A stretch of 55,475 nt of DNA from a virus (lineage: Duplodnaviria; Caudoviricetes): IMG/VR virus record IMGVR_UViG_3300025430_000028, positions 1 through 55,475 of that record; one strand, written 5' to 3'. A program made the position numbers and the translations under genes. Positions 1 through 55,475 of the stretch are shown in pieces (within the stretch, counting starts at the first letter, position 1; each line of letters opens with the position of its first letter). The notes beneath the pieces were generated by a model. That model made no database searches. It worked only from the letters and a program-made list of their open reading frames with translations, and had not been told where the DNA came from.

Positions 1-69
1 GAATGGAAAAAAATAATTAGGAAAAATAAAATATTACAACAAAAAATAAATAACCAAAACAAATAACCT

Positions 70-291
70 ATGACACCAAAAGAAAAAGCACAAGAATTGG
101 TAGATAAGTTTGCTGAAATTATTCCTATTGAAGATGCAGAACATGGAGAAACAGAATCTTATTTTATACAATACGAAAAAGCCAAACAATGTGCATTAAT
201 AGCAGTAGATGAAATATTAAGCGTAGTGTGGTATGTTCCTGTTGATACAGAATATTGGGAAGAAGTAAAACAAGAAATAGAAAACCTATAA
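70..291 (+). CDS. small phage hypothetical protein (MTPKEKA... type)
   Basis: 73 aa ORF with an A-rich start context; resembles small early proteins of Bacteroidota phages. Confidence 0.75.
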   Translation: MTPKEKAQELVDKFAEIIPIEDAEHGETESYFIQYEKAKQCALIAVDEILSVVWYVPVDTEYWEEVKQEIENL

Positions 292-300
292 AATTAAACC

Positions 301-477
301 ATGAAACAAGAAGAAAAAAAACCAGTAGAAATAACAAGGTTAGAAATAATAAACCATGCAAAGAATGATAAGCCTTTTGGTAGGTTATTAACTTTGTATA
401 AGGAGTTAGGAGATTTTGAAGTATTAGAAATAGTGTATCAAGATGGTAAAAGGACTTTAAAGATATTTTTAGGGTAA
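301..477 (+). CDS. hypothetical protein, 58 aa (not in ORF track)
   Basis: Hand translation MKQEEKKPVEITRLEIINH...YQDGKRTLKIFLG*, starting 9 nt after the previous stop. Confidence 0.7.
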   Translation: MKQEEKKPVEITRLEIINHAKNDKPFGRLLTLYKELGDFEVLEIVYQDGKRTLKIFLG

Positions 478-700
478 TATTATGAGCTGAATAATTTATT
501 TATTTGGCTCACTTTGTTACAAGAATTGTTACATTTTACCCTTACTTTGTTGCAAGATTATATAATTTAGGTACAACAGGATATTATAATTTTGCGAAAG
601 ATAGTGAAAACTGCTACTTTTTGCAAACTTTTTATACGTTAAAAGATATAATGTGTCATAAAAGGGATAAATTATATCTTAATGGGTATAATAAGGGATA

Positions 701-1252
701 TTATTTGAGCCGATAGTAGGTAAAATCATGTCTATTTACGGTATCTTCATTGGGCATTATGTATTTTTCGTAGGTTTTTCCGTACCATATTTCCTTAATG
801 CAATATTGGGGAACTGCTACTTTATGTATTCCTATGTATAATTTTATTCCTTTCCAAGATACTTTTATTTTACAAGGGGCGATTTGTCGGCAATGATTTT
901 CTAGGGCTAACCATGTTTTACGGTTGAGATTGGGGGTCTGCGGAAATGCGTTACATAGGTCGAACGAGTTATATTCATCTTCCTTGCTTCCATTCATATC
1001 GCTTGCATCTGCATTATGGCCAATATCATATCCTGAATGAGCATAATCTTTGGTTAAATTAGGTCTGTCTCCTGTTGCATGAAAGCCATTTTCCCTACCA
1101 ACGGCCTTAGTATGGGCAGAACATATCCATATTACTGAATCTGGTATTTTAGTATCTATGTTATAATAGCTAGTATATGCAGGATATTTTACTACTTCTT
1201 GTTGAGGGTAGATAGTATAGGGAATTAATATGGCGATTAGTAGTTTAAGCAT
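701..1252 (-). CDS. secreted DNA/RNA non-specific endonuclease (NucA/Serratia-type, His-Me finger)
   Basis: SGYDIGH motif (DRGH-like), NAFPQ..LN...W..LE motif, hydrophobic N-terminus. Confidence 0.85.
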   Translation of the reverse strand: MLKLLIAILIPYTIYPQQEVVKYPAYTSYYNIDTKIPDSVIWICSAHTKAVGRENGFHATGDRPNLTKDYAHSGYDIGHNADASDMNGSKEDEYNSFDLCNAFPQTPNLNRKTWLALENHCRQIAPCKIKVSWKGIKLYIGIHKVAVPQYCIKEIWYGKTYEKYIMPNEDTVNRHDFTYYRLK

Positions 1253-1760
1253 TGTATTTTATTGAGTTTACTCGATTAATCCACCCATCCAGAAATTTAG
1301 ATTGAGATGGATTGGCCGATACTATGTTATTGTATTTTTCTATTCTTTTTGCCTTTAATTTATTGAATAAGTCCTGTGGGTCATGTGCGTTTATAGCTGC
1401 AAGGGTCTTATTACCAAAAAGACCATCTATTGTAACTCCTACTATTTCTTGAATGTATTTTGTTATTGTGGGCTTCCCGTTATTTATTCCTCCATCTACT
1501 ATATATTCTGCTAGGGATTGGTTTTTGATAGCATCGGCCATAAAATAATCCCAATATAGCTTTTTATAAATGGCATAAGCATCATTTTTAGTTAAATTTT
1601 TTAAATCAGCACAAGTTTTAGTGGTATCTTTTGAGAAAGTCTTTAAATCATCTAGGATAATACCCATTTTAGTGCATCCTCCATTATCAGTAGGGTCATT
1701 TTCGTATGCAGTTCCTTCTGAATTTAGTATTTTAGGGAATAACAAAGAAAAGTCTGCCAT
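1245..1760 (-). CDS. endolysin, glycoside hydrolase family 108 with C-terminal peptidoglycan-binding domain
   Basis: EG..YENDPTDNGGCTKMGI N-terminal motif, DGLFGNKTL, FLDGWINRV C-terminus. Confidence 0.9.
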   Translation of the reverse strand: MADFSLLFPKILNSEGTAYENDPTDNGGCTKMGIILDDLKTFSKDTTKTCADLKNLTKNDAYAIYKKLYWDYFMADAIKNQSLAEYIVDGGINNGKPTITKYIQEIVGVTIDGLFGNKTLAAINAHDPQDLFNKLKAKRIEKYNNIVSANPSQSKFLDGWINRVNSIKYNA

Positions 1761-1762
1761 TA

Positions 1763-2335
1763 TTATAAAGGTTTAATTCCTGAATAAATTTTATAAGACG
1801 CATATCCAAAAACAATAACTGCAAAACATATTAAAGCCCCTATGTATTTTTTATTTGCTGATTGCGCCGATTGTAGCACAGATGCTTGAGTGGCTACCGT
1901 TTCTATATCTTGTATATGTATTTTTTCATCATTAGCTATCTGGGTATCAAGAATAGCTATTTTTTGGTTATCTGCAATAGTATCTACTCTTGTTATGGTC
2001 TTAATGGTTATAATGGGCTTTATTTGGGCGATTAGAGCCGATTTAACGCTGTCAATATTCATTTCCTTAACAATGGCTGTATTAGCTAATTTTTGTCTTA
2101 AATCACTTAATTGAGCCGTATCTTCAAAAACAACAATAGCCGTATCATTTCTACCTACTTTTACTTCTGTTGGCACACATGGGTACAATTTATTTACTTC
2201 TGGTGCTACTTTATCAATTAAAGCTCTGCTACCAAGTACTCTATCTAAGGCTTGTTGATTCTTCTTTTCGGTACTACACCCAAAAAAAAGTAACCCCACT
2301 ATAACTAGCAGGGTTATATTTTTAAATTTATTCAT
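1763..2335 (-). CDS. probable unimolecular spanin
   Basis: N-terminal lipoprotein signal (LLFFG-C) plus C-terminal TM helix (YIGALICFAVIVFGYASY); adjacent to the endolysin. Confidence 0.7.
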   Translation of the reverse strand: MNKFKNITLLVIVGLLFFGCSTEKKNQQALDRVLGSRALIDKVAPEVNKLYPCVPTEVKVGRNDTAIVVFEDTAQLSDLRQKLANTAIVKEMNIDSVKSALIAQIKPIITIKTITRVDTIADNQKIAILDTQIANDEKIHIQDIETVATQASVLQSAQSANKKYIGALICFAVIVFGYASYKIYSGIKPL

Positions 2336-2338
2336 TTA

Positions 2339-2605
2339 TTAAGCTTTTGGGGCGAATAATGCTTTTACCCATTTGATAATTAAATCTAAGACACCATTAG
2401 CAGGTACATATTGGCTAGGGATGATAGATAAAATTTCAGATACAATGGCTAAGATACCAGCAATTTTAGCTGCTACTGGCCAATGAGCTTCTGCTGCATC
2501 AATACCACCCTTAACAAATGCTACTGCGGTGCTATCTTGAGCTATTACGCTTCCTGCGATTAGTACCAAAATGATAGATAAAGATAATTTTAATGCTTTT
2601 TTCAT
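2339..2605 (-). CDS. small membrane protein (holin/antiholin candidate)
   Basis: Signal-peptide-like N-terminus ending VIA-Q, a second hydrophobic helix, lysis-cassette position. Confidence 0.55.
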   Translation of the reverse strand: MKKALKLSLSIILVLIAGSVIAQDSTAVAFVKGGIDAAEAHWPVAAKIAGILAIVSEILSIIPSQYVPANGVLDLIIKWVKALFAPKA

Positions 2606-2608
2606 ACT

Positions 2609-2806
2609 TTAAATTTTATGTTTGTTTATTTTTTTAGTTGCAAAATAGTAATATCTAATCGCAAATAATGATGCTATCAATCCAACAAGCCCTGAAAATA
2701 TACCAATAATTGTACCCAATTTAGCTAGAGACACAGCTCCAAAGAATATTGCTCCTATAATGGATATTAACCCTTGAAAGGTATCTTGAATGTGTTTGTG
2801 TAACAT
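2609..2806 (-). CDS. holin candidate
   Basis: 65 aa with two hydrophobic segments and a basic C-tail (KKINKHKI); lysis cassette. Confidence 0.6.
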   Translation of the reverse strand: MLHKHIQDTFQGLISIIGAIFFGAVSLAKLGTIIGIFSGLVGLIASLFAIRYYYFATKKINKHKI

Positions 2807-2860
2807 GGGCTTGTGCTTGAATGAATGAATGACATATTTTTGATTAAATAATAATAATTT

Positions 2861-3112
2861 TTACTTCTTTTCTTCTTTAGGCACTTGCGGTTGTAATTGG
2901 TCTACTAATTCTTTTTGAAACTTAGATAATGAATCACAAACTGGGTTAGCATACTTAGAAGGAGCATCTGAATTTTTAAGTAATTGTTTTGCTGCTTCGA
3001 TAAGTTGTAGTTTGTCATTCCAAGTTTTAGCATCATACTTCACCGTTAATTCTTTTTCTGCAAAGGCGAATAGTAGGATACAACCTAATACCAATAGTCC
3101 TGTTTTTTTCAT
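2861..3112 (-). CDS. small helical protein with signal peptide, fibre-associated position
   Basis: MKKTGLLVLGCILLFAFA-E signal; lies downstream of the fibre gene. Confidence 0.7.
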   Translation of the reverse strand: MKKTGLLVLGCILLFAFAEKELTVKYDAKTWNDKLQLIEAAKQLLKNSDAPSKYANPVCDSLSKFQKELVDQLQPQVPKEEKK

Positions 3113-3125
3113 AGTTTGTTTTTTT

Positions 3126-3479
3126 TTATTTTGTTGTTGGTGTTACGAATGTTACGTTAATTTGTTGTCCTGTAAAATAAAACGGATAGGTGTTACTTCC
3201 GTTCCATCCTTGATAATCTGCACCGCCAATAGTAGCATTACCATCTATATGAGTTGCTCCTGTAGAATCTACTAAAGCCCAATAAAGGGTGCAAGTAGTC
3301 TTTAAGTTATCAAAAATTGACCTTACCCCCAAATAAGTACAAGGGATAGTATCAGAGTATTTAGCCATTACAGGATTAATAGGACATACTGCAATACCAA
3401 AATGTTTAGTAGTATCTATTACTTGGCTTTTTGATTGAAAGGCGATTGCTAATAAGGCAATTACTAATAATTTTTTCAT
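3126..3479 (-). CDS. exported fibre-associated protein (possible chaperone/accessory); start corrected to ATG 3479
   Basis: MKKLLVIALLAIAFQSKS-Q signal peptide; the TTG start in the track overlaps a TAAATTTG promoter at 3498-3505. Confidence 0.7.
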   Translation of the reverse strand: MKKLLVIALLAIAFQSKSQVIDTTKHFGIAVCPINPVMAKYSDTIPCTYLGVRSIFDNLKTTCTLYWALVDSTGATHIDGNATIGGADYQGWNGSNTYPFYFTGQQINVTFVTPTTK

Positions 3480-3516
3480 AATTTGATTATTCTTTGACAA
3501 ATTTAATGTATTTTAT

Positions 3517-6500
3517 TTAATTTTTTATACGCTTTTGTAAATCTTCTACTTTTTTCTCTAATTCCTGAATTGCATTAATTAATATAGGCACTAAATTCTC
3601 ACTCTTAATACCCAAATATTCAGAATCTTTAGATATAGGTTTTACTATTTCAGGTATTACTTTCTGCACTTCTTGGGCTAATAATCCGTATGTTAAGTTT
3701 TCTTTATTAGCATCTGAATTATAGTAGAATTGTTTGGTATTTAGCTTCATTACTGCATCAAGACCATAATTTAATGGAGATATTGAGTTTTTAAGTCTTA
3801 TATCAGAAGGGTTAGTATTTGTCAAAAATCCACTACTTGAATATACTGTTCCTGTTCCTAAACTATTAACTACTGCTCCATTTAACCATGCAGTACCATA
3901 TACTTGAAATTTATATCCATTATCTGTAGTTGTTCCCACAAGTAAATTACCAGAACTTGTAAATCTCATGCCTTCTAATTGAGATGAACCATATTGCCAT
4001 ATGTGTGCTGTATTTGCAGAATAATAATTATATCCACTACCTACGTTATCTATTGCTACATATCCTGCTACTCCTACTGCTTTAAATGGTGTTACTCCTG
4101 CTGTAGAATTATTAATGTGTAATAATGCACTTGGACTTGTAGTACCTATACCTACATTGCCTGTGCTACCATCAATTCTAAATCTTTCTAGAGTAAGAGG
4201 AATTGAACCATTCCATTGTGTAGTAGATAAAGTAAAAATGCTTGAAGCAGCTCCACCTACAGGATTATATATATTTTTTAATACGATAGGATATTGAACT
4301 CCATTCCAAACTTGTGTTAAATTTAATTGAGATGAAGTTGAACTACTAGATGAGCCTAATATATTTACTACAGTTGGTCCTGCATCATTTCCTGTTCTAG
4401 TATTTCCAAAAATACCATCCGTTCCTGCCGTTACACTACTTGAGAATGTAGCAGCTCCTCCTGCACCTAATTTAAAAATAGTTGAATATGTTAATGAACT
4501 ATAACTTGATTGTGGACTTGACCATTGAAAAAGTAAATTGGCTGCATCAGCATCAGTATCATATCTAACTGAAAATCCTTGTGACGATGTTGCTCCTGCG
4601 TGACCTAAAAATTGCAATAATGCACCACCATTTGTAGTTGATTTGCTTCCATATAATCCTTCAAAAGAATAAGTTGCTCCTGAATAATAACTTCCAGTTA
4701 ACGAACCATTAAAACTTGTTGCATTTACACTACTTGAGAATGTAGCAGCTCCTGTGGAGGCTATGGTAAGTCTAGGAGTGCTACCTGTTTGTAAATTTAA
4801 TCCATTAGAATTTTGGAATATACCACTTACATAAGAACCTGCACCATTAAAAAATATACCTCCATTGCTATAAGTAAACATATCTGAATTAAAATAGCTT
4901 GTCCCATTAACCTGTAGCTTATACCCTGCATCTGTTTGGGTATTTATCAAAAAATTTCCAGAGCTTGTAAGTCTTGCCTTTTCAGTAGAAGTGTTTGAAT
5001 ATCCCAATAATAAGTTATTAGCACTATTCCATGTTATCGCAAAATCTCCTGCTACTGCTCCTGTAATATAGTTATTAGACTGAGTAGCCATCCCGTATAA
5101 AGCTGAGTATGTGGGGGATGCTATGTTATCCGCAAATCTTATCGAAGGTCCTGTTCCTGTTACCGCCATTTGGTTATCCGCACTTGCACTATAAACTACA
5201 AATCGCCTTCCACCATTAGTTGTAGTATTAACCATAAACCCTGTACCATCATCATAAGCTGTACTTGTATTAACAGTATTTGTTCCTGTCCATTTGGTTA
5301 TATAGTTAGTTGTTCCTGTTCCTGTTACGGGATTGGTAAGAGCATTTTGTTTATTATTAAAAGTATTCCAATCTGTAGAACTTAAATAACCATTACTACT
5401 TGTAGTTGCTTGTGAAATAGAAATAGCCGGAGTAGTACCACCCGAAGATGAAATAGGAGAAGTCCCTGTTACGCTTGTAACATAAGTTCCTGCTGCCTGA
5501 TATTGCGGAATATTTAAAACCCCTGTACTTGTAGTATAGGTAGCTGCTCCACTTGTTCCTGTTGTTGTTAAACTTATTGCATTTCTTGGATAGAATGTTT
5601 TATATCCTGCAAGCATCGAGGCAGTATCAGTATAATTAACCTTTAAAGCAGTAACACCTAAAACATTATTAAATCGAGGTTGTATTGTTGCAGTATCCGC
5701 ATTTAAAGCTACTATCCCTGTACGGTAGTTATTCAACATTGAGGCTGTATCAGTATAGTTTACTTTTGTAGCTACCACCCCTAATACATTATTAAATCGA
5801 GGTTGTATTGTAGCTGTATCTGCATTAAGGGCTATTATACCTGTTCTATAATTATTTAACATCGAGGCTGTATCAGAATACTTAACATCTACTCCTCTAC
5901 TACTATCTACATAATTTTTATCTACCTTAGTTCTTGAAGTATAAGATGACCCTAAATTTGAAGTATAAGTATCTAATCCCGAAGAATTAATTGTACCTGT
6001 AGTGCTAAACCCTGCTGTTCCTGCTGTGCTATTGGAAGGGAAGAAAACATGGACATCCCATTGACCTGCTGAAAAGCTATTAGATAATAAAATAACCTCA
6101 ACATATCCCCCCGAAGGAACTGTATATAACGCACCCCCACCATATTGTTGTATTGCTAAACCACCTGTAGCATTATTGTTAAATTGATAAGTATTTCCTA
6201 TTGCGATAGTTGTTGCATTGGGTAATACTATTGTAGTTGTAGTTGGTGCACCACTTGTTATATACCAGTTCTGTGATGATGAACTTGTCATATTAGTAGT
6301 AGAACCACCTGCTACCCCTGTTACTGCAGATTGAAACCCATTAGCTGAAACAAAACCTGTAAAATTAGCAGTAGTTCCATTTAAATTACCCGTTAAAGTA
6401 CCACCACTTAAAGGCAAATAACCGCCACTTACTGACCTTGTATAAGGTGCTAACATTGCAGCCGTATCACTATACTTAACTCTTGCAGCAATTTGAGCAG

Positions 6501-8046
6501 CTTGATAGATAGTATCGGCATTAAGAGCAATAATACCATTAAGATAATTATTAAGCATCGAAGCAGTATCAGTATAATTTACTTTTAAAGCTAAAGCTGC
6601 ATTAGCAGTTGCAGTCCTGTAATATGGACTAAGCATGGAAGCCGTATCTGTATAATTAACTTTAGTTGCAAGTTGCGTGTTAATGTAATTAAGCCGACCA
6701 TAAGGAGAAAGCATAGAAGCAGTATCGGTATATTTAACGTAATTTCCTAAAGCTGTAGTTCTTGCATAAGGGCTTAGCATTGAAGCTGTATCTGTGTACT
6801 TTACTCTCGCAGCAATTTGGGCTGCTTGGTAAACTGTATCTGCATTTAAAGCAATTATTCCTGTACGGTAATTTGCCAACATTGAAGCAGTATCGCTATA
6901 TTTTACAGCAGTTAAACTTCTTTGATAAGGAGAAAGCATACTAGAAGTATCTGTATATTTAACCCTAGCTGCAATCTGTGCTGCTTGATATACTGTATCA
7001 GCGTTTAATGCAATAATCCCATTTCTATAATTGGCTAGCATATTAGCTGTATCTGAAATATTAACTTTTAAATTAACATTAGCAGACACAGAATCTATAC
7101 CTTTTTGTCGCCATAATCTAGTAGAAATAACAGTAGTATCTATTGCAAGAGTTCCCGAAGTAGTAATTGTTCCACCTGTAATACCTGTATTGTTATTAGT
7201 AGCCACACTTGTAACTGTACCACCTGTAGATGGACTAGAGTTTGTTATAACACCTGTTGATGGGTTATAGCTTATTCCTGTTCCGGCACTAATCGCATTT
7301 CTAGGATAATAAGTCTTATACCCACTAAGCATTGAAGATGTATCAGAATACTTTACTAATGAAGGAAGCCATCCTAATGAAATCCATTTATTAGTAGTAT
7401 CAGATGTTAAGGCAAAAGTGCCACTATTATCAGGTAAATATATTGTTCTATTTGCTGTAATATTTGTTGCATATATCCCTGCTCCTACTAAAGAACTATT
7501 ATTTATAGTAATACCATATATATTTGAAGTTATCTGCCCATTGAATATTGTATTATAAGAAAATGTTTTATTCCCACCTATTGATTCATTACCTGTTAAA
7601 TGTACGACATTATTATTCCTTGCATAAGGGCTTAGCATTGATGCGGTATCTGAATATTTAACGTATGACCCTAATTGATATGTTTTAGCATATGGAGCTA
7701 ACATTGAAGCAGTATCGCCATATTTTACTAAGGAAGGCAACCAACCGCTACTTAACCATTTACCAGTTGTATCTACCTTTCTAAGATAAGGATTTAACAT
7801 TGAGGCTGTATCGGTATATTTAACATATCCTGATACATTTATTGGGGAAGTCCATTTAGTACCATCACATATATACATTGTATTATTGATGATAGCTATA
7901 CCATTAACCTTTAAATAAGACGTATCGCTAATTTGTAACGCTAATCTATTAAATGAATTACCATACGCTTGTGATGGTGTAAATTGTTGCCCTTTAGCGA
8001 TTACTAAAAAAACAAAACTAAATAATATTAAACATACTTTTTTCAT
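3517..8046 (-). CDS. long tail-fibre-like protein with signal peptide, DTASML repeats and C-terminal intramolecular chaperone (peptidase S74-type) domain
   Basis: SDIRLKNSI...GLLAQEV...AIQEL tail; GNVGIGTTSP/GAATFSSSV fibre repeats; N-terminal MKKVCLILFSFVFLVIAKG-Q. Confidence 0.85.
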   Translation of the reverse strand: MKKVCLILFSFVFLVIAKGQQFTPSQAYGNSFNRLALQISDTSYLKVNGIAIINNTMYICDGTKWTSPINVSGYVKYTDTASMLNPYLRKVDTTGKWLSSGWLPSLVKYGDTASMLAPYAKTYQLGSYVKYSDTASMLSPYARNNNVVHLTGNESIGGNKTFSYNTIFNGQITSNIYGITINNSSLVGAGIYATNITANRTIYLPDNSGTFALTSDTTNKWISLGWLPSLVKYSDTSSMLSGYKTYYPRNAISAGTGISYNPSTGVITNSSPSTGGTVTSVATNNNTGITGGTITTSGTLAIDTTVISTRLWRQKGIDSVSANVNLKVNISDTANMLANYRNGIIALNADTVYQAAQIAARVKYTDTSSMLSPYQRSLTAVKYSDTASMLANYRTGIIALNADTVYQAAQIAARVKYTDTASMLSPYARTTALGNYVKYTDTASMLSPYGRLNYINTQLATKVNYTDTASMLSPYYRTATANAALALKVNYTDTASMLNNYLNGIIALNADTIYQAAQIAARVKYSDTAAMLAPYTRSVSGGYLPLSGGTLTGNLNGTTANFTGFVSANGFQSAVTGVAGGSTTNMTSSSSQNWYITSGAPTTTTIVLPNATTIAIGNTYQFNNNATGGLAIQQYGGGALYTVPSGGYVEVILLSNSFSAGQWDVHVFFPSNSTAGTAGFSTTGTINSSGLDTYTSNLGSSYTSRTKVDKNYVDSSRGVDVKYSDTASMLNNYRTGIIALNADTATIQPRFNNVLGVVATKVNYTDTASMLNNYRTGIVALNADTATIQPRFNNVLGVTALKVNYTDTASMLAGYKTFYPRNAISLTTTGTSGAATYTTSTGVLNIPQYQAAGTYVTSVTGTSPISSSGGTTPAISISQATTSSNGYLSSTDWNTFNNKQNALTNPVTGTGTTNYITKWTGTNTVNTSTAYDDGTGFMVNTTTNGGRRFVVYSASADNQMAVTGTGPSIRFADNIASPTYSALYGMATQSNNYITGAVAGDFAITWNSANNLLLGYSNTSTEKARLTSSGNFLINTQTDAGYKLQVNGTSYFNSDMFTYSNGGIFFNGAGSYVSGIFQNSNGLNLQTGSTPRLTIASTGAATFSSSVNATSFNGSLTGSYYSGATYSFEGLYGSKSTTNGGALLQFLGHAGATSSQGFSVRYDTDADAANLLFQWSSPQSSYSSLTYSTIFKLGAGGAATFSSSVTAGTDGIFGNTRTGNDAGPTVVNILGSSSSSTSSQLNLTQVWNGVQYPIVLKNIYNPVGGAASSIFTLSTTQWNGSIPLTLERFRIDGSTGNVGIGTTSPSALLHINNSTAGVTPFKAVGVAGYVAIDNVGSGYNYYSANTAHIWQYGSSQLEGMRFTSSGNLLVGTTTDNGYKFQVYGTAWLNGAVVNSLGTGTVYSSSGFLTNTNPSDIRLKNSISPLNYGLDAVMKLNTKQFYYNSDANKENLTYGLLAQEVQKVIPEIVKPISKDSEYLGIKSENLVPILINAIQELEKKVEDLQKRIKN
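5600..7830 (-). repeat. imperfect protein-level repeats (V-K/N-Y-T/S-D-T-A-S-M-L-x-x-Y), about 15 copies, in the fibre gene
   Basis: Counted by hand in the translation; the DNA copies inspected differ largely at synonymous positions. Confidence 0.9.
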
Positions 8047-8063
8047 AAACTTAATTACTGTTT

Positions 8064-9389
8064 TTATGGCAAATAAATAGTACCCATATCTTCTATTACA
8101 CCTGTTGCATTATAAGTTACAGTTCCAGTACCACCTGTTTTTACTGTTTTTATATTTATAGTATCCCCTTGTATTGAATTTATAATTATACTTGGGTATG
8201 TATAAAAATTAGCAGTACTAAAGCTGCCTAATACTATAGTTCTTGCAGTTCCTCCTTCATCATTAAAATTAACTACTACATTATATGTATTTAAACTATC
8301 TGCAATTACATTTATATTAACGTTTATTCTATAAGCATGAACATTACTAGGAAATGGTACTGTATATGATACAATACTTGCTAATGTATCTAAATTATCA
8401 GGTACTAAAGCTTCTGCTACTATAATCGGGGCGTTTGGTATGTCAGAAACCAAAGCTACTGTTCCTGTATTATCAGGAAATGTATAAGTATTACTAGAAG
8501 TTGCAGGGAATAATATAGAAGGAGAACCACCACCATTTAACCCAAAATTAAGACCTTCAAATCCAGTAGTGCTTGTACTATGAAATGTAGTATATCCTGA
8601 AATAGTTGATAAAGAGCCTGATGTAGATAATGCGAATGATTTATTTGAAATTATATTACTATCACTACGTAGATTATTTTTAAATCTACCAATCCCATTT
8701 ACATCTAACATGTATGTGCTAGGATTTGAAGTATAACCAACGGCCACATGATTACTACCATCATCTTGCATAATACTATTTGATAATCCTGTTGAGCTTG
8801 ACCATTTAGGTATAAATGCAGTAGTTCCCGAACCAGTTACCGTACCTGATGGGACTGAATATTGAGGAACATTTAAAACACCTGTAGATTGATTATATGT
8901 TGCAGCTCCGCTACTACCTGTAGTTGTTAATGATAAAGAAGCTCTTGGATAATAACTTTTATATCCATTTAGCATGGATGTTGTATCTGAATACTTAACT
9001 GATTGATTTGATATATATGCAATACTATCTACTACTTTTGTAGTATATGCTTTGGTACTAATTGACGTAGTATCAACACTAAAATTAGCACTAGCTAGTT
9101 TAAGACCATAACCATTAGTATAAGCTCCTCCATTATTACCTCCAAATGGCTTCCAGCTTTTACCTGTATATACGTATAATGTACTATCTGATAATCTAAA
9201 AGTAGATGCTCCTAGTCTATATGGCTTAAATGTAGTATCTCTTATTGGATTGAAAAAACCTGAATCGCATTGTAAATATTGCGTAAAATCATACCATTTG
9301 CCATTAAATAAAGTAGGAAGTCCTGTTGGGGACTGAGAATATCCTGCTATACTCACTAGGATGAATAAAATTAAAAATATTTTTTTCAT
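8064..9389 (-). CDS. second fibre-like protein with signal peptide, partly paralogous to the 1509 aa fibre
   Basis: MKKIFLILFILVSIAGYS-Q; shares the YPR.SLTTTG.SGAATY..STGVLN.PQY and VTG.GTT..I.KW segments with the long fibre. Confidence 0.75.
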   Translation of the reverse strand: MKKIFLILFILVSIAGYSQSPTGLPTLFNGKWYDFTQYLQCDSGFFNPIRDTTFKPYRLGASTFRLSDSTLYVYTGKSWKPFGGNNGGAYTNGYGLKLASANFSVDTTSISTKAYTTKVVDSIAYISNQSVKYSDTTSMLNGYKSYYPRASLSLTTTGSSGAATYNQSTGVLNVPQYSVPSGTVTGSGTTAFIPKWSSSTGLSNSIMQDDGSNHVAVGYTSNPSTYMLDVNGIGRFKNNLRSDSNIISNKSFALSTSGSLSTISGYTTFHSTSTTGFEGLNFGLNGGGSPSILFPATSSNTYTFPDNTGTVALVSDIPNAPIIVAEALVPDNLDTLASIVSYTVPFPSNVHAYRINVNINVIADSLNTYNVVVNFNDEGGTARTIVLGSFSTANFYTYPSIIINSIQGDTINIKTVKTGGTGTVTYNATGVIEDMGTIYLP

Positions 9390-9406
9390 GCATCAAATAT
9401 ACGAAA

Positions 9407-10249
9407 TTACAATGAAACATAGGTTACAGAAATAACTTCACCATCTAAGAAAACATCACCTGTTGGAGGTGTAAATGTACCTGTAGATGGGGTATATTGT
9501 ATTTGGTTCATATTTGACGTAGAAGTCAATACCGGCTGCTTAACTTGAGTATCTCTACTAACCAAAACTAAATCTGTAATCGGAACGTTTATTAATTGAG
9601 AGAAAGCATATGAGATTGCAGAGCCTACAAATGTATGATAAAGAGTAGGTTGCAAGGTCTTACCACTTGTATTAGAAGTAGCCAATCCCTTGTTGTATTC
9701 GTATATAAATACCTGTCCTGCTTGTGCAGGGAAGTTTAAAGTAACAATAATTGATGAAGAACTATATAGAATAGTATAGCTATTTTGGTTGGTAGCTCCT
9801 TGTGGAATTTGAAGCCCATCCACCGTCATTAAGAAACTACCAGCCACGATTCTGCTATCTGTAATTGTAAATGTAGTACCACCAACACCTAATGGCGCAC
9901 TTGACTCCCCTATAGTAAATTGATTTTGAACCATCAATATACCATTTAACAATTCTCCAGTAGTTGGGTTATAGATAATATTACCACTAGATTGAGTAAC
10001 AATAGACCTTGCTAAAACACCATAGTAACCGCACAATTGATAAACCCAATTAGCTACCTGAGTTAATGTAGGTTCTGTAGGGTTATTTGTATAACACCAA
10101 GCCAATGCAGCGTTTTCTGCATATATTTTTTGAGGCAAAGATGGGTCTAAACTACCTGTATTGAAAATTTCATTGGTAGTAACCGCATTTTGAGCCAAAT
10201 ATTCAGAAACTTTAGCTATATTTATTATCTGCTTGGTCGTTAGTGCCAT
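9407..10249 (-). CDS. putative tail structural protein (fibre docking/hub candidate); start corrected to MALTTK at 10249
   Basis: ATG overlaps the upstream TAA (TAATG coupling); helical N-terminus followed by beta-rich domains. Confidence 0.6.
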   Translation of the reverse strand: MALTTKQIINIAKVSEYLAQNAVTTNEIFNTGSLDPSLPQKIYAENAALAWCYTNNPTEPTLTQVANWVYQLCGYYGVLARSIVTQSSGNIIYNPTTGELLNGILMVQNQFTIGESSAPLGVGGTTFTITDSRIVAGSFLMTVDGLQIPQGATNQNSYTILYSSSSIIVTLNFPAQAGQVFIYEYNKGLATSNTSGKTLQPTLYHTFVGSAISYAFSQLINVPITDLVLVSRDTQVKQPVLTSTSNMNQIQYTPSTGTFTPPTGDVFLDGEVISVTYVSL

Positions 10250-10764
10250 TAGAATAAGAAGTTTTGATTTGCTATTAAATATTGTGCTCTGTTTAAAGCA
10301 TCTTGTGCAGAAGCTATATCGTTCCCATAATTCACAGCATTCGAGCATTCATCTATAAACGTTCTCAATAATAACTTATTTTGATAATAAGAACTATCTC
10401 TAATTGGTATTTGACCTGAAGCTATATATTGAGTTAGATTGTAGTAAAATAATTCACTATTAAGAGTAAAGGCAAATAAAGCATTTACTGTGTATTGAGG
10501 AACTGTTGCTACCATCCACTCTACTGTAATACTTAATGCATAATCTTGATTTAATACATTAATATTAATAAAGCTAGGGCCTAACGGCCAATCAACATAA
10601 TTAGTATTCGTTCCTGTAGGCACTAAGTACGTACCATCGGCCTGTTGTATATAAACCCTTCTTCCTGTAATAGCTACATCTGACCCAGTAGAAGTATCAT
10701 TTACAACTAGGATACTAGGCTGAGAAAAATTTTGTGCTACTGTGAATGCTGGTGAAAATGACAT
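10249..10764 (-). CDS. putative tail structural protein
   Basis: 171 aa ORF, beta-rich then helical; promoter at 10782-10789; lies between the ejection and fibre genes. Confidence 0.6.
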   Translation of the reverse strand: MSFSPAFTVAQNFSQPSILVVNDTSTGSDVAITGRRVYIQQADGTYLVPTGTNTNYVDWPLGPSFININVLNQDYALSITVEWMVATVPQYTVNALFAFTLNSELFYYNLTQYIASGQIPIRDSSYYQNKLLLRTFIDECSNAVNYGNDIASAQDALNRAQYLIANQNFLF

Positions 10765-10832
10765 TGTATTGAAATTTAGGTCAAATTTATGATTTTTTTA
10801 ACTATTTTTTGTTTTTTTCTTATTTTACATTA

Positions 10833-13800
10833 TTATTTAGCTTCTGCAACTCTAAACCCTGTTGAACCAGAAATAGCTCCACTTAATATACCTTTAAGAA
10901 CATCATTAAGCTGAGATTCATCTGCTCCATTATCAATTGCAGATTGGTATGTCACCTTAGCAGCTTCGGCAACAGGTAATGGAGCTTTTTGAAATAAATA
11001 TTCCCAAGCGGTAAGTGTATGTTTACCTTTTTTTGGCTCATCTCCTATATATGGTAATGGATTACCAAAAAAATCAGACCTTGTAACTAAATCTACAGGA
11101 ATGGAATATCCCGGAGCTAGTTTACCTCTACCATACCCAATAGCTTTTTCACCTAATATATCTATTCTACTTTTCCCATAAAGTTCTTCTTGAGGTTTAA
11201 TAGCAGCTTTTGTCAATTCTTTTATAAAATTTAAGACTCCAATTTGACCAGAACTAGGGTCTATCATTAAATTACCAAATTTAAATTTAAGCCAATCAGA
11301 TTTAGAAGGGTCTAATAAATTTACTTTTTTATCAGGGTTCAATACACTTTGCAACCCTGCATTAGCTCCTAATAATATAGTCATAGTTGCTAATTGCTGA
11401 CCTACTCTGTTTGCCCATACTTTTGCAAAAGCTCTTTCTGCTGCTGTGGATTGACTAGGATTAGTTAATGCTTTTATAGCATAAGTAGTTGCTTGCACAG
11501 GATTCCTAGTTAATTTAGCCCATCTTGAAGCTTCCATACCTCCTGCAAATGTTACTTCATTTACCCATTTAGGTACATTTAAATTAGTAGCCCCTGTTGC
11601 GTTATTAATTAATCTAGCTATGCTTTTAGCTACTTCTGGGTCAGCCTTATCAGCTTCACTTAATTTATTAAACTCGCTATCAAATAACCCTTGTCTTAAT
11701 ACTTTAATAGCATTAAAACCTTTTTCCCCAGCAGCTCCTGCCTTTGATAAGAATCTAGGCATATATTTTTGAGATGTCTGAAATTCTTCTATATCTTTTG
11801 CAGATGTAGCATCAGGATTATTTTTTAACCCTGCTCTTTGAGCTGTAACGTAATTAGGGCTATGTTTAAGTTCATTAATAGCTTTTTGATAATTAGCCTC
11901 ACTACCATAAGCAAATTTCCATCCATTTAAAAATGCAGGTATAGTTTGTTTCCATGTTGAAGGCTGAAATAATGTCATACCAGCGTGAGTCCCAACAAAT
12001 ATACCACCATGACCAAAAACACTTATACTTCTAAATAAATTTGTAACTTTTCTAACTGATTTAGGTATCCCAGATAAAGCTTGTTCGTCAATCCAATTTT
12101 CAGTAGCAACTCTACCCCTATTATAATCATATTCACGTTTCCACATAGCATCTGAAATTCGTTGCGTTTTAGGAGTATTTATAGCTTCATTAACTTGTCT
12201 CCATGATAATCCTAAATCACTAGCCACATACCCAATCATATCTCTATAAGAAGCTCCTTTATCTAAATAAGTATCTTTAGCGTATTTCCAAATATCCTTA
12301 GATTCATCAATGTTAAATTTATTATCTCTTTTGTCTTTAAATTTATTTTGTAAATCATTTAATCTTTCTTCATTCTGTTTAGCTATTTCATCATCAGTTA
12401 AAGGCTTTTCACCTTTAGATTTTAAAATACCTAAATTTTTCTTTAAATCATATATATCATCATTTAATTTATCTATTTTTTGTTGCTGCTCAGGTGTTGG
12501 ATTTAAATTACTTTCTTTTTTTTGTTTAACTATCCCTCTTTCTAAATCATCTTTTTCTTTTTCAAGCAATCTTATTTTTCTATCTTCAGGAGTTTCTTTA
12601 ATTGCATCAGTATAATGCTGTGTTAAATCTTTTTCTAATTTATTTTTATCTTTATCTGATAATTTATTATACCATTCTGATTCTTTTATTTTATCCAAAA
12701 TAATAGCTACTCCATCTGCTATTTGTCCTGTTTTTTCAATAGCCTTAGCACCAAGTTCTACTAAGTCATTCCAAGACGCACCTTGTATTTGAATTGGGAT
12801 TTGATTACCATTTTCATCTGTAAACGTTAATGGCTTTGTTTTTAATTTTCTAAAAGTATCAGCATATTTTTTAGCTATTTCTGATAATTTCTTTTTAGGC
12901 TCATTTTCTACTCCTTCTCCTAAAAATTCTTTATTAGCTGCATCAACTGCATCTTTCTCAGCAACGGTTAATCTAGCTTTTCGTATTTGATTATCTTTAG
13001 TTAAAGATTTAGCTTTAGCTTCTTGCTCTTTTGTTAAAGCTTTTCTAGTAATAGCTTTAAATCTATTAGAAACTGCTTGAAAATCATCTGTATCTATATC
13101 TCTTTCACCTTGTAATGCAACAAAGCTTCTAGCTGCTTCTGTGCCAAGTAATTTAGTTTTTACAGCATATTCGGCAAGTTTGTTTAATGAATATTTATAT
13201 TCATCACTATCTATTCCAAATTCAGCAGCTACGGCATCTGATTCTTTTTTTAATTTTTCAAGTTGCGCTCTAGCTATAGATATTCTATCATGTAATGGTG
13301 CATTATAATCAGTAACATCATCAGGATTAGCTCCATTTTCTAAAAGAGTCCTTCCTCTGTCTGCATACCATTTTGGAGGGTAATATTGTCCTCTTATTGG
13401 TTCTGGTAAATTTAATTTTTTAGCTAAATTTGATAATGAACTATGTGAAACACCTACTAAATTTTTATCACCTTCCTCTACTCCTGTGGGAGCTTCGGTA
13501 CTTGTGGTTTTTTCATCATTGATAGTTTCCCCTTCCTTTTCTGCTTCTGGCTGCTCACCGACTTCTCCGGCAGGCTCTCCCCTTTGCTCGCCTGATTCCA
13601 CTCCTCCACGTTCACCCCCTGTTGCTCCAGTTTCTCCTTGTTGGCGTTGAAGTACGCTCTCTGCGCTTGGCTCTTGAATGGCATTTTTTGTTGTTTTTAT
13701 TGGTTCTTTTAATAAATTTTCTGCTTCTGATATTGGTATTAGTTGGGTTACTTTATTACCATTTTCATCTACCTTACTTACATTAACTAATCCTTTTCCT

Positions 13801-16800
13801 TTATTTATATTCTCTACAGTTCTTCCATCAGGCAATACAGCACCTTCTTTTAATTCAGATTCAGGTAATTCACCTTCCTCTTTTTTACCTAATTCTAAAA
13901 ATTTTTTAGTTGTTTCATCAGTCCATTTACCATCTGTCTCCTCTAAGGCCCTTAATGCTCTTGTAACCTTACTATGTGTTATAACGGCTGTTTCCTTTCC
14001 TAATTCATTTTTAGTATGGTCATACGCTTTTTCCATTCTATTTGTAAAACTATCAAATTTTTCAACTGTATTATCATTATTATATTCACCTTCAGTCCAT
14101 CCTTTTTCATCAAATGAGCCTTCGGGTTGACCATCATATCTACCTATATCGGCTGTTCTATAAATAGGATTTGATACGCTTTTAACTCCAGCAACTTCGG
14201 CTACTTTTTTACCAGTCTGTATTCCCCTTTCTACATCAGAATGTTCTACTGTAGTTAAATCTGGATTATTTTCTTTTATATAATTACCAATATCTTCAGC
14301 CTCTTGAAGTCCTTCAGGTGTTAAATGACTATCATCTTTTACTCCATTTTCTAGACCTTGCGCTGTTTTATTATCTTCCCCATGTTCAAATACTTTAGTT
14401 CCTGTAATTTCTATTGGCTGGACTTTACCTGCTCCTGTTGGTATTGGCTCTGCTTTAATTTCTTCTTTTTTGCTTGGTATCGCTTCTGTTATAAAAGTTC
14501 CTTTATAAACATCATCCATTTTATCTTTAATATCAGATAATCTTTTTGACATTGCATCCTGCAAATCTTTAGGTAAGTCTTTATTTAAATTACTTTCTAA
14601 ATCATCTTCTTGCATTTTTAAAAACATCAATTCATTCCTACTTTTATCATCTAATTTATTACCTTTAGCATCAACCATTGGTGTTTTTTCATAAACATCT
14701 TTTGCTCTTTGTATATTATCTCTTATTTGAGAAGCTTCTAATGGTTTTATAGTACCATCAGCTTCTTTTTGTTTTAATATACCTAATGCTTCTTCGCTAT
14801 TCTTACCTGCTAAATATAATTGTTCTTTTACCGCATCTGGAACATTTTTAGAAATTGCACCTATCCCAGTTCCAAATAATGCAAAATTCAATCCTTGTAA
14901 TATTTGTTGTTTTGCAAATTGATTATAATCAACATCTTTCCCATCAATCTTTTGCTGAATTAATTGTGAAGCCCCTAATATTGGTTGCATTTTAGCAGCA
15001 CCTAAAGCTCCTTCTTTTGCAGCTTCTGGTAGTTTTGAGAAAAAATCTTTTAATACACTTGGTTTATCTCTTAATGCAGTTAATATCTCATCATCACTTA
15101 ATTTATTTATAGCAATACCCATTGCGGTTTTAGTACCTGCTGCTGCTTTTATTCTTTCTGGGATATCACCAACTGTATATGCTAAAGCATTAATACCTGT
15201 ATTTGTAAAAGCTTTTAATCTTGGATTTGCTTCATTCTTAGCTGTAGCATTGGCTAATTCATCTTGATATGATGTAGCTAATACATTCCCAAATGTTGTA
15301 AATAATTTTTTACCTAATCCAGCAGTTGCTCCTCCACCTGTAAATGCTTCTGCTGCTATATAAGGGAATAAATCAGCAGCCATTTTACCTACCCCATAAA
15401 TTAATGTATTAGCTCCTACATTTAATCCTTCATCTGTTTTTTCTTGTGAATATTTATCTTTATTATCTATAAATAATCTAGCAACTTTTGTTTTTCTTTC
15501 TTCATCAGTTAATGTATAATCATTTTTAACTTCATCTATTTTATCTTGTAGCTCGTTATCTTTTAAAATTTTAAAATCTGGTAATGTAGTATTTGCTTGA
15601 GTAACATAAAGATTAGGCCCATTAACTTGCTCCCCTCCTAATGCATTTAATTGAGCTAATGCTTCCCCTTTTTGACTTCTAAATGGAGATGCTAGTAAAT
15701 TATATACACCTTGTCCTGTTTTATATGCATTATAAGCGGCTAAATTAGTTAAATAATCAACTCCTGTTTTTCTTTGTCCTAGTTCTTCTTGAGCTAATTT
15801 GTCTGCATCTAAATATGATATGTCAGGATATTTTACTGATAATTGTTTCATTTGCTCAGAAACATTATCCATTTTATCTTTATATTGATTTGCTTTTGCC
15901 AAATCATCTGGACTTAGACCATTTTGTTCTTTTGATTTTTTTACAAAATCATCATAATGAGATTTATTATTACTATATATTGTATTTAATCCAGTTTCTT
16001 CTAACTCTTTAAGCTTAGATTGTCTTGCTACATTAGCATAATAATCATTAGAAACATCTTCGTCTTTAAGATTTATATAATTAGATAATGCAGGTACTTC
16101 TTCTGGATGCTGTCTTGAATATAAATCAAATCCTATTGATTGAGCAGGATTAAGTCCGGGTATAGGATTATCTGTTCTTGATTTAACTGCGGCATCATTA
16201 CCATAAGCTAATGAGTGGTCTTTTACTAAATTTTTTAATGCATTTTGCTGGTCATCACTATTATCTATATATTTATGTATTAGATTTGTTGCATTATCAG
16301 TATCGGTTTTCTTTTGTTCATATGTCTTATCCACGCCCCCTGATTGCCCTGCACTTAATGCTGTTTTATCTGCATTTATTTCATCTATTTTTGAAGCCTT
16401 TAATTCAGGAGTTAAACTATTATCTTTATTTACATCTTCTATAGCATTATCCATTGCATTTATTAATGGATTCTGCCATTTTATACTAGAAACAGTTTGA
16501 TTGAATTTTACTTTATTATTTTTATATAAATCGGCTAAATATCCTTCACTACCATATCCAGAATTTGGGAGATTAGGTAAATCTGAAACAGCATCAGTAA
16601 AGTCAGTATCATATCCTTGACTTTTTAAATAATCTTTTATTTTTTTAGATTGTGCTACTTTTTCTTCATCTGGCTGAGTAGTTGAAACAACAGGGCCTCC
16701 AACAGTAGATGAGCTAGGCATATCTATTGTTTTAACAGCATTACCTAATTCTTTTGATTTTTTAGATAATTCTACTAATCCACCAATTAAATCAGCATCA

Positions 16801-17207
16801 TTTTCTGGAGATGGAGATTGTGATGGTAATCCTGATTGGGAGATATTTGTCGCACCACCTGCTGAACCAAGATTTTGAGGTTGTTGAGGTAACTGCTGAA
16901 CGTTTGCGCTTGGTTGTTGTTGGTTTTTTTTTTTTAATTGTGTAGCTTCTGGGAAGTATTGATTATAAAAATCAGATTTAGATTTTGTATATAACTTTTC
17001 ACCATCTGGCCCAACGGTATTAAATAAGTAATCTATATTATCTTTATTAGAATATTTTTGCTTAAAATCATTAAATGTTTTTGTATAAAGGCCTTCTTTA
17101 GATAACCCTTTCCATAGATTATATTTCGCATCTGTAGGAGTATTATCAACTTGTTGAGTAGGTTGTGGTTGTTCTTGCAAATTAATATCTTGTGTATCTA
17201 AAGCCAT
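10833..17207 (-). CDS. giant ejection/internal virion (polyvalent) protein containing a histidine-phosphatase-like domain
   Basis: 2124 aa, last of the ejection-protein series; Gly/Ala hydrophobic segments; EHG...LT.EG...SD..R..QT...THS motif set. Confidence 0.7.
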   Translation of the reverse strand: MALDTQDINLQEQPQPTQQVDNTPTDAKYNLWKGLSKEGLYTKTFNDFKQKYSNKDNIDYLFNTVGPDGEKLYTKSKSDFYNQYFPEATQLKKKNQQQPSANVQQLPQQPQNLGSAGGATNISQSGLPSQSPSPENDADLIGGLVELSKKSKELGNAVKTIDMPSSSTVGGPVVSTTQPDEEKVAQSKKIKDYLKSQGYDTDFTDAVSDLPNLPNSGYGSEGYLADLYKNNKVKFNQTVSSIKWQNPLINAMDNAIEDVNKDNSLTPELKASKIDEINADKTALSAGQSGGVDKTYEQKKTDTDNATNLIHKYIDNSDDQQNALKNLVKDHSLAYGNDAAVKSRTDNPIPGLNPAQSIGFDLYSRQHPEEVPALSNYINLKDEDVSNDYYANVARQSKLKELEETGLNTIYSNNKSHYDDFVKKSKEQNGLSPDDLAKANQYKDKMDNVSEQMKQLSVKYPDISYLDADKLAQEELGQRKTGVDYLTNLAAYNAYKTGQGVYNLLASPFRSQKGEALAQLNALGGEQVNGPNLYVTQANTTLPDFKILKDNELQDKIDEVKNDYTLTDEERKTKVARLFIDNKDKYSQEKTDEGLNVGANTLIYGVGKMAADLFPYIAAEAFTGGGATAGLGKKLFTTFGNVLATSYQDELANATAKNEANPRLKAFTNTGINALAYTVGDIPERIKAAAGTKTAMGIAINKLSDDEILTALRDKPSVLKDFFSKLPEAAKEGALGAAKMQPILGASQLIQQKIDGKDVDYNQFAKQQILQGLNFALFGTGIGAISKNVPDAVKEQLYLAGKNSEEALGILKQKEADGTIKPLEASQIRDNIQRAKDVYEKTPMVDAKGNKLDDKSRNELMFLKMQEDDLESNLNKDLPKDLQDAMSKRLSDIKDKMDDVYKGTFITEAIPSKKEEIKAEPIPTGAGKVQPIEITGTKVFEHGEDNKTAQGLENGVKDDSHLTPEGLQEAEDIGNYIKENNPDLTTVEHSDVERGIQTGKKVAEVAGVKSVSNPIYRTADIGRYDGQPEGSFDEKGWTEGEYNNDNTVEKFDSFTNRMEKAYDHTKNELGKETAVITHSKVTRALRALEETDGKWTDETTKKFLELGKKEEGELPESELKEGAVLPDGRTVENINKGKGLVNVSKVDENGNKVTQLIPISEAENLLKEPIKTTKNAIQEPSAESVLQRQQGETGATGGERGGVESGEQRGEPAGEVGEQPEAEKEGETINDEKTTSTEAPTGVEEGDKNLVGVSHSSLSNLAKKLNLPEPIRGQYYPPKWYADRGRTLLENGANPDDVTDYNAPLHDRISIARAQLEKLKKESDAVAAEFGIDSDEYKYSLNKLAEYAVKTKLLGTEAARSFVALQGERDIDTDDFQAVSNRFKAITRKALTKEQEAKAKSLTKDNQIRKARLTVAEKDAVDAANKEFLGEGVENEPKKKLSEIAKKYADTFRKLKTKPLTFTDENGNQIPIQIQGASWNDLVELGAKAIEKTGQIADGVAIILDKIKESEWYNKLSDKDKNKLEKDLTQHYTDAIKETPEDRKIRLLEKEKDDLERGIVKQKKESNLNPTPEQQQKIDKLNDDIYDLKKNLGILKSKGEKPLTDDEIAKQNEERLNDLQNKFKDKRDNKFNIDESKDIWKYAKDTYLDKGASYRDMIGYVASDLGLSWRQVNEAINTPKTQRISDAMWKREYDYNRGRVATENWIDEQALSGIPKSVRKVTNLFRSISVFGHGGIFVGTHAGMTLFQPSTWKQTIPAFLNGWKFAYGSEANYQKAINELKHSPNYVTAQRAGLKNNPDATSAKDIEEFQTSQKYMPRFLSKAGAAGEKGFNAIKVLRQGLFDSEFNKLSEADKADPEVAKSIARLINNATGATNLNVPKWVNEVTFAGGMEASRWAKLTRNPVQATTYAIKALTNPSQSTAAERAFAKVWANRVGQQLATMTILLGANAGLQSVLNPDKKVNLLDPSKSDWLKFKFGNLMIDPSSGQIGVLNFIKELTKAAIKPQEELYGKSRIDILGEKAIGYGRGKLAPGYSIPVDLVTRSDFFGNPLPYIGDEPKKGKHTLTAWEYLFQKAPLPVAEAAKVTYQSAIDNGADESQLNDVLKGILSGAISGSTGFRVAEAK
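13478..13684 (-). CDS. small basic protein MPFKSQAQRAY..., nested out of frame in the giant ejection gene
   Basis: Strong A-rich start context (aataaaaacaacaaaaaATG); N-terminus resembles MPFKS.AQR small phage proteins; locally higher GC. Confidence 0.55.
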   Translation of the reverse strand: MPFKSQAQRAYFNANKEKLEQQGVNVEEWNQASKGESLPEKSVSSQKQKRKGKLSMMKKPQVPKLPQE

Positions 17208-17236
17208 TATTAAAATTTTATCAAATTTACTAATTT

Positions 17237-18688
17237 TTAATCTAAAATACCTATTTTGCTTTTATTTCCTTGTTGTTTTTGTGATGATGGAGGAGCTGCC
17301 ATATTTGGGTCTAAAAAAGTCTTACCATACATCTTTTTAAATTTAGGAGTTAATGATTCTGCTGGGAATGTTTCTGAATCATTTCTAATAAATTGTCCTT
17401 TTGTATTATACTTAGGTATTATTGTTGTAAATTCTTTAGTTTGTGGATTATAATTAACGGACTTAGCTCCTCCGAAAACACTTTTTAATTCATCAGGACT
17501 TGGCTTTATTTGAACATTTGTAGTAAATGGTAATTCGCTAGTACCCCCAAATTGAGATATATTTTTTGGTGCTGAACTTATTAATTGCTGTATTCTATTA
17601 TTTGCAATATCTTCATTTTGCTGGTCTATACTACTTTTCAATTTAGTTTCAGAAGCTCCTTTCGCTTGCTCCCTGATAGGGATTAATGCAGACTCTCTAG
17701 CTATTTCTTGTGCAATAGTTTTTGGAGTATTTCTTTGTTTTTCCTCATATTGACCTTGTTGCAAACCGCCTAATGCATGCCCATAAGCTATATCTGATGG
17801 TTTTAAACTTAATACTCTTTCTTGATTTAAAGTTCCTTTTTTAGCAATACTTCCATCGGGCAATGTAGTATCTTTATCATATACTAAATCTTTATACCTA
17901 GCATCTCCCTTATTAATTAAATTAGAAACGGCTAAATTTTGTTCATCAGCAGTTAAATCTTTTATTTTTTGTTGATATTTAGGAGAATTGCTATAAAAAC
18001 CTAAAACATTATTATATGCAGAATTTAATGCATTTTGGTCATAATTAGATGTTGTTCTAACTAATTGAGTATTATTATTTTTATCTTCAGAAATAACTTT
18101 TTCGCTTTTATTTGGCTTTAATCCTGAAAATGCATATGAATGTAACTTAGCTAAATCATCATTAGTGAATGGCTGTTTAAAACTTAAATCCTCTTCACTA
18201 ATAGAATTGAAATTAGGATTATTTATCCATTTACCAGTATCATCTTTAATCATTCTTGGTTGATGCAACTGATTCAATGTTTGTAAAGAATTAGTATCTA
18301 AATTTTCTTTACCTTTCTTTTGTATTAAACTACCTATTGTTTTATCAGTATTTAAATCTTGTTTACTTTGAGCAATTAATCCAAGCATCCTATTGGCTTG
18401 AGACCTATAATTCATTGCTTCAGGAGTATCTCCTTTTCTTATAGCATCTTTATTTTTTAAATAATAATTATTAAAGTCATTTTTCATGTCAAATAAACTC
18501 TGAACATCTTTTTCGTGCATACCAGTTGGAGTAATATTATCTCCTAATTGGCTATAGTATTTATCTAATGCATCATTTTTAGCTTCTTCTTTAGCTTTAT
18601 TTTGCAAATACATATTTACATATGGTGTACTATCTAGTACAACTGCACTACCGTATGGATTAACTGATGTTTGTAGTAAATCTGCCAT
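17237..18688 (-). CDS. putative ejection/internal virion protein
   Basis: 483 aa, hydrophilic and helical; middle gene of the podoviral ejection cluster. Confidence 0.6.
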   Translation of the reverse strand: MADLLQTSVNPYGSAVVLDSTPYVNMYLQNKAKEEAKNDALDKYYSQLGDNITPTGMHEKDVQSLFDMKNDFNNYYLKNKDAIRKGDTPEAMNYRSQANRMLGLIAQSKQDLNTDKTIGSLIQKKGKENLDTNSLQTLNQLHQPRMIKDDTGKWINNPNFNSISEEDLSFKQPFTNDDLAKLHSYAFSGLKPNKSEKVISEDKNNNTQLVRTTSNYDQNALNSAYNNVLGFYSNSPKYQQKIKDLTADEQNLAVSNLINKGDARYKDLVYDKDTTLPDGSIAKKGTLNQERVLSLKPSDIAYGHALGGLQQGQYEEKQRNTPKTIAQEIARESALIPIREQAKGASETKLKSSIDQQNEDIANNRIQQLISSAPKNISQFGGTSELPFTTNVQIKPSPDELKSVFGGAKSVNYNPQTKEFTTIIPKYNTKGQFIRNDSETFPAESLTPKFKKMYGKTFLDPNMAAPPSSQKQQGNKSKIGILD

Positions 18689-18720
18689 TTTATATACTTA
18701 TAATTTTATTCTCTTTATTT

Positions 18721-19476
18721 TTATTCCCATCCTAGCATTACAGCAGGAGTTCTATTAACGCCTTGTATAGATGGCCCTGTCCCCCTAAAAGGTAATTGCT
18801 CAGGTGTATTTTCTGCCTGAACTATATTAGAGCCAATAGGTACTGTAGGAGCAGTAGGAGAACCTTTACCTATTGCCCCAAAAAAGACAGGAGGAGGCGT
18901 TTTAGTTTTTTTATCTTTATTATAAGCCATAATAGAACCACTTCCAGCAGCATTAAATATATTTTGTATCCCTGCTTGCTGAGATTGAGCAGCAGATGCG
19001 GCTTTCATGGCTTTTAAGTTAAGATTAGTTTGGTATGGATTTAACTGGTTATATTGATATTTCTGATTTTGAACTTGATTAGCGGCTTCAGCAGCTCCAC
19101 CTAATTGTTGAAAAGCTTGATTTTGTTGTTGTTGACCTGCAACAGCAGCTCTTTGAGAAGCATCTTCTTGTCCTGCTACTAATCCACCTACACCTGCTAA
19201 TGCATTTCTACTTCCTTGCAAAGCACTTAAGCCAGTTCCTAATCCTCTATCTGCTTGCTTTTGCATTAATCCATACATCGCACTTTGTCCTACAGGAACA
19301 TTAGCTCTATTTAAAGCTTGTTGATAATAATCCATTACGCCTTGACCTCCTGTATATTGAGGTGCATTTTGAGCAGCTTGCTCAAGTTCACGCTGTTTCC
19401 TACCTTTACCGCTAAATAGAGATTGACCAAGACCTATTGCTGCTTGCGCTCCTACTAATCCTGCTGTTAATGGCAT
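18721..19476 (-). CDS. putative ejection protein (T7 gp14-like position)
   Basis: Ala/Gly/Gln-rich with a hydrophobic N-terminus (LTAGLVGAQAAIGLG). Confidence 0.65.
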   Translation of the reverse strand: MPLTAGLVGAQAAIGLGQSLFSGKGRKQRELEQAAQNAPQYTGGQGVMDYYQQALNRANVPVGQSAMYGLMQKQADRGLGTGLSALQGSRNALAGVGGLVAGQEDASQRAAVAGQQQQNQAFQQLGGAAEAANQVQNQKYQYNQLNPYQTNLNLKAMKAASAAQSQQAGIQNIFNAAGSGSIMAYNKDKKTKTPPPVFFGAIGKGSPTAPTVPIGSNIVQAENTPEQLPFRGTGPSIQGVNRTPAVMLGWE

Positions 19477-19498
19477 AAAATATTATATTAATTTATTT

Positions 19499-20443
19499 CT
19501 AATCTTTTTGACTTGCTACTTTTTCTAAAAAATCTGATTTTGCTTCAGGGTCATTTTGAACTTTCATAAAATCTAATGCTGAGAAAAATTTAGTGTCCCC
19601 TCCCGGTAATAATAATTTTCCCATTTTACTTCCGGGTATTAAAAAAACTCTTGACCCTAAAGATTTTGTACCCTGAGTGCTTGCCGTTTTACCTTCATTT
19701 AATGATTTTTGATAATCAGATAATAATGTAGGATTTTTACTAGCTATAGTATCTATAACCTGTTGGCTAGGCTTATATATAACTATTCTTTCTCCTTTTG
19801 GTATTGTTCTAGCTATATGACTTTTAAAATCAGTCTCAGGTATATTATCATCTGTTGTAAATAATCCTGTCCCGCCTTGCCCTAAATCATAGTTATCATA
19901 CATTTTTACATTACCATTCTCATCCTTCCCCATAGCCAATCTCATATGATGCGGAACATTTTTTGCATCAATATACTGAATCATATCTCCCGGCTCAACT
20001 TTATTTTTAAAATCCTCTTCATCTTTTATTTCAATAGGATTAAAGCCTGCTTTTTTTGCATTTTTGGCAAATGAAGGATTGTATTTATATATATTTTGCC
20101 CTTCATTCTCTTTAGCTCCCGGAACTGGAACTGTTTCATCACTTTTACCAAAATCAACGCCAGAATGTCTATAAACATTACATACACCCGCTATACACCC
20201 AAGTCCACTTCCCGGCTCTTCTCCGGGAGGCGCAAAATAAATTCCATTTCTAAGCTGCTTTAAAGCAGATTTTGTTAAATAATCTCTAACAGCTTCATTT
20301 TTAGATGCACTAGGAACAGGAGGCTGCCCAACAGAAGTTGTAGCATTCATAGCTTTAACAGCATCGTTAGATGGCTGAGGCGCATTTGCGTTACCATTTA
20401 GCATGTTTTGTAATACAGTTGTAGCTTGTGCAGGAACTCCCAT
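19499..20443 (-). CDS. virion-associated NlpC/P60-superfamily (CHAP-like) cysteine hydrolase
   Basis: GCIAGV catalytic-Cys segment, PGDMIQY, and HHM His segment. Confidence 0.55.
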   Translation of the reverse strand: MGVPAQATTVLQNMLNGNANAPQPSNDAVKAMNATTSVGQPPVPSASKNEAVRDYLTKSALKQLRNGIYFAPPGEEPGSGLGCIAGVCNVYRHSGVDFGKSDETVPVPGAKENEGQNIYKYNPSFAKNAKKAGFNPIEIKDEEDFKNKVEPGDMIQYIDAKNVPHHMRLAMGKDENGNVKMYDNYDLGQGGTGLFTTDDNIPETDFKSHIARTIPKGERIVIYKPSQQVIDTIASKNPTLLSDYQKSLNEGKTASTQGTKSLGSRVFLIPGSKMGKLLLPGGDTKFFSALDFMKVQNDPEAKSDFLEKVASQKD

Positions 20444-20445
20444 AA

Positions 20446-20895
20446 TTAATAAACTAATTTTGTTACTAAATTATCTAAATAAATAAATTCATCTATAACT
20501 TCCATACCCATTTTAACCAAAAAACCAATCGCCCTTAAATTCTTACTCCACAAATGACATATAAAATTCTTACCTATTTTTTTAGCTATAGATGAGAAAA
20601 ATTGTCTCAAATATTGCCTATTTCTATATTGTATATTAAGACCAAAGCTTATCAATAATTTATCTTTATAAAAGAAATATCCTATTAATTTACCTTTTTC
20701 GTAAAATCCATAATAGTGCATTTCTCCCTCAACTTCTTCATAGCTTTTTTCTTTCCTTAATATATCTTCTACTATGTCATCTAAACTTTCAATAAATACT
20801 GTAGGGTCGTAATATTTAAAAATATCCATATCCCCAGCAAATGCCACTCTTATTGCATTCCCTAATTCGTTATGATTTATTTTCTTTACTATCAT
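20446..20895 (-). CDS. GNAT-fold acetyltransferase-like protein (T7 gp13-like position)
   Basis: KLIGYF and N.RAI.FL.K.G motifs; directly follows the muzzle gene. Confidence 0.65.
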   Translation of the reverse strand: MIVKKINHNELGNAIRVAFAGDMDIFKYYDPTVFIESLDDIVEDILRKEKSYEEVEGEMHYYGFYEKGKLIGYFFYKDKLLISFGLNIQYRNRQYLRQFFSSIAKKIGKNFICHLWSKNLRAIGFLVKMGMEVIDEFIYLDNLVTKLVY

Positions 20896-23800
20896 GAATT
20901 TCTAGGGCTATCAATAAATTTAACACTTATTTCACTCAAAAATACTAAATTATTTGCATTATTTGATTGAAAATCTATTACTATATAATTCCCTTTCAAA
21001 CTATCTCCATTACCTATACCACCTATTGAATTAGTATCTCTTAAAAATACAGCTTCATAGTTACCTTCTAATTGAGCAAAATCAGATTCTACTAAGTTAC
21101 TTTGTTGGTTTGTAGTACCATAACTATATGAATTGGTAGATATTACAGGACAAGCCCAAATTCCGCTAGCTACCTCTTTTAAAGCTAAAAATGATTTATT
21201 TTCAACCAAAGTTTGATTAAATACAGCTTGAATAGAAGCAGCATATTGCGTACCATAAAAGTTGCAATAAGTAGCGTCTTTGCTATGTAAGTACATTTTA
21301 CCATTCTTCCAAGTATATACGTTTTCTTCTACTGCTAATAAATATTCTGGATGAAAATCATAAAATGAAGTATATGAATTTCTTTTCTCATTGAACGAAA
21401 AATTATAATCAGGTACTGTCTGATGAACAGAGCCTTTAATAATAGTTCCTCCTTGAAGTATAACATGGGCCTGCTCTTCAAAATAATCATAAACACCTAG
21501 AATCTTAGCTTTACCACCTTGATTACCATCAAATGATTGATTGTAATTACTTAAAAGACTTTTTATGTAATATTGACCTTTATATAATTCACTTATTGGA
21601 ACAAGCCCATCATCACTAAGTCTCATGTGGTATCCACGAATTGGGTCTACAAAATAATCTTGTATTTTACCACTCACTAATCCTGTATATTGCTCCCCTA
21701 GACCATATTCGCCTTTATAGTATTGTATATTGTTTGCAGTAATAATATCACTACTAATAATCAATTGATTTTCTCCTTGATTATTTTGAATATATTTAGT
21801 ATAAACACCATATTGTCCGCAAGCTCTATTTTGGAAAACTCTTAATATCCTGTCCCTAGCTTTAAATCTTTGAATATCCCCTCTGCTTGTATCTATTTCA
21901 TCATAATTAACAGGATAAAATCTATTAGTTTGATTTATATTAGTATTTTGCTGATACCCTAAGCTCCATCTAACCAATGTGCCATAAAATGCATCTTTAG
22001 CATTTACATCTATTACAAGTGGCCTTGAGTTAGAATTTGTTTCTATATTGTAAGTATCACTATAAGAATAATCATCTACATAAATAGGTATAGTATTTAA
22101 TGGGGTTATTTCCATTTCGAATCCACCTACATGCAAATCAATAACATTACTATCATTTGTAAATATTAAAGCTGACTTATATCCAGCAGGAATTTTAACA
22201 ATAGCATCTACATTTATTACATATTGTTGATTAACTACTGTTACTTGTTGAGTGCCTAATATTTGATTAGTAACAACAGTTCCTGTGCTATTGTAGCATT
22301 TAATAAAAGCCTTTATTGATGTAGATTGGTCTCCATTGCTATTATAAATACTAAATGTAAATTTAAATCTTACATTATAATCAACAGCAGATGTATTCCA
22401 ATAATTATATTCCCCATCAATCCATGTAGGCACTCCAGAATAAACAGTTGGGTCTCCTGCAATATCTGCATTTGTATGACCTATTGTATAATTTGTAGTT
22501 ACAACAGGAGTTGCTGCACTATTTATAGACCAAGTAACATATGAATTACTATATTTAGGATTACCAACACATTGTATTTGTACAGATGGACTTATTGTTA
22601 CATTTCTTTGTCTATAAAAAATATCTCCATCATTAATTTTAAGTATAGCAGGCTGAGAGCTTGTTTGGCTTTGATTATCTGCTAAATGATAGTATTGATT
22701 AGTACTCGAATTATACTCTATATTAAACTTTTCTCCAATTTCGTAATAAATCTGTTGGTCTGCTGAAAATGATAATGCTTTGTTGTAAATAAATATTTCA
22801 TAGTTTTGATAGTCAGGAGTACCATCAAATTTCATATCAGTACTTATATCTGTTGCAGGAGGATATGCTATTTTCAAGAAAGTACCAGTTTTAGCAATAC
22901 CATTCATGACTGGATTAACAGATAAGCCTAATATCTCATAATCATATCCTTTATTATACAAAGATGATGAAGGCGCACCTACTGAATTATATCTTTCTAT
23001 AAATCTAACTCTATCTCCCGGAGAAAATTCATATCCAACAACGCCCTGAGTAGCTTGTATTTGTAAATTATATTCGTATATATTATCTATACCAATATAT
23101 GCATATTTTTGATTTGGAGTAACAGTAACATCAACATCTGAAAATGCGCTAACACTTACCCAATATAAAGCCTTAATACCGTATGAAAGGTTATTAGACC
23201 TTACTATTTGATAATATTTAGCCCATGATGGAGCAAAGTTGTTTATAGTTATTAATCTATCTGTACTTATTTCTTGAGGTGGTATATAAGCTCCTCCAGA
23301 AACACTTGTACTTAAATTAAGACCTATATCAGTATTTACTCCATTAGTTTTACCATTCTCATCATAATAAACTATTCCATATTTATATGATGCATTTGCA
23401 AATAAACTATATAAAATATCCCATTCTGGATGAACTATACTAGAATTATCATGAATATCAGTAAATCCACATAAAATAACACCTGTATAACTTAAAACTA
23501 ACTCATTTGCGATAGTAGAAACTACCGTATATCCCTTTGCAACAGCAGCAGCAGATAGACCTGATATTGCACTTGATATAAGCTCATTTGTATTACTATA
23601 AGAAAAAGAAAGGTCGGTATATGTAGAAGAACCTGTATCGTACTTTCTAGCATATACATTATAAACGGCATACGCCAATGGAGTATACCCTCCTGTTGTT
23701 ACGCCATCAATTACTATTTTAATTGTATTGCTATTTGTTACATTTTCTGCAAAGAATAAAAATCCATTAGCACCAAGTCTTAAACTACCTGTGCTTTCTT

Positions 23801-24869
23801 GAGAAACAGTAGCATTTACAGTAACATTATTATATCCTTCTCTTATACCGCCATATATTAATGTAGACCCATTTAATAACTCTTGAGCATTTGCTGCATT
23901 TGGAACATAATCATAAAGTAATATCTGTTCAGCTTTATCTACAACTGTATAAACAGCATCATTGTAAAACTGAAATTTATATATATCATTATCAGGTATA
24001 GATAATAAAGTTTTATCAAATGATTGTATTAAAGAATAATCACTCGTAGCACCTGCTGTTGTTTCTCTAAATGCAACTTCTATTTTTCTAACACTAGGAT
24101 TACCTGTGTCAAAATACATTATTATATTATTATTCAAATATTTTGAATCAGTACCACTACCGAAAGTTCCATCATTATTTGGATAAAGAGGCAACGGAGT
24201 CTGACTTCCTGTACTCCATACAGATTTTTCATTATCATCATAAACAAATCTATATATAAATTGGAATAAACCATTTTTTAGATTGTTCCCAAGATAAGTA
24301 TTATCAAGCCCATAACAACATTGTATTGGGTTTGTTGGAGGAGCTTTTATTACATTTATATAATTTCTTTCTACGATACTATATGGAGTATATAAATATC
24401 TATCTATATTTATTTTAGTAGGTCTTCCTAAGATATCTACAAAATATAAAATATCATTTTCATTTATAGTTGGGCTGCCTGCATAAATAATATTAATATT
24501 AACTATTATTCTATCTAAATTAAAATTAAGAATATCTCCATCTGTATTTGACCCATTTTGTAATAATGTGTACCAAAATCCACTACTTAAATCATAAACA
24601 TAAATACCATGATTACCTTCATCATTATAATTAAATGAGAATATTCTTTCTCTTACTTGGTCATAATAAGAACTTATGCAAGTATTATTACCAGAAGATG
24701 GCAAATTAGTATTAGGGACTTCAGCATTACCAAAAACATTTTGCGCCCTCATGGCAACTCCATCCCCTCTAAAAGTTATATTTTTAGCATCTGTATGTGA
24801 ATAGAAATTCACCTCCGCATTAGGAGTATCAGTATCTAAGACACCATTAAATTTTCTTATCTCAGGCAT
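20892..24869 (-). CDS. tail muzzle/stabilization protein (crAss-like, P22 gp10-type)
   Basis: 1325 aa; FQFIYRFVYDD.EKS.WS, YGIVYYDE.G and YFVD..RG...RLS.DGL..IS motifs typical of this family. Confidence 0.8.
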   Translation of the reverse strand: MPEIRKFNGVLDTDTPNAEVNFYSHTDAKNITFRGDGVAMRAQNVFGNAEVPNTNLPSSGNNTCISSYYDQVRERIFSFNYNDEGNHGIYVYDLSSGFWYTLLQNGSNTDGDILNFNLDRIIVNINIIYAGSPTINENDILYFVDILGRPTKINIDRYLYTPYSIVERNYINVIKAPPTNPIQCCYGLDNTYLGNNLKNGLFQFIYRFVYDDNEKSVWSTGSQTPLPLYPNNDGTFGSGTDSKYLNNNIIMYFDTGNPSVRKIEVAFRETTAGATSDYSLIQSFDKTLLSIPDNDIYKFQFYNDAVYTVVDKAEQILLYDYVPNAANAQELLNGSTLIYGGIREGYNNVTVNATVSQESTGSLRLGANGFLFFAENVTNSNTIKIVIDGVTTGGYTPLAYAVYNVYARKYDTGSSTYTDLSFSYSNTNELISSAISGLSAAAVAKGYTVVSTIANELVLSYTGVILCGFTDIHDNSSIVHPEWDILYSLFANASYKYGIVYYDENGKTNGVNTDIGLNLSTSVSGGAYIPPQEISTDRLITINNFAPSWAKYYQIVRSNNLSYGIKALYWVSVSAFSDVDVTVTPNQKYAYIGIDNIYEYNLQIQATQGVVGYEFSPGDRVRFIERYNSVGAPSSSLYNKGYDYEILGLSVNPVMNGIAKTGTFLKIAYPPATDISTDMKFDGTPDYQNYEIFIYNKALSFSADQQIYYEIGEKFNIEYNSSTNQYYHLADNQSQTSSQPAILKINDGDIFYRQRNVTISPSVQIQCVGNPKYSNSYVTWSINSAATPVVTTNYTIGHTNADIAGDPTVYSGVPTWIDGEYNYWNTSAVDYNVRFKFTFSIYNSNGDQSTSIKAFIKCYNSTGTVVTNQILGTQQVTVVNQQYVINVDAIVKIPAGYKSALIFTNDSNVIDLHVGGFEMEITPLNTIPIYVDDYSYSDTYNIETNSNSRPLVIDVNAKDAFYGTLVRWSLGYQQNTNINQTNRFYPVNYDEIDTSRGDIQRFKARDRILRVFQNRACGQYGVYTKYIQNNQGENQLIISSDIITANNIQYYKGEYGLGEQYTGLVSGKIQDYFVDPIRGYHMRLSDDGLVPISELYKGQYYIKSLLSNYNQSFDGNQGGKAKILGVYDYFEEQAHVILQGGTIIKGSVHQTVPDYNFSFNEKRNSYTSFYDFHPEYLLAVEENVYTWKNGKMYLHSKDATYCNFYGTQYAASIQAVFNQTLVENKSFLALKEVASGIWACPVISTNSYSYGTTNQQSNLVESDFAQLEGNYEAVFLRDTNSIGGIGNGDSLKGNYIVIDFQSNNANNLVFLSEISVKFIDSPRNS

Positions 24870-24877
24870 AACTTATT

Positions 24878-25648
24878 TTATGATTTAACAGCCAATCTAG
24901 TGTACATTTGAGCCATTTCAAATGTTTCTTCTAAGTACAATGGTTTATATCTTGACATAGCCAATCTTCTTTCATTGTAATATTCATGTCTCCTATCTCT
25001 TTTATCTCCTAAATTACCTTTTCTAGTAGTTGGCATGTTAGCTATATCTTTCCAAGCTAAATAGGCTATTAAAGCTTCTCTAAATTGTAATGGAATATAA
25101 TACTCTTCTGTTTCTACAGGACTAGCTATATATTCTAAAATAATATAATTATAGAAGAAATTTTCATTTAAAAGTATCAATGAATTTTTTACATCAATAT
25201 TAAAGTTTCCTACAAATGGAGAACCACTAGGAATACCATAAATATTTCCATAAGCTATACCATCCCAGAAATTAAAGAATACAGGGGATTCTGGTGAATA
25301 ATAATCAAATAGTGTAGTATCTTGTGTCTGAGAGTCTCTTGTAGGAGTTAAATCAGCATAAGTAGTCATCTTTTGATTAAATATCAATGGAATTACTTCG
25401 CCCCTATCATTTAATACGCCTATTTTAGTATAATTAATATAATCAGCAGGAAGCAATACTGTCTGATTTGTAGCATCTACAGGAAGTTTTACCGATTTTA
25501 CTTGATAAAAAAAGTCAAGACCTAGCTGCTCCATACCCCTAAAGGCAAGCTGCCAAATCTTAAAATATTTATGATTAGACTGTTCTGATTCATCTAAGTA
25601 ATCATTAACAACCGAATCAATGGTTATATACCCCTGAACATTTTTCAT
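24878..25648 (-). CDS. tail ring/adaptor protein
   Basis: LPADYINY and ILEYI...IP..FREAL.AY motifs of crAss-like ring proteins. Confidence 0.7.
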   Translation of the reverse strand: MKNVQGYITIDSVVNDYLDESEQSNHKYFKIWQLAFRGMEQLGLDFFYQVKSVKLPVDATNQTVLLPADYINYTKIGVLNDRGEVIPLIFNQKMTTYADLTPTRDSQTQDTTLFDYYSPESPVFFNFWDGIAYGNIYGIPSGSPFVGNFNIDVKNSLILLNENFFYNYIILEYIASPVETEEYYIPLQFREALIAYLAWKDIANMPTTRKGNLGDKRDRRHEYYNERRLAMSRYKPLYLEETFEMAQMYTRLAVKS

Positions 25649-25653
25649 ATTAT

Positions 25654-25926
25654 CTATTTTTCAATATAAGCCAATATATCTTGCTGTTGCATCAGCACAT
25701 ATTTCTCTCCTTCATCTTCAATTTCAGTACCAGCTCCTTTTATATGGAAACATAATACATTAATTGGTAAGTTCATTGGTTTTTCTTTACTTCCATTCCC
25801 TACAGCTACAATCATTCCTCTATTACTCCTACTTTTAATACTATCAGGTACTATAATACCACCTAATGAAATACTTTCAGTATAATCAGGCTTGATTAAA
25901 ACTGAATTTTTAATCGGTCTTATCAT
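25654..25926 (-). CDS. groES: co-chaperonin GroES
   Basis: RP...VLIKP...GGIIVPDS...G.IVAVG.G...GTEI...GEKYVLM...DILA. Confidence 0.9.
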   Translation of the reverse strand: MIRPIKNSVLIKPDYTESISLGGIIVPDSIKSRSNRGMIVAVGNGSKEKPMNLPINVLCFHIKGAGTEIEDEGEKYVLMQQQDILAYIEK

Positions 25927-25939
25927 TGTTTTGTTTTTT

Positions 25940-26566
25940 TTATACTATATCAACACCATCATTAGCCAATTCTTTAGGCTGAGTTCTCTCCATAACTAAC
26001 GCCTTAGCTATAAATTCAGTAATAACAGGTATATAATCAGGCGGAACATTTATTTCGCTATTAATATCTGTACTATCGCCTCCACTAATCATTCTTATAT
26101 TAGCATTATATTCTAATAATGATGTTATACTTTTTAAATATATAGTAGAACCTTCATTCCAATATAAAATCTTTGAAGGTATTGGCCTCATACTATCTAC
26201 ATATCCTACTTGATTTATACTAAGAGGTATGCAATCTAATGATATTTGATTACCATTTGTAATTTTCAAAGAAGCGATACCTTCATTTCTACCAATTCCT
26301 ACAGGTACTTCTGGTAAGCTAATTTTATATGTAAATTGTTGACTATTTGATATATCTAATCCCCTATATGTAGTATAGAATGAATTATTTACAAATGATA
26401 TATTCTCAATTTGTACGTTATCGGTATAGTTTTTTCTAGCAGCAAAACCAACAGCTTGAGATAAGTATTGATTAACTAAATTAATAGTAATATTACTATC
26501 ATCTGCTGGCTCTTCACCATATATTTGTCTTAGTATTTGTTCGCAAAGTTGGTATCTAGTAAGCAT
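25940..26566 (-). CDS. tail ring/adaptor protein
   Basis: 208 aa; position and helix-beta-helix layout like the neighbouring ring genes. Confidence 0.6.
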   Translation of the reverse strand: MLTRYQLCEQILRQIYGEEPADDSNITINLVNQYLSQAVGFAARKNYTDNVQIENISFVNNSFYTTYRGLDISNSQQFTYKISLPEVPVGIGRNEGIASLKITNGNQISLDCIPLSINQVGYVDSMRPIPSKILYWNEGSTIYLKSITSLLEYNANIRMISGGDSTDINSEINVPPDYIPVITEFIAKALVMERTQPKELANDGVDIV

Positions 26567-27234
26567 TATTGACCTCCTTGTTTAATTTCATTAGCATATA
26601 AGTCAATATTTTGAGATTGTAAGTTAACACCAACGAGTCTCAATGCTCTAGCTATAATATCAAGCATAGAAGTATCTAACCATACAGGGTCAGCACTTGT
26701 TGATGGATTATATACAGGTCTACCATTCCCATCTAATGTATATCCCCATGTAATTACAGGGGGCATACCTACATAATACAATATAGCACTACCTAATGAA
26801 GCAGGATAAAATGTATAACCAAGTTTATCTATCGTATATATAGGATTAGTTAATACAGGGTCTATTTGAGATTTAAGATATGAATATAATTTATTTCTAG
26901 GTACATATCTTATTCTATTTATACCATCACTCATCATTAATGTATCAGTATATTGATACCCTGAAGGATATAGAACATATCCTGTACCGTCTATAGTTAA
27001 TGTAGTTTTAGATATTAATGGCTCTAATTGTTGTCTAGTTACTTCTGTTAAGCCATAACTAACCTTAGAGACAGGCCTGCCATTTTGAAATTGTTGTAAA
27101 TCTCCTAGAAGATAATTCAAATATGACGTTTGAGCTTGGTTAATGACAATATCAAATTGGTCAGGAGATAAATATCCCTGTTGATTTTTGTTTACAATGT
27201 ATTGCATTAACTTATAGCAAAAGTCAACTGTCAC
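26566..27234 (-). CDS. tail ring/adaptor protein
   Basis: NKNQQGYLSP.QF...NQAQ N-terminus typical of crAss-like ring proteins; GTG start. Confidence 0.7.
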   Translation of the reverse strand: MTVDFCYKLMQYIVNKNQQGYLSPDQFDIVINQAQTSYLNYLLGDLQQFQNGRPVSKVSYGLTEVTRQQLEPLISKTTLTIDGTGYVLYPSGYQYTDTLMMSDGINRIRYVPRNKLYSYLKSQIDPVLTNPIYTIDKLGYTFYPASLGSAILYYVGMPPVITWGYTLDGNGRPVYNPSTSADPVWLDTSMLDIIARALRLVGVNLQSQNIDLYANEIKQGGQ

Positions 27235-27275
27235 TTTTATTTATTTTTTGTTACACAAATATAACGAATAAGAAC

Positions 27276-27313
27276 AAAAAAACCCTTATTTTTTTAAGAT
27301 AAGGGATTTTTTT
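27276..27313. terminator. probable bidirectional intrinsic terminator
   Basis: cccttat...ataaggg stem flanked by an A-run and a T-run. Confidence 0.65.
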
Positions 27314-27330
27314 GGTAAAACTTACAGGTT

Positions 27331-28224
27331 TTACTTAGATATACGTTCTAATTCATCAAGGAATGATTTACCTTCTGCTGAATTAGTCATTGCAAATTCA
27401 AGTAAATATTCAGGAGCTTTTCTTGATAATGGCAATTTGCAAATAAATCCACCATTTGCAAATGTAATATTTCCACTAGCACCACCTAAATCTATTTTAG
27501 CATCTAATATACATCTTCTAATTAAATAAGAAATTTCAACCTCTTTGCTATCAATATTAGCCTTGAAACGTTGTGGGTCACGCTTAGCGAATAGCATTAA
27601 CTCTCTTCTAATAGCATCATCTGCTTTTGGCATACCTAACTCATCATAGAATACAATACCAAAGAATGAAGCAAGCTTTTTAGCCTTATCAATTGGCATT
27701 ACCTTAGCTTCTGTAGCCATATCAAGTTCAAGCATTTCTCTATCAAGAGCGGCCTTAGCTTGTTTCTGAGGATTGTGTTCAAAGAATTCAAACTTACTAC
27801 CAGTTCTTCTACTAGGATTATCAATAAAATGCCTACAATTTGTAATAAATTCTATAGCTAAAGTATCCCAACGTGGTACTCTCAGTATTCCTCCTTCGAA
27901 TTGAAGTGAACGTCTGTTAGTTCTAACATAGTCTTTATCCTGCAATATCTCAGTCAATTCAGATGACCAAATACTATTAGCACCTGATAATAACCAAATA
28001 CGTTCTTGTCTACCTGTCTTTGGATTAATAACATCATCAATACCATCAATATAAACTCTACCTTTTCTTTTGGTATCTACAAGCTTATAAATGATATTCC
28101 CATTTTGAATAGGAACTGATTCTTGACGAGCAATAGAAGCTTGCTCATAATTAAGTTGCTGTTGTTGAATTTCAATGTCTGATTCGCCTGTCATAGACAA
28201 ATCAACTAATGATTTTTTAGCCAT
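27331..28224 (-). CDS. conserved capsid-neighbouring protein of crAss-like phages, function unknown
   Basis: 297 aa; FEGG.L.V and RRELMLFAKRDP..F segments; downstream of the MCP. Confidence 0.6.
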   Translation of the reverse strand: MAKKSLVDLSMTGESDIEIQQQQLNYEQASIARQESVPIQNGNIIYKLVDTKRKGRVYIDGIDDVINPKTGRQERIWLLSGANSIWSSELTEILQDKDYVRTNRRSLQFEGGILRVPRWDTLAIEFITNCRHFIDNPSRRTGSKFEFFEHNPQKQAKAALDREMLELDMATEAKVMPIDKAKKLASFFGIVFYDELGMPKADDAIRRELMLFAKRDPQRFKANIDSKEVEISYLIRRCILDAKIDLGGASGNITFANGGFICKLPLSRKAPEYLLEFAMTNSAEGKSFLDELERISK

Positions 28225-28329
28225 TTTATTTATTTTAAATATTTTTTACTGGGAATATCCCAAACTCCATCTCGGAGTTATTTTAACAAATATACGAAAA
28301 ATATTGATTTTTTTATTTATTTTCGCAAT

Positions 28330-28488
28330 ATGCAACATGTAATTTCAACAGAAGGTATTATAATATTTACTAAATATATTATAAAATATAAACCTAGTTT
28401 AGATGATAATAATGTAACCTTTTGGGATACGCTTAATAGTGTTTATATATTTAAAGGAAGTCTTAAAGATTTTTTATTAAATTTCTAA
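28330..28488 (+). CDS. hypothetical protein, 52 aa, probably leaderless (not in ORF track)
   Basis: MQHVISTEG...LLNF*; promoter-like TATTTTCG ends 4 nt before the ATG. Confidence 0.45.
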   Translation: MQHVISTEGIIIFTKYIIKYKPSLDDNNVTFWDTLNSVYIFKGSLKDFLLNF

Positions 28489-28856
28489 CCATGTTCCATA
28501 TCGCAAAAAGTATCCCATTTTTTAACTACTATAACAGGTAAAGACTCATATCTTATTTCAAAACTATTCTCATCTTCATCAAAATTAACAGTTTGCAATA
28601 GCTCTACATTACCTATTTTTTCAGACTTTTCAACCGAGAAATCGCCCATAATACCACAAAACCTATCAAATTTATCGCAATATTCACCTTTTTTTTCTAA
28701 CCATAACTCAACCATACTCATAAAGTCTTTTTTAGAGACTTGTAAAACAACATCTTGATTAGTCTTTAAATTCTTCTCAATTATAAATACGCTTCTTATA
28801 TTGTTCGATGCACCTATAATTTCTGAAGTAAACGGTATTATCGAATACATATCCAA
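28485..28856 (-). CDS. hypothetical protein
   Basis: 123 aa ORF with its own TATATTTG element at 28868-28875. Confidence 0.6.
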   Translation of the reverse strand: MDMYSIIPFTSEIIGASNNIRSVFIIEKNLKTNQDVVLQVSKKDFMSMVELWLEKKGEYCDKFDRFCGIMGDFSVEKSEKIGNVELLQTVNFDEDENSFEIRYESLPVIVVKKWDTFCDMEHG

Positions 28857-28877
28857 TCTATTTGTAACAAATATAAC

Positions 28878-29750
28878 TTATTTGTCTTGATAAAAAAAGA
28901 CATGTCCGCTACGAATCGCCTTACCGTTATTATATTGTGCAGCTCTATTAATAGTTGTTTTTGGTATTCCTAATTCATCTGATGCCTCTTTAGCTGATGG
29001 ATATAATTTCTCTAATCCATCTGGAGATATGCTACGAATCGCCCTTTTAACGGTCTTAGTTTTTATTTCTTTAACTTCCATTCTTAATGGATACTCATCA
29101 CTTAATTTATATCTTACTAAATATCTTCCATCAATCCAACTACCATATAGTACACTATCCTTAACGGTACCAAGTTTTACTCCTAATTTATTAGCGCAAT
29201 TAGTAAGTGAGTCATACTCGCCAATAAGAACCCCATCACTTCCATAAACAATGCAAGCTCTTATAACTGCTAATCTTCCTTTTTCTACGCCCCATTCGGG
29301 TATATTTATATTTTTATCTTTATTTCTAATCTTAGCTTTTTCACTCATTATATCTTTTGATTCATCGCTATGCTTATGCCCATAAAAAGGATTTCCGTCT
29401 GATGTATATCTTTCACTTTGTTGCTTTCTTTGTTCAGTTTTATGCATCCAAGAACATCTTTGACCATCTCCTCCTCTTGTCATATTCATGCCTAAATCAT
29501 TGTCCTGATAGTAAGTATTCAATTCCTTAATCCAATAAATCTCTCTATCGTTTAATAAATCATCTTCAACTTCTTCTATTACTTCTAAAAAATGATTATC
29601 CCATCCATGCTTTCTAATACTATTAATAAGAACATAATTCTTATCTTTTTTAATAGAAGCTTTGTGAGAATTTACTCTTTTTCTAAGATTATATGTTTTA
29701 CCAACATAAATTTTTCCCGAAGGACTTGTTAATTTGTATATAACTCCCAT
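28878..29750 (-). CDS. free-standing GIY-YIG homing endonuclease with NUMOD3/NUMOD1-like DNA-binding repeats
   Basis: GVIY...IYVGKT; N.T.GGDG; NPFYGHKHSDESK; YDSL...A..LG and YPSAKEAS..LGI. Confidence 0.88.
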   Translation of the reverse strand: MGVIYKLTSPSGKIYVGKTYNLRKRVNSHKASIKKDKNYVLINSIRKHGWDNHFLEVIEEVEDDLLNDREIYWIKELNTYYQDNDLGMNMTRGGDGQRCSWMHKTEQRKQQSERYTSDGNPFYGHKHSDESKDIMSEKAKIRNKDKNINIPEWGVEKGRLAVIRACIVYGSDGVLIGEYDSLTNCANKLGVKLGTVKDSVLYGSWIDGRYLVRYKLSDEYPLRMEVKEIKTKTVKRAIRSISPDGLEKLYPSAKEASDELGIPKTTINRAAQYNNGKAIRSGHVFFYQDK

Positions 29751-29808
29751 AATTAATAATTTTTACAAAGATAAATGATTAATTACAACTTTACAAATAT
29801 TATTTAAT

Positions 29809-29837
29809 AAAAAAGGGGCAAGCCGTAGCTTACCCCC
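29809..29837 (-). terminator. intrinsic terminator after the major capsid gene
   Basis: Minus strand GGGGTAAGC-TACG-GCTTGCCCC-TTTTTT. Confidence 0.8.
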
Positions 29838-29865
29838 TAATAACTAACTGAAAATCAATCTAAAA

Positions 29866-31293
29866 CTATGCAGATTGTACTTGGATGAACTGATTAGCAG
29901 CTGCAACCCTTATACCCCTGTATGTTATCATTTCAACGTGGTCACGCATTGTTCCATCGGTAGGGTTCTTAGAACCACCACCCCATTGCCATACTCTGAT
30001 TCCGTTACCTACAGTTCCACCCATTGGAGGTTGTTGGTACATAACAGTGATGTTTTTGTAAACCTTAGTAGCATCTTTTGCATCACGTGCAGTACCCATT
30101 GGGCAGATGATACCAAAATCTCTAAACGCATCATTTGTTGGAGTCTTACCAGTATAAGTTTCGGTGTTGAATTGTTTGTACTTCTTAACATCGAACTTGT
30201 AACCATCAATTTGGATTGATTGTACACCGTAGTTGATACGAGCTTCTTCTGAATTTTCGTTCTTACCCCAAACCCATGCACCAGCAGGGAATTCTTTGAA
30301 GATACCGTCAGAGAAGTTTTGTCTTTGATAAACGTCTTGTAACCAAAGGTTATCTTTAGCACAACCGTTTACGTCCATGATACGAGTGATTTCATGCAAT
30401 TTAGCAATATCAAGTACACCCGGAGTATAACCTACAGTTTCTCCTCTAGCAGTAACCTGAGAGATGAAACCTTGAGTACCTAATGAACCATTGATATTTG
30501 TATTGTTCTGAACATCACCACGCATTAATTTTTGCTCAATGTTATTCAAGAAACGTTGGTTAGATTTAACTAAGCCTTTGTAAGTGAAATAACTTGTTCC
30601 AGCTTGGTTACCACCTGCCATTTCTGAACCAGAAACTCCACTATTGTAGAATACTTCTGTCATTTCAGCTAAGTCAGTTGCTGCCCAGCTTTCACGCATT
30701 TGAGTAACGTTATTGTTATACTTAACGTCTAAGTGGATTAAAGGATTGATTTGGCTAGAAGCTTCACCAACGTCTGTATTACCACCGAAGATTAAGATTT
30801 CACCAGCAGCCAAGTTAACACTACCAGCAGATACGAAAGCTTGAGTAGTTTGTTTTGGAGCAACAGTAAAAGTGAAAGCACCCGGAGTAGTTGTATCCAA
30901 AGTAAGGATAACACCTTCAATGTTAGAAGATGCGATACGTACAGTTTCACCAACACGTAAAGGAGTTTCGGTGCTTGTATAGTAATCAGCAGAAGAAATA
31001 GATAAAGTAACAGTTGCACCAGCAGCAGGAGAGCTAACTTGGTTCAAGTTGGTTACAGCAACCATTAACTTACCACGAGATTCAAACCAAAAGAAGTTTT
31101 GGTTTTTTACTTCTTCCATTCCACCATATGTAGCAAGCCACATAAAGAATTCTTCAGAACCATATTTTTCTACGTATTTATCGTAGTACTGAGGAGTCAA
31201 TAACTGTAAGTCAGAAATCAACTGTTGATTTACACCACCTGCGAGACTAATCGCACCGGGCTGCAAAATATTCGATGTAGGTATCCCTGCCAT
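29866..31293 (-). CDS. major capsid protein (crAss-like lineage)
   Basis: 475 aa after the scaffold gene; YVEKYG...FFWFE.RGKL N-terminal pattern; biased high-expression codon use; followed by a terminator. Confidence 0.85.
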   Translation of the reverse strand: MAGIPTSNILQPGAISLAGGVNQQLISDLQLLTPQYYDKYVEKYGSEEFFMWLATYGGMEEVKNQNFFWFESRGKLMVAVTNLNQVSSPAAGATVTLSISSADYYTSTETPLRVGETVRIASSNIEGVILTLDTTTPGAFTFTVAPKQTTQAFVSAGSVNLAAGEILIFGGNTDVGEASSQINPLIHLDVKYNNNVTQMRESWAATDLAEMTEVFYNSGVSGSEMAGGNQAGTSYFTYKGLVKSNQRFLNNIEQKLMRGDVQNNTNINGSLGTQGFISQVTARGETVGYTPGVLDIAKLHEITRIMDVNGCAKDNLWLQDVYQRQNFSDGIFKEFPAGAWVWGKNENSEEARINYGVQSIQIDGYKFDVKKYKQFNTETYTGKTPTNDAFRDFGIICPMGTARDAKDATKVYKNITVMYQQPPMGGTVGNGIRVWQWGGGSKNPTDGTMRDHVEMITYRGIRVAAANQFIQVQSA

Positions 31294-31326
31294 TTTGAAT
31301 AAATTTTGTTTGGGTTAATAATAATT

Positions 31327-32481
31327 TTAACTAGAGAAAAACAAAGAAGCCATTTTATCCATTTCTGATTTAGAATTTTCAGGAGTAAATGTACTTTGGT
31401 TTTCGGGTTTAATTTTAATATTACTCGTTGATTTAATCAAGTGTTCTTGCATTTTAGCAGCCGTTTCATTAGCAATTTTTTGAAAAGCTTTTTCTGAGTT
31501 TTCTAACAAATAAATGTCCTTCATTATTTGCTGAATGTCAGGCTTATCATTTCTAATCCAACGAGATGTAAAATATGCTTCTTGGTCAAAGTTACTCAAC
31601 GCATTTTTAAGGGCTACTTTTTCATCATCAGATGGTGTAAATGATACTGGGAATTCTGCTTCAGAATTTTTTGCAGTAACATTAAAACCATTGAAGTTTT
31701 TATAATCTCCCTCTAATGTCTGTAAGTAAGAGTTTCTAAGATTTTCCGCTATCGCCAATTCTTCTTTTGAAGGCGAATTATCTTGTACTTGTCTATTTAT
31801 ATCAGGTAATACTAAACTTGGTCTATACTTATCAATTTCGGGTTTAGCTAGTTTAGCTTCAATCATTAATTCTTTTTCAGCTAATGACTTTTGCTTCTCC
31901 CAAATTGCTAATTTTCTATCATAATCTTCATCTGTATCATCTAAGCTTTGCTCTGGCTTTTCAGGAATAGAAAATTGCTTATTAAACTTATATTCAATTT
32001 CATCTTGACTTAAATCAGGATATTTCTTTTGAAGATTAAATTTAATAATATCAGATGCTATATCAGTATTATCTACATTTGAATTTGCAAGAGATTCTAT
32101 TTTCTTTTTCTCTGCAAGATAATTGTAGACTTCATCTTCCTTACCATCTTTCAATAATTTAAAGAACTTTTCGCTTTCTTCATTCTCAAAGCTTAAATCT
32201 TGACTTTTTTGGTTTTTTAGCCTATTAAATTCATCAATAGCTACTTCTTCATTATCAAAACCAAATTTTTCCTTTAGGTATTGGTTGTAGTCAACAACTG
32301 GAGCTTCCTGTTTTGCAGGCTCTTCTTGCTGTTTTTGTTCAACTTCTACTTTAGGCTGTTCTTGTGGTTGTTGTCTTTCATTTTCCCATGAATCTTCTGA
32401 AAATGGGTTGTAATTTGACGCTTGCACTTCTTGTGCAGGTTGTTCATCTCGAACAACATTTTCTTGTAATTCTTCTGACAT
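31327..32481 (-). CDS. putative scaffolding protein
   Basis: Very acidic, helical, immediately upstream of the MCP. Confidence 0.65.
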   Translation of the reverse strand: MSEELQENVVRDEQPAQEVQASNYNPFSEDSWENERQQPQEQPKVEVEQKQQEEPAKQEAPVVDYNQYLKEKFGFDNEEVAIDEFNRLKNQKSQDLSFENEESEKFFKLLKDGKEDEVYNYLAEKKKIESLANSNVDNTDIASDIIKFNLQKKYPDLSQDEIEYKFNKQFSIPEKPEQSLDDTDEDYDRKLAIWEKQKSLAEKELMIEAKLAKPEIDKYRPSLVLPDINRQVQDNSPSKEELAIAENLRNSYLQTLEGDYKNFNGFNVTAKNSEAEFPVSFTPSDDEKVALKNALSNFDQEAYFTSRWIRNDKPDIQQIMKDIYLLENSEKAFQKIANETAAKMQEHLIKSTSNIKIKPENQSTFTPENSKSEMDKMASLFFSS

Positions 32482-32491
32482 ATTTCTATTT

Positions 32492-32872
32492 TTATGTTAA
32501 CGTTAGCATGTAGGCTACATGAGCAAACAATCCGCTTAAATCTTGAGCCATATTTTCAATATCACAATATTCTTTTTCTTCAGCCCATTCATACATCTCA
32601 TGTGAAAAATCTAGCCCATCTTTTATTAACTGATTAACGGCTTCTTTGCTATATATTGGCAGCTCATCCAATTTAGCTTTACCTATTCTCTTACCATTTT
32701 GGTATCCCATTAATTTCTCTAAAATATTATCTTTTACATCATGCACTCCTTGATATATTTTATGAAGAGCTTTATGTTCTTCAAAATTTCTAGTATCTAA
32801 ATGCAAAGAATGTGCAACATTTTGCAATGAAAATAGCTTAGATTTAATTACTTCAGGTGTTATTTGTGCCAT
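32492..32872 (-). CDS. ferritin-like four-helix protein (DUF5856-like)
   Basis: H..H..T....EHKAL...Y motif, E..MG, and YMLTLT C-terminus. Confidence 0.7.
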   Translation of the reverse strand: MAQITPEVIKSKLFSLQNVAHSLHLDTRNFEEHKALHKIYQGVHDVKDNILEKLMGYQNGKRIGKAKLDELPIYSKEAVNQLIKDGLDFSHEMYEWAEEKEYCDIENMAQDLSGLFAHVAYMLTLT

Positions 32873-32874
32873 TA

Positions 32875-33228
32875 TTAACTGATTTTTGATAATTGTAATA
32901 ATACTTTTGTTGCAGCAGCAGAAGTGCCGCCATATTGTAAATATCTACCTACTACATTTGTTCTATATAAACCAGCAGCAGCTACAGCAGTTACTAAAGT
33001 TCCATCAGCTAATTTTGTAGCAGATACAGTTTGATAATTTGTAGAAGTTGCATCATATCCGTATGAATATGGTGCACTTGGAGTTCCACTATCATTTGTA
33101 GCTGAAATATTTATAGTTCCTGTAGGTCCTACAAACTGAACTACAACATAGTCGTAATTACTAACATCAATTTTAAAACCATTATTGGCATTAAAACTTT
33201 GGGTTAAATCGAGGTATTGGGCTAACAT
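32875..33228 (-). CDS. small beta-rich putative virion protein
   Basis: 117 aa, Thr/Ala/Val-rich, between portal and scaffold. Confidence 0.55.
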   Translation of the reverse strand: MLAQYLDLTQSFNANNGFKIDVSNYDYVVVQFVGPTGTINISATNDSGTPSAPYSYGYDATSTNYQTVSATKLADGTLVTAVAAAGLYRTNVVGRYLQYGGTSAAATKVLLQLSKIS

Positions 33229-33246
33229 CTTTTGTTATTTTAATTT

Positions 33247-35709
33247 TTATGATTGTGGTTGATTAGATTCGGCTTCACTTGGTTGCTCTTGAGCTTCTTG
33301 TTCTTGACCTTCACCTTGCTCTTGTTGTTGCGGCTCTTGAGCTTCTTGACCTTGTTGTTCCTGTCCTTGCTCTTGTCCTTGTTGTTGTTGAGCTGCCATT
33401 TGCTGTTCTTGTTGCATTTGCTGAGCCATTGCTTGCTCTGCTTGATGGTTCTCAATAACCAAAGGTACTTCAATATTCTTAATTATTTCATTTGCAAGTA
33501 CTTTAAGCTCATTTGGCATTGGTATATTAGCCTTAGCTAAATCAATCATCCCTTGCATTATTATTTGTCTTTCCTTAGCTTGGTTTTTCTTATTCTCTAA
33601 TGCATCATCTGATTGAGCCTTTTGTTGTGCTGAAGCTTGTTGAATCTGAGCATTTTCTTGACTATTCTTAGAAGCAATATCCTGCTGAGACTTAATCATT
33701 TTCTTCATAGCCTGTCTATAGTATAACTCAGCAAGTTTTACATTTTCTTTAGCTATTCTAATAAGTTTAAATTGGTCTATATATAAAGCAAAATTTGGAT
33801 TAGAAGCAATAGCCGTATTAATCATTTGATTTAAAACTGCTATTTCTTGACCTGTAGGTAACATCATAGACCTAGTTGAGAAATTCCTTCCCTTAACCTC
33901 ATCTTCTTTTAAAATATGCCTATACACGCCAGATTGGTATGTAACGCTTTTATTTAACAACGCAGCAACTTTTGTTGCAGTATCTTCCATGCAATGTAGA
34001 TATGCATCATACATATAATCAGTTGCATTATCACTTTCTGACATAGAAGCTTGAACATTACCTTCTGTAACTCTTGGCTGAGAAGCTCTTTGAATTAAGT
34101 TAGGGTCATCTCCAAGTTCATCTTTCAATACCTGATAATGGAATTGATATAATTGAATCAAAGCTTGCATTTGAGATACAAAGCCCGAATTTTGTAATTC
34201 TGTAATAGGAACTGGTATATTATTACCTTCGGCATCCTTACCACGATAATATAAATTACCTGTCTGTTCCCATATTTTTTGAACTTCTAATGGCTTAGTT
34301 GAATCTGCAAGACCTAAATCTAATTCTTGTAATGAATCAACATTTACAGCAGCTCCGGCAGGTTTCATCTTAGCAACTAATTGCTGAATCTTTAATCTAG
34401 CCAAAATCATTTGCTCAACAGGTTCTTCAACTTTTTCAGGGACAGCCAAGTTACGCATATCATAGTTCTGATACATGTACATTGAGTATGAAAACTCTGC
34501 ATCTCCTAATTCTTTAGGGTCTTGAGGGCGAATCATATTAGTTTTCAATCCCCATTTTAATACTGTTGAAGTATTAATAACATAAATACCTTCGTATATA
34601 TTCCACTTCTTATCTTCTAAAAACTCTTGATTTTCATCAAGTTTGTTAGGCATGCCTTTAGTTAAAATTGTACTTTTATTTTTCTTAGTTACAGTTTTAA
34701 CGTAAGGTTTTTTATCTACACTTCTTATTTCAAATCTAATACAATCAACGTTCCATTCATCATAAGGTCTTACAAACATGAAATTCCAGTCATGTAACCA
34801 TGTAAGTTTATCTAAATATTGATATTCTTTTGCTATTTGAGCTATTTCAAATATAGCTTCTTCTGTAAGTGGGCCGCCAAATTGTTTACTATAATTAGCT
34901 CTTAATTCGCTAATCTTCATACTAAATACATGTCCTCTCCATGTAGTATCTCTAAAATCAGGATACTCAGAGTAAGAATAAACAACGTTTTCTGGTTTAA
35001 TCCAATCAACGTGAACTTCTCCTGTTTCATCCATATATGTATAAGTACAAACTAATCCAACCTCTGCACTATCATGTAAAGCTTTAGCTTTATTTACATC
35101 GTACCATCCGTTAGCTTGTAATATATTATTTACCCCTATCTCGTATTTTATTTCTTCAGGAAGTCTATTAAACTCTGCAACCCAAGCATCAAGGTCATCC
35201 TTATCTTCTGCAACAAATTGGTCTTTACCAATCATTGGAACTCCTGACTCTTCTTCTAGCTTCTTTAATACTTCTTTATTATCAAAAACAAATTCAGCTT
35301 GCTCTGCTGCATCACTTTTTTCACTAGCGGATATTGGGTCAATAGCTGTTACAGCTATTTTTTCATATCTACGCATCCAACTACCTACTAATCTTGCTAT
35401 AGTTGTAGCAACAATTGCAGGAGCTTTCCAGCTAATATTAGTATAGTTTATTTTACCATTGAACTCAAGTCTATCTTGAAACATTCTTTGGATGTCTACC
35501 TTACCATTAGCTACTAGCCTATTTTTCCTAAATCTTTGATTTCTTAAATAAAAGTAAGAATTAGTACCTCTTACGATACCATTAATATATTGCGCTATCT
35601 GCTTTCCGTACTCCCAATCTGTTTTAGATTTGGAATCTTCAGTAAGCAAAAAAGACTTCAGATTAGACTCTGTAGCTACAGGACTGCTATTAAATAGTTG
35701 ATTTGACAA
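33247..35709 (-). CDS. portal protein (crAss-like) with Gln/Glu-rich C-terminal tail
   Basis: 820 aa directly after the terminase; NISW, KVEEP.EQM.LA.LKIQQLVAKMKP.G and QTG.LYYR motifs. Confidence 0.85.
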   Translation of the reverse strand: MSNQLFNSSPVATESNLKSFLLTEDSKSKTDWEYGKQIAQYINGIVRGTNSYFYLRNQRFRKNRLVANGKVDIQRMFQDRLEFNGKINYTNISWKAPAIVATTIARLVGSWMRRYEKIAVTAIDPISASEKSDAAEQAEFVFDNKEVLKKLEEESGVPMIGKDQFVAEDKDDLDAWVAEFNRLPEEIKYEIGVNNILQANGWYDVNKAKALHDSAEVGLVCTYTYMDETGEVHVDWIKPENVVYSYSEYPDFRDTTWRGHVFSMKISELRANYSKQFGGPLTEEAIFEIAQIAKEYQYLDKLTWLHDWNFMFVRPYDEWNVDCIRFEIRSVDKKPYVKTVTKKNKSTILTKGMPNKLDENQEFLEDKKWNIYEGIYVINTSTVLKWGLKTNMIRPQDPKELGDAEFSYSMYMYQNYDMRNLAVPEKVEEPVEQMILARLKIQQLVAKMKPAGAAVNVDSLQELDLGLADSTKPLEVQKIWEQTGNLYYRGKDAEGNNIPVPITELQNSGFVSQMQALIQLYQFHYQVLKDELGDDPNLIQRASQPRVTEGNVQASMSESDNATDYMYDAYLHCMEDTATKVAALLNKSVTYQSGVYRHILKEDEVKGRNFSTRSMMLPTGQEIAVLNQMINTAIASNPNFALYIDQFKLIRIAKENVKLAELYYRQAMKKMIKSQQDIASKNSQENAQIQQASAQQKAQSDDALENKKNQAKERQIIMQGMIDLAKANIPMPNELKVLANEIIKNIEVPLVIENHQAEQAMAQQMQQEQQMAAQQQQGQEQGQEQQGQEAQEPQQQEQGEGQEQEAQEQPSEAESNQPQS

Positions 35710-35794
35710 ACTAAAATATATTTTTCGTAGGTCAAATATAGTTCATTTTTCAAATAAAAATGATTTTTTCTTAAAATAGTGTTAATTTTTACTA

Positions 35795-37873
35795 TTAATT
35801 TAAGCTTCCTCCAACTGATTGATAGTCTTTTTGATAAACTTTAATAATTGGTTCTGATATTCTATTTGGAGAATTTAATGGTTCTAATGCACAACATAGT
35901 GTAATCATAGCAGCAACAACTAAATCCGATTTAGTTCTATTTTCTGCTTCAAATAATAACATTTGTTCTAATAATACATCAAAATATACTGTCTGACAAT
36001 AGCTATTTTTATCTTCATAATCATCAACATAAGCTATTAAAGTATCTAATTGTCTTGTCATTGCAAAAGGAGTAATAGGGAATCCATAATATCTTTCCTC
36101 TGAACTTCTTTTTTCTATAGGAATACAACTTAATGGATATTTGCCTAAATAACCCAGCCTTCCTCTATCTTTAAAATATTCAAAATAACTATCGGCAGTT
36201 TTTTCAATCCATATTTTGCATCCATAATATTCAGAAGCCAACATCATCTGTTCATGGAAAAGCTCCTTAGTTCTTGGTCTACCAAAATACATAGCAATTA
36301 ATTGCATTGTTTTTCTATTCATTACAAAAGCCCCAGCCATAGAACCGTATTTGCGTCCTCCTTGAGAAGCACTAAATCCATCAGCTCCAATTACATAATC
36401 TGAGATATTTGCAGGCCTTCTTAATTTATCTCTTATTTGAAATTTATTCTCTTTACCTTTCTCTGGGAATGAAAGTATTTTCCAAACACCCGATTCTTCT
36501 TCTCTCCATCCAACTGTTTGGTCTAATTTTCTATAAAAAGTAACTGTTCTAAATACTGGAGGATTTTCTTCTATATGCTTTAATTGCTTCTTTATATTTA
36601 TAGAATTAAAATGGCATCCAGAAATAGCAGACATAAACATTTCATCTTCATCACATGGATTCATACGTATCTCTTCTTCTAATTCATCTCCATCCATTCC
36701 ATCACGTCTCTTTACAGCTATATAACTTCTAGCACCCATTAATATATCTTCCTCAGATAATTCAGATATTAAATCATTCGTTTCTTCATCTCTTTTAACC
36801 CATTTTGATACTAAATATCTATATTGTTCATCTGTTGGAGTGTCTATTACACTCATTCCATACTCATCAATAAAACCTTCGTATCCATCATATGCAGGAG
36901 TAAAATATCTAACAAGCCTATTTGTTGTAGGTTTCTTTTTAAAATGGTCGGCAGCCTTCCAAATCTTTTGAAACTCAGCTCCACTACCTTTTGTTAAACT
37001 ATTTACAGTAGATGGCATCTCTACAAAACCAACTCTCTTAACCCCTTTAACTAATGTTTTAGATACGATTGAAAGTAATTGAGATGCAGGCACTTCTTTG
37101 GGTAATTTACCAAACTCATCTAATAATATACGACTCATTCTACCTCTATCGTAAGCATTTAATACAGGAGCTTTGTAATTAATCCTAGACCTATGTCCGG
37201 AATCTTCACTCATTGCAGCAGCTTCTCCTTCTTTTATATTTTGAGACTTATGGGCGAATACTAATTCAGTTACAGCATCTTCTTTATTAGTTTGCTTTGG
37301 TTTTAAAAATACAGGTAATTGCCTATACCCAAATGAAATCATATCCGTAAAAGTATCCCTACCATCATCTTTTGTCTTAGAAATCAAACCGCAGTTTGAA
37401 TTTTTAAAGAATATAGCTTCGTAAACAAGATTAGAACAAGCTTGAGATGAAGCCCCTTCACGTCTTTTTTTACCTCTAATAACACCCAAAACCCATAAAA
37501 TAGACTCCCAATAATTTAAATACAAATAATATCTTCTATCTGTATCACGATATGATGGATATATGTCATCCTCAAGCTTCCACCATTGTAAATAAAAATA
37601 ATTTTTACCTGTTATATAAGTAGGTACTTCATTATTTAAAAACCAATATCCTTGCTTACATCTTTTAACTTCTTCTGATGCATAAGCTTCTTGAGCATCT
37701 GTAAGTAATAAATCTCCATTTTTATCATATACAACCTTATCAAAGAATTTAGGTAACTCTTTTCTTTGCCACTTTTGTTGTTCCTTAGGGCAACCATAGC
37801 CATCTATTTTTTCAATAGGCGGTTGTTCTGGTAGCTTAATATTGGTATTATATATATTTATTGTTTCTTGCAT
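35795..37873 (-). CDS. terL: terminase large subunit
   Basis: K.RR.G.S Walker-A variant, YD.G...LLDEFGK Walker B, C-terminal RNase H-like nuclease (IGAD, WIE, RTKSD). Confidence 0.9.
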   Translation of the reverse strand: MQETINIYNTNIKLPEQPPIEKIDGYGCPKEQQKWQRKELPKFFDKVVYDKNGDLLLTDAQEAYASEEVKRCKQGYWFLNNEVPTYITGKNYFYLQWWKLEDDIYPSYRDTDRRYYLYLNYWESILWVLGVIRGKKRREGASSQACSNLVYEAIFFKNSNCGLISKTKDDGRDTFTDMISFGYRQLPVFLKPKQTNKEDAVTELVFAHKSQNIKEGEAAAMSEDSGHRSRINYKAPVLNAYDRGRMSRILLDEFGKLPKEVPASQLLSIVSKTLVKGVKRVGFVEMPSTVNSLTKGSGAEFQKIWKAADHFKKKPTTNRLVRYFTPAYDGYEGFIDEYGMSVIDTPTDEQYRYLVSKWVKRDEETNDLISELSEEDILMGARSYIAVKRRDGMDGDELEEEIRMNPCDEDEMFMSAISGCHFNSINIKKQLKHIEENPPVFRTVTFYRKLDQTVGWREEESGVWKILSFPEKGKENKFQIRDKLRRPANISDYVIGADGFSASQGGRKYGSMAGAFVMNRKTMQLIAMYFGRPRTKELFHEQMMLASEYYGCKIWIEKTADSYFEYFKDRGRLGYLGKYPLSCIPIEKRSSEERYYGFPITPFAMTRQLDTLIAYVDDYEDKNSYCQTVYFDVLLEQMLLFEAENRTKSDLVVAAMITLCCALEPLNSPNRISEPIIKVYQKDYQSVGGSLN

Positions 37874-38223
37874 TAATCTCTTTTATCTGCTATTGTATCT
37901 ACGAAAGGCTTCTTGGTTGTATCTTTTTTCTCATCTCCTGTTATACCTGCAATTACTCCCAAAGCGGATGCTGATGCAGAAATAGTCTCACATTTTTGCA
38001 ATAATAATATTATTCTATCAAATGCTTTACTATTCTTATCATCCATGTCTATATTCTCTAAATTTTGCTTATTTAAAGTATTAGCCATCTCAGACATTTT
38101 TCTTTGAAGACTATAATATAATTTAGCATCTCCATTTTCATATTTTTGTTTTTCACCTAATAAAAAAGCATTTGAGGCTTCTAAGTCTTTTATTTTGTTT
38201 TGTAATTCTATAATATCTTCCAT
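37873..38223 (-). CDS. hypothetical protein, terminase small subunit candidate
   Basis: 116 aa helical, stop overlaps the terL start; assignment is positional only. Confidence 0.45.
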   Translation of the reverse strand: MEDIIELQNKIKDLEASNAFLLGEKQKYENGDAKLYYSLQRKMSEMANTLNKQNLENIDMDDKNSKAFDRIILLLQKCETISASASALGVIAGITGDEKKDTTKKPFVDTIADKRD

Positions 38224-38224
38224 A

Positions 38225-38890
38225 TTAATTTATTTTAATTGCATCTTCTGGAGTTAATCCAATTAATAATTCTCCTTTTTCAACTAACTTAGTTGTAATA
38301 TTATCTATACAAATAACTTCTTCTCGTTCGTTATATTCTTTTTCAAAATGCCTTAGCCTTATAATCCTTTGTTCTCTATCATCATCTCCCTGATATATTA
38401 TTTCATAATCACTAGCCTTTAATACATCGCATACTTTACCTTTTAATTCACCACTTGTAATGTACAATTTATTTTTTATAACAATAGGCGGAACTCCTAC
38501 CATTGATGCTGAATATGGTTTAAATATTCTAAGCGCAGTAGCATATCCATGACATGGAGTATAGCCTTCCGAGCTATCCTTTCTATATAAAAAGCAATCT
38601 GACTCTGGTATTGAAAACAATTTTATATCTGAATCAGATATTAATATGCCTGCATTTTCATTATCAAATATCCTATTTACTTCATGAGTAGAGTTATGGT
38701 GTATCAATACTTCATATCCACTTGGTATATTTTCTGATGATACTATAATAGCATTTACTGACTGAGTCTCTCTTCTATTAAGATTTTCAACCCCTCTTTC
38801 TAGTCTTATTTTAGTTCCATCATTGAAAGTATGGCTATTTTTCCTTTCAAGGTCTACTTTTATTACTGTTCTTCCTTTTACGTGTTTCAT
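38225..38890 (-). CDS. hypothetical protein, possibly two divergent GroES-like domains
   Basis: G.EVLIHHN and S.YEI..G segments resemble degenerate GroES-fold proteins of Bacteroidota phages. Confidence 0.45.
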   Translation of the reverse strand: MKHVKGRTVIKVDLERKNSHTFNDGTKIRLERGVENLNRRETQSVNAIIVSSENIPSGYEVLIHHNSTHEVNRIFDNENAGILISDSDIKLFSIPESDCFLYRKDSSEGYTPCHGYATALRIFKPYSASMVGVPPIVIKNKLYITSGELKGKVCDVLKASDYEIIYQGDDDREQRIIRLRHFEKEYNEREEVICIDNITTKLVEKGELLIGLTPEDAIKIN

Positions 38891-38901
38891 TGTTTTTTAT
38901 T

Positions 38902-39573
38902 TTACATTCCGGGTGTTTCTCTAACTAATTTTTGTAAATCAGGATTTTTTTTGATTATATTTTCCCTTATATCTATAACTCTTTTACCATATACAGGATT
39001 TTTATTCATATTTAATGGCTTACTACCTACATTCATTCCATAATAAGTATTAGTATTATCTTCACTCTTAGGACTTATTACACCATATCCATTCCAAGAT
39101 TGTATTAAATCTGGTTCATTTGTTTTACCTAAATTATTTTTAGCATGATTAATTTTATCTTTAAGCATATCCATAAACATAGCTATATGGTCTCCATCAT
39201 TCTTTATAAACTTCTCATGGTAGTTATCATCATAATTTTGACTTATTTGAAATGGATTATCCGGCCTACTATCAGAAGAAGAACCATATCCTGATTCCTG
39301 ATGCGCCATAGCTAATGCAGTATTGGGGTCTATGCCTTTTATCTTGGCTTGACGTATAATTTCTTTAAGTAATCCAGTATCTGCGGTATAATTTAATTTA
39401 TTCTTATCTGTAATTTTATTACCACTTGCAGCATCAACAGTCCTATTATCTGCTATTTTTATTACATCTGGTAAAGGATTAGAAGTATAAATCTTTAAGG
39501 GTAAAGTACTTAACTGATTGGCCTCAACTGCTCTTTGTGGTTGTGGCTGAGGTTTTAAAAATCCTAGTGGCAT
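38902..39573 (-). CDS. lytic transglycosylase/lysozyme-like (SLT) protein
   Basis: IDP..ALAMAHQES catalytic Glu, NPFQI and WNG.G motifs. Confidence 0.7.
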   Translation of the reverse strand: MPLGFLKPQPQPQRAVEANQLSTLPLKIYTSNPLPDVIKIADNRTVDAASGNKITDKNKLNYTADTGLLKEIIRQAKIKGIDPNTALAMAHQESGYGSSSDSRPDNPFQISQNYDDNYHEKFIKNDGDHIAMFMDMLKDKINHAKNNLGKTNEPDLIQSWNGYGVISPKSEDNTNTYYGMNVGSKPLNMNKNPVYGKRVIDIRENIIKKNPDLQKLVRETPGM

Positions 39574-39574
39574 A

Positions 39575-40393
39575 TTAAATATTTTTGTGCAAGTTAACTA
39601 ATTTTTCAAAATAATACTCTAAAGCGTTCTGATGATAGAAACCATAATTATGATTCCCTACAAATGGAGTGCAATTTGGTGCTGACCCAAATAATTCTAA
39701 AATACTAGGCAAATTCATTGCTCTATTTAAATTCCAACAAAAACTTTGATTTCCTAAAAAGAATTTACTTTCCTGCATTATTTGAGCTAATTCTAAAAAA
39801 TTATCAACTTGAAGATATGGTAAATCTAAATCCCATTTATCGCAAAATTCTGCATGTTCATTTGGAGTTCCTGTAAATAAAATATCATTTTCATATTTCT
39901 TTAAAAAGTAATAATGAATAAATTGATTTCTATATCTACTTGTAAAATTTACTAATATTTTTCCCTTGCATCTTTCAGGTATCGTTCCACGTGGAACTTC
40001 TATCCATGCTCTTGAAATATCATAAGCTAAATCAGGGAAAGCCAAAGCATACCAAGATTGCAAAGAACCAAATGGCATATTTACATCTATCTTTCCTCTT
40101 ATATCGTTAAAATCTACAATTATTTCTTGCCCAGTAAACTCTTCTAGTTTCGATATATATGGTTGACATTCAATCAATGGCTTTATTAAATCAAACATAT
40201 TTTTATTACACATAACTTGTTTCCCATTTTCTTGAGTGGGATGAGTGTAATTTTGATGATATATGCCATCAACATTTAATTGCTGCATATATACAATTTG
40301 ATTTCCGGTTAATTCCCAAAACCCTTTTAATCCTGCAAGAGATGCAATAAGGTCTCCTATGTTACACGAGTGTCTTACTGTAATTGGTTTCAT
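39575..40393 (-). CDS. glycosyltransferase, GT9 (heptosyltransferase)-like
   Basis: IGDLIASL N-terminal motif; LELAQIM..SKFFLGNQS.....A.N.P C-terminal motif. Confidence 0.7.
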   Translation of the reverse strand: MKPITVRHSCNIGDLIASLAGLKGFWELTGNQIVYMQQLNVDGIYHQNYTHPTQENGKQVMCNKNMFDLIKPLIECQPYISKLEEFTGQEIIVDFNDIRGKIDVNMPFGSLQSWYALAFPDLAYDISRAWIEVPRGTIPERCKGKILVNFTSRYRNQFIHYYFLKKYENDILFTGTPNEHAEFCDKWDLDLPYLQVDNFLELAQIMQESKFFLGNQSFCWNLNRAMNLPSILELFGSAPNCTPFVGNHNYGFYHQNALEYYFEKLVNLHKNI

Positions 40394-41031
40394 TTTAAAC
40401 TTTTTACTTTTTTATATAATCTTACATGCCTATTTATAGGATGAAGCTTTTCAAATCCTTTGAAATACATTAATACATCTAATCCAACATGAGAAAATAT
40501 AGTTGAGTGACCTATACTTGGCTCTATATATGTAAAATCTTCTAATGAAATATTTTCCTCCTTAGCAACATCTGTAAAAGAGGTTTCAATATAAAGTATT
40601 CCATCTTTATGCAATACACTACTTATTAAATCTATTTCATCAAACGGATGGCTCAAATGTTCTATTACCTCAACCATTGTTACTGCATGAAATATTGGTT
40701 GATTTGGGATATACTGAAAATCTGAATTATATTTATCATAACCAAAACAAGTAAACCCAGATTTATTAAAATCCTCTACTAACATACCATGACCACAACC
40801 AAAGTCAAGAATATTAATGCCATTTTTATTGCCCCCAAATATATTAGATATTCTATTAATCCTTTCTTGATTCTGTTGTTCATTTCTTTCTATTTCCATA
40901 CCTCCACCAACCATATCTTCATTATTTAAAGGGCCACTAAATAATGTCTTACATCCCTTACATTCATAATATTGAACATCTTTTTTCTTTAATCTAGGCA
41001 TTGACTTGTTAGTGCAGATTGGGCAGTTCAT
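40390..41031 (-). CDS. class I SAM-dependent methyltransferase with N-terminal Zn-binding motif; start probably MNCPIC
   Basis: CPIC/CKGC, ILDFGCGHG, EVIEHL, GILYIET. Confidence 0.85.
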   Translation of the reverse strand: MNCPICTNKSMPRLKKKDVQYYECKGCKTLFSGPLNNEDMVGGGMEIERNEQQNQERINRISNIFGGNKNGINILDFGCGHGMLVEDFNKSGFTCFGYDKYNSDFQYIPNQPIFHAVTMVEVIEHLSHPFDEIDLISSVLHKDGILYIETSFTDVAKEENISLEDFTYIEPSIGHSTIFSHVGLDVLMYFKGFEKLHPINRHVRLYKKVKSLK

Positions 41032-41110
41032 TGCATTTTGTTTTTTATATTTGACCAAAAATATGTAATTTAGCTATTCATTCATTCATTCATTCATAAA
41101 TTATTTAAAA

Positions 41111-41356
41111 ATGGCACAGATTTTCGCAGTTAATGTTTATGCAATTAACTACAATGCACCTTTGAAAACTCCTCAGTTTCAAGGATTTAACCCAACAAAT
41201 GTTAAGTTCCGTCCAGCATCATCAGGAACAGTATCTGCTTCAGGACAAATTCTTTACGGTATCGTAGAAGAATTACCTAGAGGTCTTAATGTAGACAGCG
41301 TTCAGTTTGCTGTTGTTGAAACAGTTTCTCAATTAGTTGCATTAGCTAATGCTTAA
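41111..41356 (+). CDS. small protein, lone plus-strand gene with its own terminator
   Basis: 81 aa, A-rich start context, ends SQLVALANA. Confidence 0.75.
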   Translation: MAQIFAVNVYAINYNAPLKTPQFQGFNPTNVKFRPASSGTVSASGQILYGIVEELPRGLNVDSVQFAVVETVSQLVALANA

Positions 41357-41377
41357 TTTTAAAAAGGAAATTAAGTT

Positions 41378-41400
41378 AGCCCCCTTTCGGGGGCTTTTTT
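41378..41400 (+). terminator. intrinsic terminator
   Basis: AGCCCCC-TTTC-GGGGGCT-TTTTT. Confidence 0.85.
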
Positions 41401-41407
41401 ATTTAAT

Positions 41408-41638
41408 TTAATTCAAAACATTTTTAGGCTTTGATACTAACCTATACTGTACAAAGTTTGAAACATTACCATTCCTATCTTTTTTTGATATAGGTATTGA
41501 TTGAATGTCATATCCTCTTTTTCTCATTGAGAATATATGAGCTGACAACCTTGTAACGCCATAAGCCTTAATAGCATCCCAAGATGTAATTGTTTTTTTA
41601 GAGAATAAATGATTCTCTACTTGTTGTTGTTTTGTCAT
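41408..41638 (-). CDS. winged helix-turn-helix protein
   Basis: ITSWDAIKAYGVTRLSAHIFSMRKRGYDI pattern. Confidence 0.75.
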   Translation of the reverse strand: MTKQQQVENHLFSKKTITSWDAIKAYGVTRLSAHIFSMRKRGYDIQSIPISKKDRNGNVSNFVQYRLVSKPKNVLN

Positions 41639-41643
41639 TGTTT

Positions 41644-41946
41644 TTAATTTAAAATTTTAATAATTTCATTTTGTTCCATGCTTTTAATTTGGTCTAATGT
41701 TAAATCTAATTTTAAACCAATTTTAACTGGTATATGATAAGTTTTAGTAACCTTACCTTCCCATCTTTCTCCATTATCTAAATAAATATATCTACCTCTT
41801 TGTTCTTTTAATTTAACTCCTTTGCTATCTTTTGATATGATTATTTCTAATTCAGCTACCAAATTTCCTTCTTTGAAGTGTATTTTATCGGGGAACTCAG
41901 TCATTATATTTAATTTAGAATGGTAAATCGGTAGCAATATCTTCAC
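41644..41946 (-). CDS. hypothetical protein (start may be the internal MTEF)
   Basis: ORF packed into the replication operon. Confidence 0.55.
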   Translation of the reverse strand: MKILLPIYHSKLNIMTEFPDKIHFKEGNLVAELEIIISKDSKGVKLKEQRGRYIYLDNGERWEGKVTKTYHIPVKIGLKLDLTLDQIKSMEQNEIIKILN

Positions 41947-42295
41947 TATTTACTTGAGTAATATTACTTGATTCAGACTTGGATAACAATTGAATGTTAC
42001 TTACTCTAACCTTTAATTGAGGAACTGTTTTGCCTTCTTTATTTGTATATAAAGTAACTTCAGGCGTTCCTTCAATAAATATTTGAGTTCCTTTCTTCAA
42101 ATACTGCGATATACCTGTTTTTTCTACCCAATAGGCGCAACTCATCCACAAAGTATCAGTAACATCAACTCCTTGAGAGTTTTTATACCTATTACTGTAA
42201 CACAGCGTAAAGTTTACAACATTCTTACCAAATGCATTGTTAACTACTGCATCATTACCTAAATTTCCAATTACTTGGATTCTACATAGTCCCAT
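41915..42295 (-). CDS. ssb: single-stranded DNA-binding protein
   Basis: IGNLG.DA, YLKKGTQIFIEG, acidic DLPF C-tail. Confidence 0.92.
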   Translation of the reverse strand: MGLCRIQVIGNLGNDAVVNNAFGKNVVNFTLCYSNRYKNSQGVDVTDTLWMSCAYWVEKTGISQYLKKGTQIFIEGTPEVTLYTNKEGKTVPQLKVRVSNIQLLSKSESSNITQVNSEDIATDLPF

Positions 42296-42314
42296 AATTA
42301 TTGTTTTTTATTGT

Positions 42315-44186
42315 TTAAAATGGAAAATTATCTTGTTCTGCTTTGTTATCAGGTATTAAACCATTTGTTTCTCTGAACATTATCTTATTAGCTTTATCTA
42401 TATCACAAAAAACATTATCAGATGAATCACAATACCTTTTAGTACTCCAGTTAAGTTGTATTTCAAAATGTCCCAACTTTCCTCCTGTTCTTTTTCTTTT
42501 TATTTTCTGAATATAAATTGTAACATGTGGGTCATTTTTATTTATATGGAAGTTGGGTCTATAATATGAAACAATATTATCACATTTATTACCCCACATA
42601 GCACCTCCTGCAATATCATACATATCAACTACTGGCAAAGACTTATCATCTTTATATGAAGGGTTTTTTGGGTGAGTAATTATACTATAAGATACTCCAT
42701 TTAATAATGCAAATCTCTTTACATCTTTTAATACTAAACTAAGATATTGGTCATCCCTCTCGTAAGGTTTTTGAGTCTTATCTAATTGATTAAATGGGTC
42801 AATCAAAACTCCATCAACTCCTTTCTTTAAAATTAAATATCTAAACTTCTTATGTATAGATTCTAGGTCATGTTCATCATCAGGATATACATAATAAATA
42901 TGTTCATTTATAAAATGACAAGCCATTACGTATTCATCTTCGGTCATATCTCCTAACCATTTACCAGCATACATTTCAACTAAGTCATCATAGAAATCAT
43001 TAGCAGGAAAATTCTCAGGAGAAAACACAGCCCACTTCCATCCATCATAAATACTCTTAGTAAGCATTAGTTGCAACCAAAAAAATGTCTTACCATGATT
43101 ACCATATCCAACAACTAAATTAACATCTCCCTTCTTCCATCTAAAATAATCATCCATCTCACCAAATCTTGTTGTAGGTGAAAGCTCAACTCCTTTCTTA
43201 AAGCTATCAAGCATAGAAGGAAATACATCTTCAAGATAATATATACCATCAATTGGTATAGAATTTGAATTTAAAATAACTTCCTGAACCTTCTCTTTAC
43301 CAAATGCTAATAAAACTTCGTTAAGGTCTTTACATGGTCTTTTAATTCCATTTCCGCCATCAATAACTTTATCATTTGGATATGCAACAAATCTACATTT
43401 TTCAACACCTAATCTTCTAATTAATTCTTCCCTAAGATTAGACCCAGCTTCGTCTCCATCAGTTGCAATAACAAACTCTTCTATTTCTGAAATCCATTCT
43501 GAACAATTATCTAAATAATCTAACTTCTGAGAGCCTTTACTAGCTCCATTTGGCACAGATAATATTCCCCATCTTCCTAATTCATGTTCAATGACTTCTC
43601 CATTTTTATCTGGCATTGGAGGATAATCATTTGAAAATCCACTTTCATAAACTGCTAATGCATCCCATTCTCCTTCAGTTATTATCGCACAATTCTTTCC
43701 ATTTAAAGTTTGCATACCAAAGAAAACTAATTCAGCATCTTTAATTAACCTAAAATTTTTAGCACCGTCTCTGTACTTCGCATTAACAATTTCTCCATTA
43801 CGAATATAAGGAAAAACAATGCACCTTTCTTTCTTTTGAGTTGAAGGCATCCACTCCTCTTTTCCATGAATTAAAAACTTATCTAAAGTTCTTTTTGAAA
43901 TACCTCTCTTAGCAGAATAATCAACAATTCTTTCGCTTAATTGAATTCCGCTTAACATACTTTGAGGAGGCTTTTGATATTTCTTAGCTTCTTTTCTTTC
44001 AAAGCTTCTTACGTTACCATGCCAGCCACAATGATGACAGTTATAAGCTCCTTCTGTAATATTCACAGATAGGCATGGGTCTTTTTTGTTTCTTCTACTG
44101 TCAGAGCATTTAGGGCATTGTGTTTTTTCAGTACCAGCTCTTTTTCTTAAAATAATTCCTAAGTTAGATAATTTGTCGTAGTACAT
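42315..44186 (-). CDS. primase-helicase (T7 gp4/Twinkle-like: Zn finger, TOPRIM, SF4 helicase)
   Basis: CPKC..CHHC; ITEGEWDAL; ATDGDEAG; KDLNE; GYGNHGKT; LIDPFN; ITHP. Confidence 0.9.
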   Translation of the reverse strand: MYYDKLSNLGIILRKRAGTEKTQCPKCSDSRRNKKDPCLSVNITEGAYNCHHCGWHGNVRSFERKEAKKYQKPPQSMLSGIQLSERIVDYSAKRGISKRTLDKFLIHGKEEWMPSTQKKERCIVFPYIRNGEIVNAKYRDGAKNFRLIKDAELVFFGMQTLNGKNCAIITEGEWDALAVYESGFSNDYPPMPDKNGEVIEHELGRWGILSVPNGASKGSQKLDYLDNCSEWISEIEEFVIATDGDEAGSNLREELIRRLGVEKCRFVAYPNDKVIDGGNGIKRPCKDLNEVLLAFGKEKVQEVILNSNSIPIDGIYYLEDVFPSMLDSFKKGVELSPTTRFGEMDDYFRWKKGDVNLVVGYGNHGKTFFWLQLMLTKSIYDGWKWAVFSPENFPANDFYDDLVEMYAGKWLGDMTEDEYVMACHFINEHIYYVYPDDEHDLESIHKKFRYLILKKGVDGVLIDPFNQLDKTQKPYERDDQYLSLVLKDVKRFALLNGVSYSIITHPKNPSYKDDKSLPVVDMYDIAGGAMWGNKCDNIVSYYRPNFHINKNDPHVTIYIQKIKRKRTGGKLGHFEIQLNWSTKRYCDSSDNVFCDIDKANKIMFRETNGLIPDNKAEQDNFPF

Positions 44187-44309
44187 TGCATTTTTTGTTT
44201 TAGCATTTTAAATACTCAAATTTCGATTGTTTTATTAAAGTGATACAATGTATCCAAAATTATATTATCTTCGAAATTTGATACACTTCTGTTCGAAATA
44301 GAGCTATTT

Positions 44310-44897
44310 TTAGTAAACAGAGCCTTCCATAATATCTTTTGGGGTCAATCTACCCTTTTCAAACAAAGCTTGTTGGTCTTTCCCAAGTTTCTGAGTTGTG
44401 CCATCCTTGAAAACAACTTCCTTCCCATTTTCCGAAAAAGAAAAACCAATTTTTCTTTCTTCTTCTTTCTTTTCTTCTTTCTTTTCTTTTCCTTTCTTTT
44501 CCTTTCCTTTTATAGTATTAGCATCGTAATACGAATGTAATTCGTTCGTATTACCTTTGTTCCATCTTGAGTTGATTGATTCTCTTGCTTTATTGCTTTT
44601 ATTCTCCCTGATTCTCAATCTGTTAAGAGCAGAATTACTCCAAAATTTATCGTTATCAACTTCAAAAAGTCCAAAGTCATTTACTACGTTTCGTATAATT
44701 TCTTCATTCGTTTGTAATTCGAACGCTATACGTTCGTATTCCGAATGTTGTAGATAACCTACTTCTTCGTATAACATTTCTACAATGCACCAGTAAATTC
44801 CAACACCTTCCATTCCATGTTTCATTCTTAATCTCAGCAATTTTTTATCAGACCTAGAATGATAATCATGGGAGAACCAAAATGTATTCTTTGCCAT
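44310..44897 (-). CDS. putative replication initiator (DUF4373/Lin1244-like N-terminal domain)
   Basis: WFSHD...D.K...LR.KHG.EG.GIYW.IVEMLYE; Lys/Glu linker; upstream of the helicase. Confidence 0.75.
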   Translation of the reverse strand: MAKNTFWFSHDYHSRSDKKLLRLRMKHGMEGVGIYWCIVEMLYEEVGYLQHSEYERIAFELQTNEEIIRNVVNDFGLFEVDNDKFWSNSALNRLRIRENKSNKARESINSRWNKGNTNELHSYYDANTIKGKEKKGKEKKEEKKEEERKIGFSFSENGKEVVFKDGTTQKLGKDQQALFEKGRLTPKDIMEGSVY

Positions 44898-44911
44898 TGT
44901 TATTATATTTT

Positions 44912-45106
44912 TTATAAACTAAAACTTGTACCAAGAACTTTATTTATTACTTTTAATTTATCATCAGACATTAAAATAATTTTTTGTCTTAAAATTGAAT
45001 AAAGAGTTGGATATGGTATCTTTGTTTTTCTATTTAACCAAGCAAGATTTCTTTCTTGACTTTGAAGCTCTTGTAGTATTAAATCTCTCGTGTCTTTTTT
45101 ATCCAT
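44912..45106 (-). CDS. Cro-like HTH regulator
   Basis: 64 aa; LAWL.RKT.IPY.TLYSIL. Confidence 0.65.
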   Translation of the reverse strand: MDKKDTRDLILQELQSQERNLAWLNRKTKIPYPTLYSILRQKIILMSDDKLKVINKVLGTSFSL

Positions 45107-45117
45107 TATTATAATTT

Positions 45118-46071
45118 TTAATTATTTAAAATATTTATTATTTTAAAAATTTCAAAAGCAACTTGTGGTACTATTGCATTTCCATAGGCTTTTATTGATT
45201 CGTTTCTCCATTTAGAAAAGGTGATTCCGTCCAATTTGTTGGGAAGCCCATCATTTCCCCCACAAATCGGGGGTTCAACTGGGAAGTTTTTGAAGTTGTT
45301 AATTCCATCTCTGCTATTTGGTCTGTTAAATTTCCCTTGCCTCTCTTGTCCGATGTGTTCCCTCTGCTTGCTTGTGCTGTTGGTGTACATAGCATCCCAA
45401 CTAATGAATTCCTTTTCGCTTGACTCGGTGGTAAAGTTGAATTTTTCCCATCCTGTGCCATCGGTGTCGGGAACATGTTTATCATTACTCTCCCTAAATT
45501 TAAACTGTGAGAATCTTTTTTGTTTTTTGTTAATCTTCTCCCATTTTCGTTCATTTCGCATTGACTCGTCGGTTCTTGTGTCGTTGGAGTGGGCAATAAA
45601 CCAAATTCTTTCTCTTCTGTGCGGAGCGTTGACGCTTGCAGCAGGAATAATAAACGGTTGGACTTCATAACCTTGCCCTTCCAAGTCAGAACACACCTCA
45701 TCGAATACCAATCCCCCCCCCCAACTAACAAGTCCACGAACGTTTTCCCCAATAATCCATTCGGGTTGTACTTCTTTAATAACTCTAAGCATTTCAGGAA
45801 AGAGATGTCTTTCGTCGGCTTTCCCTTTTCTAAGCCCTGCTGTTGAGTATGGCTGGCACGGGAATCCTCCTGTAAGAATGTCAATACTTCCTCTGTGAAT
45901 AGAGAAGTCTGTTTTAGTAATGTCATTATAACTAATTGAATTTGGAAAATGATGTTTTAAAACTTTTTGTCCAAATGGATTCCATTCACAATGAAATATA
46001 TTTTCCCATCCCATCCATTCAGCAGCTAAATCAAAACCACCTATACCACTAAATAAACTTCCATGTCTCAT
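45118..46071 (-). CDS. C5 cytosine DNA methyltransferase, large (alpha) subunit
   Basis: Motifs I FSGIGG, IV GFPCQ, VI ENV, VIII RERIW, X YGNAIV; no motif IX in this frame. Confidence 0.92.
   Translation of the reverse strand: MRHGSLFSGIGGFDLAAEWMGWENIFHCEWNPFGQKVLKHHFPNSISYNDITKTDFSIHRGSIDILTGGFPCQPYSTAGLRKGKADERHLFPEMLRVIKEVQPEWIIGENVRGLVSWGGGLVFDEVCSDLEGQGYEVQPFIIPAASVNAPHRRERIWFIAHSNDTRTDESMRNERKWEKINKKQKRFSQFKFRESNDKHVPDTDGTGWEKFNFTTESSEKEFISWDAMYTNSTSKQREHIGQERQGKFNRPNSRDGINNFKNFPVEPPICGGNDGLPNKLDGITFSKWRNESIKAYGNAIVPQVAFEIFKIINILNN
45192..45926 (-). CDS. nested alternative-frame small (beta) subunit of the C5 methyltransferase
   Basis: 244 aa open frame wholly inside alpha; ends with motif-IX-like LNPRFVGEMMGFPTNWT. 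Confidence 0.75.
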   Translation of the reverse strand: MTLLKQTSLFTEEVLTFLQEDSRASHTQQQGLEKGKPTKDISFLKCLELLKKYNPNGLLGKTFVDLLVGGGDWYSMRCVLTWKGKVMKSNRLLFLLQASTLRTEEKEFGLLPTPTTQEPTSQCEMNENGRRLTKNKKDSHSLNLGRVMINMFPTPMAQDGKNSTLPPSQAKRNSLVGMLCTPTAQASRGNTSDKRGKGNLTDQIAEMELTTSKTSQLNPRFVGEMMGFPTNWTESPFLNGETNQ

Positions 46072-46168
46072 TTGTTTTGTATTAATTTTTCACAAAGTAA
46101 AATATAAAAAACTAATCTACAAAATTTATTTTTATAAAAATTTATTTTATTTTTTAAAATAGTTAATA

Positions 46169-46176
46169 TACTTTTG
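46169..46176 (+). promoter_or_regulatory. Bacteroidota -7 promoter element TACTTTTG
   Basis: Matches TAnnTTTG at the head of a divergent operon. Confidence 0.6.
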
Positions 46177-46180
46177 TTAG

Positions 46181-46315
46181 ATGAAAGAAGAACATAGACA
46201 AAACATCTTTCTAATAATGAAGTTACTTAACCTTGAAATGAAAATAGAAAAAGATGGTGTAGTAACTAATTGGAGATGGGATTATAAAAACAATAAACCA
46301 ATAAAAATTAAATAA
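46181..46315 (+). CDS. hypothetical protein, 44 aa, probably leaderless (not in ORF track)
   Basis: MKEEHRQNIFL...KPIKIK*; ends 2 nt before the next ATG. Confidence 0.55.
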   Translation: MKEEHRQNIFLIMKLLNLEMKIEKDGVVTNWRWDYKNNKPIKIK

Positions 46316-46317
46316 CA

Positions 46318-46587
46318 ATGAATGTAACTTCAAAACACAAAGTAGAAACTTTATCAATTGGCAGCGAGTTTAATGACATGGAATTATTAGTTGGATATGA
46401 TGTAGTAACCGTACATAATCCAATTAGAATTGAAGAAGGTCATGGTAGACATTTATTTAATGAAGATGAAGAAAGTATTGAATTAACTTCTGTTGAAGTT
46501 GTAATTAATGGGAATGGTATTGATATACTTTCTAAATTAGATTTAAAACAAAAAAGAACAATAATTGACGAACTTGAAAACTATTAA
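46318..46587 (+). CDS. hypothetical protein
   Basis: 89 aa acidic ORF in a tightly packed operon. Confidence 0.7.
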   Translation: MNVTSKHKVETLSIGSEFNDMELLVGYDVVTVHNPIRIEEGHGRHLFNEDEESIELTSVEVVINGNGIDILSKLDLKQKRTIIDELENY

Positions 46588-46589
46588 CA

Positions 46590-47099
46590 ATGGGATTAAA
46601 AGAAATACAAGAACTAAAAGAAAATGCAAAGATACCTAAACAAAAAAAGCAATATACCATACCAAAGATTTCCGATAAAAAGAAAAAACAATTAGACAAA
46701 GAAAAGTTAGAAGTATTAGAAGCGGAAGCTAAGATAGGTAAAAGCGCAGAGCTTGATAGATGGTTTCAAGATAGAAGAAAAGAAATGACTGGTATATGTA
46801 AAAATTGCGGAGGTAAAACATGCAGAGATGATAATATGTATTATAAATTTTCAATAGCGCATATACTTCCAAAAGCTTATTTTAAAAGCATAAAGACAAA
46901 TGAAAACAATTGGATTGAGCTTTGTTTTTGGGGAAACAATTGTCATGCAGGAATGGATAATAAAATGATTGACTTAATGGATATGAATTGCTTTGATGAG
47001 ATAATAACTAAGACTTCAAAAATGTATCCTCATATTGCTCAAGAAGAAAGAAGAAGAATTCCTAAAGTTTTAATTGATTATATAGAAACAGAATTATAA
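46590..47099 (+). CDS. HNH-like Zn-binding nuclease-fold protein
   Basis: CKNC...AHILPK...N.IELC.....CH. Confidence 0.6.
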   Translation: MGLKEIQELKENAKIPKQKKQYTIPKISDKKKKQLDKEKLEVLEAEAKIGKSAELDRWFQDRRKEMTGICKNCGGKTCRDDNMYYKFSIAHILPKAYFKSIKTNENNWIELCFWGNNCHAGMDNKMIDLMDMNCFDEIITKTSKMYPHIAQEERRRIPKVLIDYIETEL

Positions 47100-47110
47100 A
47101 ATTTTAAACA

Positions 47111-47281
47111 ATGATAGTATTTCAATTATTATTACTAGCATATTTTATTGGCATAATTATATCATTTCTTTTAATTAAAGTTGTAAATTTTTTTACTAAA
47201 AAAGAAGATGAAATAATACCATTAGAATTTTCGTTTTTTAGTTGGTATGTAGTTTACTCAATATTAATAGAAATAAAATGA
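47111..47281 (+). CDS. small membrane protein, 56 aa (not in ORF track)
   Basis: MIVFQLLLLAYFIGIIISFLLIK...; TGA overlaps the next ATG. Confidence 0.55.
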   Translation: MIVFQLLLLAYFIGIIISFLLIKVVNFFTKKEDEIIPLEFSFFSWYVVYSILIEIK

Positions 47282-47607
47282 AAGAACAACAAGTTGTATC
47301 AGGAATAAAAAAGATTGCAATAGCTTCTGTTATTATGGAGTATGGTCTTTTACAATTAGTAGATAATACAAAAAATGATTTAAAGCAAAGAGCAAAAACA
47401 GCTATAGCTTCATCAAAAAGAATACAAGACTATTTTAAATTTAATCCAAATGTAAATGGTAAGTTTAAAAACATATTTGAAAAAGAATTTTTAAAATCAG
47501 AGATACTTCTTATAGCAGAATTATTTGAATTATTATCTGGGTTTGATGAAGAAGGATTAGAAGTAATTATTGATGCAATTAAAAAAAGTACAAACAATGA
47601 ACTATAA
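47278..47607 (+). CDS. hypothetical protein (start corrected to MKEQQ)
   Basis: ATGA coupling with the upstream ORF. Confidence 0.65.
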   Translation: MKEQQVVSGIKKIAIASVIMEYGLLQLVDNTKNDLKQRAKTAIASSKRIQDYFKFNPNVNGKFKNIFEKEFLKSEILLIAELFELLSGFDEEGLEVIIDAIKKSTNNEL

Positions 47608-47887
47608 GAAAACAAGTGGAGTAATAGATTTTTACAAAGATGACGTATTTGAATATTCAGCAAAGTATAGTAGTATCTTACAGAGAAAAAAACTTATTGA
47701 TGAATTCTTTTCTAAAGTTAAAAATATAATAAATAGATGTACATTCTTTTATATTATAAGGCCGGATGAAAAGTTTGTAAGTATAAAAACAAGAGATTTA
47801 TTAGATTACCCAGACCTCCCAACTGAAAGCCCTAAGAGAGTTAAATCAGAATATTCAAATAAAAGATTGTACGAAGAACTTATTTAG
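47597..47887 (+). CDS. hypothetical protein (start corrected to MNYKK)
   Basis: caaacaATG context; last gene of the plus-strand block. Confidence 0.6.
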   Translation: MNYKKTSGVIDFYKDDVFEYSAKYSSILQRKKLIDEFFSKVKNIINRCTFFYIIRPDEKFVSIKTRDLLDYPDLPTESPKRVKSEYSNKRLYEELI

Positions 47888-48149
47888 TGCCATCCTGAAG
47901 TGGAATTGAATTATCATTATCTATTTTTCTATAGCCTTCTTTCCAAAGAAGCTTAGTTAATGCAATGCTAATTCGTTCCACTTCTTCTTCTTCCTCTGCC
48001 GGTAATATTATATGTGTTGCTTCATGTAAAAGTATTTCTAATAGCTTCTTACCACGAATCCTTGAATCTATTTCAATACTATTATAACCACAATGGGCTA
48101 TGCCATAAATTTTATTAAGTTTCTTATATGTTACTTTAATGTTTTTCAT
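47880..48149 (-). CDS. small zincin-like HEXXH metalloprotease-fold protein (start probably MKNIK)
   Basis: LLHEATH...EEEVE. Confidence 0.65.
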   Translation of the reverse strand: MKNIKVTYKKLNKIYGIAHCGYNSIEIDSRIRGKKLLEILLHEATHIILPAEEEEEVERISIALTKLLWKEGYRKIDNDNSIPLQDGTK

Positions 48150-48363
48150 TTTGAAAGTCTTTAAAGAAATCAGAAGCTTCATCTATGCTATTTATAGCGG
48201 CCTTTGCATATAAAGCAGCGTCTAATAATTCTTCATATTGATGGACTAACCAATCTCTTAATGTTAAATCAGACCTATCCATTGTTGTGTTATACTTATT
48301 TATACCACGTTCTTCTCTTGATTTTAAATCTTTAATTACATTCTGTAGTAATTTGCTTGTCAT
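48136..48363 (-). CDS. all-alpha NTP pyrophosphohydrolase (MazG-like) small protein
   Basis: RG..KY.TT.DR.DL...WL.H..EE.LDA.LY. Confidence 0.6.
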   Translation of the reverse strand: MTSKLLQNVIKDLKSREERGINKYNTTMDRSDLTLRDWLVHQYEELLDAALYAKAAINSIDEASDFFKDFQNEKH

Positions 48364-49388
48364 TATCTTGGTGTTGATGATAAAATATTTCTTCTTTCTT
48401 TAACCGTTAGATTTGATTTTCTTCTTCTTCCTACTGCTTTACAATTATTACATCTTAAAGATTCATATGAGCTAACAGTAGTCATATATGATTTACCTGT
48501 TTCTGTAAGGTCATTAGAGCCGCAAGAAGGGCATCTTTCATGTTCGTCTAATATAAATAGACCCATGTTAGGGTGAGGTTTAATATAAGGCCTTAATTTA
48601 AGATAATTTTCTTCTAGGCTAGTAACATCTCCTACATTATATTCTTCCATCTTTTTTAAAGACTCTACATCTCCCTTATAACATTTATCCCATAGTTCAA
48701 AACCACCTGTATCTACTTTTCTTGGAGTTCCTAAAGACATATTTATATACTCTTGCTTATTTGAAATAAAAGCCAACTGTCTTTTAACTGCTTTTAAAGT
48801 ATCTATTGATTGGTAAGGTAGCGCAGGAGGCATACCATGTAATAAAAATCTAGTATTTAATCTAGGCAAATCAAACTTATCTCCATTATGAGTAATAACT
48901 ATATCTGCTTGGTTTAAAAGTTCCCATATACCTTGCATTATTCTTTTATCATTCCTTTCCAATGCTTCTTTAGAAGTTAATCTACCAGAATAAACTTTAT
49001 CTTCAAATAACCATTTAGCGGCCCATGTAAAACAAAACCAATCGTTTATTATTTGATGTATCCCTACGTTCTGCTGCCATATATTCCAAACAAAAACCAT
49101 TAGAGGGGCAGTTTCTATATCCAAAATAAGAACTTTTGCGGAAGTATTTATGATTTCAGGCTTTGTATTTGTTGTATCGTAGTTCAATGGCTTAGGTTGC
49201 GTAGCTAAAACTCTATTTTTTTTACCATGATGCCCTCTTATATCTCTAACAACTGTTCTTACTGACTCTATATCTTTAAATAAGTTTGGGTTTTCATTAA
49301 AAATCTTTTTTGAAAGAGTGTAGTCTTTCATTTCTTTAAATTGAGAACAATAATTCTCAACTATAGATTTTTTTGTAACTGGTTGCAT
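48363..49388 (-). CDS. DEDD 3'-5' exonuclease (DnaQ/RNase H-like) with C-terminal Zn ribbon
   Basis: LILDIET, HNG..FD, YN.GDV; CPSC/CNNC. Confidence 0.85.
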   Translation of the reverse strand: MQPVTKKSIVENYCSQFKEMKDYTLSKKIFNENPNLFKDIESVRTVVRDIRGHHGKKNRVLATQPKPLNYDTTNTKPEIINTSAKVLILDIETAPLMVFVWNIWQQNVGIHQIINDWFCFTWAAKWLFEDKVYSGRLTSKEALERNDKRIMQGIWELLNQADIVITHNGDKFDLPRLNTRFLLHGMPPALPYQSIDTLKAVKRQLAFISNKQEYINMSLGTPRKVDTGGFELWDKCYKGDVESLKKMEEYNVGDVTSLEENYLKLRPYIKPHPNMGLFILDEHERCPSCGSNDLTETGKSYMTTVSSYESLRCNNCKAVGRRRKSNLTVKERRNILSSTPR

Positions 49389-49420
49389 TATTTATTTTTA
49401 AGTATAACAAAAATAATATA

Positions 49421-49449
49421 AAAAAACCCATCAGAATCACGCTGATGGG
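49421..49449 (-). terminator. intrinsic terminator
   Basis: 8-bp stem CCCATCAG/CTGATGGG followed by a U-run on the minus strand. Confidence 0.7.
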
Positions 49450-49639
49450 CAAAATTCACTTACTGGAAGCTACTAACCTTTAAAATCAATATAAAATTAG
49501 TCTTTTTTATCATAAAAATCACTATTTTTTAATAAATTTTAGATATTTATAACTATATATGATATAAGACCCCATATGATAAACGCTATTATGCACATTA
49601 CAATTGCGCCTATTTTAGAATCAAAATCAAAATTTTCCA

Positions 49640-50254
49640 TCATTTAAAGTTTAAAACGCTTATATAAAATGATTTATTGTGTTTCATTATAGATGCACCA
49701 GATAATTTAGGTTCTGCATTCATTAAAGCATTCCTATGCCCATAATTAGGATTATTATTATCAATAAGCAAGTCCATAACTATATCTATAGGGTCAAAGC
49801 TATTGTAAGATATTACTTCCCAACAGTTACATTTAGCATTTATTGACTCCTGAGTTTTTCTTTCATGCCCATAATAGTCTGCTGATTCTTTTGCATGAGC
49901 ATATGCACTTATATAAACTAAAGAATCAGGATAAAAAATATCAACAGGCTTTACGGTTTGCATGAATTTTAAAAGACTAACATAATAAGGATTACTTCTA
50001 TTCATTTTTTCGTATCTCTTTGGGTAGTCCCACTTTAATACTATTGTCTTATAAAATAAACTAGGATATTTTCTCAAGCAATTAACAACCCATATATAAT
50101 CTTTTTCTCTTTGATTCATGTACTTACAATTCTTAGCTGTATTACACTCTTCATATACATTACTATCCCATCTTGAGTCATATAGCGATAATGGATTTTG
50201 ACTAAAAGAACTAAAGCAAATAGTTAATAGGATACAAGTTAAAGTTACTTTCAT
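49640..50254 (-). CDS. secreted CAP/SCP-domain protein
   Basis: Signal peptide ending FSSFS-Q; A..HA, GH, E.ISY and LLID......GHR.ALM motifs. Confidence 0.75.
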   Translation of the reverse strand: MKVTLTCILLTICFSSFSQNPLSLYDSRWDSNVYEECNTAKNCKYMNQREKDYIWVVNCLRKYPSLFYKTIVLKWDYPKRYEKMNRSNPYYVSLLKFMQTVKPVDIFYPDSLVYISAYAHAKESADYYGHERKTQESINAKCNCWEVISYNSFDPIDIVMDLLIDNNNPNYGHRNALMNAEPKLSGASIMKHNKSFYISVLNFK

Positions 50255-50562
50255 TATTTTTGTTTTGGTAGTTCGTAATTATTTTTAAGCCATTGAAAGA
50301 ATGTTAAACTTCTAGGAGTAGGTATAGCCATATATATTTCTAGTATATCTTCCCAAGTATATTTAGGTTTAATTTTATTTATTTTAGCATAGTATTTAAC
50401 CTCCTTTGCAAAAAACTTCTTAGATAGTTCATATTCAACTTCTTCATTATTCCTATCTATATCAAATGAAATTAATTCTATATCATCAGGGTGAATTGGG
50501 AGTTCTTCGTTATTATCTTTAACAATCCACCCATCATCAGTTATTTTTAAAATGCCTTTCAT
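50254..50562 (-). CDS. hypothetical protein
   Basis: 102 aa ORF coupled to its neighbours. Confidence 0.7.
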   Translation of the reverse strand: MKGILKITDDGWIVKDNNEELPIHPDDIELISFDIDRNNEEVEYELSKKFFAKEVKYYAKINKIKPKYTWEDILEIYMAIPTPRSLTFFQWLKNNYELPKQK

Positions 50563-50564
50563 TG

Positions 50565-50765
50565 TTAATCTGTTTTAATTGCTTTGTCTCCTAGCCTACT
50601 ATTCTGAACTTTTAAATTCATAATAGAATCGCCAAGTTTTTCTATAATCTGTTTTTCATGTTCTAAATATTTTTTTGCTATTTTAATTACTACAGATTTA
50701 TCGTAAGGGAACATTCTTTCATTTGCTTTCACTTCTGTTATCAAATCTTCTATAGGAAACCTCAT
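50565..50765 (-). CDS. hypothetical protein
   Basis: 66 aa ORF in an operon. Confidence 0.6.
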   Translation of the reverse strand: MRFPIEDLITEVKANERMFPYDKSVVIKIAKKYLEHEKQIIEKLGDSIMNLKVQNSRLGDKAIKTD

Positions 50766-50788
50766 ATGTTTATTTATTTTTTAACCGA

Positions 50789-51073
50789 CTATGACTTCTT
50801 GTTTTTACTTGCAAATTGCTTTGCTTTCTCTACTGAATTAAATCCCCAAGCTTTCAATGCTAAAGCTTTTCTTGTAGGCTCTCCATTTGGTTTTTTCATT
50901 GGACCTTTCATAAATCCAAATCTTGCTGCAAAAGAAACCCTACGAGGATTTGTACCTGATTCTACTGGAGGTTTTAAATGACCACCAGTTTCTTTATTAT
51001 AAGACTCTCTTCCTTTAGCATTAAGACCGCCTTCTGGATTTTTACCTTCTTTTCTTTGCCAAGCTCCTGACAT
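50789..51073 (-). CDS. small basic phage protein (DUF6321-like)
   Basis: AWQRKEGKNPEGGLN.KGR.SY and R.SF.AR...RKALAL.AW. Confidence 0.75.
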   Translation of the reverse strand: MSGAWQRKEGKNPEGGLNAKGRESYNKETGGHLKPPVESGTNPRRVSFAARFGFMKGPMKKPNGEPTRKALALKAWGFNSVEKAKQFASKNKKS

Positions 51074-51296
51074 AATTTATTATTTAGATAACAAATTTAA
51101 TAATATTTTCTTATTTAACTTTATACTATTTGTGTTAAATTACAATACATTGGAAAGTATAAATTTATATTTTACCTTAAATTAGATATTATAATATAAG
51201 ATAGTACGCTAATTAATATTGCCAATAATGAATAAAGTACTATTAATTCTTGAATAGTATTTTTAGGCTTATGATGCATTATTTTAATAATTTTAA

Positions 51297-51384
51297 GCTG
51301 TAGGGGAAGGACTTGAACCTTCAAGGATAATATAATCCGTCTCCGAGACTGGGAGATGTGTCTGCCAATTCCACCACCCTACAG
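51297..51384 (-). tRNA. atypical class II tRNA-like gene (Leu-type body, GUC at the anticodon position)
   Basis: Full cloverleaf by hand: CTGTAGGG/CCCTACAG, D arm GTG..CAC, TCTCC-CAGTCTC-GGAGA, variable stem GGAT/ATCC, GAAGG-TTCAAGT-CCTTC. Confidence 0.7.
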
Positions 51385-51391
51385 TCTAGTA

Positions 51392-51556
51392 TTACATACC
51401 TTTTTTCTTAGGCATAGCTACTTTTTTCAAAGCTGGGTTAGCTTTTTTAGCTGCTGGACTAGCTTTTCTTGTTGCAGATGCTAATATTGCACCAGCTTTA
51501 ACTTTACTGATACCTTCTTTCTTTGCAATTTTTGCTTGAACTGTTTTGAACGACAT
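51392..51556 (-). CDS. small Lys/Ala-rich basic protein, 54 aa (not in ORF track)
   Basis: MSFKTVQAKIAKKEGISKVKAGAILASATRKASPAAKKANPALKKVAMPKKKGM*; lies between the two tRNA genes. Confidence 0.75.
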   Translation of the reverse strand: MSFKTVQAKIAKKEGISKVKAGAILASATRKASPAAKKANPALKKVAMPKKKGM

Positions 51557-51578
51557 ATGGGTTTGTTTTAAAAATGAG

Positions 51579-51649
51579 AAGCGACAATAGGATTCGAACC
51601 TATACAGACAGTACCAAAAACTGTAGTGCTACCGTTACACAATATCGCT
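51579..51649 (-). tRNA. tRNA-Gln(UUG), CCA not encoded
   Basis: AGCGATA/TGTCGCT acceptor, ACAGT-TTTTGGT-ACTGT anticodon arm, ATAGG-TTCGAAT-CCTAT. Confidence 0.85.
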
Positions 51650-51834
51650 TAGTTTAAATATCTTTCAAGCTCATCATTATCCATTGGGATGCAATTAAGC
51701 TTTAATAAACATACATTAATCCTGCTAAGTAATTCATAATCACTTAAAGTATCTGTATTTGGGGGAGATAATTTTGCTTCTTTACTTAATCTTACAAGAA
51801 GCTTTTCGTATTCTTCTCTTTTATGATTATCCAT
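51649..51834 (-). CDS. hypothetical protein
   Basis: 61 aa ORF overlapping the upstream stop. Confidence 0.6.
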   Translation of the reverse strand: MDNHKREEYEKLLVRLSKEAKLSPPNTDTLSDYELLSRINVCLLKLNCIPMDNDELERYLN

Positions 51835-52525
51835 TATTCTTAAATTTATTCCATGCTTCTTTTATTTCTAAATCAGCAGTTGACTTCTCAGTCATGTAAA
51901 TTTTTTTATTAAAGAAATCAGAAGGACAGTTTTTAATTGGATACTTAGTGTATTTTTCAATGTTTAAAAACGAATCTTGGCCGAAATCATATTTACTTTT
52001 ATCAAATGTACTAATATTTTTAACTTCTTCCTCGTTTTTATCTATTTTTTGCATTCCTTTAACAGCTCTGTTATAATATACTCGACACTTATTAGAGCAA
52101 TATCTTGATTTTGTACTTGTATAAAGAAAAGAAACATTACAGTATAAGCATTTCTTTTCTCTTGTTGGTACTCCGATTGTAGTGCTTACCCTTATATTTT
52201 CCTTAGAAACAAGACTTACGTTTGATAGCTCTAAATCTTTACAATATAAATCAACCCAATATTTTTCTCTTTTACTTACATTGAAAATAGATTGCTTATT
52301 GTTTATATCAACTTCTATTTCTTCTAATATTTCATATTTAGGCAGTAACCACTCTTTACATATAGAAGTTATAATAACATCTTTTGATGTTTTATTTTTT
52401 ATACTTTCAAAAATATGACCAACTAATCTTGAATATGGGTCTTTTGTCTGACCGATATAAAACATTTTATTATTTAATGGATTGATTAAACAATAAATAA
52501 ACATCTTGGGTGAGTATTTTTCCAT
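51827..52525 (-). CDS. GIY-YIG-domain protein with Zn-finger (start probably MEKYS)
   Basis: FIYCL.NP....FYIGQT....RL..H; REKYW; CLYC...YCSNKCR. Confidence 0.7.
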   Translation of the reverse strand: MEKYSPKMFIYCLINPLNNKMFYIGQTKDPYSRLVGHIFESIKNKTSKDVIITSICKEWLLPKYEILEEIEVDINNKQSIFNVSKREKYWVDLYCKDLELSNVSLVSKENIRVSTTIGVPTREKKCLYCNVSFLYTSTKSRYCSNKCRVYYNRAVKGMQKIDKNEEEVKNISTFDKSKYDFGQDSFLNIEKYTKYPIKNCPSDFFNKKIYMTEKSTADLEIKEAWNKFKNNG

Positions 52526-52567
52526 AAAGCAAATATAGTGTGTTACGCAATACAAAAAAATATATTA

Positions 52568-52650
52568 CGTAACCTTATTAATTCTGTATCGTAACCTTAT
52601 TAATTCTGTATCGTAACCTTATTAATTCAAGTAACGTAACCTTATTAATT
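52568..52650. repeat. four direct repeats of CGTAACCTTATTAATT at 22/22/23-bp spacing
   Basis: Copies start at 52568, 52590, 52612 and 52635. Confidence 0.95.
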
Positions 52651-53067
52651 TAAAAAAGAAACACCCTTCCCCCTATTTAAAACCTTGTTAAACAACCCCC
52701 ATCCCCAATACCCCAACAACAAAAAACAAAACAGAATATATCCCCAACTAATAAGCCCAAACAGATAACTAACATAAAGTACTAGCAACTTAATTAAATA
52801 GGCTAGAATAGGCTAGAATTGCGCAATAGACATATATATAATAGGATGGCTAACCGTTCCACCATCCAGCCCTTAACCGGCAAACCAATTGCCCACCGGA
52901 GGCCACACGGTTAGGGATAACGGCAACCCGAACGCCTACCAACTCGCCTGTCTGGGGCGGTCTCCTAAGACATTACGGGTGTAATTTTTCCGCACGAGCT
53001 AAATAGGATAGGGATGAATTGGTGATTGATTTAAATTATTTGGCGATTAGTAGGTTGAAATAATGGT

Positions 53068-53075
53068 TATCTTTG
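53068..53075 (+). promoter_or_regulatory. Bacteroidota -7 element TATCTTTG upstream of the recombination operon
   Basis: Consensus match; followed by a hairpin at 53103-53126. Confidence 0.55.
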
Positions 53076-53198
53076 CTTATAGTTCATGTGTTTTCATTGT
53101 TTCCTCTGGCGTTTCTACGTCGGAGGTTTCTCATTTTAACAAGTGATTAACTATTACTTTGGTATATTTTTACGAAATTTGTATCAAACAAGACAACA

Positions 53199-53471
53199 AT
53201 GAATCTAAATCTTAAAGAAACTCAAGAAAAAAATAGAAAGTACAAGTACATCAACAACATTATAGACAATTCAAGGACTATAAAACAGCTTTTAGTAGCT
53301 AAGTCATTGATTGATATTTTTGATGGCGAGTACAATGACTGGTACAGTAAAGAAAATTTACTATCTAATTACTACGAAAAAAAGCAAAGACTTAACTTTA
53401 ATGGAGATAGACCTGTAAAAATGGTTTCCATGATGAGATATTTAATTAATAGACTATTTAAAAAACAATAA
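53199..53471 (+). CDS. hypothetical protein
   Basis: 90 aa, first gene of the plus-strand operon. Confidence 0.65.
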   Translation: MNLNLKETQEKNRKYKYINNIIDNSRTIKQLLVAKSLIDIFDGEYNDWYSKENLLSNYYEKKQRLNFNGDRPVKMVSMMRYLINRLFKKQ

Positions 53472-54001
53472 TGACTATACAAGAATGGCTTAATAAAGAA
53501 CCTTTGGCTGAGGAAATATCATTTAACGATGATGGTAGCCAGTATTTACCTATTGCAATAGTAGAAGAAAAGCTTTCAAGGCTTACAGATGGTTTGTGGA
53601 GTACTACTTCATTTACATATAAAATACAAGAGTTTGGTGAATCTTTAATTATACTAGCATCAATAGAATTAACTGTAACATACAATAGCATAACTAGAAC
53701 TCTTATTGGTTGCACAACATTCTCAGATAAAACTTATGGCATAAATCAAGATTGGCTCGCAACTGCTAAATCAGAATGTATTAAAAATGCATCAAAGGCT
53801 TTAGGATTACAATTTGGTTCAGGACTTAATAATAGACTTGATAAAAAAGTTATCCAACAGAAAACTTCAGATGACATAAAGACTGATAGAATAGTTAAAC
53901 TTATAAATAATTGCAAATCAATAGAAGAGCTTGCAACATATAAAGAAAGCGCACCTATGAAAGAATACATGGCCAAACTTAAAGAATTAACTAACAAATA
54001 A
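53471..54001 (+). CDS. ssDNA-annealing recombinase, Rad52/Sak-like
   Basis: YLPI..VE..L...W and A.SECIKNA.K.LG..FG..LN; adjacent to an exonuclease. Confidence 0.7.
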   Translation: MTIQEWLNKEPLAEEISFNDDGSQYLPIAIVEEKLSRLTDGLWSTTSFTYKIQEFGESLIILASIELTVTYNSITRTLIGCTTFSDKTYGINQDWLATAKSECIKNASKALGLQFGSGLNNRLDKKVIQQKTSDDIKTDRIVKLINNCKSIEELATYKESAPMKEYMAKLKELTNK

Positions 54002-54011
54002 AAACAAACAC

Positions 54012-54731
54012 ATGGACTTTTCAAAAATCAGAATTAGAGCATCTGCTATTGGTAATTTAATGACAGAGCCAAAATTAAAAGCAGATAAAGAAGCCGGTAA
54101 CTTATCAAAGACAGCAGAAAGCTATTTACTTAAAGTATATGCCCAAGAAAAGTACGGAAGAAGAAAAGACATTATTACAAAGCAAATAGAGAAAGGATTA
54201 ACTGCTGAAGAAGATTCTTTAACACTTATAAGCATGTTTGATAGAAAACTTTATCTTAAAAACGAAGAACATGCCTCTACTGAATTCTTTTCAGGTTGCG
54301 CAGACATAGTAGATGATGCTATTATTGATGTTAAATCTTCATGGGATATGGATACATTCTTGCCTAAATTAATGTCAGACCTTGATGATATATACTTTTA
54401 TCAAATGCAAGCCTATATGGAGCTTTATAATAAGCAGGAAGCTAAAGTATGTTTTTGTCTTGTAAATACTCCTGAATCTATACTGCAAAAAGAACGTCAA
54501 AAGCTTTTATATAGTATGAATGTAGCTACAGAAGAATCTCCTGAATACAAACAAGCTGTATCTAAACTAGAACTTAACCATATTTTTGATGATATACCAT
54601 TAGAAGAAAAAGTAATAATTAAACATGTTACTAGAGACGAAGATGTTATAAATAAAATGAGGAGTAAAGTAATTAAAGCTAGAGAGTTTTTAAGTAACTT
54701 TGAACAATTACACACAAAAAATACAAAATAA
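54012..54731 (+). CDS. lambda-exonuclease/YqaJ-like PD-(D/E)XK nuclease
   Basis: IRAS.IG..MT; G...E; GCADI...IDVKSS; YQMQAYM. Confidence 0.8.
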   Translation: MDFSKIRIRASAIGNLMTEPKLKADKEAGNLSKTAESYLLKVYAQEKYGRRKDIITKQIEKGLTAEEDSLTLISMFDRKLYLKNEEHASTEFFSGCADIVDDAIIDVKSSWDMDTFLPKLMSDLDDIYFYQMQAYMELYNKQEAKVCFCLVNTPESILQKERQKLLYSMNVATEESPEYKQAVSKLELNHIFDDIPLEEKVIIKHVTRDEDVINKMRSKVIKAREFLSNFEQLHTKNTK

Positions 54732-54737
54732 CACATT

Positions 54738-54938
54738 ATGCCACACGATAACACTTCCAATATTAGAATCAGTTCAACACTTCTTGATGGTGCAAGAGTA
54801 ATATCTAAAAAGAATGGACAAACGATTTCTGGTTATATTAATCGTATCTTAGCTAAACAAATAGAAAAAGATTTAGCTAAATACTTTAAATATGACAACA
54901 AAAACAATATTAAAGATAACTCCACAAACGCATGTTAG
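54738..54938 (+). CDS. ribbon-helix-helix-like small DNA-binding protein
   Basis: SNIRIS..L.......K.GQTISGYIN.IL. Confidence 0.55.
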   Translation: MPHDNTSNIRISSTLLDGARVISKKNGQTISGYINRILAKQIEKDLAKYFKYDNKNNIKDNSTNAC

Positions 54939-55347
54939 AGCTACTCAAGGTGACAGAATATTCTTTAGAATACCAAGAGAAAAACTTAGACCTCCCGGAC
55001 TAGCTAGATTAAAAAGATTAGAGAAGTATAATCAATACAAAGTAGATTTATCCGCAATAGCGAAGAAACAAAGATTCAGTCTGCCCGAACAAGGCGGACA
55101 TGTTGTTTTTTATATACCTGTTCCTAAAACATGGAAGAAGTATAAAAAGGAACATATGCATCTTAAATTGCACCAATCAAAGCCAGATATTGATAATCTT
55201 GCAAAAGCTATGTTTGACAGCTTATTTGCTGAAGATAAATGTATTGCTGATATTAGATTAACAAAGAAATGGGTTAATGCTGAAGATGGTTGGATTGAGA
55301 TTGATATTGAATTGCCTAAGATAAGAAGCTCTGACAATTTGATATGA
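54892..55347 (+). CDS. rusA: RusA-family Holliday junction resolvase
   Basis: KPDIDNLAKA.FDSL..EDK.I. Confidence 0.85.
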   Translation: MTTKTILKITPQTHVRATQGDRIFFRIPREKLRPPGLARLKRLEKYNQYKVDLSAIAKKQRFSLPEQGGHVVFYIPVPKTWKKYKKEHMHLKLHQSKPDIDNLAKAMFDSLFAEDKCIADIRLTKKWVNAEDGWIEIDIELPKIRSSDNLI

Positions 55348-55359
55348 TTTCCAAAGGTT

Positions 55360-55475
55360 GTATGCCGTAGTTTGTGAGTATTATATACTTGAATTATTTT
55401 GTTTGCTTTGGCTAATTAATTAGCCAAAGCAAACAAAATAATTCAAGTATATAATACTCACAAACTACGGCATAC
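55360..55475. repeat. perfect 116-bp palindrome at the window end
   Basis: 58-bp arms with no loop, centre GCTAATT|AATTAGC between 55417 and 55418. Confidence 0.95.

Follow-up and report, generated by a model that had tools for sequence, protein, structure and literature searches.

Known systems

Particles of tailed phages are normally built in the cytoplasm. Classical fibres with the S74 intramolecular chaperone, which is exemplified by the T5 L-shaped tail fibre and the K1F endosialidase, are not known to carry a leader and fold in the cytoplasm. Virion proteins pIII and pVIII of filamentous phages are Sec/YidC-dependent and pass through the cytoplasmic membrane, and the fibre-like PblA and PblB of Streptococcus mitis phage SM1 work on the cell surface once holin and lysin have released them. 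In PhicrAss001 the first 26 residues of fibre gp22 anchor it in the tail hub, which consists of two small proteins, THA and THB (PMC10172136, accessible text). The Bacteroidota O-glycosylation sequon, D-(S/T)-(A/I/L/V/M/T), is glycosylated only on non-cytoplasmic proteins, according to the accessible portions of two papers (PMC8550257; PMC12871550). No published description of leader-bearing phage tail fibres of the sort described below was found in the literature.

Leader scan and start codons

The DNA analysed (the window) is a viral contig of 55.5 kb (55,475 nucleotides) whose minus strand carries a late operon of the crAss/Pachyviridae type. The phage is uncultured and crAss-related, and its hosts are Bacteroidota-type bacteria. 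The contig is rated 51% complete by CheckV, so further fibre genes could lie beyond the window. A 1325-aa window protein was identified as a crass muzzle homologue by its C-terminal domain (PF25729, 27.3 bits against a cut-off of 27), and a 208-aa protein weakly resembled ring protein 2 (22.5 bits, cut-off 27). The fibre genes come straight after the tail and cargo genes and comprise, with their small partners (a slash before Q or E marks a predicted cleavage site):

8064..9389, minus: fibre 1, 441 aa, with leader, conserved mature N-domain and variable distal part
9336..9389, minus: fibre 1 leader, residues 1-18, predicted cleavage ...GYS/Q (rule-based site 18, Gln at +1)
9000..9335, minus: mature N-terminal domain of fibre 1, Q-x-PTGLPTLFNGKW...LYxYTGxxW (own profile)
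3517..8046, minus: fibre 2, 1509 aa, with leader, short conserved N-domain, long repeat shaft, fibre-tip region and S74 intramolecular chaperone
7990..8046, minus: fibre 2 leader, residues 1-19, predicted cleavage ...AKG/QQ (leader rule)
5602..7821, minus: fibre 2 shaft, K-Y-(S/T)-D-T-A-S-M-L-x-x-Y and L-N-A-D-T-x repeats (from sequon positions and contexts)
3640..3807, minus: Peptidase_S74 intramolecular chaperone domain of fibre 2 (Pfam PF13884)
3126..3479, minus: 117-aa small protein, leader ...SKS/Q, predicted exported (ATG at 3479)
2861..3112, minus: 83-aa protein, leader ...AFA/E (leader rule)

Window ORFs were scanned with a rule of our own (positive n-region, hydrophobic core with mean Kyte-Doolittle score of at least 2.3, small residues at -3 and -1, polar stretch after the site); all leader calls rest on this rule. 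Sec-type N-termini were called in 8 of 70 ORFs, 7 of them within a run of nine adjacent genes (701-9389); clustering of this kind would arise by chance somewhere in the window with a probability of about 1.4e-5. The run thus extends into the lysis cassette (88-aa membrane protein, 190-aa lipoprotein and nuclease). A sequence-only reading had claimed signal peptides for the two fibres and the 117-aa and 83-aa proteins; these four minus-strand ORFs exist with the N-termini given, and all pass the rule. Gln at +1, claimed as typical of such substrates, was borne out for three of the four (fibre 1, MKK plus 13 hydrophobic residues ending ...AGYS/Q; fibre 2, ...IAKG/Q; 117-aa protein, ...QSKS/Q), the 83-aa protein having Glu. 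In the leader-bearing proteins one hydrophobic span comes after a positive-inside n-region (MKK/MRR), and its short core of 11-14 residues is strongly hydrophobic (core scores 3.0-3.8).

Metagenomic relatives keep the gene order, the leaders and the +1 Gln. Leader type is conserved and leader sequence is not: by lineage, leaders end ...GYS/Q, ...ANA/Q or ...SFS/Q in fibre 1, ...AKG/Q, ...AKA/Q or ...SNA/Q in fibre 2 (the relatives reading ...AKA/QQ and ...SNA/QQ at the equivalent site) and ...SKS/Q or ...LKA/Q in the 117-aa protein, and an extra third fibre in locus L010 has a leader ending ...IFA/Q. The conserved +1 Gln fits the Bacteroidetes Q-rule as set out in the accessible part of its description (PMC5837995). 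True starts downstream of the hydrophobic segments, which the earlier reading had named as a refutation, were looked for. Because the fibre ATGs in relatives L005-L010 share bases with, or directly adjoin, the stop codon before them (TAATG, ATGA, TAAATG), and because no conserved downstream Met was present in the fibre genes of these relatives, the fibre starts are not artefacts.

The 117-aa gene adjoins fibre 2 in relatives as well (47-53% identity in L005-L008, where leaders end ...LKA/Q), and the mature protein holds two conserved Cys. The 83-aa protein, with Glu rather than Gln at +1 and no counterpart in related loci, does not belong to the conserved part of the module.

Fibre domains

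The residues directly past the predicted cleavage site are the most conserved of the fibre 1 protein, Gln19 being at least 90% conserved in an alignment of 33 sequences. Identity to relatives was 48-57% over residues 1-140 and undetectable further on; a receptor-binding protein would be expected to combine a conserved mature N-domain with distal variability in this way. With a profile built from that N-domain, 402 cluster representatives were matched (E<=1e-3). Among the 75 matches that covered the N-part, 67 passed the leader rule and 72 had a small-x-small/Gln site right before the domain, the other three being N-truncated gene calls.

In fibre 2, PF13884 matched residues 1414-1469 (E 3.6e-13, 50 bits against a cut-off of 22) and the tip region matched PHROG tail-fibre families. 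Many phage tail fibres were matched by tblastn, only over residues about 1256-1509. Every shaft repeat bears a D-(S/T)-x glycosylation sequon, and a 123-nt tandem repeat lies within the shaft region at 5614-5886. No other window protein matched a fibre family in family searches of this 51% complete contig, in agreement with the earlier reading, which recognised no other full-length fibre gene in it, and no additional fibre candidate was present in the related loci inspected (L005-L010).

O-glycosylation sequons

Sequons of the form given above were counted in all window ORFs, and observed counts were compared with those of shuffled sequences. Leader-bearing ORFs held 42 in 2815 aa, whereas the others held 32 in 14745 aa. 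Observed and expected counts were 8 and 2.0 for fibre 1 (reached by 2 of 2000 shuffles), 22 and 5.5 for fibre 2 (0 of 2000) and 3 and 0.5 for the 117-aa protein (12 of 2000), compared with 0 and 6.7 for the giant protein and 1 and 4.4 for the muzzle protein. The 22 sequons of fibre 2 are not independent events, since 18 fall in two repeat types (13 DTxxML, 5 LNADT), and enrichment was weaker in fibre-2 relatives, where the observed count was reached by 99, 132, 48, 12 and 177 of 1000 shuffles. Across the 75 fibre-1 N-domain family representatives, 714 sequons were counted against 241 expected. Shaft-repeat homologues gave 61 against about 22 expected in 10 leader-bearing proteins and 5 against 16 in 6 leaderless ones (6 of 21 matches); one leader-bearing homologue, P0014, has none.

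Neighbouring genes

Downstream of the module lie a lysis cassette and a nuclease gene:

2609..2806, minus: 65-aa protein with two hydrophobic spans, putatively holin-like from sequence and position
2339..2605, minus: 88-aa membrane protein with a leader-like span ...VIA/Q and a later hydrophobic span, putatively holin- or antiholin-like
1763..2335, minus: 190-aa protein with a lipobox-like ...FFG/C and a C-terminal hydrophobic span, candidate unimolecular spanin
1245..1760, minus: leaderless endolysin, Glyco_hydro_108 and PG_binding_3 (family match)
701..1252, minus: Endonuclease_NS nuclease with a hydrophobic N-terminus and an ambiguous cleavage site (family match and scan)

The 65-aa protein gave no family match. 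The spanin-like protein holds 4 sequons against 0.6 expected, and the endolysin is 31% identical to gp092, the endolysin of phi18:3. Upstream of fibre 1 lie two leaderless proteins:

9407..10246, minus: 279-aa leaderless protein, candidate fibre-docking adaptor (start at Met35 of ORF 9407-10348)
10249..10764, minus: 171-aa leaderless protein, candidate part of a fibre-docking hub

Relatives of the 279-aa protein (45-99% identical) start at the equivalent Met, and the stop of their gene abuts or overlaps the fibre-1 start (translational coupling). Foldseek aligned the AF2 model of the 279-aa protein (pLDDT 63.9) weakly, at TM about 0.2 and E 7e-5 to 5e-4, with the N-terminal region of CBA120 TSP4 and with portal-tail and baseplate chains of phages. 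The 171-aa protein is 48-60% identical in L005, L008 and L010 and had no match in Pfam, PHROG or NCBIfam. Neither protein matched a crass hub family, and each contains 0 sequons.

Proposed explanation and alternatives

We favour, at a probability of roughly 0.6, fibres that bind the receptor, mature in the periplasm and are added to the particle at lysis. Both fibre genes and the 117-aa gene would encode true Sec/signal peptidase I substrates of the Bacteroidota host. Translocation of the pre-proteins would take place late in infection, with the leader cut off before Gln, and the exposed N-terminal Gln could be cyclised by host glutaminyl cyclase. Mature fibres would fold and trimerise in the periplasm and probably gain host O-glycans there, chiefly on the KY(S/T)DTASML shaft repeats, while fibreless, DNA-filled particles form in the cytoplasm. 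The highly conserved mature N-termini would dock onto these particles, perhaps on the 279-aa and 171-aa proteins, only after the holin, endolysin and spanin encoded downstream have breached the inner membrane, or at a later point in the lysate. Leaders, +1 Gln, sequon bias, synteny and the family-wide link between leader and N-domain are direct observations, and from these sequence features export of the fibres and the 117-aa protein is likely. Co-export of fibres and accessories, as claimed earlier, is thus upheld for the two fibres and the 117-aa protein (leader type, +1 Gln, sequons, and the Cys pair of the latter) and not for the 83-aa protein. Attachment of the fibres to the virion is suggested by analogy with phi18:3, whose leader-bearing proteins are annotated as virion proteins; the earlier proposal of joining at lysis stands to that extent. 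Its other proposal, display on the infected cell as adhesins, finds no support: with no T9SS C-terminal domain or further family match (NCBIfam, Pfam) and no lipobox in the fibres, nothing would carry them across the outer membrane. Two-compartment assembly would have an obvious efficiency cost, which counts against the favoured explanation.

The whole export evidence applies equally if the proteins are exported without ever entering the virion, acting as periplasmic or lysis-released accessory fibres (for instance in receptor masking or consuming, as decoys for competing phages, or in post-lysis matrix binding) while receptors would be bound by the muzzle or by products of genes outside the window. 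The fibre genes do sit among envelope-acting proteins, with the lysis cassette and a secreted-type nuclease as neighbours, the particle link is an analogy, and the contig is rated 51% complete. We nevertheless consider this account unlikely, though the most serious of the alternatives: the conserved mature N-terminus with variable distal part is a virion-anchored receptor-binding pattern, the S74 chaperone and tip region match bona fide tail fibres, the genes come immediately after those for tail and cargo, with translational coupling in relatives to a conserved protein that has no leader, the analogous phi18:3 proteins carry a virion annotation by MS/MS, and neither the window nor L005-L010 offers another fibre candidate.

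Export itself would take another form if the hydrophobic N-termini were uncleaved signal anchors or SAR-like tethers, since a positive-inside n-region with a single span would give an N-in, C-out topology, the genes adjoin holin genes, and cleavage is a prediction. This is improbable given cores that are short and strongly hydrophobic, where SAR domains are Gly/Ala-rich. A small-x-small site followed by Gln recurs in every lineage, directly before the protein's most conserved residues, and in the accessible text of PMC5837995 the known role of +1 Gln depends on cleavage having taken place. More improbable still is an absence of export, with the hydrophobic N-terminus either the result of a wrongly called start or a handle for assembly or aggregation in the cytoplasm, and with assembly wholly cytoplasmic. 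Cytoplasmic assembly is the textbook expectation, the public gene call of fibre 1 (P0001) starts at Val12, and some shaft-repeat homologues are leaderless; however, in four lineages the ATG is pinned down by stop/start overlaps, with no conserved internal start, leader architecture, +1 Gln and sequon excess co-occur across the 75 family representatives, and the leaderless homologues are depleted in sequons. Both fibres and a small partner protein thus bear the secretion signal of the host and many copies of its sugar-attachment motif, so that maturation of these host-recognition parts very probably takes place in the periplasm rather than the cytoplasm.

Comparison with known systems

The cultured Cellulophaga phage phi18:3 (NC_021794.1; TerL 26% identical to that of the window) encodes gp085, gp086 and gp087, whose leaders end in /Q and whose genes immediately precede the lysis genes; the record carries a note that annotates them as virion proteins by MS/MS, where co-purification is possible. 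Their equivalents in phi13:2 and phi19:3 bear the same leaders, and some are annotated as pectate lyase or tail fiber. These Pachyviridae resemble the window in the Sec-type leader ending small-x-small/Gln, in the placement of the leader-bearing genes directly upstream of holin and endolysin genes, in a conserved N-terminus with variable distal part, and in sharing TerL, portal, capsid, muzzle and endolysin. They differ in that the phi18:3 proteins have no detectable sequence similarity to the window fibres and only 1 sequon each, that the module sits before the terminase gene rather than after the cargo gene, and that the records make no mention of leaders.

Filamentous phages share with the proposal virion proteins that pass the cytoplasmic membrane, but they are assembled at the membrane and are classified in a different virus realm; SM1 PblA and PblB are fibre-like and act outside the cytoplasmic membrane, but are not known to carry a leader. 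Fibre 2 resembles S74-chaperone tail fibres and spikes in its S74 domain, which exceeds the Pfam cut-off, and in a tip region matching PHROG tail-fibre families, although the classical ones resemble only its last 250 or so residues. Fibres of the distant Flavobacterium elemo podophages are leaderless, and PhicrAss001 gp22, unlike the window fibres, retains residues 1-26 and so lacks a cleaved leader (the accessible text of PMC10172136 has 0 occurrences of "signal peptide"); fibre leaders are therefore not general in the wider group. The PhicrAss001 tail, like the window, has a muzzle, the ring protein 2 resemblance being weak, and gp22 is, by analogy, a precedent for an N-terminal docking peptide. 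Phages of Porphyromonas gingivalis also encode proteins predicted to be cut before Gln by host signal peptidase I, but these five genes of unknown function are discussed, in the accessible part of the paper, as host-envelope modifiers and not as fibres (PMC10367356). The leader architecture, +1 Gln and sequon excess of the fibres match the Sec/signal peptidase I Q-rule substrates and O-glycosylation system of Bacteroidota, as far as the accessible portions of the sources go (PMC5837995, PMC10653852, PMC8550257, PMC12871550; "phage" occurs 0 times in that portion of the last). The substrates described there are cellular proteins, whereas here they are phage fibre proteins.

Predicted leaders in the fibre and lysis genes

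Leaders were called by a rule of our own, not a trained predictor. To pass, an N-terminus needed a positively charged n-region and a hydrophobic core, with a small residue at both -3 and -1 and polar sequence past the predicted cleavage site (marked ↓ below). Leaders were identified in 8 of the 70 window ORFs, 7 of them within nine consecutive genes (701-9389); clustering this tight would arise by chance somewhere in the window with a probability of about 1.4e-5. The proteins of the block and its upstream neighbours include the following.

10249-10764, minus strand: 171-aa protein, leaderless
9407-10246, minus strand: 279-aa protein, leaderless
8064-9389, minus strand: fibre 1, 441 aa, leader-bearing
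3517-8046, minus strand: fibre 2, 1509 aa, leader-bearing
3126-3479, minus strand: 117-aa protein, leader-bearing
2861-3112, minus strand: 83-aa protein, leader-bearing
1763-2335, minus strand: 190-aa protein, leader-bearing
701-1252, minus strand: Endonuclease_NS (DNA/RNA non-specific) nuclease, leader-bearing

The sequence-only reading had described four consecutive genes with Sec leaders at the fibre position (fibre 1 to the 83-aa protein); all four were present as described and all passed the rule. Each begins with MKK and 11-14 hydrophobic residues (13 in fibre 1; core hydropathy 3.0-3.8), the predicted site lies 15-30 residues from the start, and residues -3 to -1 are G-Y-S in fibre 1 (...GYS↓Q), A-K-G in fibre 2 (...AKG↓QQ), S-K-S in the 117-aa protein and A-F-A in the 83-aa protein. 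The Gln at +1 to which that reading had pointed was borne out for fibre 1, fibre 2 and the 117-aa protein and failed for the 83-aa protein, which has Glu. Assignment of the 83-aa protein as a lipoprotein was rejected: its Cys at residue 11 lies too early and a classical A-F-A↓E site fits better.

The run of leaders reaches into the lysis cassette, taking in the 88-aa membrane protein (...VIA↓Q), the 190-aa protein and the nuclease, and encloses two leaderless genes, for a 65-aa protein with two hydrophobic spans and a GH108 endolysin. The 190-aa gene sits between holin-like genes and the endolysin, and its product combines a lipobox-like ...FFG↓C towards the N-terminus with a hydrophobic span towards the C-terminus, which would be the layout of a unimolecular spanin; a 170-aa lipoprotein (...IMS↓C) was found at the equivalent place in relatives (14119-14631 of related metagenomic locus L006).

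The nuclease has a hydrophobic N-terminus and is encoded by the last gene of the lysis block, whose start overlaps the end of the endolysin gene. A Pro beside Gln-Gln makes its predicted cleavage site ambiguous; the protein may be an exported nuclease freed at lysis. The eighth leader-bearing ORF (49640-50254, minus strand; 204 aa; ...SFS↓Q) is the sole one outside the fibre-lysis block, lies in the early/replication region and gave no family match; it could encode an envelope-modifying or superinfection-exclusion protein. Promoters and terminators scanned for in 1-11000 were no more numerous than in shuffles.

Start codons and conservation in related loci

Metagenome contigs (JGI/ENA) were scanned with the mature fibre-1 N-domain (query A2), which gave eight loci; an earlier scan of metagenome contigs with query A1 had given no relatives, the leader pattern having swamped the candidates. 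Gene order in the eight loci was giant protein, 171-aa protein, 275-281-aa protein, fibre 1, fibre 2, 117-aa homologue, small membrane proteins and lipoprotein, and the homologues of fibre 1, fibre 2 and the 117-aa protein were all leader-bearing. One locus (L010, 2946-6666) has three consecutive leader-bearing fibre genes (450, 336 and more than 452 aa) as against two in the window, so the number of exported fibres would vary within the clade.

True starts downstream of the hydrophobic segments, which would have undone the sequence-only reading, are contradicted by these loci: the fibre ATG overlaps or abuts the previous stop (TAATG, ATGA, TAAATG), and no internal Met is conserved. A public gene call (P0001) puts the fibre-1 start at Val12, to which the relatives lend no support. 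The related loci also place the true start of ORF 9407-10348 at Met35, giving the 279-aa protein.

Across homologues, as that reading had proposed to compare them, the leader type is kept: the hydrophobic cores diverge between lineages, and the small-x-small site followed by Gln is constant in every lineage. Fibre-1 leaders end ...GYS↓Q, ...ANA↓Q or ...SFS↓Q; fibre-2 leaders ...AKG↓Q, ...AKA↓Q or ...SNA↓Q, with ...IFA↓Q in the extra third fibre of L010; and 117-aa leaders ...SKS↓Q or ...LKA↓Q. Among 33 aligned fibre-1 relatives, conservation of Gln19 is 90% or more. Cyclisation of N-terminal Gln is reported to stabilise extracytoplasmic proteins (PMC10653852). No role is known for a conserved Gln at the predicted +1 unless the leader is removed. 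The two Cys of the mature 117-aa protein are kept in all lineages, and the pair would fit oxidative folding.

Identity of the fibres

Fibre 2 carries PF13884 (Peptidase_S74) at residues 1414-1469 (50 bits; gathering score 22), and its last 170 residues match PHROG tail-fibre families. The Peptidase_S74 chaperone has an autocleavage Ser/Lys dyad at the domain start; the match in fibre 2 starts S-D-I-R-L-K. The evidence that the fibres are virion parts is indirect. Fibre 1 shares 48-57% identity with its relatives in the first 140 residues and is unrelated to them further on; relatives of fibre 2 (336 to 1509 aa) have the first 65-150 residues alone in common. A conserved N-terminus followed by a variable distal part is typical of receptor-binding proteins, which bind the particle by the N-terminus and can exchange their distal parts. 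The most conserved residues of fibre 1 are the first ones past the predicted cut, Q-x-PTGLPTLFNGKW. In the fibre gp22 of PhicrAss001, residues 1-26 dock into the THA/THB hub (PMC10172136). The sequence-only reading had recognised no other full-length fibre, and none was found elsewhere in the window (55,475 bases; 51% complete by CheckV) or in the related loci.

The fibre-2 shaft contains a 123-nt tandem repeat (5614-5886; 2.2 copies, 80% matches; unit RTGI(I/V)ALNADTATIQPRFNNVLGV...KVNYTDTASMLNNY), a sign of recent repeat expansion.

The N-domain family

A profile of the mature fibre-1 N-domain (A3), searched against 1.84 billion cluster representatives, gave 402 matches at E<=1e-3, 58 at 1e-10 and 11 at 1e-30. 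From the 150 listed of these 402, 75 in which the match covers the N-terminal part of the domain were picked by eye; in this subset the domain starts about 17-24 residues from the protein start. Leaders were called in 67 of the 75, the other 8 being N-truncated gene calls or having a leader further upstream, and a small-x-small↓Q site lay within residues 9-45 in 72 of the 75 (the 3 exceptions are truncated gene calls). With a stricter leader-plus-Q rule, 101 of the 149 matches listed were retained, the window's own protein being left out. The listed family proteins are 91-1830 aa long.

Queries A1 and A2 gave no match in 185,579 species-representative genomes; the scan used very specific word patterns, so that absence is not implied. 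No relatives were found in the related-locus search of viral contigs with fibre 1, A1, the 279-aa protein, the 171-aa protein and A3, and no match was found in phages by megablast of 2800-9500 or by tblastn of fibre 1. NCBIfam gave no match for 10 module proteins, nor did Pfam and PHROGs for fibre 1 and the 117-aa, 83-aa, 88-aa, 190-aa, 279-aa and 171-aa proteins. Alignment of the N-domains of fibres 1 and 2 (hhalign) had 17% probability, with an LYxxxGxxW stretch alone aligned, and does not support homology between them.

The window contributes an N-domain family of 402 clusters, with a small-x-small↓Q site before the domain in 72 of the 75 examined, and a clade in which the whole block (two fibres, small partner and lysis genes) is leader-bearing.

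Genome and affiliation of the phage

The window is an entire IMG/VR virus record. Its G+C is 26-36%, and the minus strand holds almost all long genes. Genes outside the fibre-lysis block include the following.

51297-51383 and 51578-51649, minus strand: two tRNA genes, tRNA-Asp (GTC) and tRNA-Gln (TTG)
35795-37873, minus strand: large terminase
33247-35709, minus strand: portal
32492-32872, minus strand: match to a PHROG "starvation-inducible transcriptional regulator", between the portal and capsid genes
29866-31293, minus strand: capsid-type protein
28878-29750, minus strand: GIY-YIG-type homing endonuclease gene (PHROG 314, 7168, 5123), between the capsid and next structural genes
After the capsid-type gene in the order of the genes, minus strand: several "virion structural" PHROG families
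25654-25926, minus strand: GroES-like co-chaperonin gene within the tail module; GroES-like proteins also occur in elemo and Pachyviridae phages
20892-24869, minus strand: 1325-aa muzzle-type protein
10833-17207, minus strand: 2124-aa giant virion-type protein, with a His_Phos_1 (histidine phosphatase) domain at residues 942-1087

PF25729 (crassvirus muzzle C-terminal domain) was matched by the 1325-aa protein at 27.3 bits, a narrow margin over the cut-off of 27. Residues 8-1092 of this protein match gp114 of phage phi18:3 and residues 1158-1306 gp115; either the window protein would be a fused form or that of phi18:3 (gp114/gp115) a split one. The match of PF25702 (crass ring protein 2) to a 208-aa protein was weak, at 22.5 bits, below the cut-off of 27.

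The closest cultured phages are distant (TerL 26-28% identical, full length) and comprise the Flavobacterium "elemo" podophages and the Pachyviridae Cellulophaga phages phi18:3, phi13:2, phi46:3 and phi19:3. Besides TerL, phi18:3 and the window have the portal, capsid, muzzle (gp114 and gp115) and endolysin in common. Because of these relationships, and because phi13:2 served as crassvirus outgroup in the PhicrAss001 structure paper (PMC10172136), the window phage is assigned as a crAss/Pachyviridae-type podophage; its leader features point to a host among the Bacteroidota.

O-glycosylation sequons

The Bacteroidota O-glycosylation sequon, D-(S/T)-(A/I/L/V/M/T), is described in PMC8550257 and PMC12871550 as glycosylated solely on non-cytoplasmic proteins, once the glycan has been flipped into the periplasm. 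The leader-bearing ORFs contain 42 sequons in 2815 aa, against 32 in 14,745 aa in the other 62 ORFs, a sevenfold difference. Expected counts were taken from composition-preserving shuffles.

Table. Sequons in window proteins (observed; expected; shuffles reaching the observed count)
Fibre 2: 22; 5.5; 0 of 2000
Fibre 1: 8; 2.0; 2 of 2000
117-aa protein: 3; 0.5; 12 of 2000
190-aa lipoprotein: 4; 0.6; 4 of 2000
Giant 2124-aa protein (leaderless): 0; 6.7
Muzzle protein (leaderless): 1; 4.4
279-aa and 171-aa proteins (leaderless): 0 each

Sequons in the giant proteins of related loci L005 and L006 were also below expectation (4 against 7.0 and 5 against 7.4), and the 75 N-domain family representatives had 714 against 241 expected. 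A set of 21 fibre homologues was sorted by eye on their N-termini, 5 fragments or unclear starts being left out. Among the 16 complete homologues, the 10 with leaders had 61 sequons against about 22 expected and the 6 without had 5 against 16; a sequon-bearing shaft repeat was present in 7 of the former and absent from all of the latter. Several results lessen the weight of the sequon excess. Eighteen of the 22 fibre-2 sequons fall within two repeat types, KY(S/T)DTASML and LNADT, and are therefore not independent. The fibre-2 relatives are mildly enriched (12 to 177 of 1000 shuffles reach the observed count), and one homologue (P0014) has a leader and 0 sequons. The portal, cytoplasmic and leaderless, runs against the sequon-export pattern with 5 sequons against 1.5 expected. 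Overall, the excess would be a second, independent mark of the periplasm.

Candidate docking partners

Two leaderless proteins, of 279 and 171 aa, are conserved along with the fibres, and in relatives the stop codon of the 279-aa gene overlaps the start of fibre 1. AF2 gave a middling model of the 279-aa protein (pLDDT 63.9), which Foldseek matched weakly (TM ~0.2) to chains from portal-tail complexes of podophages and to the N-terminal attachment region of CBA120 TSP4. ESM Atlas gave at best 0.90 to viral clusters and 0.88 to a cluster with 20% Phage_T7_tail. These resemblances to tail and attachment proteins are at most leads. Prediction of a complex between the mature fibre-1 N-domain and the 279-aa and 171-aa proteins, run without controls, scored 0.00 and is taken as evidence in neither direction on binding. 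For fibre 1, AF2 with a 33-row alignment gave a poor model (mean pLDDT 44.9), moderately confident in the leader helix and residues 50-80 alone.

Proposed assembly model and alternatives

In textbook tailed phages every virion part is assembled in the cytoplasm. The leaders, their conservation and the sequons are compatible with a two-compartment assembly for a large class of receptor-binding fibres of Bacteroidota tailed phages (at least 400 clusters sharing the N-domain). Heads and tails would be made in the cytoplasm; fibres would be Sec-secreted, capped by pyroglutamate, coated with host O-glycans and joined to the particle at lysis. We put this tentative reading at a probability of roughly 0.45. 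For the fibres of the window, export is very probable, and that they are also virion-borne and join at lysis is somewhat favoured by the evidence.

Late in infection, Sec would translocate both fibres and the 117-aa protein. Cleavage before Gln would remove the leader, and the Gln so exposed would cyclise. Folding and trimerisation of the fibres would follow in the periplasm, with the S74 chaperone assisting fibre 2, and their shaft repeats would probably be O-glycosylated there. In the cytoplasm, DNA would be packaged into fibreless particles. Once the products of the holin-like, endolysin and spanin-like genes just downstream had breached the inner membrane, the mature fibre N-termini would dock on the tail. 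P22 tailspikes and T4 fibres are known examples of receptor-binding proteins that can be added late to completed particles, even in vitro. A plausible benefit would be that fibres are protected like host surface proteins, by the pyroglutamate cap and glycans.

The sequence-only reading had also allowed exported fibres to be displayed on the infected cell as adhesins or receptor decoys. Fibre 1, fibre 2 and the 117-aa protein have neither a T9SS C-terminal sorting domain (NCBIfam, Pfam) nor a lipobox; display on the cell surface is therefore unlikely and was set aside.

Implications

A literature search found no paper on Sec leaders of tailed-phage fibres. The nearest precedent is a remark that the Q-rule is followed by some genes of unknown function in P. 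gingivalis phages (PMC10367356); in two rumen Bacteroides phages signal peptides were merely counted (PMC5723332).

Were the fibres to mature in the periplasm, assembly would rely on host Sec, signal peptidase I, glutaminyl cyclase and perhaps the O-glycosylation machinery, which would become new dependency factors and could offer routes to resistance. Completion of the virion would be tied to lysis, and this would account for the linkage of fibre and lysis genes here and in Pachyviridae. Two-compartment assembly would place host-made glycans on the virion part that touches the next host; fibres bearing such glycans could bear on stability against Bacteroidota proteases and on host-range prediction, and recombinant production of these receptor-binding proteins would need export. 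Such fibres would be mislabelled wherever an annotation pipeline trims or distrusts a hydrophobic N-terminus on a structural protein, the public Val12 start being an example. The claim is directly testable in cultured Cellulophaga phages.

Comparison with known systems

Leader-bearing fibres are, as far as N-termini indicate, not a general rule: the fibres of elemo phages are leaderless, unlike those of the window, and PhicrAss001 gp22 keeps its own N-terminus, unlike the window fibres with their predicted cleaved leader. In phi18:3, the N-termini of gp085, gp086 and gp087 are Sec-type leaders (...GYS↓Q, ...VSA↓Q and ...LNA↓Q), and their genes come just before those for small membrane proteins and the endolysin. 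The RefSeq record notes these three as virion structural or tail proteins "based on experimental MS/MS proteomics analysis", an annotation that reportedly goes back to Holmfeldt et al. 2013. Their equivalents in phi13:2 and phi19:3 have the same leaders, some being annotated as pectate lyase or tail fiber. By analogy, these phages add indirect evidence that the window fibres are virion parts. The phi18:3 proteins have no sequence relationship to the window fibres and carry one sequon each. Linkage of fibre and lysis genes is common to the window and the Pachyviridae, with the module at a different place in the genome.

What the first reader, a model, noticed from the sequence alone, without database searches (positions are those of the whole stretch)
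5600..9389. Fibre repeats are arrays of the Bacteroidota O-glycosylation sequon D-(S/T)-(A/I/L/M/T/V)
Seen (hand counts): the core of the repeats is DTA/DTV/DTI/DTT/DSV. There are about 22 strict sequons in the first ~820 aa of the long fibre and none in its distal ~690 aa. There are about 8 in the 441 aa fibre, 3 in the 3126-3479 protein and 4 in the spanin, against 1 in the 475 aa capsid protein. Established: Bacteroidota have a general O-glycosylation system that modifies extracytoplasmic proteins at this tripeptide. Inference: export exposes the fibre shaft to host glycosylation, giving a glycan-coated stalk with a bare receptor-binding tip. That would be phage use of host protein glycosylation, which I do not know to be described for tail fibres.
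Basis: partly seen in the sequence, partly recalled or inferred. Interest (0 to 1): 0.9.

Follow-up and report, generated by a model that had tools for sequence, protein, structure and literature searches.

The report
Exported phage fibres studded with glycosylation sites
An uncultured phage of Bacteroidota gives its two tail-fibre-like proteins the host's secretion signal and fills their shafts with the host's sugar-attachment motif, so they are probably exported and sugar-coated by the host, which is not how tailed-phage fibres are known to be made.

Summary
In detail: every hand count was reproduced (22, 8, 3, 4 and 1). All 22 sequons of the 1509-aa protein lie at aa 79-809 and none in the last 700 aa. 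They sit in a diverged repeat, [VL][NK][YI][ST]-D-T-[AS]-x-M-L-x-x-Y.

The interpretation passed each computational test I could run. In 80 related viral loci plus the window, small signal-peptide proteins outside the fibre family carry 4.3 times the expected sequons, against 1.0 for cytoplasmic proteins and 1.0 for the reversed motif. Only D is enriched before S/T. Only I, T, L, A, V (less S, C, F) are enriched after it, matching the published specificity.

108 of 120 database homologues have a Bacteroidota signal peptide with a Q-rule site. Signal-peptide-free fibres of cultured phage phi40:1 are not enriched.

Against a simple link: three signal-peptide-bearing virion proteins of cultured phage phi18:3 are sequon-poor.

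No glycan has been shown, and both structure models failed. This scan noted the same phenomenon on other DNA. Six paper searches listed no description.

The parts
3517..8046 (-). Long fibre-like protein, 1509 aa (P0001)
   Evidence: ORF. PHROG tail fibre families phrog_5668, 5481 and 33119 match aa 1340-1508. 572 database relatives of its repeat region at E<=1e-3.
7990..8046 (-). Signal peptide of P0001 (aa 1-19, MKK + hydrophobic core, then Q at +1)
   Evidence: Sequence. My rule-based call. A Q-rule-like site is present in 33 of 33 repeat proteins of the viral set.
5620..7812 (-). Sequon-bearing shaft, aa 79-809: 22 strict sequons in diverged repeats
5614..5886 (.). The only repeat still visible at DNA level (123-bp period, 2.2 copies, 80% matches)
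3808..5619 (-). Distal part without any strict sequon (aa 810-1413)
3640..3807 (-). Peptidase_S74 intramolecular chaperone domain (aa 1414-1469)
   Evidence: Pfam PF13884, E=3.6e-13, 50 bits against a cut-off of 22. tblastn hits to tail fibres of many cultured phages cover only aa ~1256-1509 in the 40 of 315 records listed.
8064..9389 (-). Short fibre-like protein, 441 aa (P0002), 8 strict sequons at aa 51-411
   Evidence: Its aa 123-190 are 54% identical to a stretch of P0001 encoded at 5461-5664. Same BLAST family as P0001. No Pfam or PHROG hit.
9336..9389 (-). Signal peptide of P0002 (aa 1-18, then Q at +1)
3126..3479 (-). Small signal-peptide protein directly after the fibre gene: 3 sequons against 0.5 expected
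   Evidence: Family 20: signal-peptide-bearing members 9 against 1.7 expected; signal-peptide-free members 2 against 1.6.
2861..3112 (-). 83-aa signal-peptide protein, 1 sequon
2339..2605 (-). 88-aa protein with signal peptide, Q, a DST sequon at the mature N-terminus and a C-terminal hydrophobic segment
   Evidence: family 51.
1763..2335 (-). Lipoprotein with lipobox (..FFGC) and a C-terminal membrane segment: a unimolecular-spanin-like protein with 4 sequons against 0.65 expected
   Evidence: Family 2: 14 non-redundant members hold 61 sequons against 7.5 expected.
1245..1760 (-). Endolysin (Glyco_hydro_108 + PG_binding_3), no signal peptide, 1 sequon
701..1252 (-). DNA/RNA non-specific endonuclease with a signal-peptide-like N-terminus ending in QQ, 2 sequons against 0.41 expected

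Best explanation
The window is most of the genome of an uncultured short-tailed phage of Bacteroidota, a distant relative of Cellulophaga phages phi38:1 and phi40:1.

Its two fibre-like proteins are made as Sec precursors. Signal peptidase I would cut before a glutamine, following the Bacteroidota 'Q-rule'. The mature proteins then fold in the periplasm, and the C-terminal S74 chaperone of the long one would release itself there.

The proximal 800 aa are built of short repeats whose invariant core, D-T-(A/S), is the host's O-glycosylation sequon. I infer that the host's general O-glycosylation system loads these threonines. That would give a glycan-coated shaft and a bare distal tip.

The same applies to the other exported proteins of the phage: the small protein after the fibre gene, the spanin-like lipoprotein and the nuclease.

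Shown here: the counts, the signal peptides (by a rule-based call), the specificity of the enrichment and its link to export. Inferred: that glycan is attached, and that the fibres end up on the virion. They could join it when the holin opens the inner membrane, or after lysis.
For: 1. Counts and shuffles.

2. Export. In the viral set, 33 of 33 repeat proteins called signal-peptide-positive by my rule have a Q-rule-like site, and 37 of 38 fibre-family proteins with an intact N-terminus do; cytoplasmic ORFs show 59 of 392 and 15 of 129. 108 of 120 database homologues are signal-peptide-like, and all 108 have the site.

3. Enrichment follows export, not fibre structure. After removing near-duplicates at 60% identity, 72 small signal-peptide proteins (50 families) hold 146 sequons against 33.7 expected, with the reversed motif at 34. 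527 proteins without a signal peptide hold 396 against 388. Taking one protein per family and leaving out the fibre family: 65 against 20.9 in 49 proteins (Poisson p=1e-14), compared with 114 against 101.5 in 273.

4. Specificity. Before [ST][AILMTV] only D is enriched (4.46; E 1.14, N 0.86). After D[ST] the enriched residues are I 6.1, T 4.5, L 4.4, A 3.8, V 3.8, then S 2.3, C 2.3, F 2.1; D, E, G, K, N and P are at or below 1. The 2025 review (PMC12871550, passages read) gives L/I/V/T/A/S/M, occasionally G/F/C, and says E is not tolerated. It also says that motif sites in non-cytoplasmic proteins are nearly fully occupied and that engineered motifs become glycosylated.

5. Within-family contrast. 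Family 20: 3 signal-peptide-bearing members 9 against 1.7; 6 signal-peptide-free members 2 against 1.6. Family 40: 7 against 1.7 compared with 0 against 0.7.

6. Signal-peptide-free virion fibres of phi40:1 are not enriched.

7. Polarity along 31 fibres.

8. Repeat core in 1066 units of 120 homologues: D 1061, T 1060; third residue A 738, S 237, T 59, L 14.

9. Phylum: 37 of 38 genome loci are labelled Bacteroidota.

10. Virion link. phi18:3 gp085-087 start with a signal peptide plus Q and are annotated from MS/MS of virions. The last 59 aa of gp086 are 49% identical to a fibre of this family.
Against: - No glycan, cleavage or localisation data exist for any member.
- Signal peptides were called by my own rule. 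It missed at least 3 obvious ones and called some tape-measure-like proteins positive (family 18).
- D-T is nearly invariant, which a purely structural role such as a helix N-cap would also give. The unit at aa 132-183 aligns weakly with the N-terminal helix and neck of lactococcal receptor-binding proteins (E=1e-3).
- Both AlphaFold models were useless (pLDDT 29.5 and 33), so exposure of the Thr is untested.
- The three exported virion proteins of phi18:3 hold 3 sequons against 9.6 expected. Export does not by itself bring sequons, and exported virion proteins can do without them.
- In the bacterial loci I fetched, signal-peptide proteins are only 1.56x against 1.34x for the rest.
- Three of 120 homologues (P0011, P0023, P0069) may lack a signal peptide. 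Their contigs could not be inspected.
- The host is unknown.
- The first tenth of the fibres is the most sequon-rich, which is odd for a domain that should dock onto a tail.
Confidence: 0.62

Rival explanations
1. Exported and glycosylated, but not a virion part. On this reading the proteins are phage-encoded surface or secreted fibres, comparable to Bdellovibrio MAT fibres or to the chromosomal repeat proteins of Chitinophagaceae. They might act on the infected cell's surface or on neighbouring cells, for example in adhesion, receptor masking or as a decoy.
For: - The architecture (signal peptide, N-terminal domain, fibre, optional S74) is that of cell-surface MAT fibres (PMC10769870, passages read).
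- The same repeat occurs in a 2719-aa signal-peptide protein of a Sediminibacterium chromosome, among ordinary cellular genes and with no phage gene nearby.
- The N-terminal tenth is the most sequon-rich.
- Virions are assembled in the cytoplasm.
- The N-termini show no similarity to the fibre N-termini of phi40:1.
Against: - The genes lie at the end of the virion module, directly before the lysis genes. No other protein of the window matched a PHROG tail-fibre family among the 30 proteins scanned.
- phi18:3 proteins in the same position, also with signal peptides, were found in virions by MS/MS according to the record.
- One of them shares its C-terminal 59 aa with a fibre of this family.
Confidence: 0.25
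2. The D-T-(A/S) core is only a structural element of the repeat, for example the N-cap of a short helix in a trimeric shaft. On this reading it is not glycosylated, because the Thr is buried or the shaft folds too fast.
For: - D and T are kept in 1061 and 1060 of 1066 units, tighter than a glycosylation site strictly needs.
- Weak alignment of one unit to the helical N-terminus of lactococcal BppL.
- phi18:3 shows that exported virion proteins need no sequons.
Against: - It does not explain why unrelated small exported proteins (25 of 34 families above expectation, 17 of 34 at 3x or more) show the same motif with the exact published residue preferences.
- It does not explain why signal-peptide-free members of the same families lack it.
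- It does not explain why the third residue stays within A/S/T/L in 1048 of 1066 units.
- The review states that motif sites in exported proteins are nearly fully occupied.
Confidence: 0.12
3. The N-terminal hydrophobic stretch is not a cleaved signal peptide. It could be a wrong start or a helix that anchors the fibre in the tail. The proteins would then stay in the cytoplasm and the sequons would be irrelevant.
For: - No signal-peptide predictor was available.
- Tailed-phage fibres are otherwise cytoplasmic.
Against: - MKK + hydrophobic core + small residue + Q occurs in 108 of 120 homologues that have quite different mature N-termini. This is the Bacteroidota-specific Q-rule pattern (PMC5837995, abstract in listing).
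- The next Met in P0001 is residue 57, and none lies near the start of P0002.
- Sequon enrichment tracks this feature.
Confidence: 0.04

Closest known systems
Substrates of the general protein O-glycosylation system of Bacteroidota (review PMC12871550)
   Same: Non-cytoplasmic proteins carrying D-(S/T)-(L/I/V/T/A/S/M). The enrichment profile found here matches the published preferences, including intolerance of E.
   Different: These are phage-encoded. The word 'phage' does not occur in that review. Density is far higher than in the bacterial signal-peptide proteins I sampled (3.3-4.3x against 1.56x), and the sites are arrayed in a repeat.
Cellulophaga phage phi18:3 gp085, gp086, gp087 (KC821620.1)
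   Same: Three proteins at the fibre position, directly before the lysis genes. Each starts with a signal peptide plus Q, and each is annotated as a virion protein from MS/MS. The last 59 aa of gp086 are 49% identical to a fibre of this family.
   Different: No DTASML-type repeat, and sequons are below expectation (1 against 3.6, 1 against 3.1, 1 against 2.9).
Cellulophaga phage phi40:1 gp085 (S74 fibre) and gp087 (KC821612.1)
   Same: The phage is related: terminase, portal, capsid protein and the 1325-aa virion protein match. gp085 ends in an S74 chaperone and is a virion protein by MS/MS.
   Different: No signal peptide (both start MARIKNT..) and no sequon excess (5 against 5.1; 1 against 2.9).
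Bdellovibrio bacteriovorus mosaic adhesive trimer (MAT) fibres (PMC10769870)
   Same: Signal peptide, conserved N-terminal domain, trimeric fibre, variable tip, and an S74 chaperone in part of the family.
   Different: Cellular rather than phage-encoded, from another phylum, and 'glycosyl' does not occur in the paper. The only sequence link is a sub-threshold NCBIfam hit on a Sediminibacterium protein (20.9 bits against a cut-off of 60).
Signal-peptide proteins obeying the Q-rule in Porphyromonas gingivalis phages (PMC10367356)
   Same: Phage genes, including spanins, with Bacteroidota signal peptides that expose Gln.
   Different: Those are proteins of unknown function and not fibres. Glycosylation is not discussed ('glycosyl' occurs 0 times).
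Glycosylated virions of mycobacteriophages and of archaeal viruses
   Same: Virion proteins that carry glycans.
   Different: In mycobacteriophages the phage's own cytoplasmic glycosyltransferases do it (recalled; only citing papers seen in the listing). Archaeal viruses use host N-glycosylation (PMC10384203, abstract in listings). Here a bacterial host's periplasmic O-glycosylation would be used, and none of the 20 window proteins I scanned against Pfam matched a glycosyltransferase family.

Membership tests
Substrate of the Bacteroidota general O-glycosylation system | Non-cytoplasmic location (signal peptide or membrane topology) | tested here: met
   Rule-based signal-peptide call plus a Q-rule-like site for P0001, P0002 and P0003. 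No SignalP was available.
Substrate of the Bacteroidota general O-glycosylation system | Motif D-(S/T)-(A/I/L/V/M/T) in a soluble region | tested here: met
   22, 8 and 3 strict motifs, none of them inside the signal peptides.
Substrate of the Bacteroidota general O-glycosylation system | Made in a Bacteroidota cell that has the system | tested here: inconclusive
   The host is not identified. Indirect evidence: Q-rule signal peptides; the related cultured phages infect Flavobacterium, Cellulophaga, Tenacibaculum and Maribacter; the repeat was found in 38 genome loci, 37 labelled Bacteroidota.
Substrate of the Bacteroidota general O-glycosylation system | Glycan found on the motif Ser/Thr | not testable with these tools
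   Needs glycopeptide mass spectrometry.
Phage tail fibre with C-terminal intramolecular chaperone (Peptidase_S74) | S74 domain at the C-terminus | tested here: met
   P0001 aa 1414-1469, E=3.6e-13. Not met for P0002, which has no Pfam hit.
Phage tail fibre with C-terminal intramolecular chaperone (Peptidase_S74) | Gene in the virion module of a phage | tested here: met
   It follows the terminase, portal, capsid and large virion protein genes on the same strand, and precedes the lysis genes.
Phage tail fibre with C-terminal intramolecular chaperone (Peptidase_S74) | Present on the virion | not testable with these tools
   Only by analogy with phi18:3 gp085-087.
Phage tail fibre with C-terminal intramolecular chaperone (Peptidase_S74) | Trimeric fibrous fold | tested here: inconclusive
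   Monomer models had pLDDT 29.5 and 33. No trimer model was made.
Pfam PF26696 (PTL_trimer) | Match to the family model | tested here: not met
   The family is precomputed on many homologues and on look-alike Atlas clusters (score 0.87, a lead only). The Pfam copy used here gave no such hit on P0001, P0002 or P0010.
Lactococcal phage baseplate receptor-binding protein (BppL_N, PF18338) | Match above the curated cut-off | tested here: not met
   P0001 aa 145-163: 22 bits against a cut-off of 25.8. PDB phmmer E=1e-3 over aa 132-183.
Bdellovibrio MAT fibre family (NF053851) | Match to the N-terminal domain model | tested here: not met
   No hit on P0001 or P0002. 20.9 bits against a cut-off of 60 on one Sediminibacterium protein.

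The most novel reading that the evidence does not exclude
Many tailed phages of Bacteroidota build their host-recognition fibres outside the cytoplasm. The fibres would be Sec-exported, capped with pyroglutamate and coated by the host's own O-glycans on arrays of D-T-A repeats. They would meet the DNA-filled particle only when the holin opens the inner membrane, or after lysis. The phage would tune glycosylation both ways. It packs sequons into shafts, spanins and other exported proteins. It keeps them off receptor-binding tips and off the giant internal virion proteins that may pass through the periplasm at infection.
Probability: 0.3. Interest if true: 0.9.

Novelty: new variant of a known kind. 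Interest (0 to 1): 0.74.

Why it matters
If true, this would be a tailed phage using a bacterial host's general protein glycosylation system on its own proteins. It would also be a virion component that matures in the periplasm, which would change the textbook picture of purely cytoplasmic tail assembly.

It would matter for host-range prediction and phage engineering in Bacteroidota. Fibres expressed in E. coli, or without their signal peptide, would lack the glycans. It would also matter for reading metagenomic phage genomes.

The claim is directly testable, because cultured Cellulophaga phage phi18:3 already has signal-peptide-bearing proteins reported in virions. The sequon-rich spanin-like proteins raise the same question for the lysis machinery.

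Tried and rejected
- AlphaFold2 of the shaft segment aa 300-560 alone gave pLDDT 29.5. P0002 with an 11-sequence alignment gave pLDDT 33. Both were unusable, so no fold search was run and burial of the Thr could not be judged.
- I did not run a trimer prediction.
- Pfam, NCBIfam and PHROGs gave no family for the repeat. The repeat-rich relatives produced only spurious sub-threshold hits (PPR, DNA_gyraseA_C and others).
- tblastn of P0002 against 50,697 cultured phage records gave no match. For P0001, the 40 of 315 matching records listed match only its C-terminal ~250 aa. blastn of the region gave two 90-base chance-like hits.
- P0002 has only 21 database relatives in its length class, 2 of them full-length.
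- A phage-encoded glycosyltransferase was considered and not found: none of the 20 window proteins scanned against Pfam matched such a family.
- The one repeat locus labelled Caulobacter has 46% G+C. By recall, Caulobacter is about 67%, so I treat the locus as probably mis-binned.
- Lambda, run as a check on my signal-peptide rule, gave 9 calls that include false ones, holding 3 sequons against 1.8 expected. That is too few to serve as a control for other phyla. For that point I rely on the review's statement that the motif excess is mainly a Bacteroidota feature.
- The sigma-70 promoter and terminator scan was uninformative.
- Papers: the listings of six searches showed no paper on signal peptides or glycosylation of tail fibres of Bacteroidota phages, and one search on PTL_trimer/PF26696 returned nothing. 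Supplements were not available. The MS/MS tables behind the phi18:3 annotation were not seen.


Full report
WHAT THE WINDOW IS

The window is a whole IMG/VR virus record, linear, about 51% complete by CheckV, with 31% G+C. Nearly all genes lie on the minus strand.

PHROGs identify these proteins:
- terminase, 35795-37873
- portal, 33247-35709
- capsid-type virion protein, 29866-31293
- further 'virion structural proteins', including a 1325-aa one
- DNA primase/helicase

The capsid and portal proteins find only phages of Flavobacterium, Cellulophaga, Tenacibaculum and Maribacter plus one unclassified record, at 21-26% identity. Terminase, portal, capsid protein and the 1325-aa protein match Cellulophaga phage phi40:1.

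After a 2124-aa protein and two small ones, the module ends as follows:
- 441-aa protein P0002, 8064-9389
- 1509-aa protein P0001, 3517-8046
- three small proteins with signal-peptide-like starts, and one 65-aa protein
- lipoprotein, 1763-2335
- Glyco_hydro_108 endolysin, 1245-1760
- Endonuclease_NS with a signal-peptide-like start, 701-1252

.

THE OBSERVATION

All hand counts were reproduced. P0001 has 22 strict sequons against 5.43 +/- 2.22 in shuffles (0 of 500 reach 22). P0002 has 8 against 1.85 (0 of 500). The 3126-3500 protein has 3 against 0.50. The lipoprotein has 4 against 0.65 (2 of 500). The capsid protein has 1 against 1.18.

In P0001 all 22 lie at aa 79-809. The first 820 aa hold 22 against 3.43 expected, and the last 689 hold 0 against 2.14.

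There are 15 copies of a unit V-[KN]-Y-[ST]-D-T-[AS]-x-M-L-x-x-Y, plus other unit types that also centre on D-T-(V/I/A/T). Only one stretch is still a tandem repeat at DNA level (5614-5886). The units are therefore old, but they remain copies of one motif. The count in this one protein is weaker evidence than it looks.

THE PROTEINS ARE MADE FOR EXPORT

P0001, P0002 and P0003 begin with MKK, a hydrophobic core, a small residue and then Q. This is the pattern of signal peptidase I substrates of Bacteroidota, known as the Q-rule (PMC5837995, title and abstract seen in the listing; PMC10653852, likewise).

The repeat region finds 572 database proteins at E<=1e-3 among 8000 scored. Of the 120 listed, 108 have such an N-terminus, and all 108 have a Q-rule-like site. 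Of the other 12:
- 7 are fragments that start inside a repeat
- 2 start inside the signal peptide
- 3 are unresolved (P0011, P0023, P0069)

In 80 related viral loci plus the window, all 37 repeat proteins with an intact N-terminus carry a signal peptide. Two of these were misses of my rule that I corrected by eye. The one family member without a signal peptide has no repeat and only 2 sequons.

THE ENRICHMENT BELONGS TO EXPORT AND HAS THE SPECIFICITY OF THE SEQUON

I called ORFs in the 80 loci and the window. I classed them with a crude signal-peptide rule and removed near-duplicates at 60% identity. I then compared sequon counts with a per-protein composition expectation and with the reversed tripeptide as control.

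| Class | Proteins | Sequons | Expected | Ratio | Reversed motif |
|---|---|---|---|---|---|
| Small signal-peptide proteins (<300 aa, <2 repeats; 50 families) | 72 | 146 | 33.7 | 4.3x | 34 |
| Repeat fibres | 33 | 476 | 144 | 3.3x | 202 |
| No signal peptide | 527 | 396 | 388 | 1.0x | 476 |

Leaving out the fibre family, 25 of 34 small signal-peptide families exceed expectation and 17 of 34 reach 3x. The reversed motif reaches 3x in 3 of 34. With one protein per family the count is 65 against 20.9 (p=1e-14), compared with 114 against 101.5 for proteins without a signal peptide.

Residue by residue, only D is enriched before [ST][AILMTV]: 4.46, with E at 1.14 and N at 0.86. After D[ST] the enriched residues are I 6.1, T 4.5, L 4.4, A 3.8 and V 3.8, then S 2.3, C 2.3 and F 2.1. 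D, E, G, K, N and P are at or below 1. In proteins without a signal peptide most values lie near 1 (0.36 to 1.63 after D[ST], the extremes on small counts).

The 2025 review of the system (PMC12871550, passages read) gives the same picture:
- D is almost obligatory and E is not tolerated.
- The third residue is L/I/V/T/A/S/M, occasionally G/F/C.
- Sites in non-cytoplasmic proteins are nearly fully occupied.
- Engineered motifs become glycosylated, also across species.

A structural quirk of fibres cannot produce this profile in unrelated small proteins.

NATURAL EXPERIMENTS

Some families have members with and without a signal peptide:
- Family 20, the gene right after the fibre and including P0003: 3 members with a signal peptide hold 9 sequons against 1.7 expected; 6 members without hold 2 against 1.6.
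- Family 40: 7 against 1.7 with a signal peptide; 0 against 0.7 without.

In cultured phage phi40:1 the two fibres found in virions by MS/MS (gp085 with S74, and gp087) start MARIKNT.. without a signal peptide. They hold 5 against 5.1 and 1 against 2.9.

POLARITY

Over 31 non-redundant fibres of at least 500 aa, observed/expected by tenths of the length runs 8.3, 4.7, 4.5, 3.0, 3.0, 3.2, 1.3, 1.1, 1.0, 0.58. The 'coated stalk, bare tip' picture is a family property. The very high first tenth was not expected for a domain that would dock on a tail.

THE REPEAT ITSELF

In 1066 units anchored only on x-x-x-.-M-L-.-.-Y in the 120 homologues, D occurs 1061 times and T 1060 times. The third residue is A 738, S 237, T 59, L 14, G 10, D 4, E 1, V 1.

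No Pfam, NCBIfam or PHROG model covers the repeat in the libraries held here. Pfam PF26696 'PTL_trimer' is precomputed on many relatives, but no paper with that name was found.

The repeat is also found in 38 bacterial genome loci. 37 are labelled Bacteroidota, mostly Sediminibacterium, Rurimicrobium and other Chitinophagaceae. One is labelled Caulobacter but has 46% G+C. There it sits in signal-peptide proteins of 830-3572 aa. The repeat-rich ones carry 40-87 sequons, while others hold as few as 7-9. One of them, at 2719 aa, lies among ordinary cellular genes. The module is thus an extracytoplasmic building block shared by cells and phages of this phylum.

RESULTS AGAINST, OR COMPLICATING

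A lead from earlier notes of this scan took me to Cellulophaga phage phi18:3. Its gp085, gp086 and gp087 lie before the lysis genes. They start with a signal peptide plus Q and are annotated as structural proteins from MS/MS. The last 59 aa of gp086 are 49% identical to a fibre of the repeat family.

This supports the idea that exported proteins can be virion parts, although co-purification cannot be excluded and I could not see the proteomic tables. Yet these three proteins hold only 3 sequons against 9.6 expected. Export does not by itself bring sequons.

Other complications:
- In the bacterial loci, signal-peptide proteins are only 1.56x against 1.34x for the rest.
- D-T invariance would also fit a helix cap, and one unit aligns weakly with the helical N-terminus of lactococcal receptor-binding proteins.
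- Both structure models failed.

MECHANISM

Most likely (0.62) the proteins are exported, cut before Gln, and O-glycosylated by the host on the shaft threonines. Whether they then join the particle (favoured) or act apart from it (0.25) is open. The plausible moment of joining is when the holin opens the inner membrane, or after lysis. This is inference.

None of the 20 window proteins I scanned against Pfam matched a glycosyltransferase family, so the host system would do the work.

NOVELTY

The listings of six paper searches showed no paper describing signal peptides or host glycosylation of tail fibres in Bacteroidota phages. The nearest print is the remark that P. gingivalis phages encode Q-rule proteins, including spanins (PMC10367356).

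This scan has noted exported, sequon-rich fibres in at least 13 other genomes. New here are:
- the repeat as carrier of the sites
- the residue-level specificity profile
- the contrasts within families with and without a signal peptide
- the polarity along the fibre
- the chromosomal relatives
- the two cultured controls, which point in different directions

Noticed in passing
window 10833-17207 (-); also L060 2359-8553 and phi40:1 gp101 (L122 31418-36493): The giant virion proteins are strikingly poor in the sequon. The 2124-aa protein has 0 against 6.65 expected, while the reversed motif occurs 9 times. L060 has 1 against 4.4 (reversed 6). phi40:1 gp101 has 1 against 5.3 (reversed 8). This was picked after the fact. 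One possibility is avoidance of host glycosylation by proteins that pass through the periplasm at infection. phi18:3 gp123 (5 against 6.3) does not show it.
   Followed up: partly
window 1763-2335 (-) and 14 non-redundant relatives in L049-L120: The 'spanin' has both a lipobox and a C-terminal membrane segment, which makes it unimolecular-spanin-like. Its family is the most sequon-rich of all: 61 against 7.5 expected, with the reversed motif at 9. One site column is largely conserved and the others shift between members.
   Followed up: partly
L127 2892-8584 (Cellulophaga phage phi18:3 gp085-087): Three MS/MS-annotated virion proteins of a cultured phage start with Bacteroidota signal peptides plus Q, yet have fewer sequons than expected (3 against 9.6). 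The listing of one paper search showed nothing that comments on these signal peptides.
   Followed up: partly
window 701-1252 (-): A DNA/RNA non-specific endonuclease (Pfam E=1.5e-17) with a signal-peptide-like start ending in QQ closes the lysis cassette. It looks like an exported phage nuclease.
   Followed up: no
L014 6767-14926 (Sediminibacterium chromosome): A 2719-aa signal-peptide protein built of the same repeat carries 87 sequons. It lies between a fatty-acid desaturase, esterase, GHL10 and fucosidase genes, with no phage genes within 6 kb on either side.
   Followed up: partly
window 28878-29750 (-) and 51827-52555 (-): There are two GIY-YIG homing-endonuclease-like genes. One is inserted in the virion module just downstream of the capsid gene.
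   Followed up: no
L055, L065, L067, L072, L079, L081 (family 20 members): The small gene after the fibre exists in two forms. One has a signal peptide and about 3 sequons. The other is shorter, has neither, and sits behind fibres that do have signal peptides.
   Followed up: partly
window 45118-46071 (-), 40390-41058 (-), 51297-51649 (-): A C-5 cytosine DNA methylase, a Methyltransf_23 protein, and tRNA-Asp and tRNA-Gln genes.
   Followed up: no

Follow-up and report, generated by a model that had tools for sequence, protein, structure and literature searches.

A small basic phage protein gene probably nested out of frame at a domain junction of a giant virion gene

Embedded two-component spanins, such as lambda Rz1 within Rz, are encoded on the same strand with the smaller gene in the +1 frame of the larger one, and the DNA that they share specifies a linker in the larger protein that is genetically flexible (PMC6139136, in the sections available). 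The same sections describe spanin pairs in a separated architecture, and state that the embedded partner is often missed by gene callers. From what these sections describe, Rz/Rz1 is the closest known kind to the locus reported here, which resembles it in the +1 nesting, the flexible linker, the occurrence of embedded as well as separated forms and the missed annotation. In contrast to Rz/Rz1, the present gene is located in a virion module and not in a lysis cassette, its host gene is multi-domain, and it sits at a domain junction, the two sides of which have different histories. The giant host gene is also about 14 times longer than Rz.

Other described systems share fewer features with the locus. 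Overprinted viral genes, such as phiX174 E in D, likewise yield proteins from two frames, with asymmetric constraint and skewed composition (excerpts of PMC8227390 and PMC7017920). In the usual case the small frame is born de novo, whereas the small gene described here would be the older one, because it is widespread as a free-standing gene, and the linker of the giant protein would have been laid over it. Polyvalent proteins (Iyer et al., 2017; PMC5512222) are similar in that they are giant multi-domain phage proteins with an enzyme domain, which is a histidine phosphatase (His_Phos_1) in the present case. Overlapping, frameshift, linker and DUF3008 are never mentioned in that paper, and its single passage on a reading frame deals with small ORFs that are neighbours and not embedded. 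Polyvalent proteins combine several effector or enzyme domains in one polypeptide. In the present giant one known domain was found, His_Phos_1 from Pfam, and the rest of the protein is without a match. The internal proteins IPI-III of phage T4 are small basic proteins of the phage head. The small protein described here is likewise small, strongly basic and encoded in or near virion genes, a likeness by charge and neighbourhood.

The window is the whole viral record that was analysed (55 kb; 55,475 nucleotides), estimated to be 51% complete, in which terminase, portal, virion and tail-fibre genes surround a giant gene of 2124 codons (10833..17207, minus strand). The ORF list and the neighbourhood place the giant gene in the structural (virion) module, between the tail-fibre and the portal/terminase genes, and its protein is present in the public protein collection. 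The His_Phos_1 domain occupies residues 942-1087 (13947..14384, minus strand; E=6.7e-13; phrog_12933). It is located upstream of an acidic Glu/Gly-rich linker, residues 1175-1243 (13479..13685, minus strand), which is recognised by its composition and is poorly conserved between embedded copies. A conserved C-terminal domain of about 875 residues (10836..13457, minus strand), delineated by the relatives in alignment A3, starts with VGVSH directly after the embedded gene. For most of the 39 protein relatives of the giant, homology begins at residues 1216-1251. The C-terminal domain has no match in PDB, Pfam or NCBIfam.

The DNA of the linker also contains a 68-codon ORF (13478..13684, minus strand) with an ATG start and a TAG stop, of which the translation begins MPFKSQAQRAYFNANKEKLEQQGVNVEEWNQASKG. 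The ORF lies wholly within the giant ORF, in the +1 frame, one base downstream in phase, and the giant codon AAT (13685-13683) shares bases with its ATG (13684-13682). It is the only alternative same-strand ORF of at least 50 amino acids within the 6.4-kb giant gene. Over the same stretch the giant frame reads NAIQEPSAESVLQRQQGETG, with a net charge of -11, a pI of 4.1 and a combined Gly and Glu content of 39%. The GC content is 52.7% in the 150-nt segment 13500-13649 and about 30-36% in the surroundings; the nested ORF reaches 53.1%, whereas the giant gene outside it has 31.1% and the whole window 31.4%. At codon positions 1, 2 and 3 of the small frame the GC content is 52, 32 and 75%, and the giant gene's own third positions have 12%. 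The initial annotation had proposed a nested, same-strand, out-of-frame small gene at this position, together with atypical, GC-richer codons in the host linker; the ORF is present and matches a family profile (below), and the composition is as had been described. Contigs from two other sequencing runs (X8, covering 13277-14529, and X9, covering 12919-13743) have no differences from the window across the small-gene region, so the layout is not an assembly slip.

The predicted small protein (pI 9.9, no Cys) consists of a conserved 41-residue head with a net charge of 0 (codons 1-41; 13562..13684, minus strand) and a Lys-rich tail with a net charge of +7 (codons 42-68; 13481..13561, minus strand), the length and sequence of which vary across the family. 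Free-standing homologues, which had been predicted, were readily found: a word-indexed search retrieved 17 called small proteins of 47-102 residues (53-82% identity, E 1e-9 to 1e-14), an exhaustive HMMER search retrieved 375 representative clusters at E<=1e-3, and 239 viral loci encode the family. A profile made from 18 members matches the ORF in the window with E=1e-30. The consensus of the head is MPFKSxAQERYFNANRxKLExQGVNVDEWNQASKGxKLPxK, followed, after the ...LP.K motif, by a variable Lys/Arg-rich tail, and the protein from the window conforms to this architecture. In alignment A1, 17 columns are invariant, among them M1, P2, K4, S5, Q8, F12, N13, A14, E20, G23, V24, V26, W29, N30, A32, G35 and L38, and the invariant residues are all present in the window protein. 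Profile and alignment show that the predicted protein belongs to a large, unnamed MP[FY]KS family of small basic phage proteins, which are mostly free-standing.

Pfam, PHROG and NCBIfam contain no model for the family, and a profile search of the PDB with the small family gave only matches with E>=0.14. A match of the small protein to NF032893 (E=0.069) was taken as chance, as no other member matches. One Atlas cluster (score 0.83), of which 15% of the members carry DUF3008, provided a lead to that domain. DUF3008 (PF11450) was rejected as an identity, with no match at E<=10 for the 18 members or for six divergent variants. Identity as an Rz1-like o-spanin was rejected as well: the absence of Cys means that there is no lipobox, and the neighbours are virion genes. 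The family is absent from 50,697 records of cultured phages (tblastn with P0001 gave two matches at E=9, tblastn with P0009 none, and blastn with the region none). Among 185,579 species genomes it occurs on MAG contigs only, at 19 loci (Bacteroidota, Acidobacteriota and others). In the open-access literature we found no paper that deals with this family or motif, or with small genes nested in giant virion genes of phages. A hand count of the best 150 HMMER matches gave 57 long proteins that carry the head domain. It is located at or near the N-terminus in 56 of them (residues 1-59 of proteins of 149-1022 residues) and at the C-terminus in the remaining one, P0103; NUDIX or HExxH segments are present in some of these long, in-frame members of the family.

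The embedded layout was found repeatedly. Of the best 80 of the 239 viral loci, 22 have the small gene within a same-strand ORF of more than 1000 codons, and the giant frame of the embedded copies invariably equals the small frame +2, so that the nesting is +1, as it is in the window. All 23 embedded copies of this first set, which were gathered by similarity of the small protein, a selection that decayed copies would escape, keep the start codon and a frame of 51-68 codons. Eight free copies in the same set sit 3-12 nt after an ORF of at least 984 residues. A second set was chosen solely by homology to the C-terminal domain of the giant (alignment A3); a locus search with the whole giant protein gave no match, and alignment of the C-terminal domain found 31 viral loci. 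Nine of these have an embedded copy in the +1 frame, four a free copy, one a copy further upstream, and 17 none. The start and the frame are kept in eight of the nine embedded copies, and the ninth (L112) is truncated where its contig ends. In eight of the nine (seven distinct, one cut by a contig end), the small ORF starts 92-182 nt before the C-terminal domain, and the four free copies are located 11-217 nt after the stop codon of the giant gene. Four weak matches among the C-domain loci (L088, L108, L106 and L095; E 2e-4 to 0.44) are divergent variants.

Among the 19 MAG loci, three have an embedded copy, also in the +1 frame. Across the sets the gene is found within or just behind giant genes, and it is therefore repeatedly tied to them. 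In the first set, just two of the 22 giants with an embedded gene match the profile of the C-terminal domain, and therefore the module is not tied to that particular domain. A conserved ATG and an open frame in related giants had been predicted, and both are borne out at 22 of the best 80 loci, 9 of 31 C-domain loci and 3 of 19 MAG loci. The proposal that NAIQE-like linkers mark a hidden gene family also holds, in that the signature NA[IVL]Q[EK] in the giant frame marks embedded copies. In exact look-ups against a collection of 15 billion proteins, none of 10 embedded copies was present, compared to 10 of 10 free copies. Gene callers forbid genes within genes, which explains why the embedded copies are absent from the public protein sets.

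Selection on the two frames was analysed by counts over 41 codons in 17 distinct embedded copies, which are not tree-aware. Substitutions that leave the small protein unchanged and alter the giant one amount to 1.65 per possible site, and those of the reverse class (synonymous in the giant frame, non-synonymous in the small frame) to 0.44. On average, the 17 copies are 71.5% identical at the amino-acid level when read in the small frame, and 47.7% when read in the giant frame. In 10 disjoint pairs, picked by hand and possibly not fully independent, the nucleotide differences at positions 1, 2 and 3 of the small frame number 69, 59 and 123, and the giant frame changes more residues than the small frame in all 10 pairs (sign test p=0.002). 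Variation is lowest at the second codon position of the small frame, which is the third of the giant frame; a linker-only function predicts the opposite. As judged from these substitution patterns, selection is preserving the amino-acid sequence of the predicted small protein, and in the giant frame only openness and composition. The initial annotation had suggested a check for reduced synonymous variation; among the embedded copies, the small frame is the main target of selection.

These data bear on the possibility that the ORF is a silent relic, a swallowed free-standing gene of which the DNA now serves just as a linker of the giant protein, with the small frame untranslated and unselected. 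Such a history would accommodate the absence of the module from most relatives of the giant, since only one of the 39 protein relatives carries it by HMM and 17 of the 31 C-domain loci have none. It would also accommodate the degenerate NAIQ/NAIK-like linkers of three relatives (P0202, P0191 and P0204), which may be decayed copies, and a close strain variant, in which the nearly invariant Gly35 is replaced by Lys (in addition to S42V, V43G and S55A). However, the start codon and the frame of 51-68 codons are kept in 23 of 23 copies of the first set and in eight of nine of the second, and this while the copies are only 70-79% identical at the DNA level. The low variability of the giant frame's third position is likewise contrary to the expectation for a mere linker. 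We consider a relic improbable; the 68-codon ORF is likely to encode a functional protein from within the giant gene, in its +1 frame. The 41-codon core in the window has 70-79% nucleotide identity to the 20 other embedded copies compared, and it is therefore old and not a recent transfer.

The composition of the shared stretch bears the marks of both frames. At third positions of the small frame, T is found in 0% of would-be stops and 2% of other positions in embedded copies, compared to 32% and 20% in free copies from low-GC phages. For the same two classes of third positions, G accounts for 57% and 46% in embedded copies and for 17% and 22% in the free low-GC copies. The giant-frame linker over the embedded copies contains 17% Glu and 16% Gly, and the equivalent frame in free copies has 15% stop codons. 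The GC island is thus attributed to the purging of T from small-frame third positions, by which the giant frame stays open and acidic. No such island is seen around free copies from low-GC phages (for example L026, 0.33, with flanks of 0.36). The initial annotation had held that the linker is constrained by the nested gene. That is correct, but the nested gene does not act alone: its free low-GC copies are not GC-rich, and both frames shape the sequence, because third positions are driven to G/C and T is purged while the giant frame is kept open and rich in Glu and Gly.

The nested ATG is preceded by an A-rich, unstructured leader (13685..13708, minus strand), delineated from the start context, the fold and a comparison of leaders, which the giant frame reads as ...EPIKTTK and which contains a TAA in the small frame five codons ahead of the ATG. 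The start context had been singled out as a good one, and it is: 80% of the bases at -15..-1 are A, which ranks second among 35 starts, A is found at -3, there is no upstream AUG nearby, and about 50 nt upstream of the ATG are unpaired in the predicted RNA fold. A Shine-Dalgarno-like motif precedes one of 34 genes in the window. Bacteroidetes initiate without Shine-Dalgarno sequences, and A at -3 and low structure favour initiation (PMC6847099, in the part available). The predicted start context fits this Bacteroidota type of initiation. Freshwater Bacteroidota are the probable hosts of phages with an embedded copy. Shine-Dalgarno-like 4-mers are found ahead of the nested ATG in 4 of 17 embedded copies, which is not above background. 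We rejected them as a signal, since the strings are explained by the Glu and Gly codons of the linker and are not enriched.

Recoding would offer a different use of the same bases. A programmed frameshift at the A-run before the ATG could give a truncated giant that ends in the small domain, or ribosomes starting at the nested ATG could slip by -1 into the giant frame. The second product would mimic the long family members with an N-terminal head (56 of the 57 long proteins among the best 150 matches; the head of P0103 is C-terminal), and AAAAAA directly precedes the ATG in the window. However, there is no conserved -1 slippery heptamer in the small frame, and any heptamer is found in only 4 of 17 copies, at differing codons. 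The bases before the ATG vary between copies, so there is no shared +1 site, and the small frame stops at varied places, after 51-68 codons. Recoding is therefore very unlikely, and a separate product started at the nested ATG is the preferred reading.

The surroundings of the module are mosaic. The window shares the downstream 400 residues, and nothing upstream, with L093, L103 and L095, and so does L071 with L119. L001 or L003 shares the upstream side alone with L038, and the flanks of L015 and L052 are discordant, with 79% identity upstream and 29% downstream. By these flank comparisons, the two sides of the module are of different history. In a contig from a related strain (run X10, record 3), similarity breaks at position 13491, 11 nt before the stop of the small gene: over 13491-15500 the contig has 42 differences from the window, to which it bears no resemblance below 13491. 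At the 5' end of the module, other contigs of the same runs match just 33-44 nt.

The leader in the window (aaccaaTAAaa) is similar to the leaders of L083, L084 and L087, three free copies in which the TAA serves as the stop codon of the giant gene and precedes the ATG by 11-19 nt. The same bases are read as (I/L)K by the giant frame of embedded copies. We infer that a giant gene with a TAA stop about 11 nt before the small ATG may have shifted its frame by one base, and would then have read through the small gene and fused with a downstream gene. A tree from the 41 columns needs 10 changes between the free and embedded states, as labelled, compared to 17.3 for shuffled labels; by this tree, the module may have been embedded once or several times.

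The mosaic flanks, the break of the strain contig at the 3' end of the module and the matches of 33-44 nt at its 5' end would also fit if the conserved entity were a nucleic-acid element, that is a recombination site or an RNA structure, with both frames as by-products. In that case, the variation should not follow a codon pattern, as it does (69/59/123), and the free homologues should not keep their amino acids while third positions vary freely, as they do. There is no unusual RNA structure at the module either, since folding is no better than that of shuffled sequences (z=+0.88). We regard such an element as very unlikely. A chance ORF or an assembly artefact has a negligible probability: stop codons are rare in every frame of GC-rich stretches, but chance is ruled out by the 17 free relatives, the 375 clusters and the profile match at E=1e-30 of the sole alternative same-strand ORF of at least 50 residues in the 6.4-kb gene, and an artefact by the identity of independent contigs.

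We propose that ribosomes start internally on the giant mRNA at the A-rich, unstructured leader, which is free of Shine-Dalgarno sequences and of the Bacteroidota kind. No RNA runs containing the sequence are among the sequencing runs listed. The shared DNA doubles as the acidic Gly/Glu-rich linker of the giant protein, where a variable front part with the histidine phosphatase meets the conserved C-terminal domain. The small protein, with its neutral, putatively helical head and its +7 tail, might work together with the giant virion protein or with packaged DNA, as a partner or as an internal protein; this is the most tentative step of the model. The conserved sequence of the small gene may also mark the joint at which halves of giant genes are exchanged. 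We speculate, at rather low probability, that the module is a portable junction cassette, in which the strongly conserved DNA is the homologous joint for swapping the front and rear halves of giant cargo genes, and the product, synthesised in step with the giant, is a dedicated basic partner that docks onto this cargo or escorts it, or the DNA end, into the capsid. If true, the cassette would be an undescribed coupled device of linker plus partner, and many acidic linkers of giant phage proteins would hide genes.

The tight linkage to giants, inside which or 3-19 nt behind which the gene lies, suggests that both have a common role in virion assembly or in delivery. The shared stretch would be a long-lived case of dual coding, in which the older small gene governs the sequence and the giant tolerates an acidic, floppy linker. 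The GC island, the T-free third positions and the NA[IVL]Q[EK] signature together provide a marker for more hidden copies. On the evidence of the predicted ORFs, this layout is present, likewise unannotated, in many other uncultured phages, and standard annotation misses a whole gene family. Phage proteomes and catalogues of small proteins would thus undercount systematically, and would do so in just those giant virion and cargo genes whose interpretation is most difficult.

Part of the giant gene (10833-17207, minus strand) surrounding the 68-codon small ORF (13478-13684, minus strand) is matched by one contig from sequencing run X10 (depth 14), which runs alongside the window sequence between positions 15500 and 13491 and is unlike it below 13491. 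The contig and the window show 8 differences within 13522-13582, and these alter both frames: the small protein of the contig carries the changes G35K, S42V, V43G and S55A, and five residues of the giant protein are altered.

The start of the small gene was also found in a different sequence environment. Three further contigs, assembled in runs X9 and X10, share no more than 33-44 nt with the window, within 13652-13697 at the gene's 5' end, and both flanks of the match are unlike the window. The same gene start is apparently present in other phages of these freshwater-metagenome runs.

Start signals and nested frames were also noted elsewhere in the window. A strong AGGAGG precedes the start of just one of the 34 window genes (25940-26566, minus strand), the rest having A/T-rich leaders. 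The consecutive minus-strand ORFs 10249-10764 and 9407-10348 overlap by 100 nt if taken from their first start codons, probably because a start is wrongly set and not because the genes truly overlap. Within the gene for a C-5 cytosine DNA methylase (45118-46071, minus strand; Pfam E=3e-49), another frame of the same strand holds an inner ORF of 244 codons (45192-45926), for which there is no Pfam match, and the opposite strand holds an ORF of 149 codons.

The conserved head of the MP[FY]KS family, to which the small protein belongs, occurs in free, embedded and N-terminal architectures, and also in a fused one, represented by the matched protein P0103 (586 aa), in which the head lies in frame at the extreme C-terminus (residues 539-584). 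At the viral locus L012, a second small basic ORF of 53 aa (6205-6366, plus strand) lies within a 2485-codon gene, 12 nt past the embedded family member and in the same +1 frame; the window has no second small ORF of this type.

Five divergent small ORFs at other viral loci keep the MP[FY]xSxxQ start and the later ...LPxK motif and differ in the middle. Four are nested within a giant gene, in its +1 frame, and those at L095 (3870-4058), L106 (3819-3992) and L111 (3735-3917) occupy the junction used in the window, just before the conserved C-terminal domain. The fourth nested ORF is at L088 (2643-2804), and the fifth ORF, at L104 (1716-1862), is not nested but precedes the giant ORF by 1391 nt. 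These divergent ORFs hint at a superfamily wider than the MP[FY]KS family.
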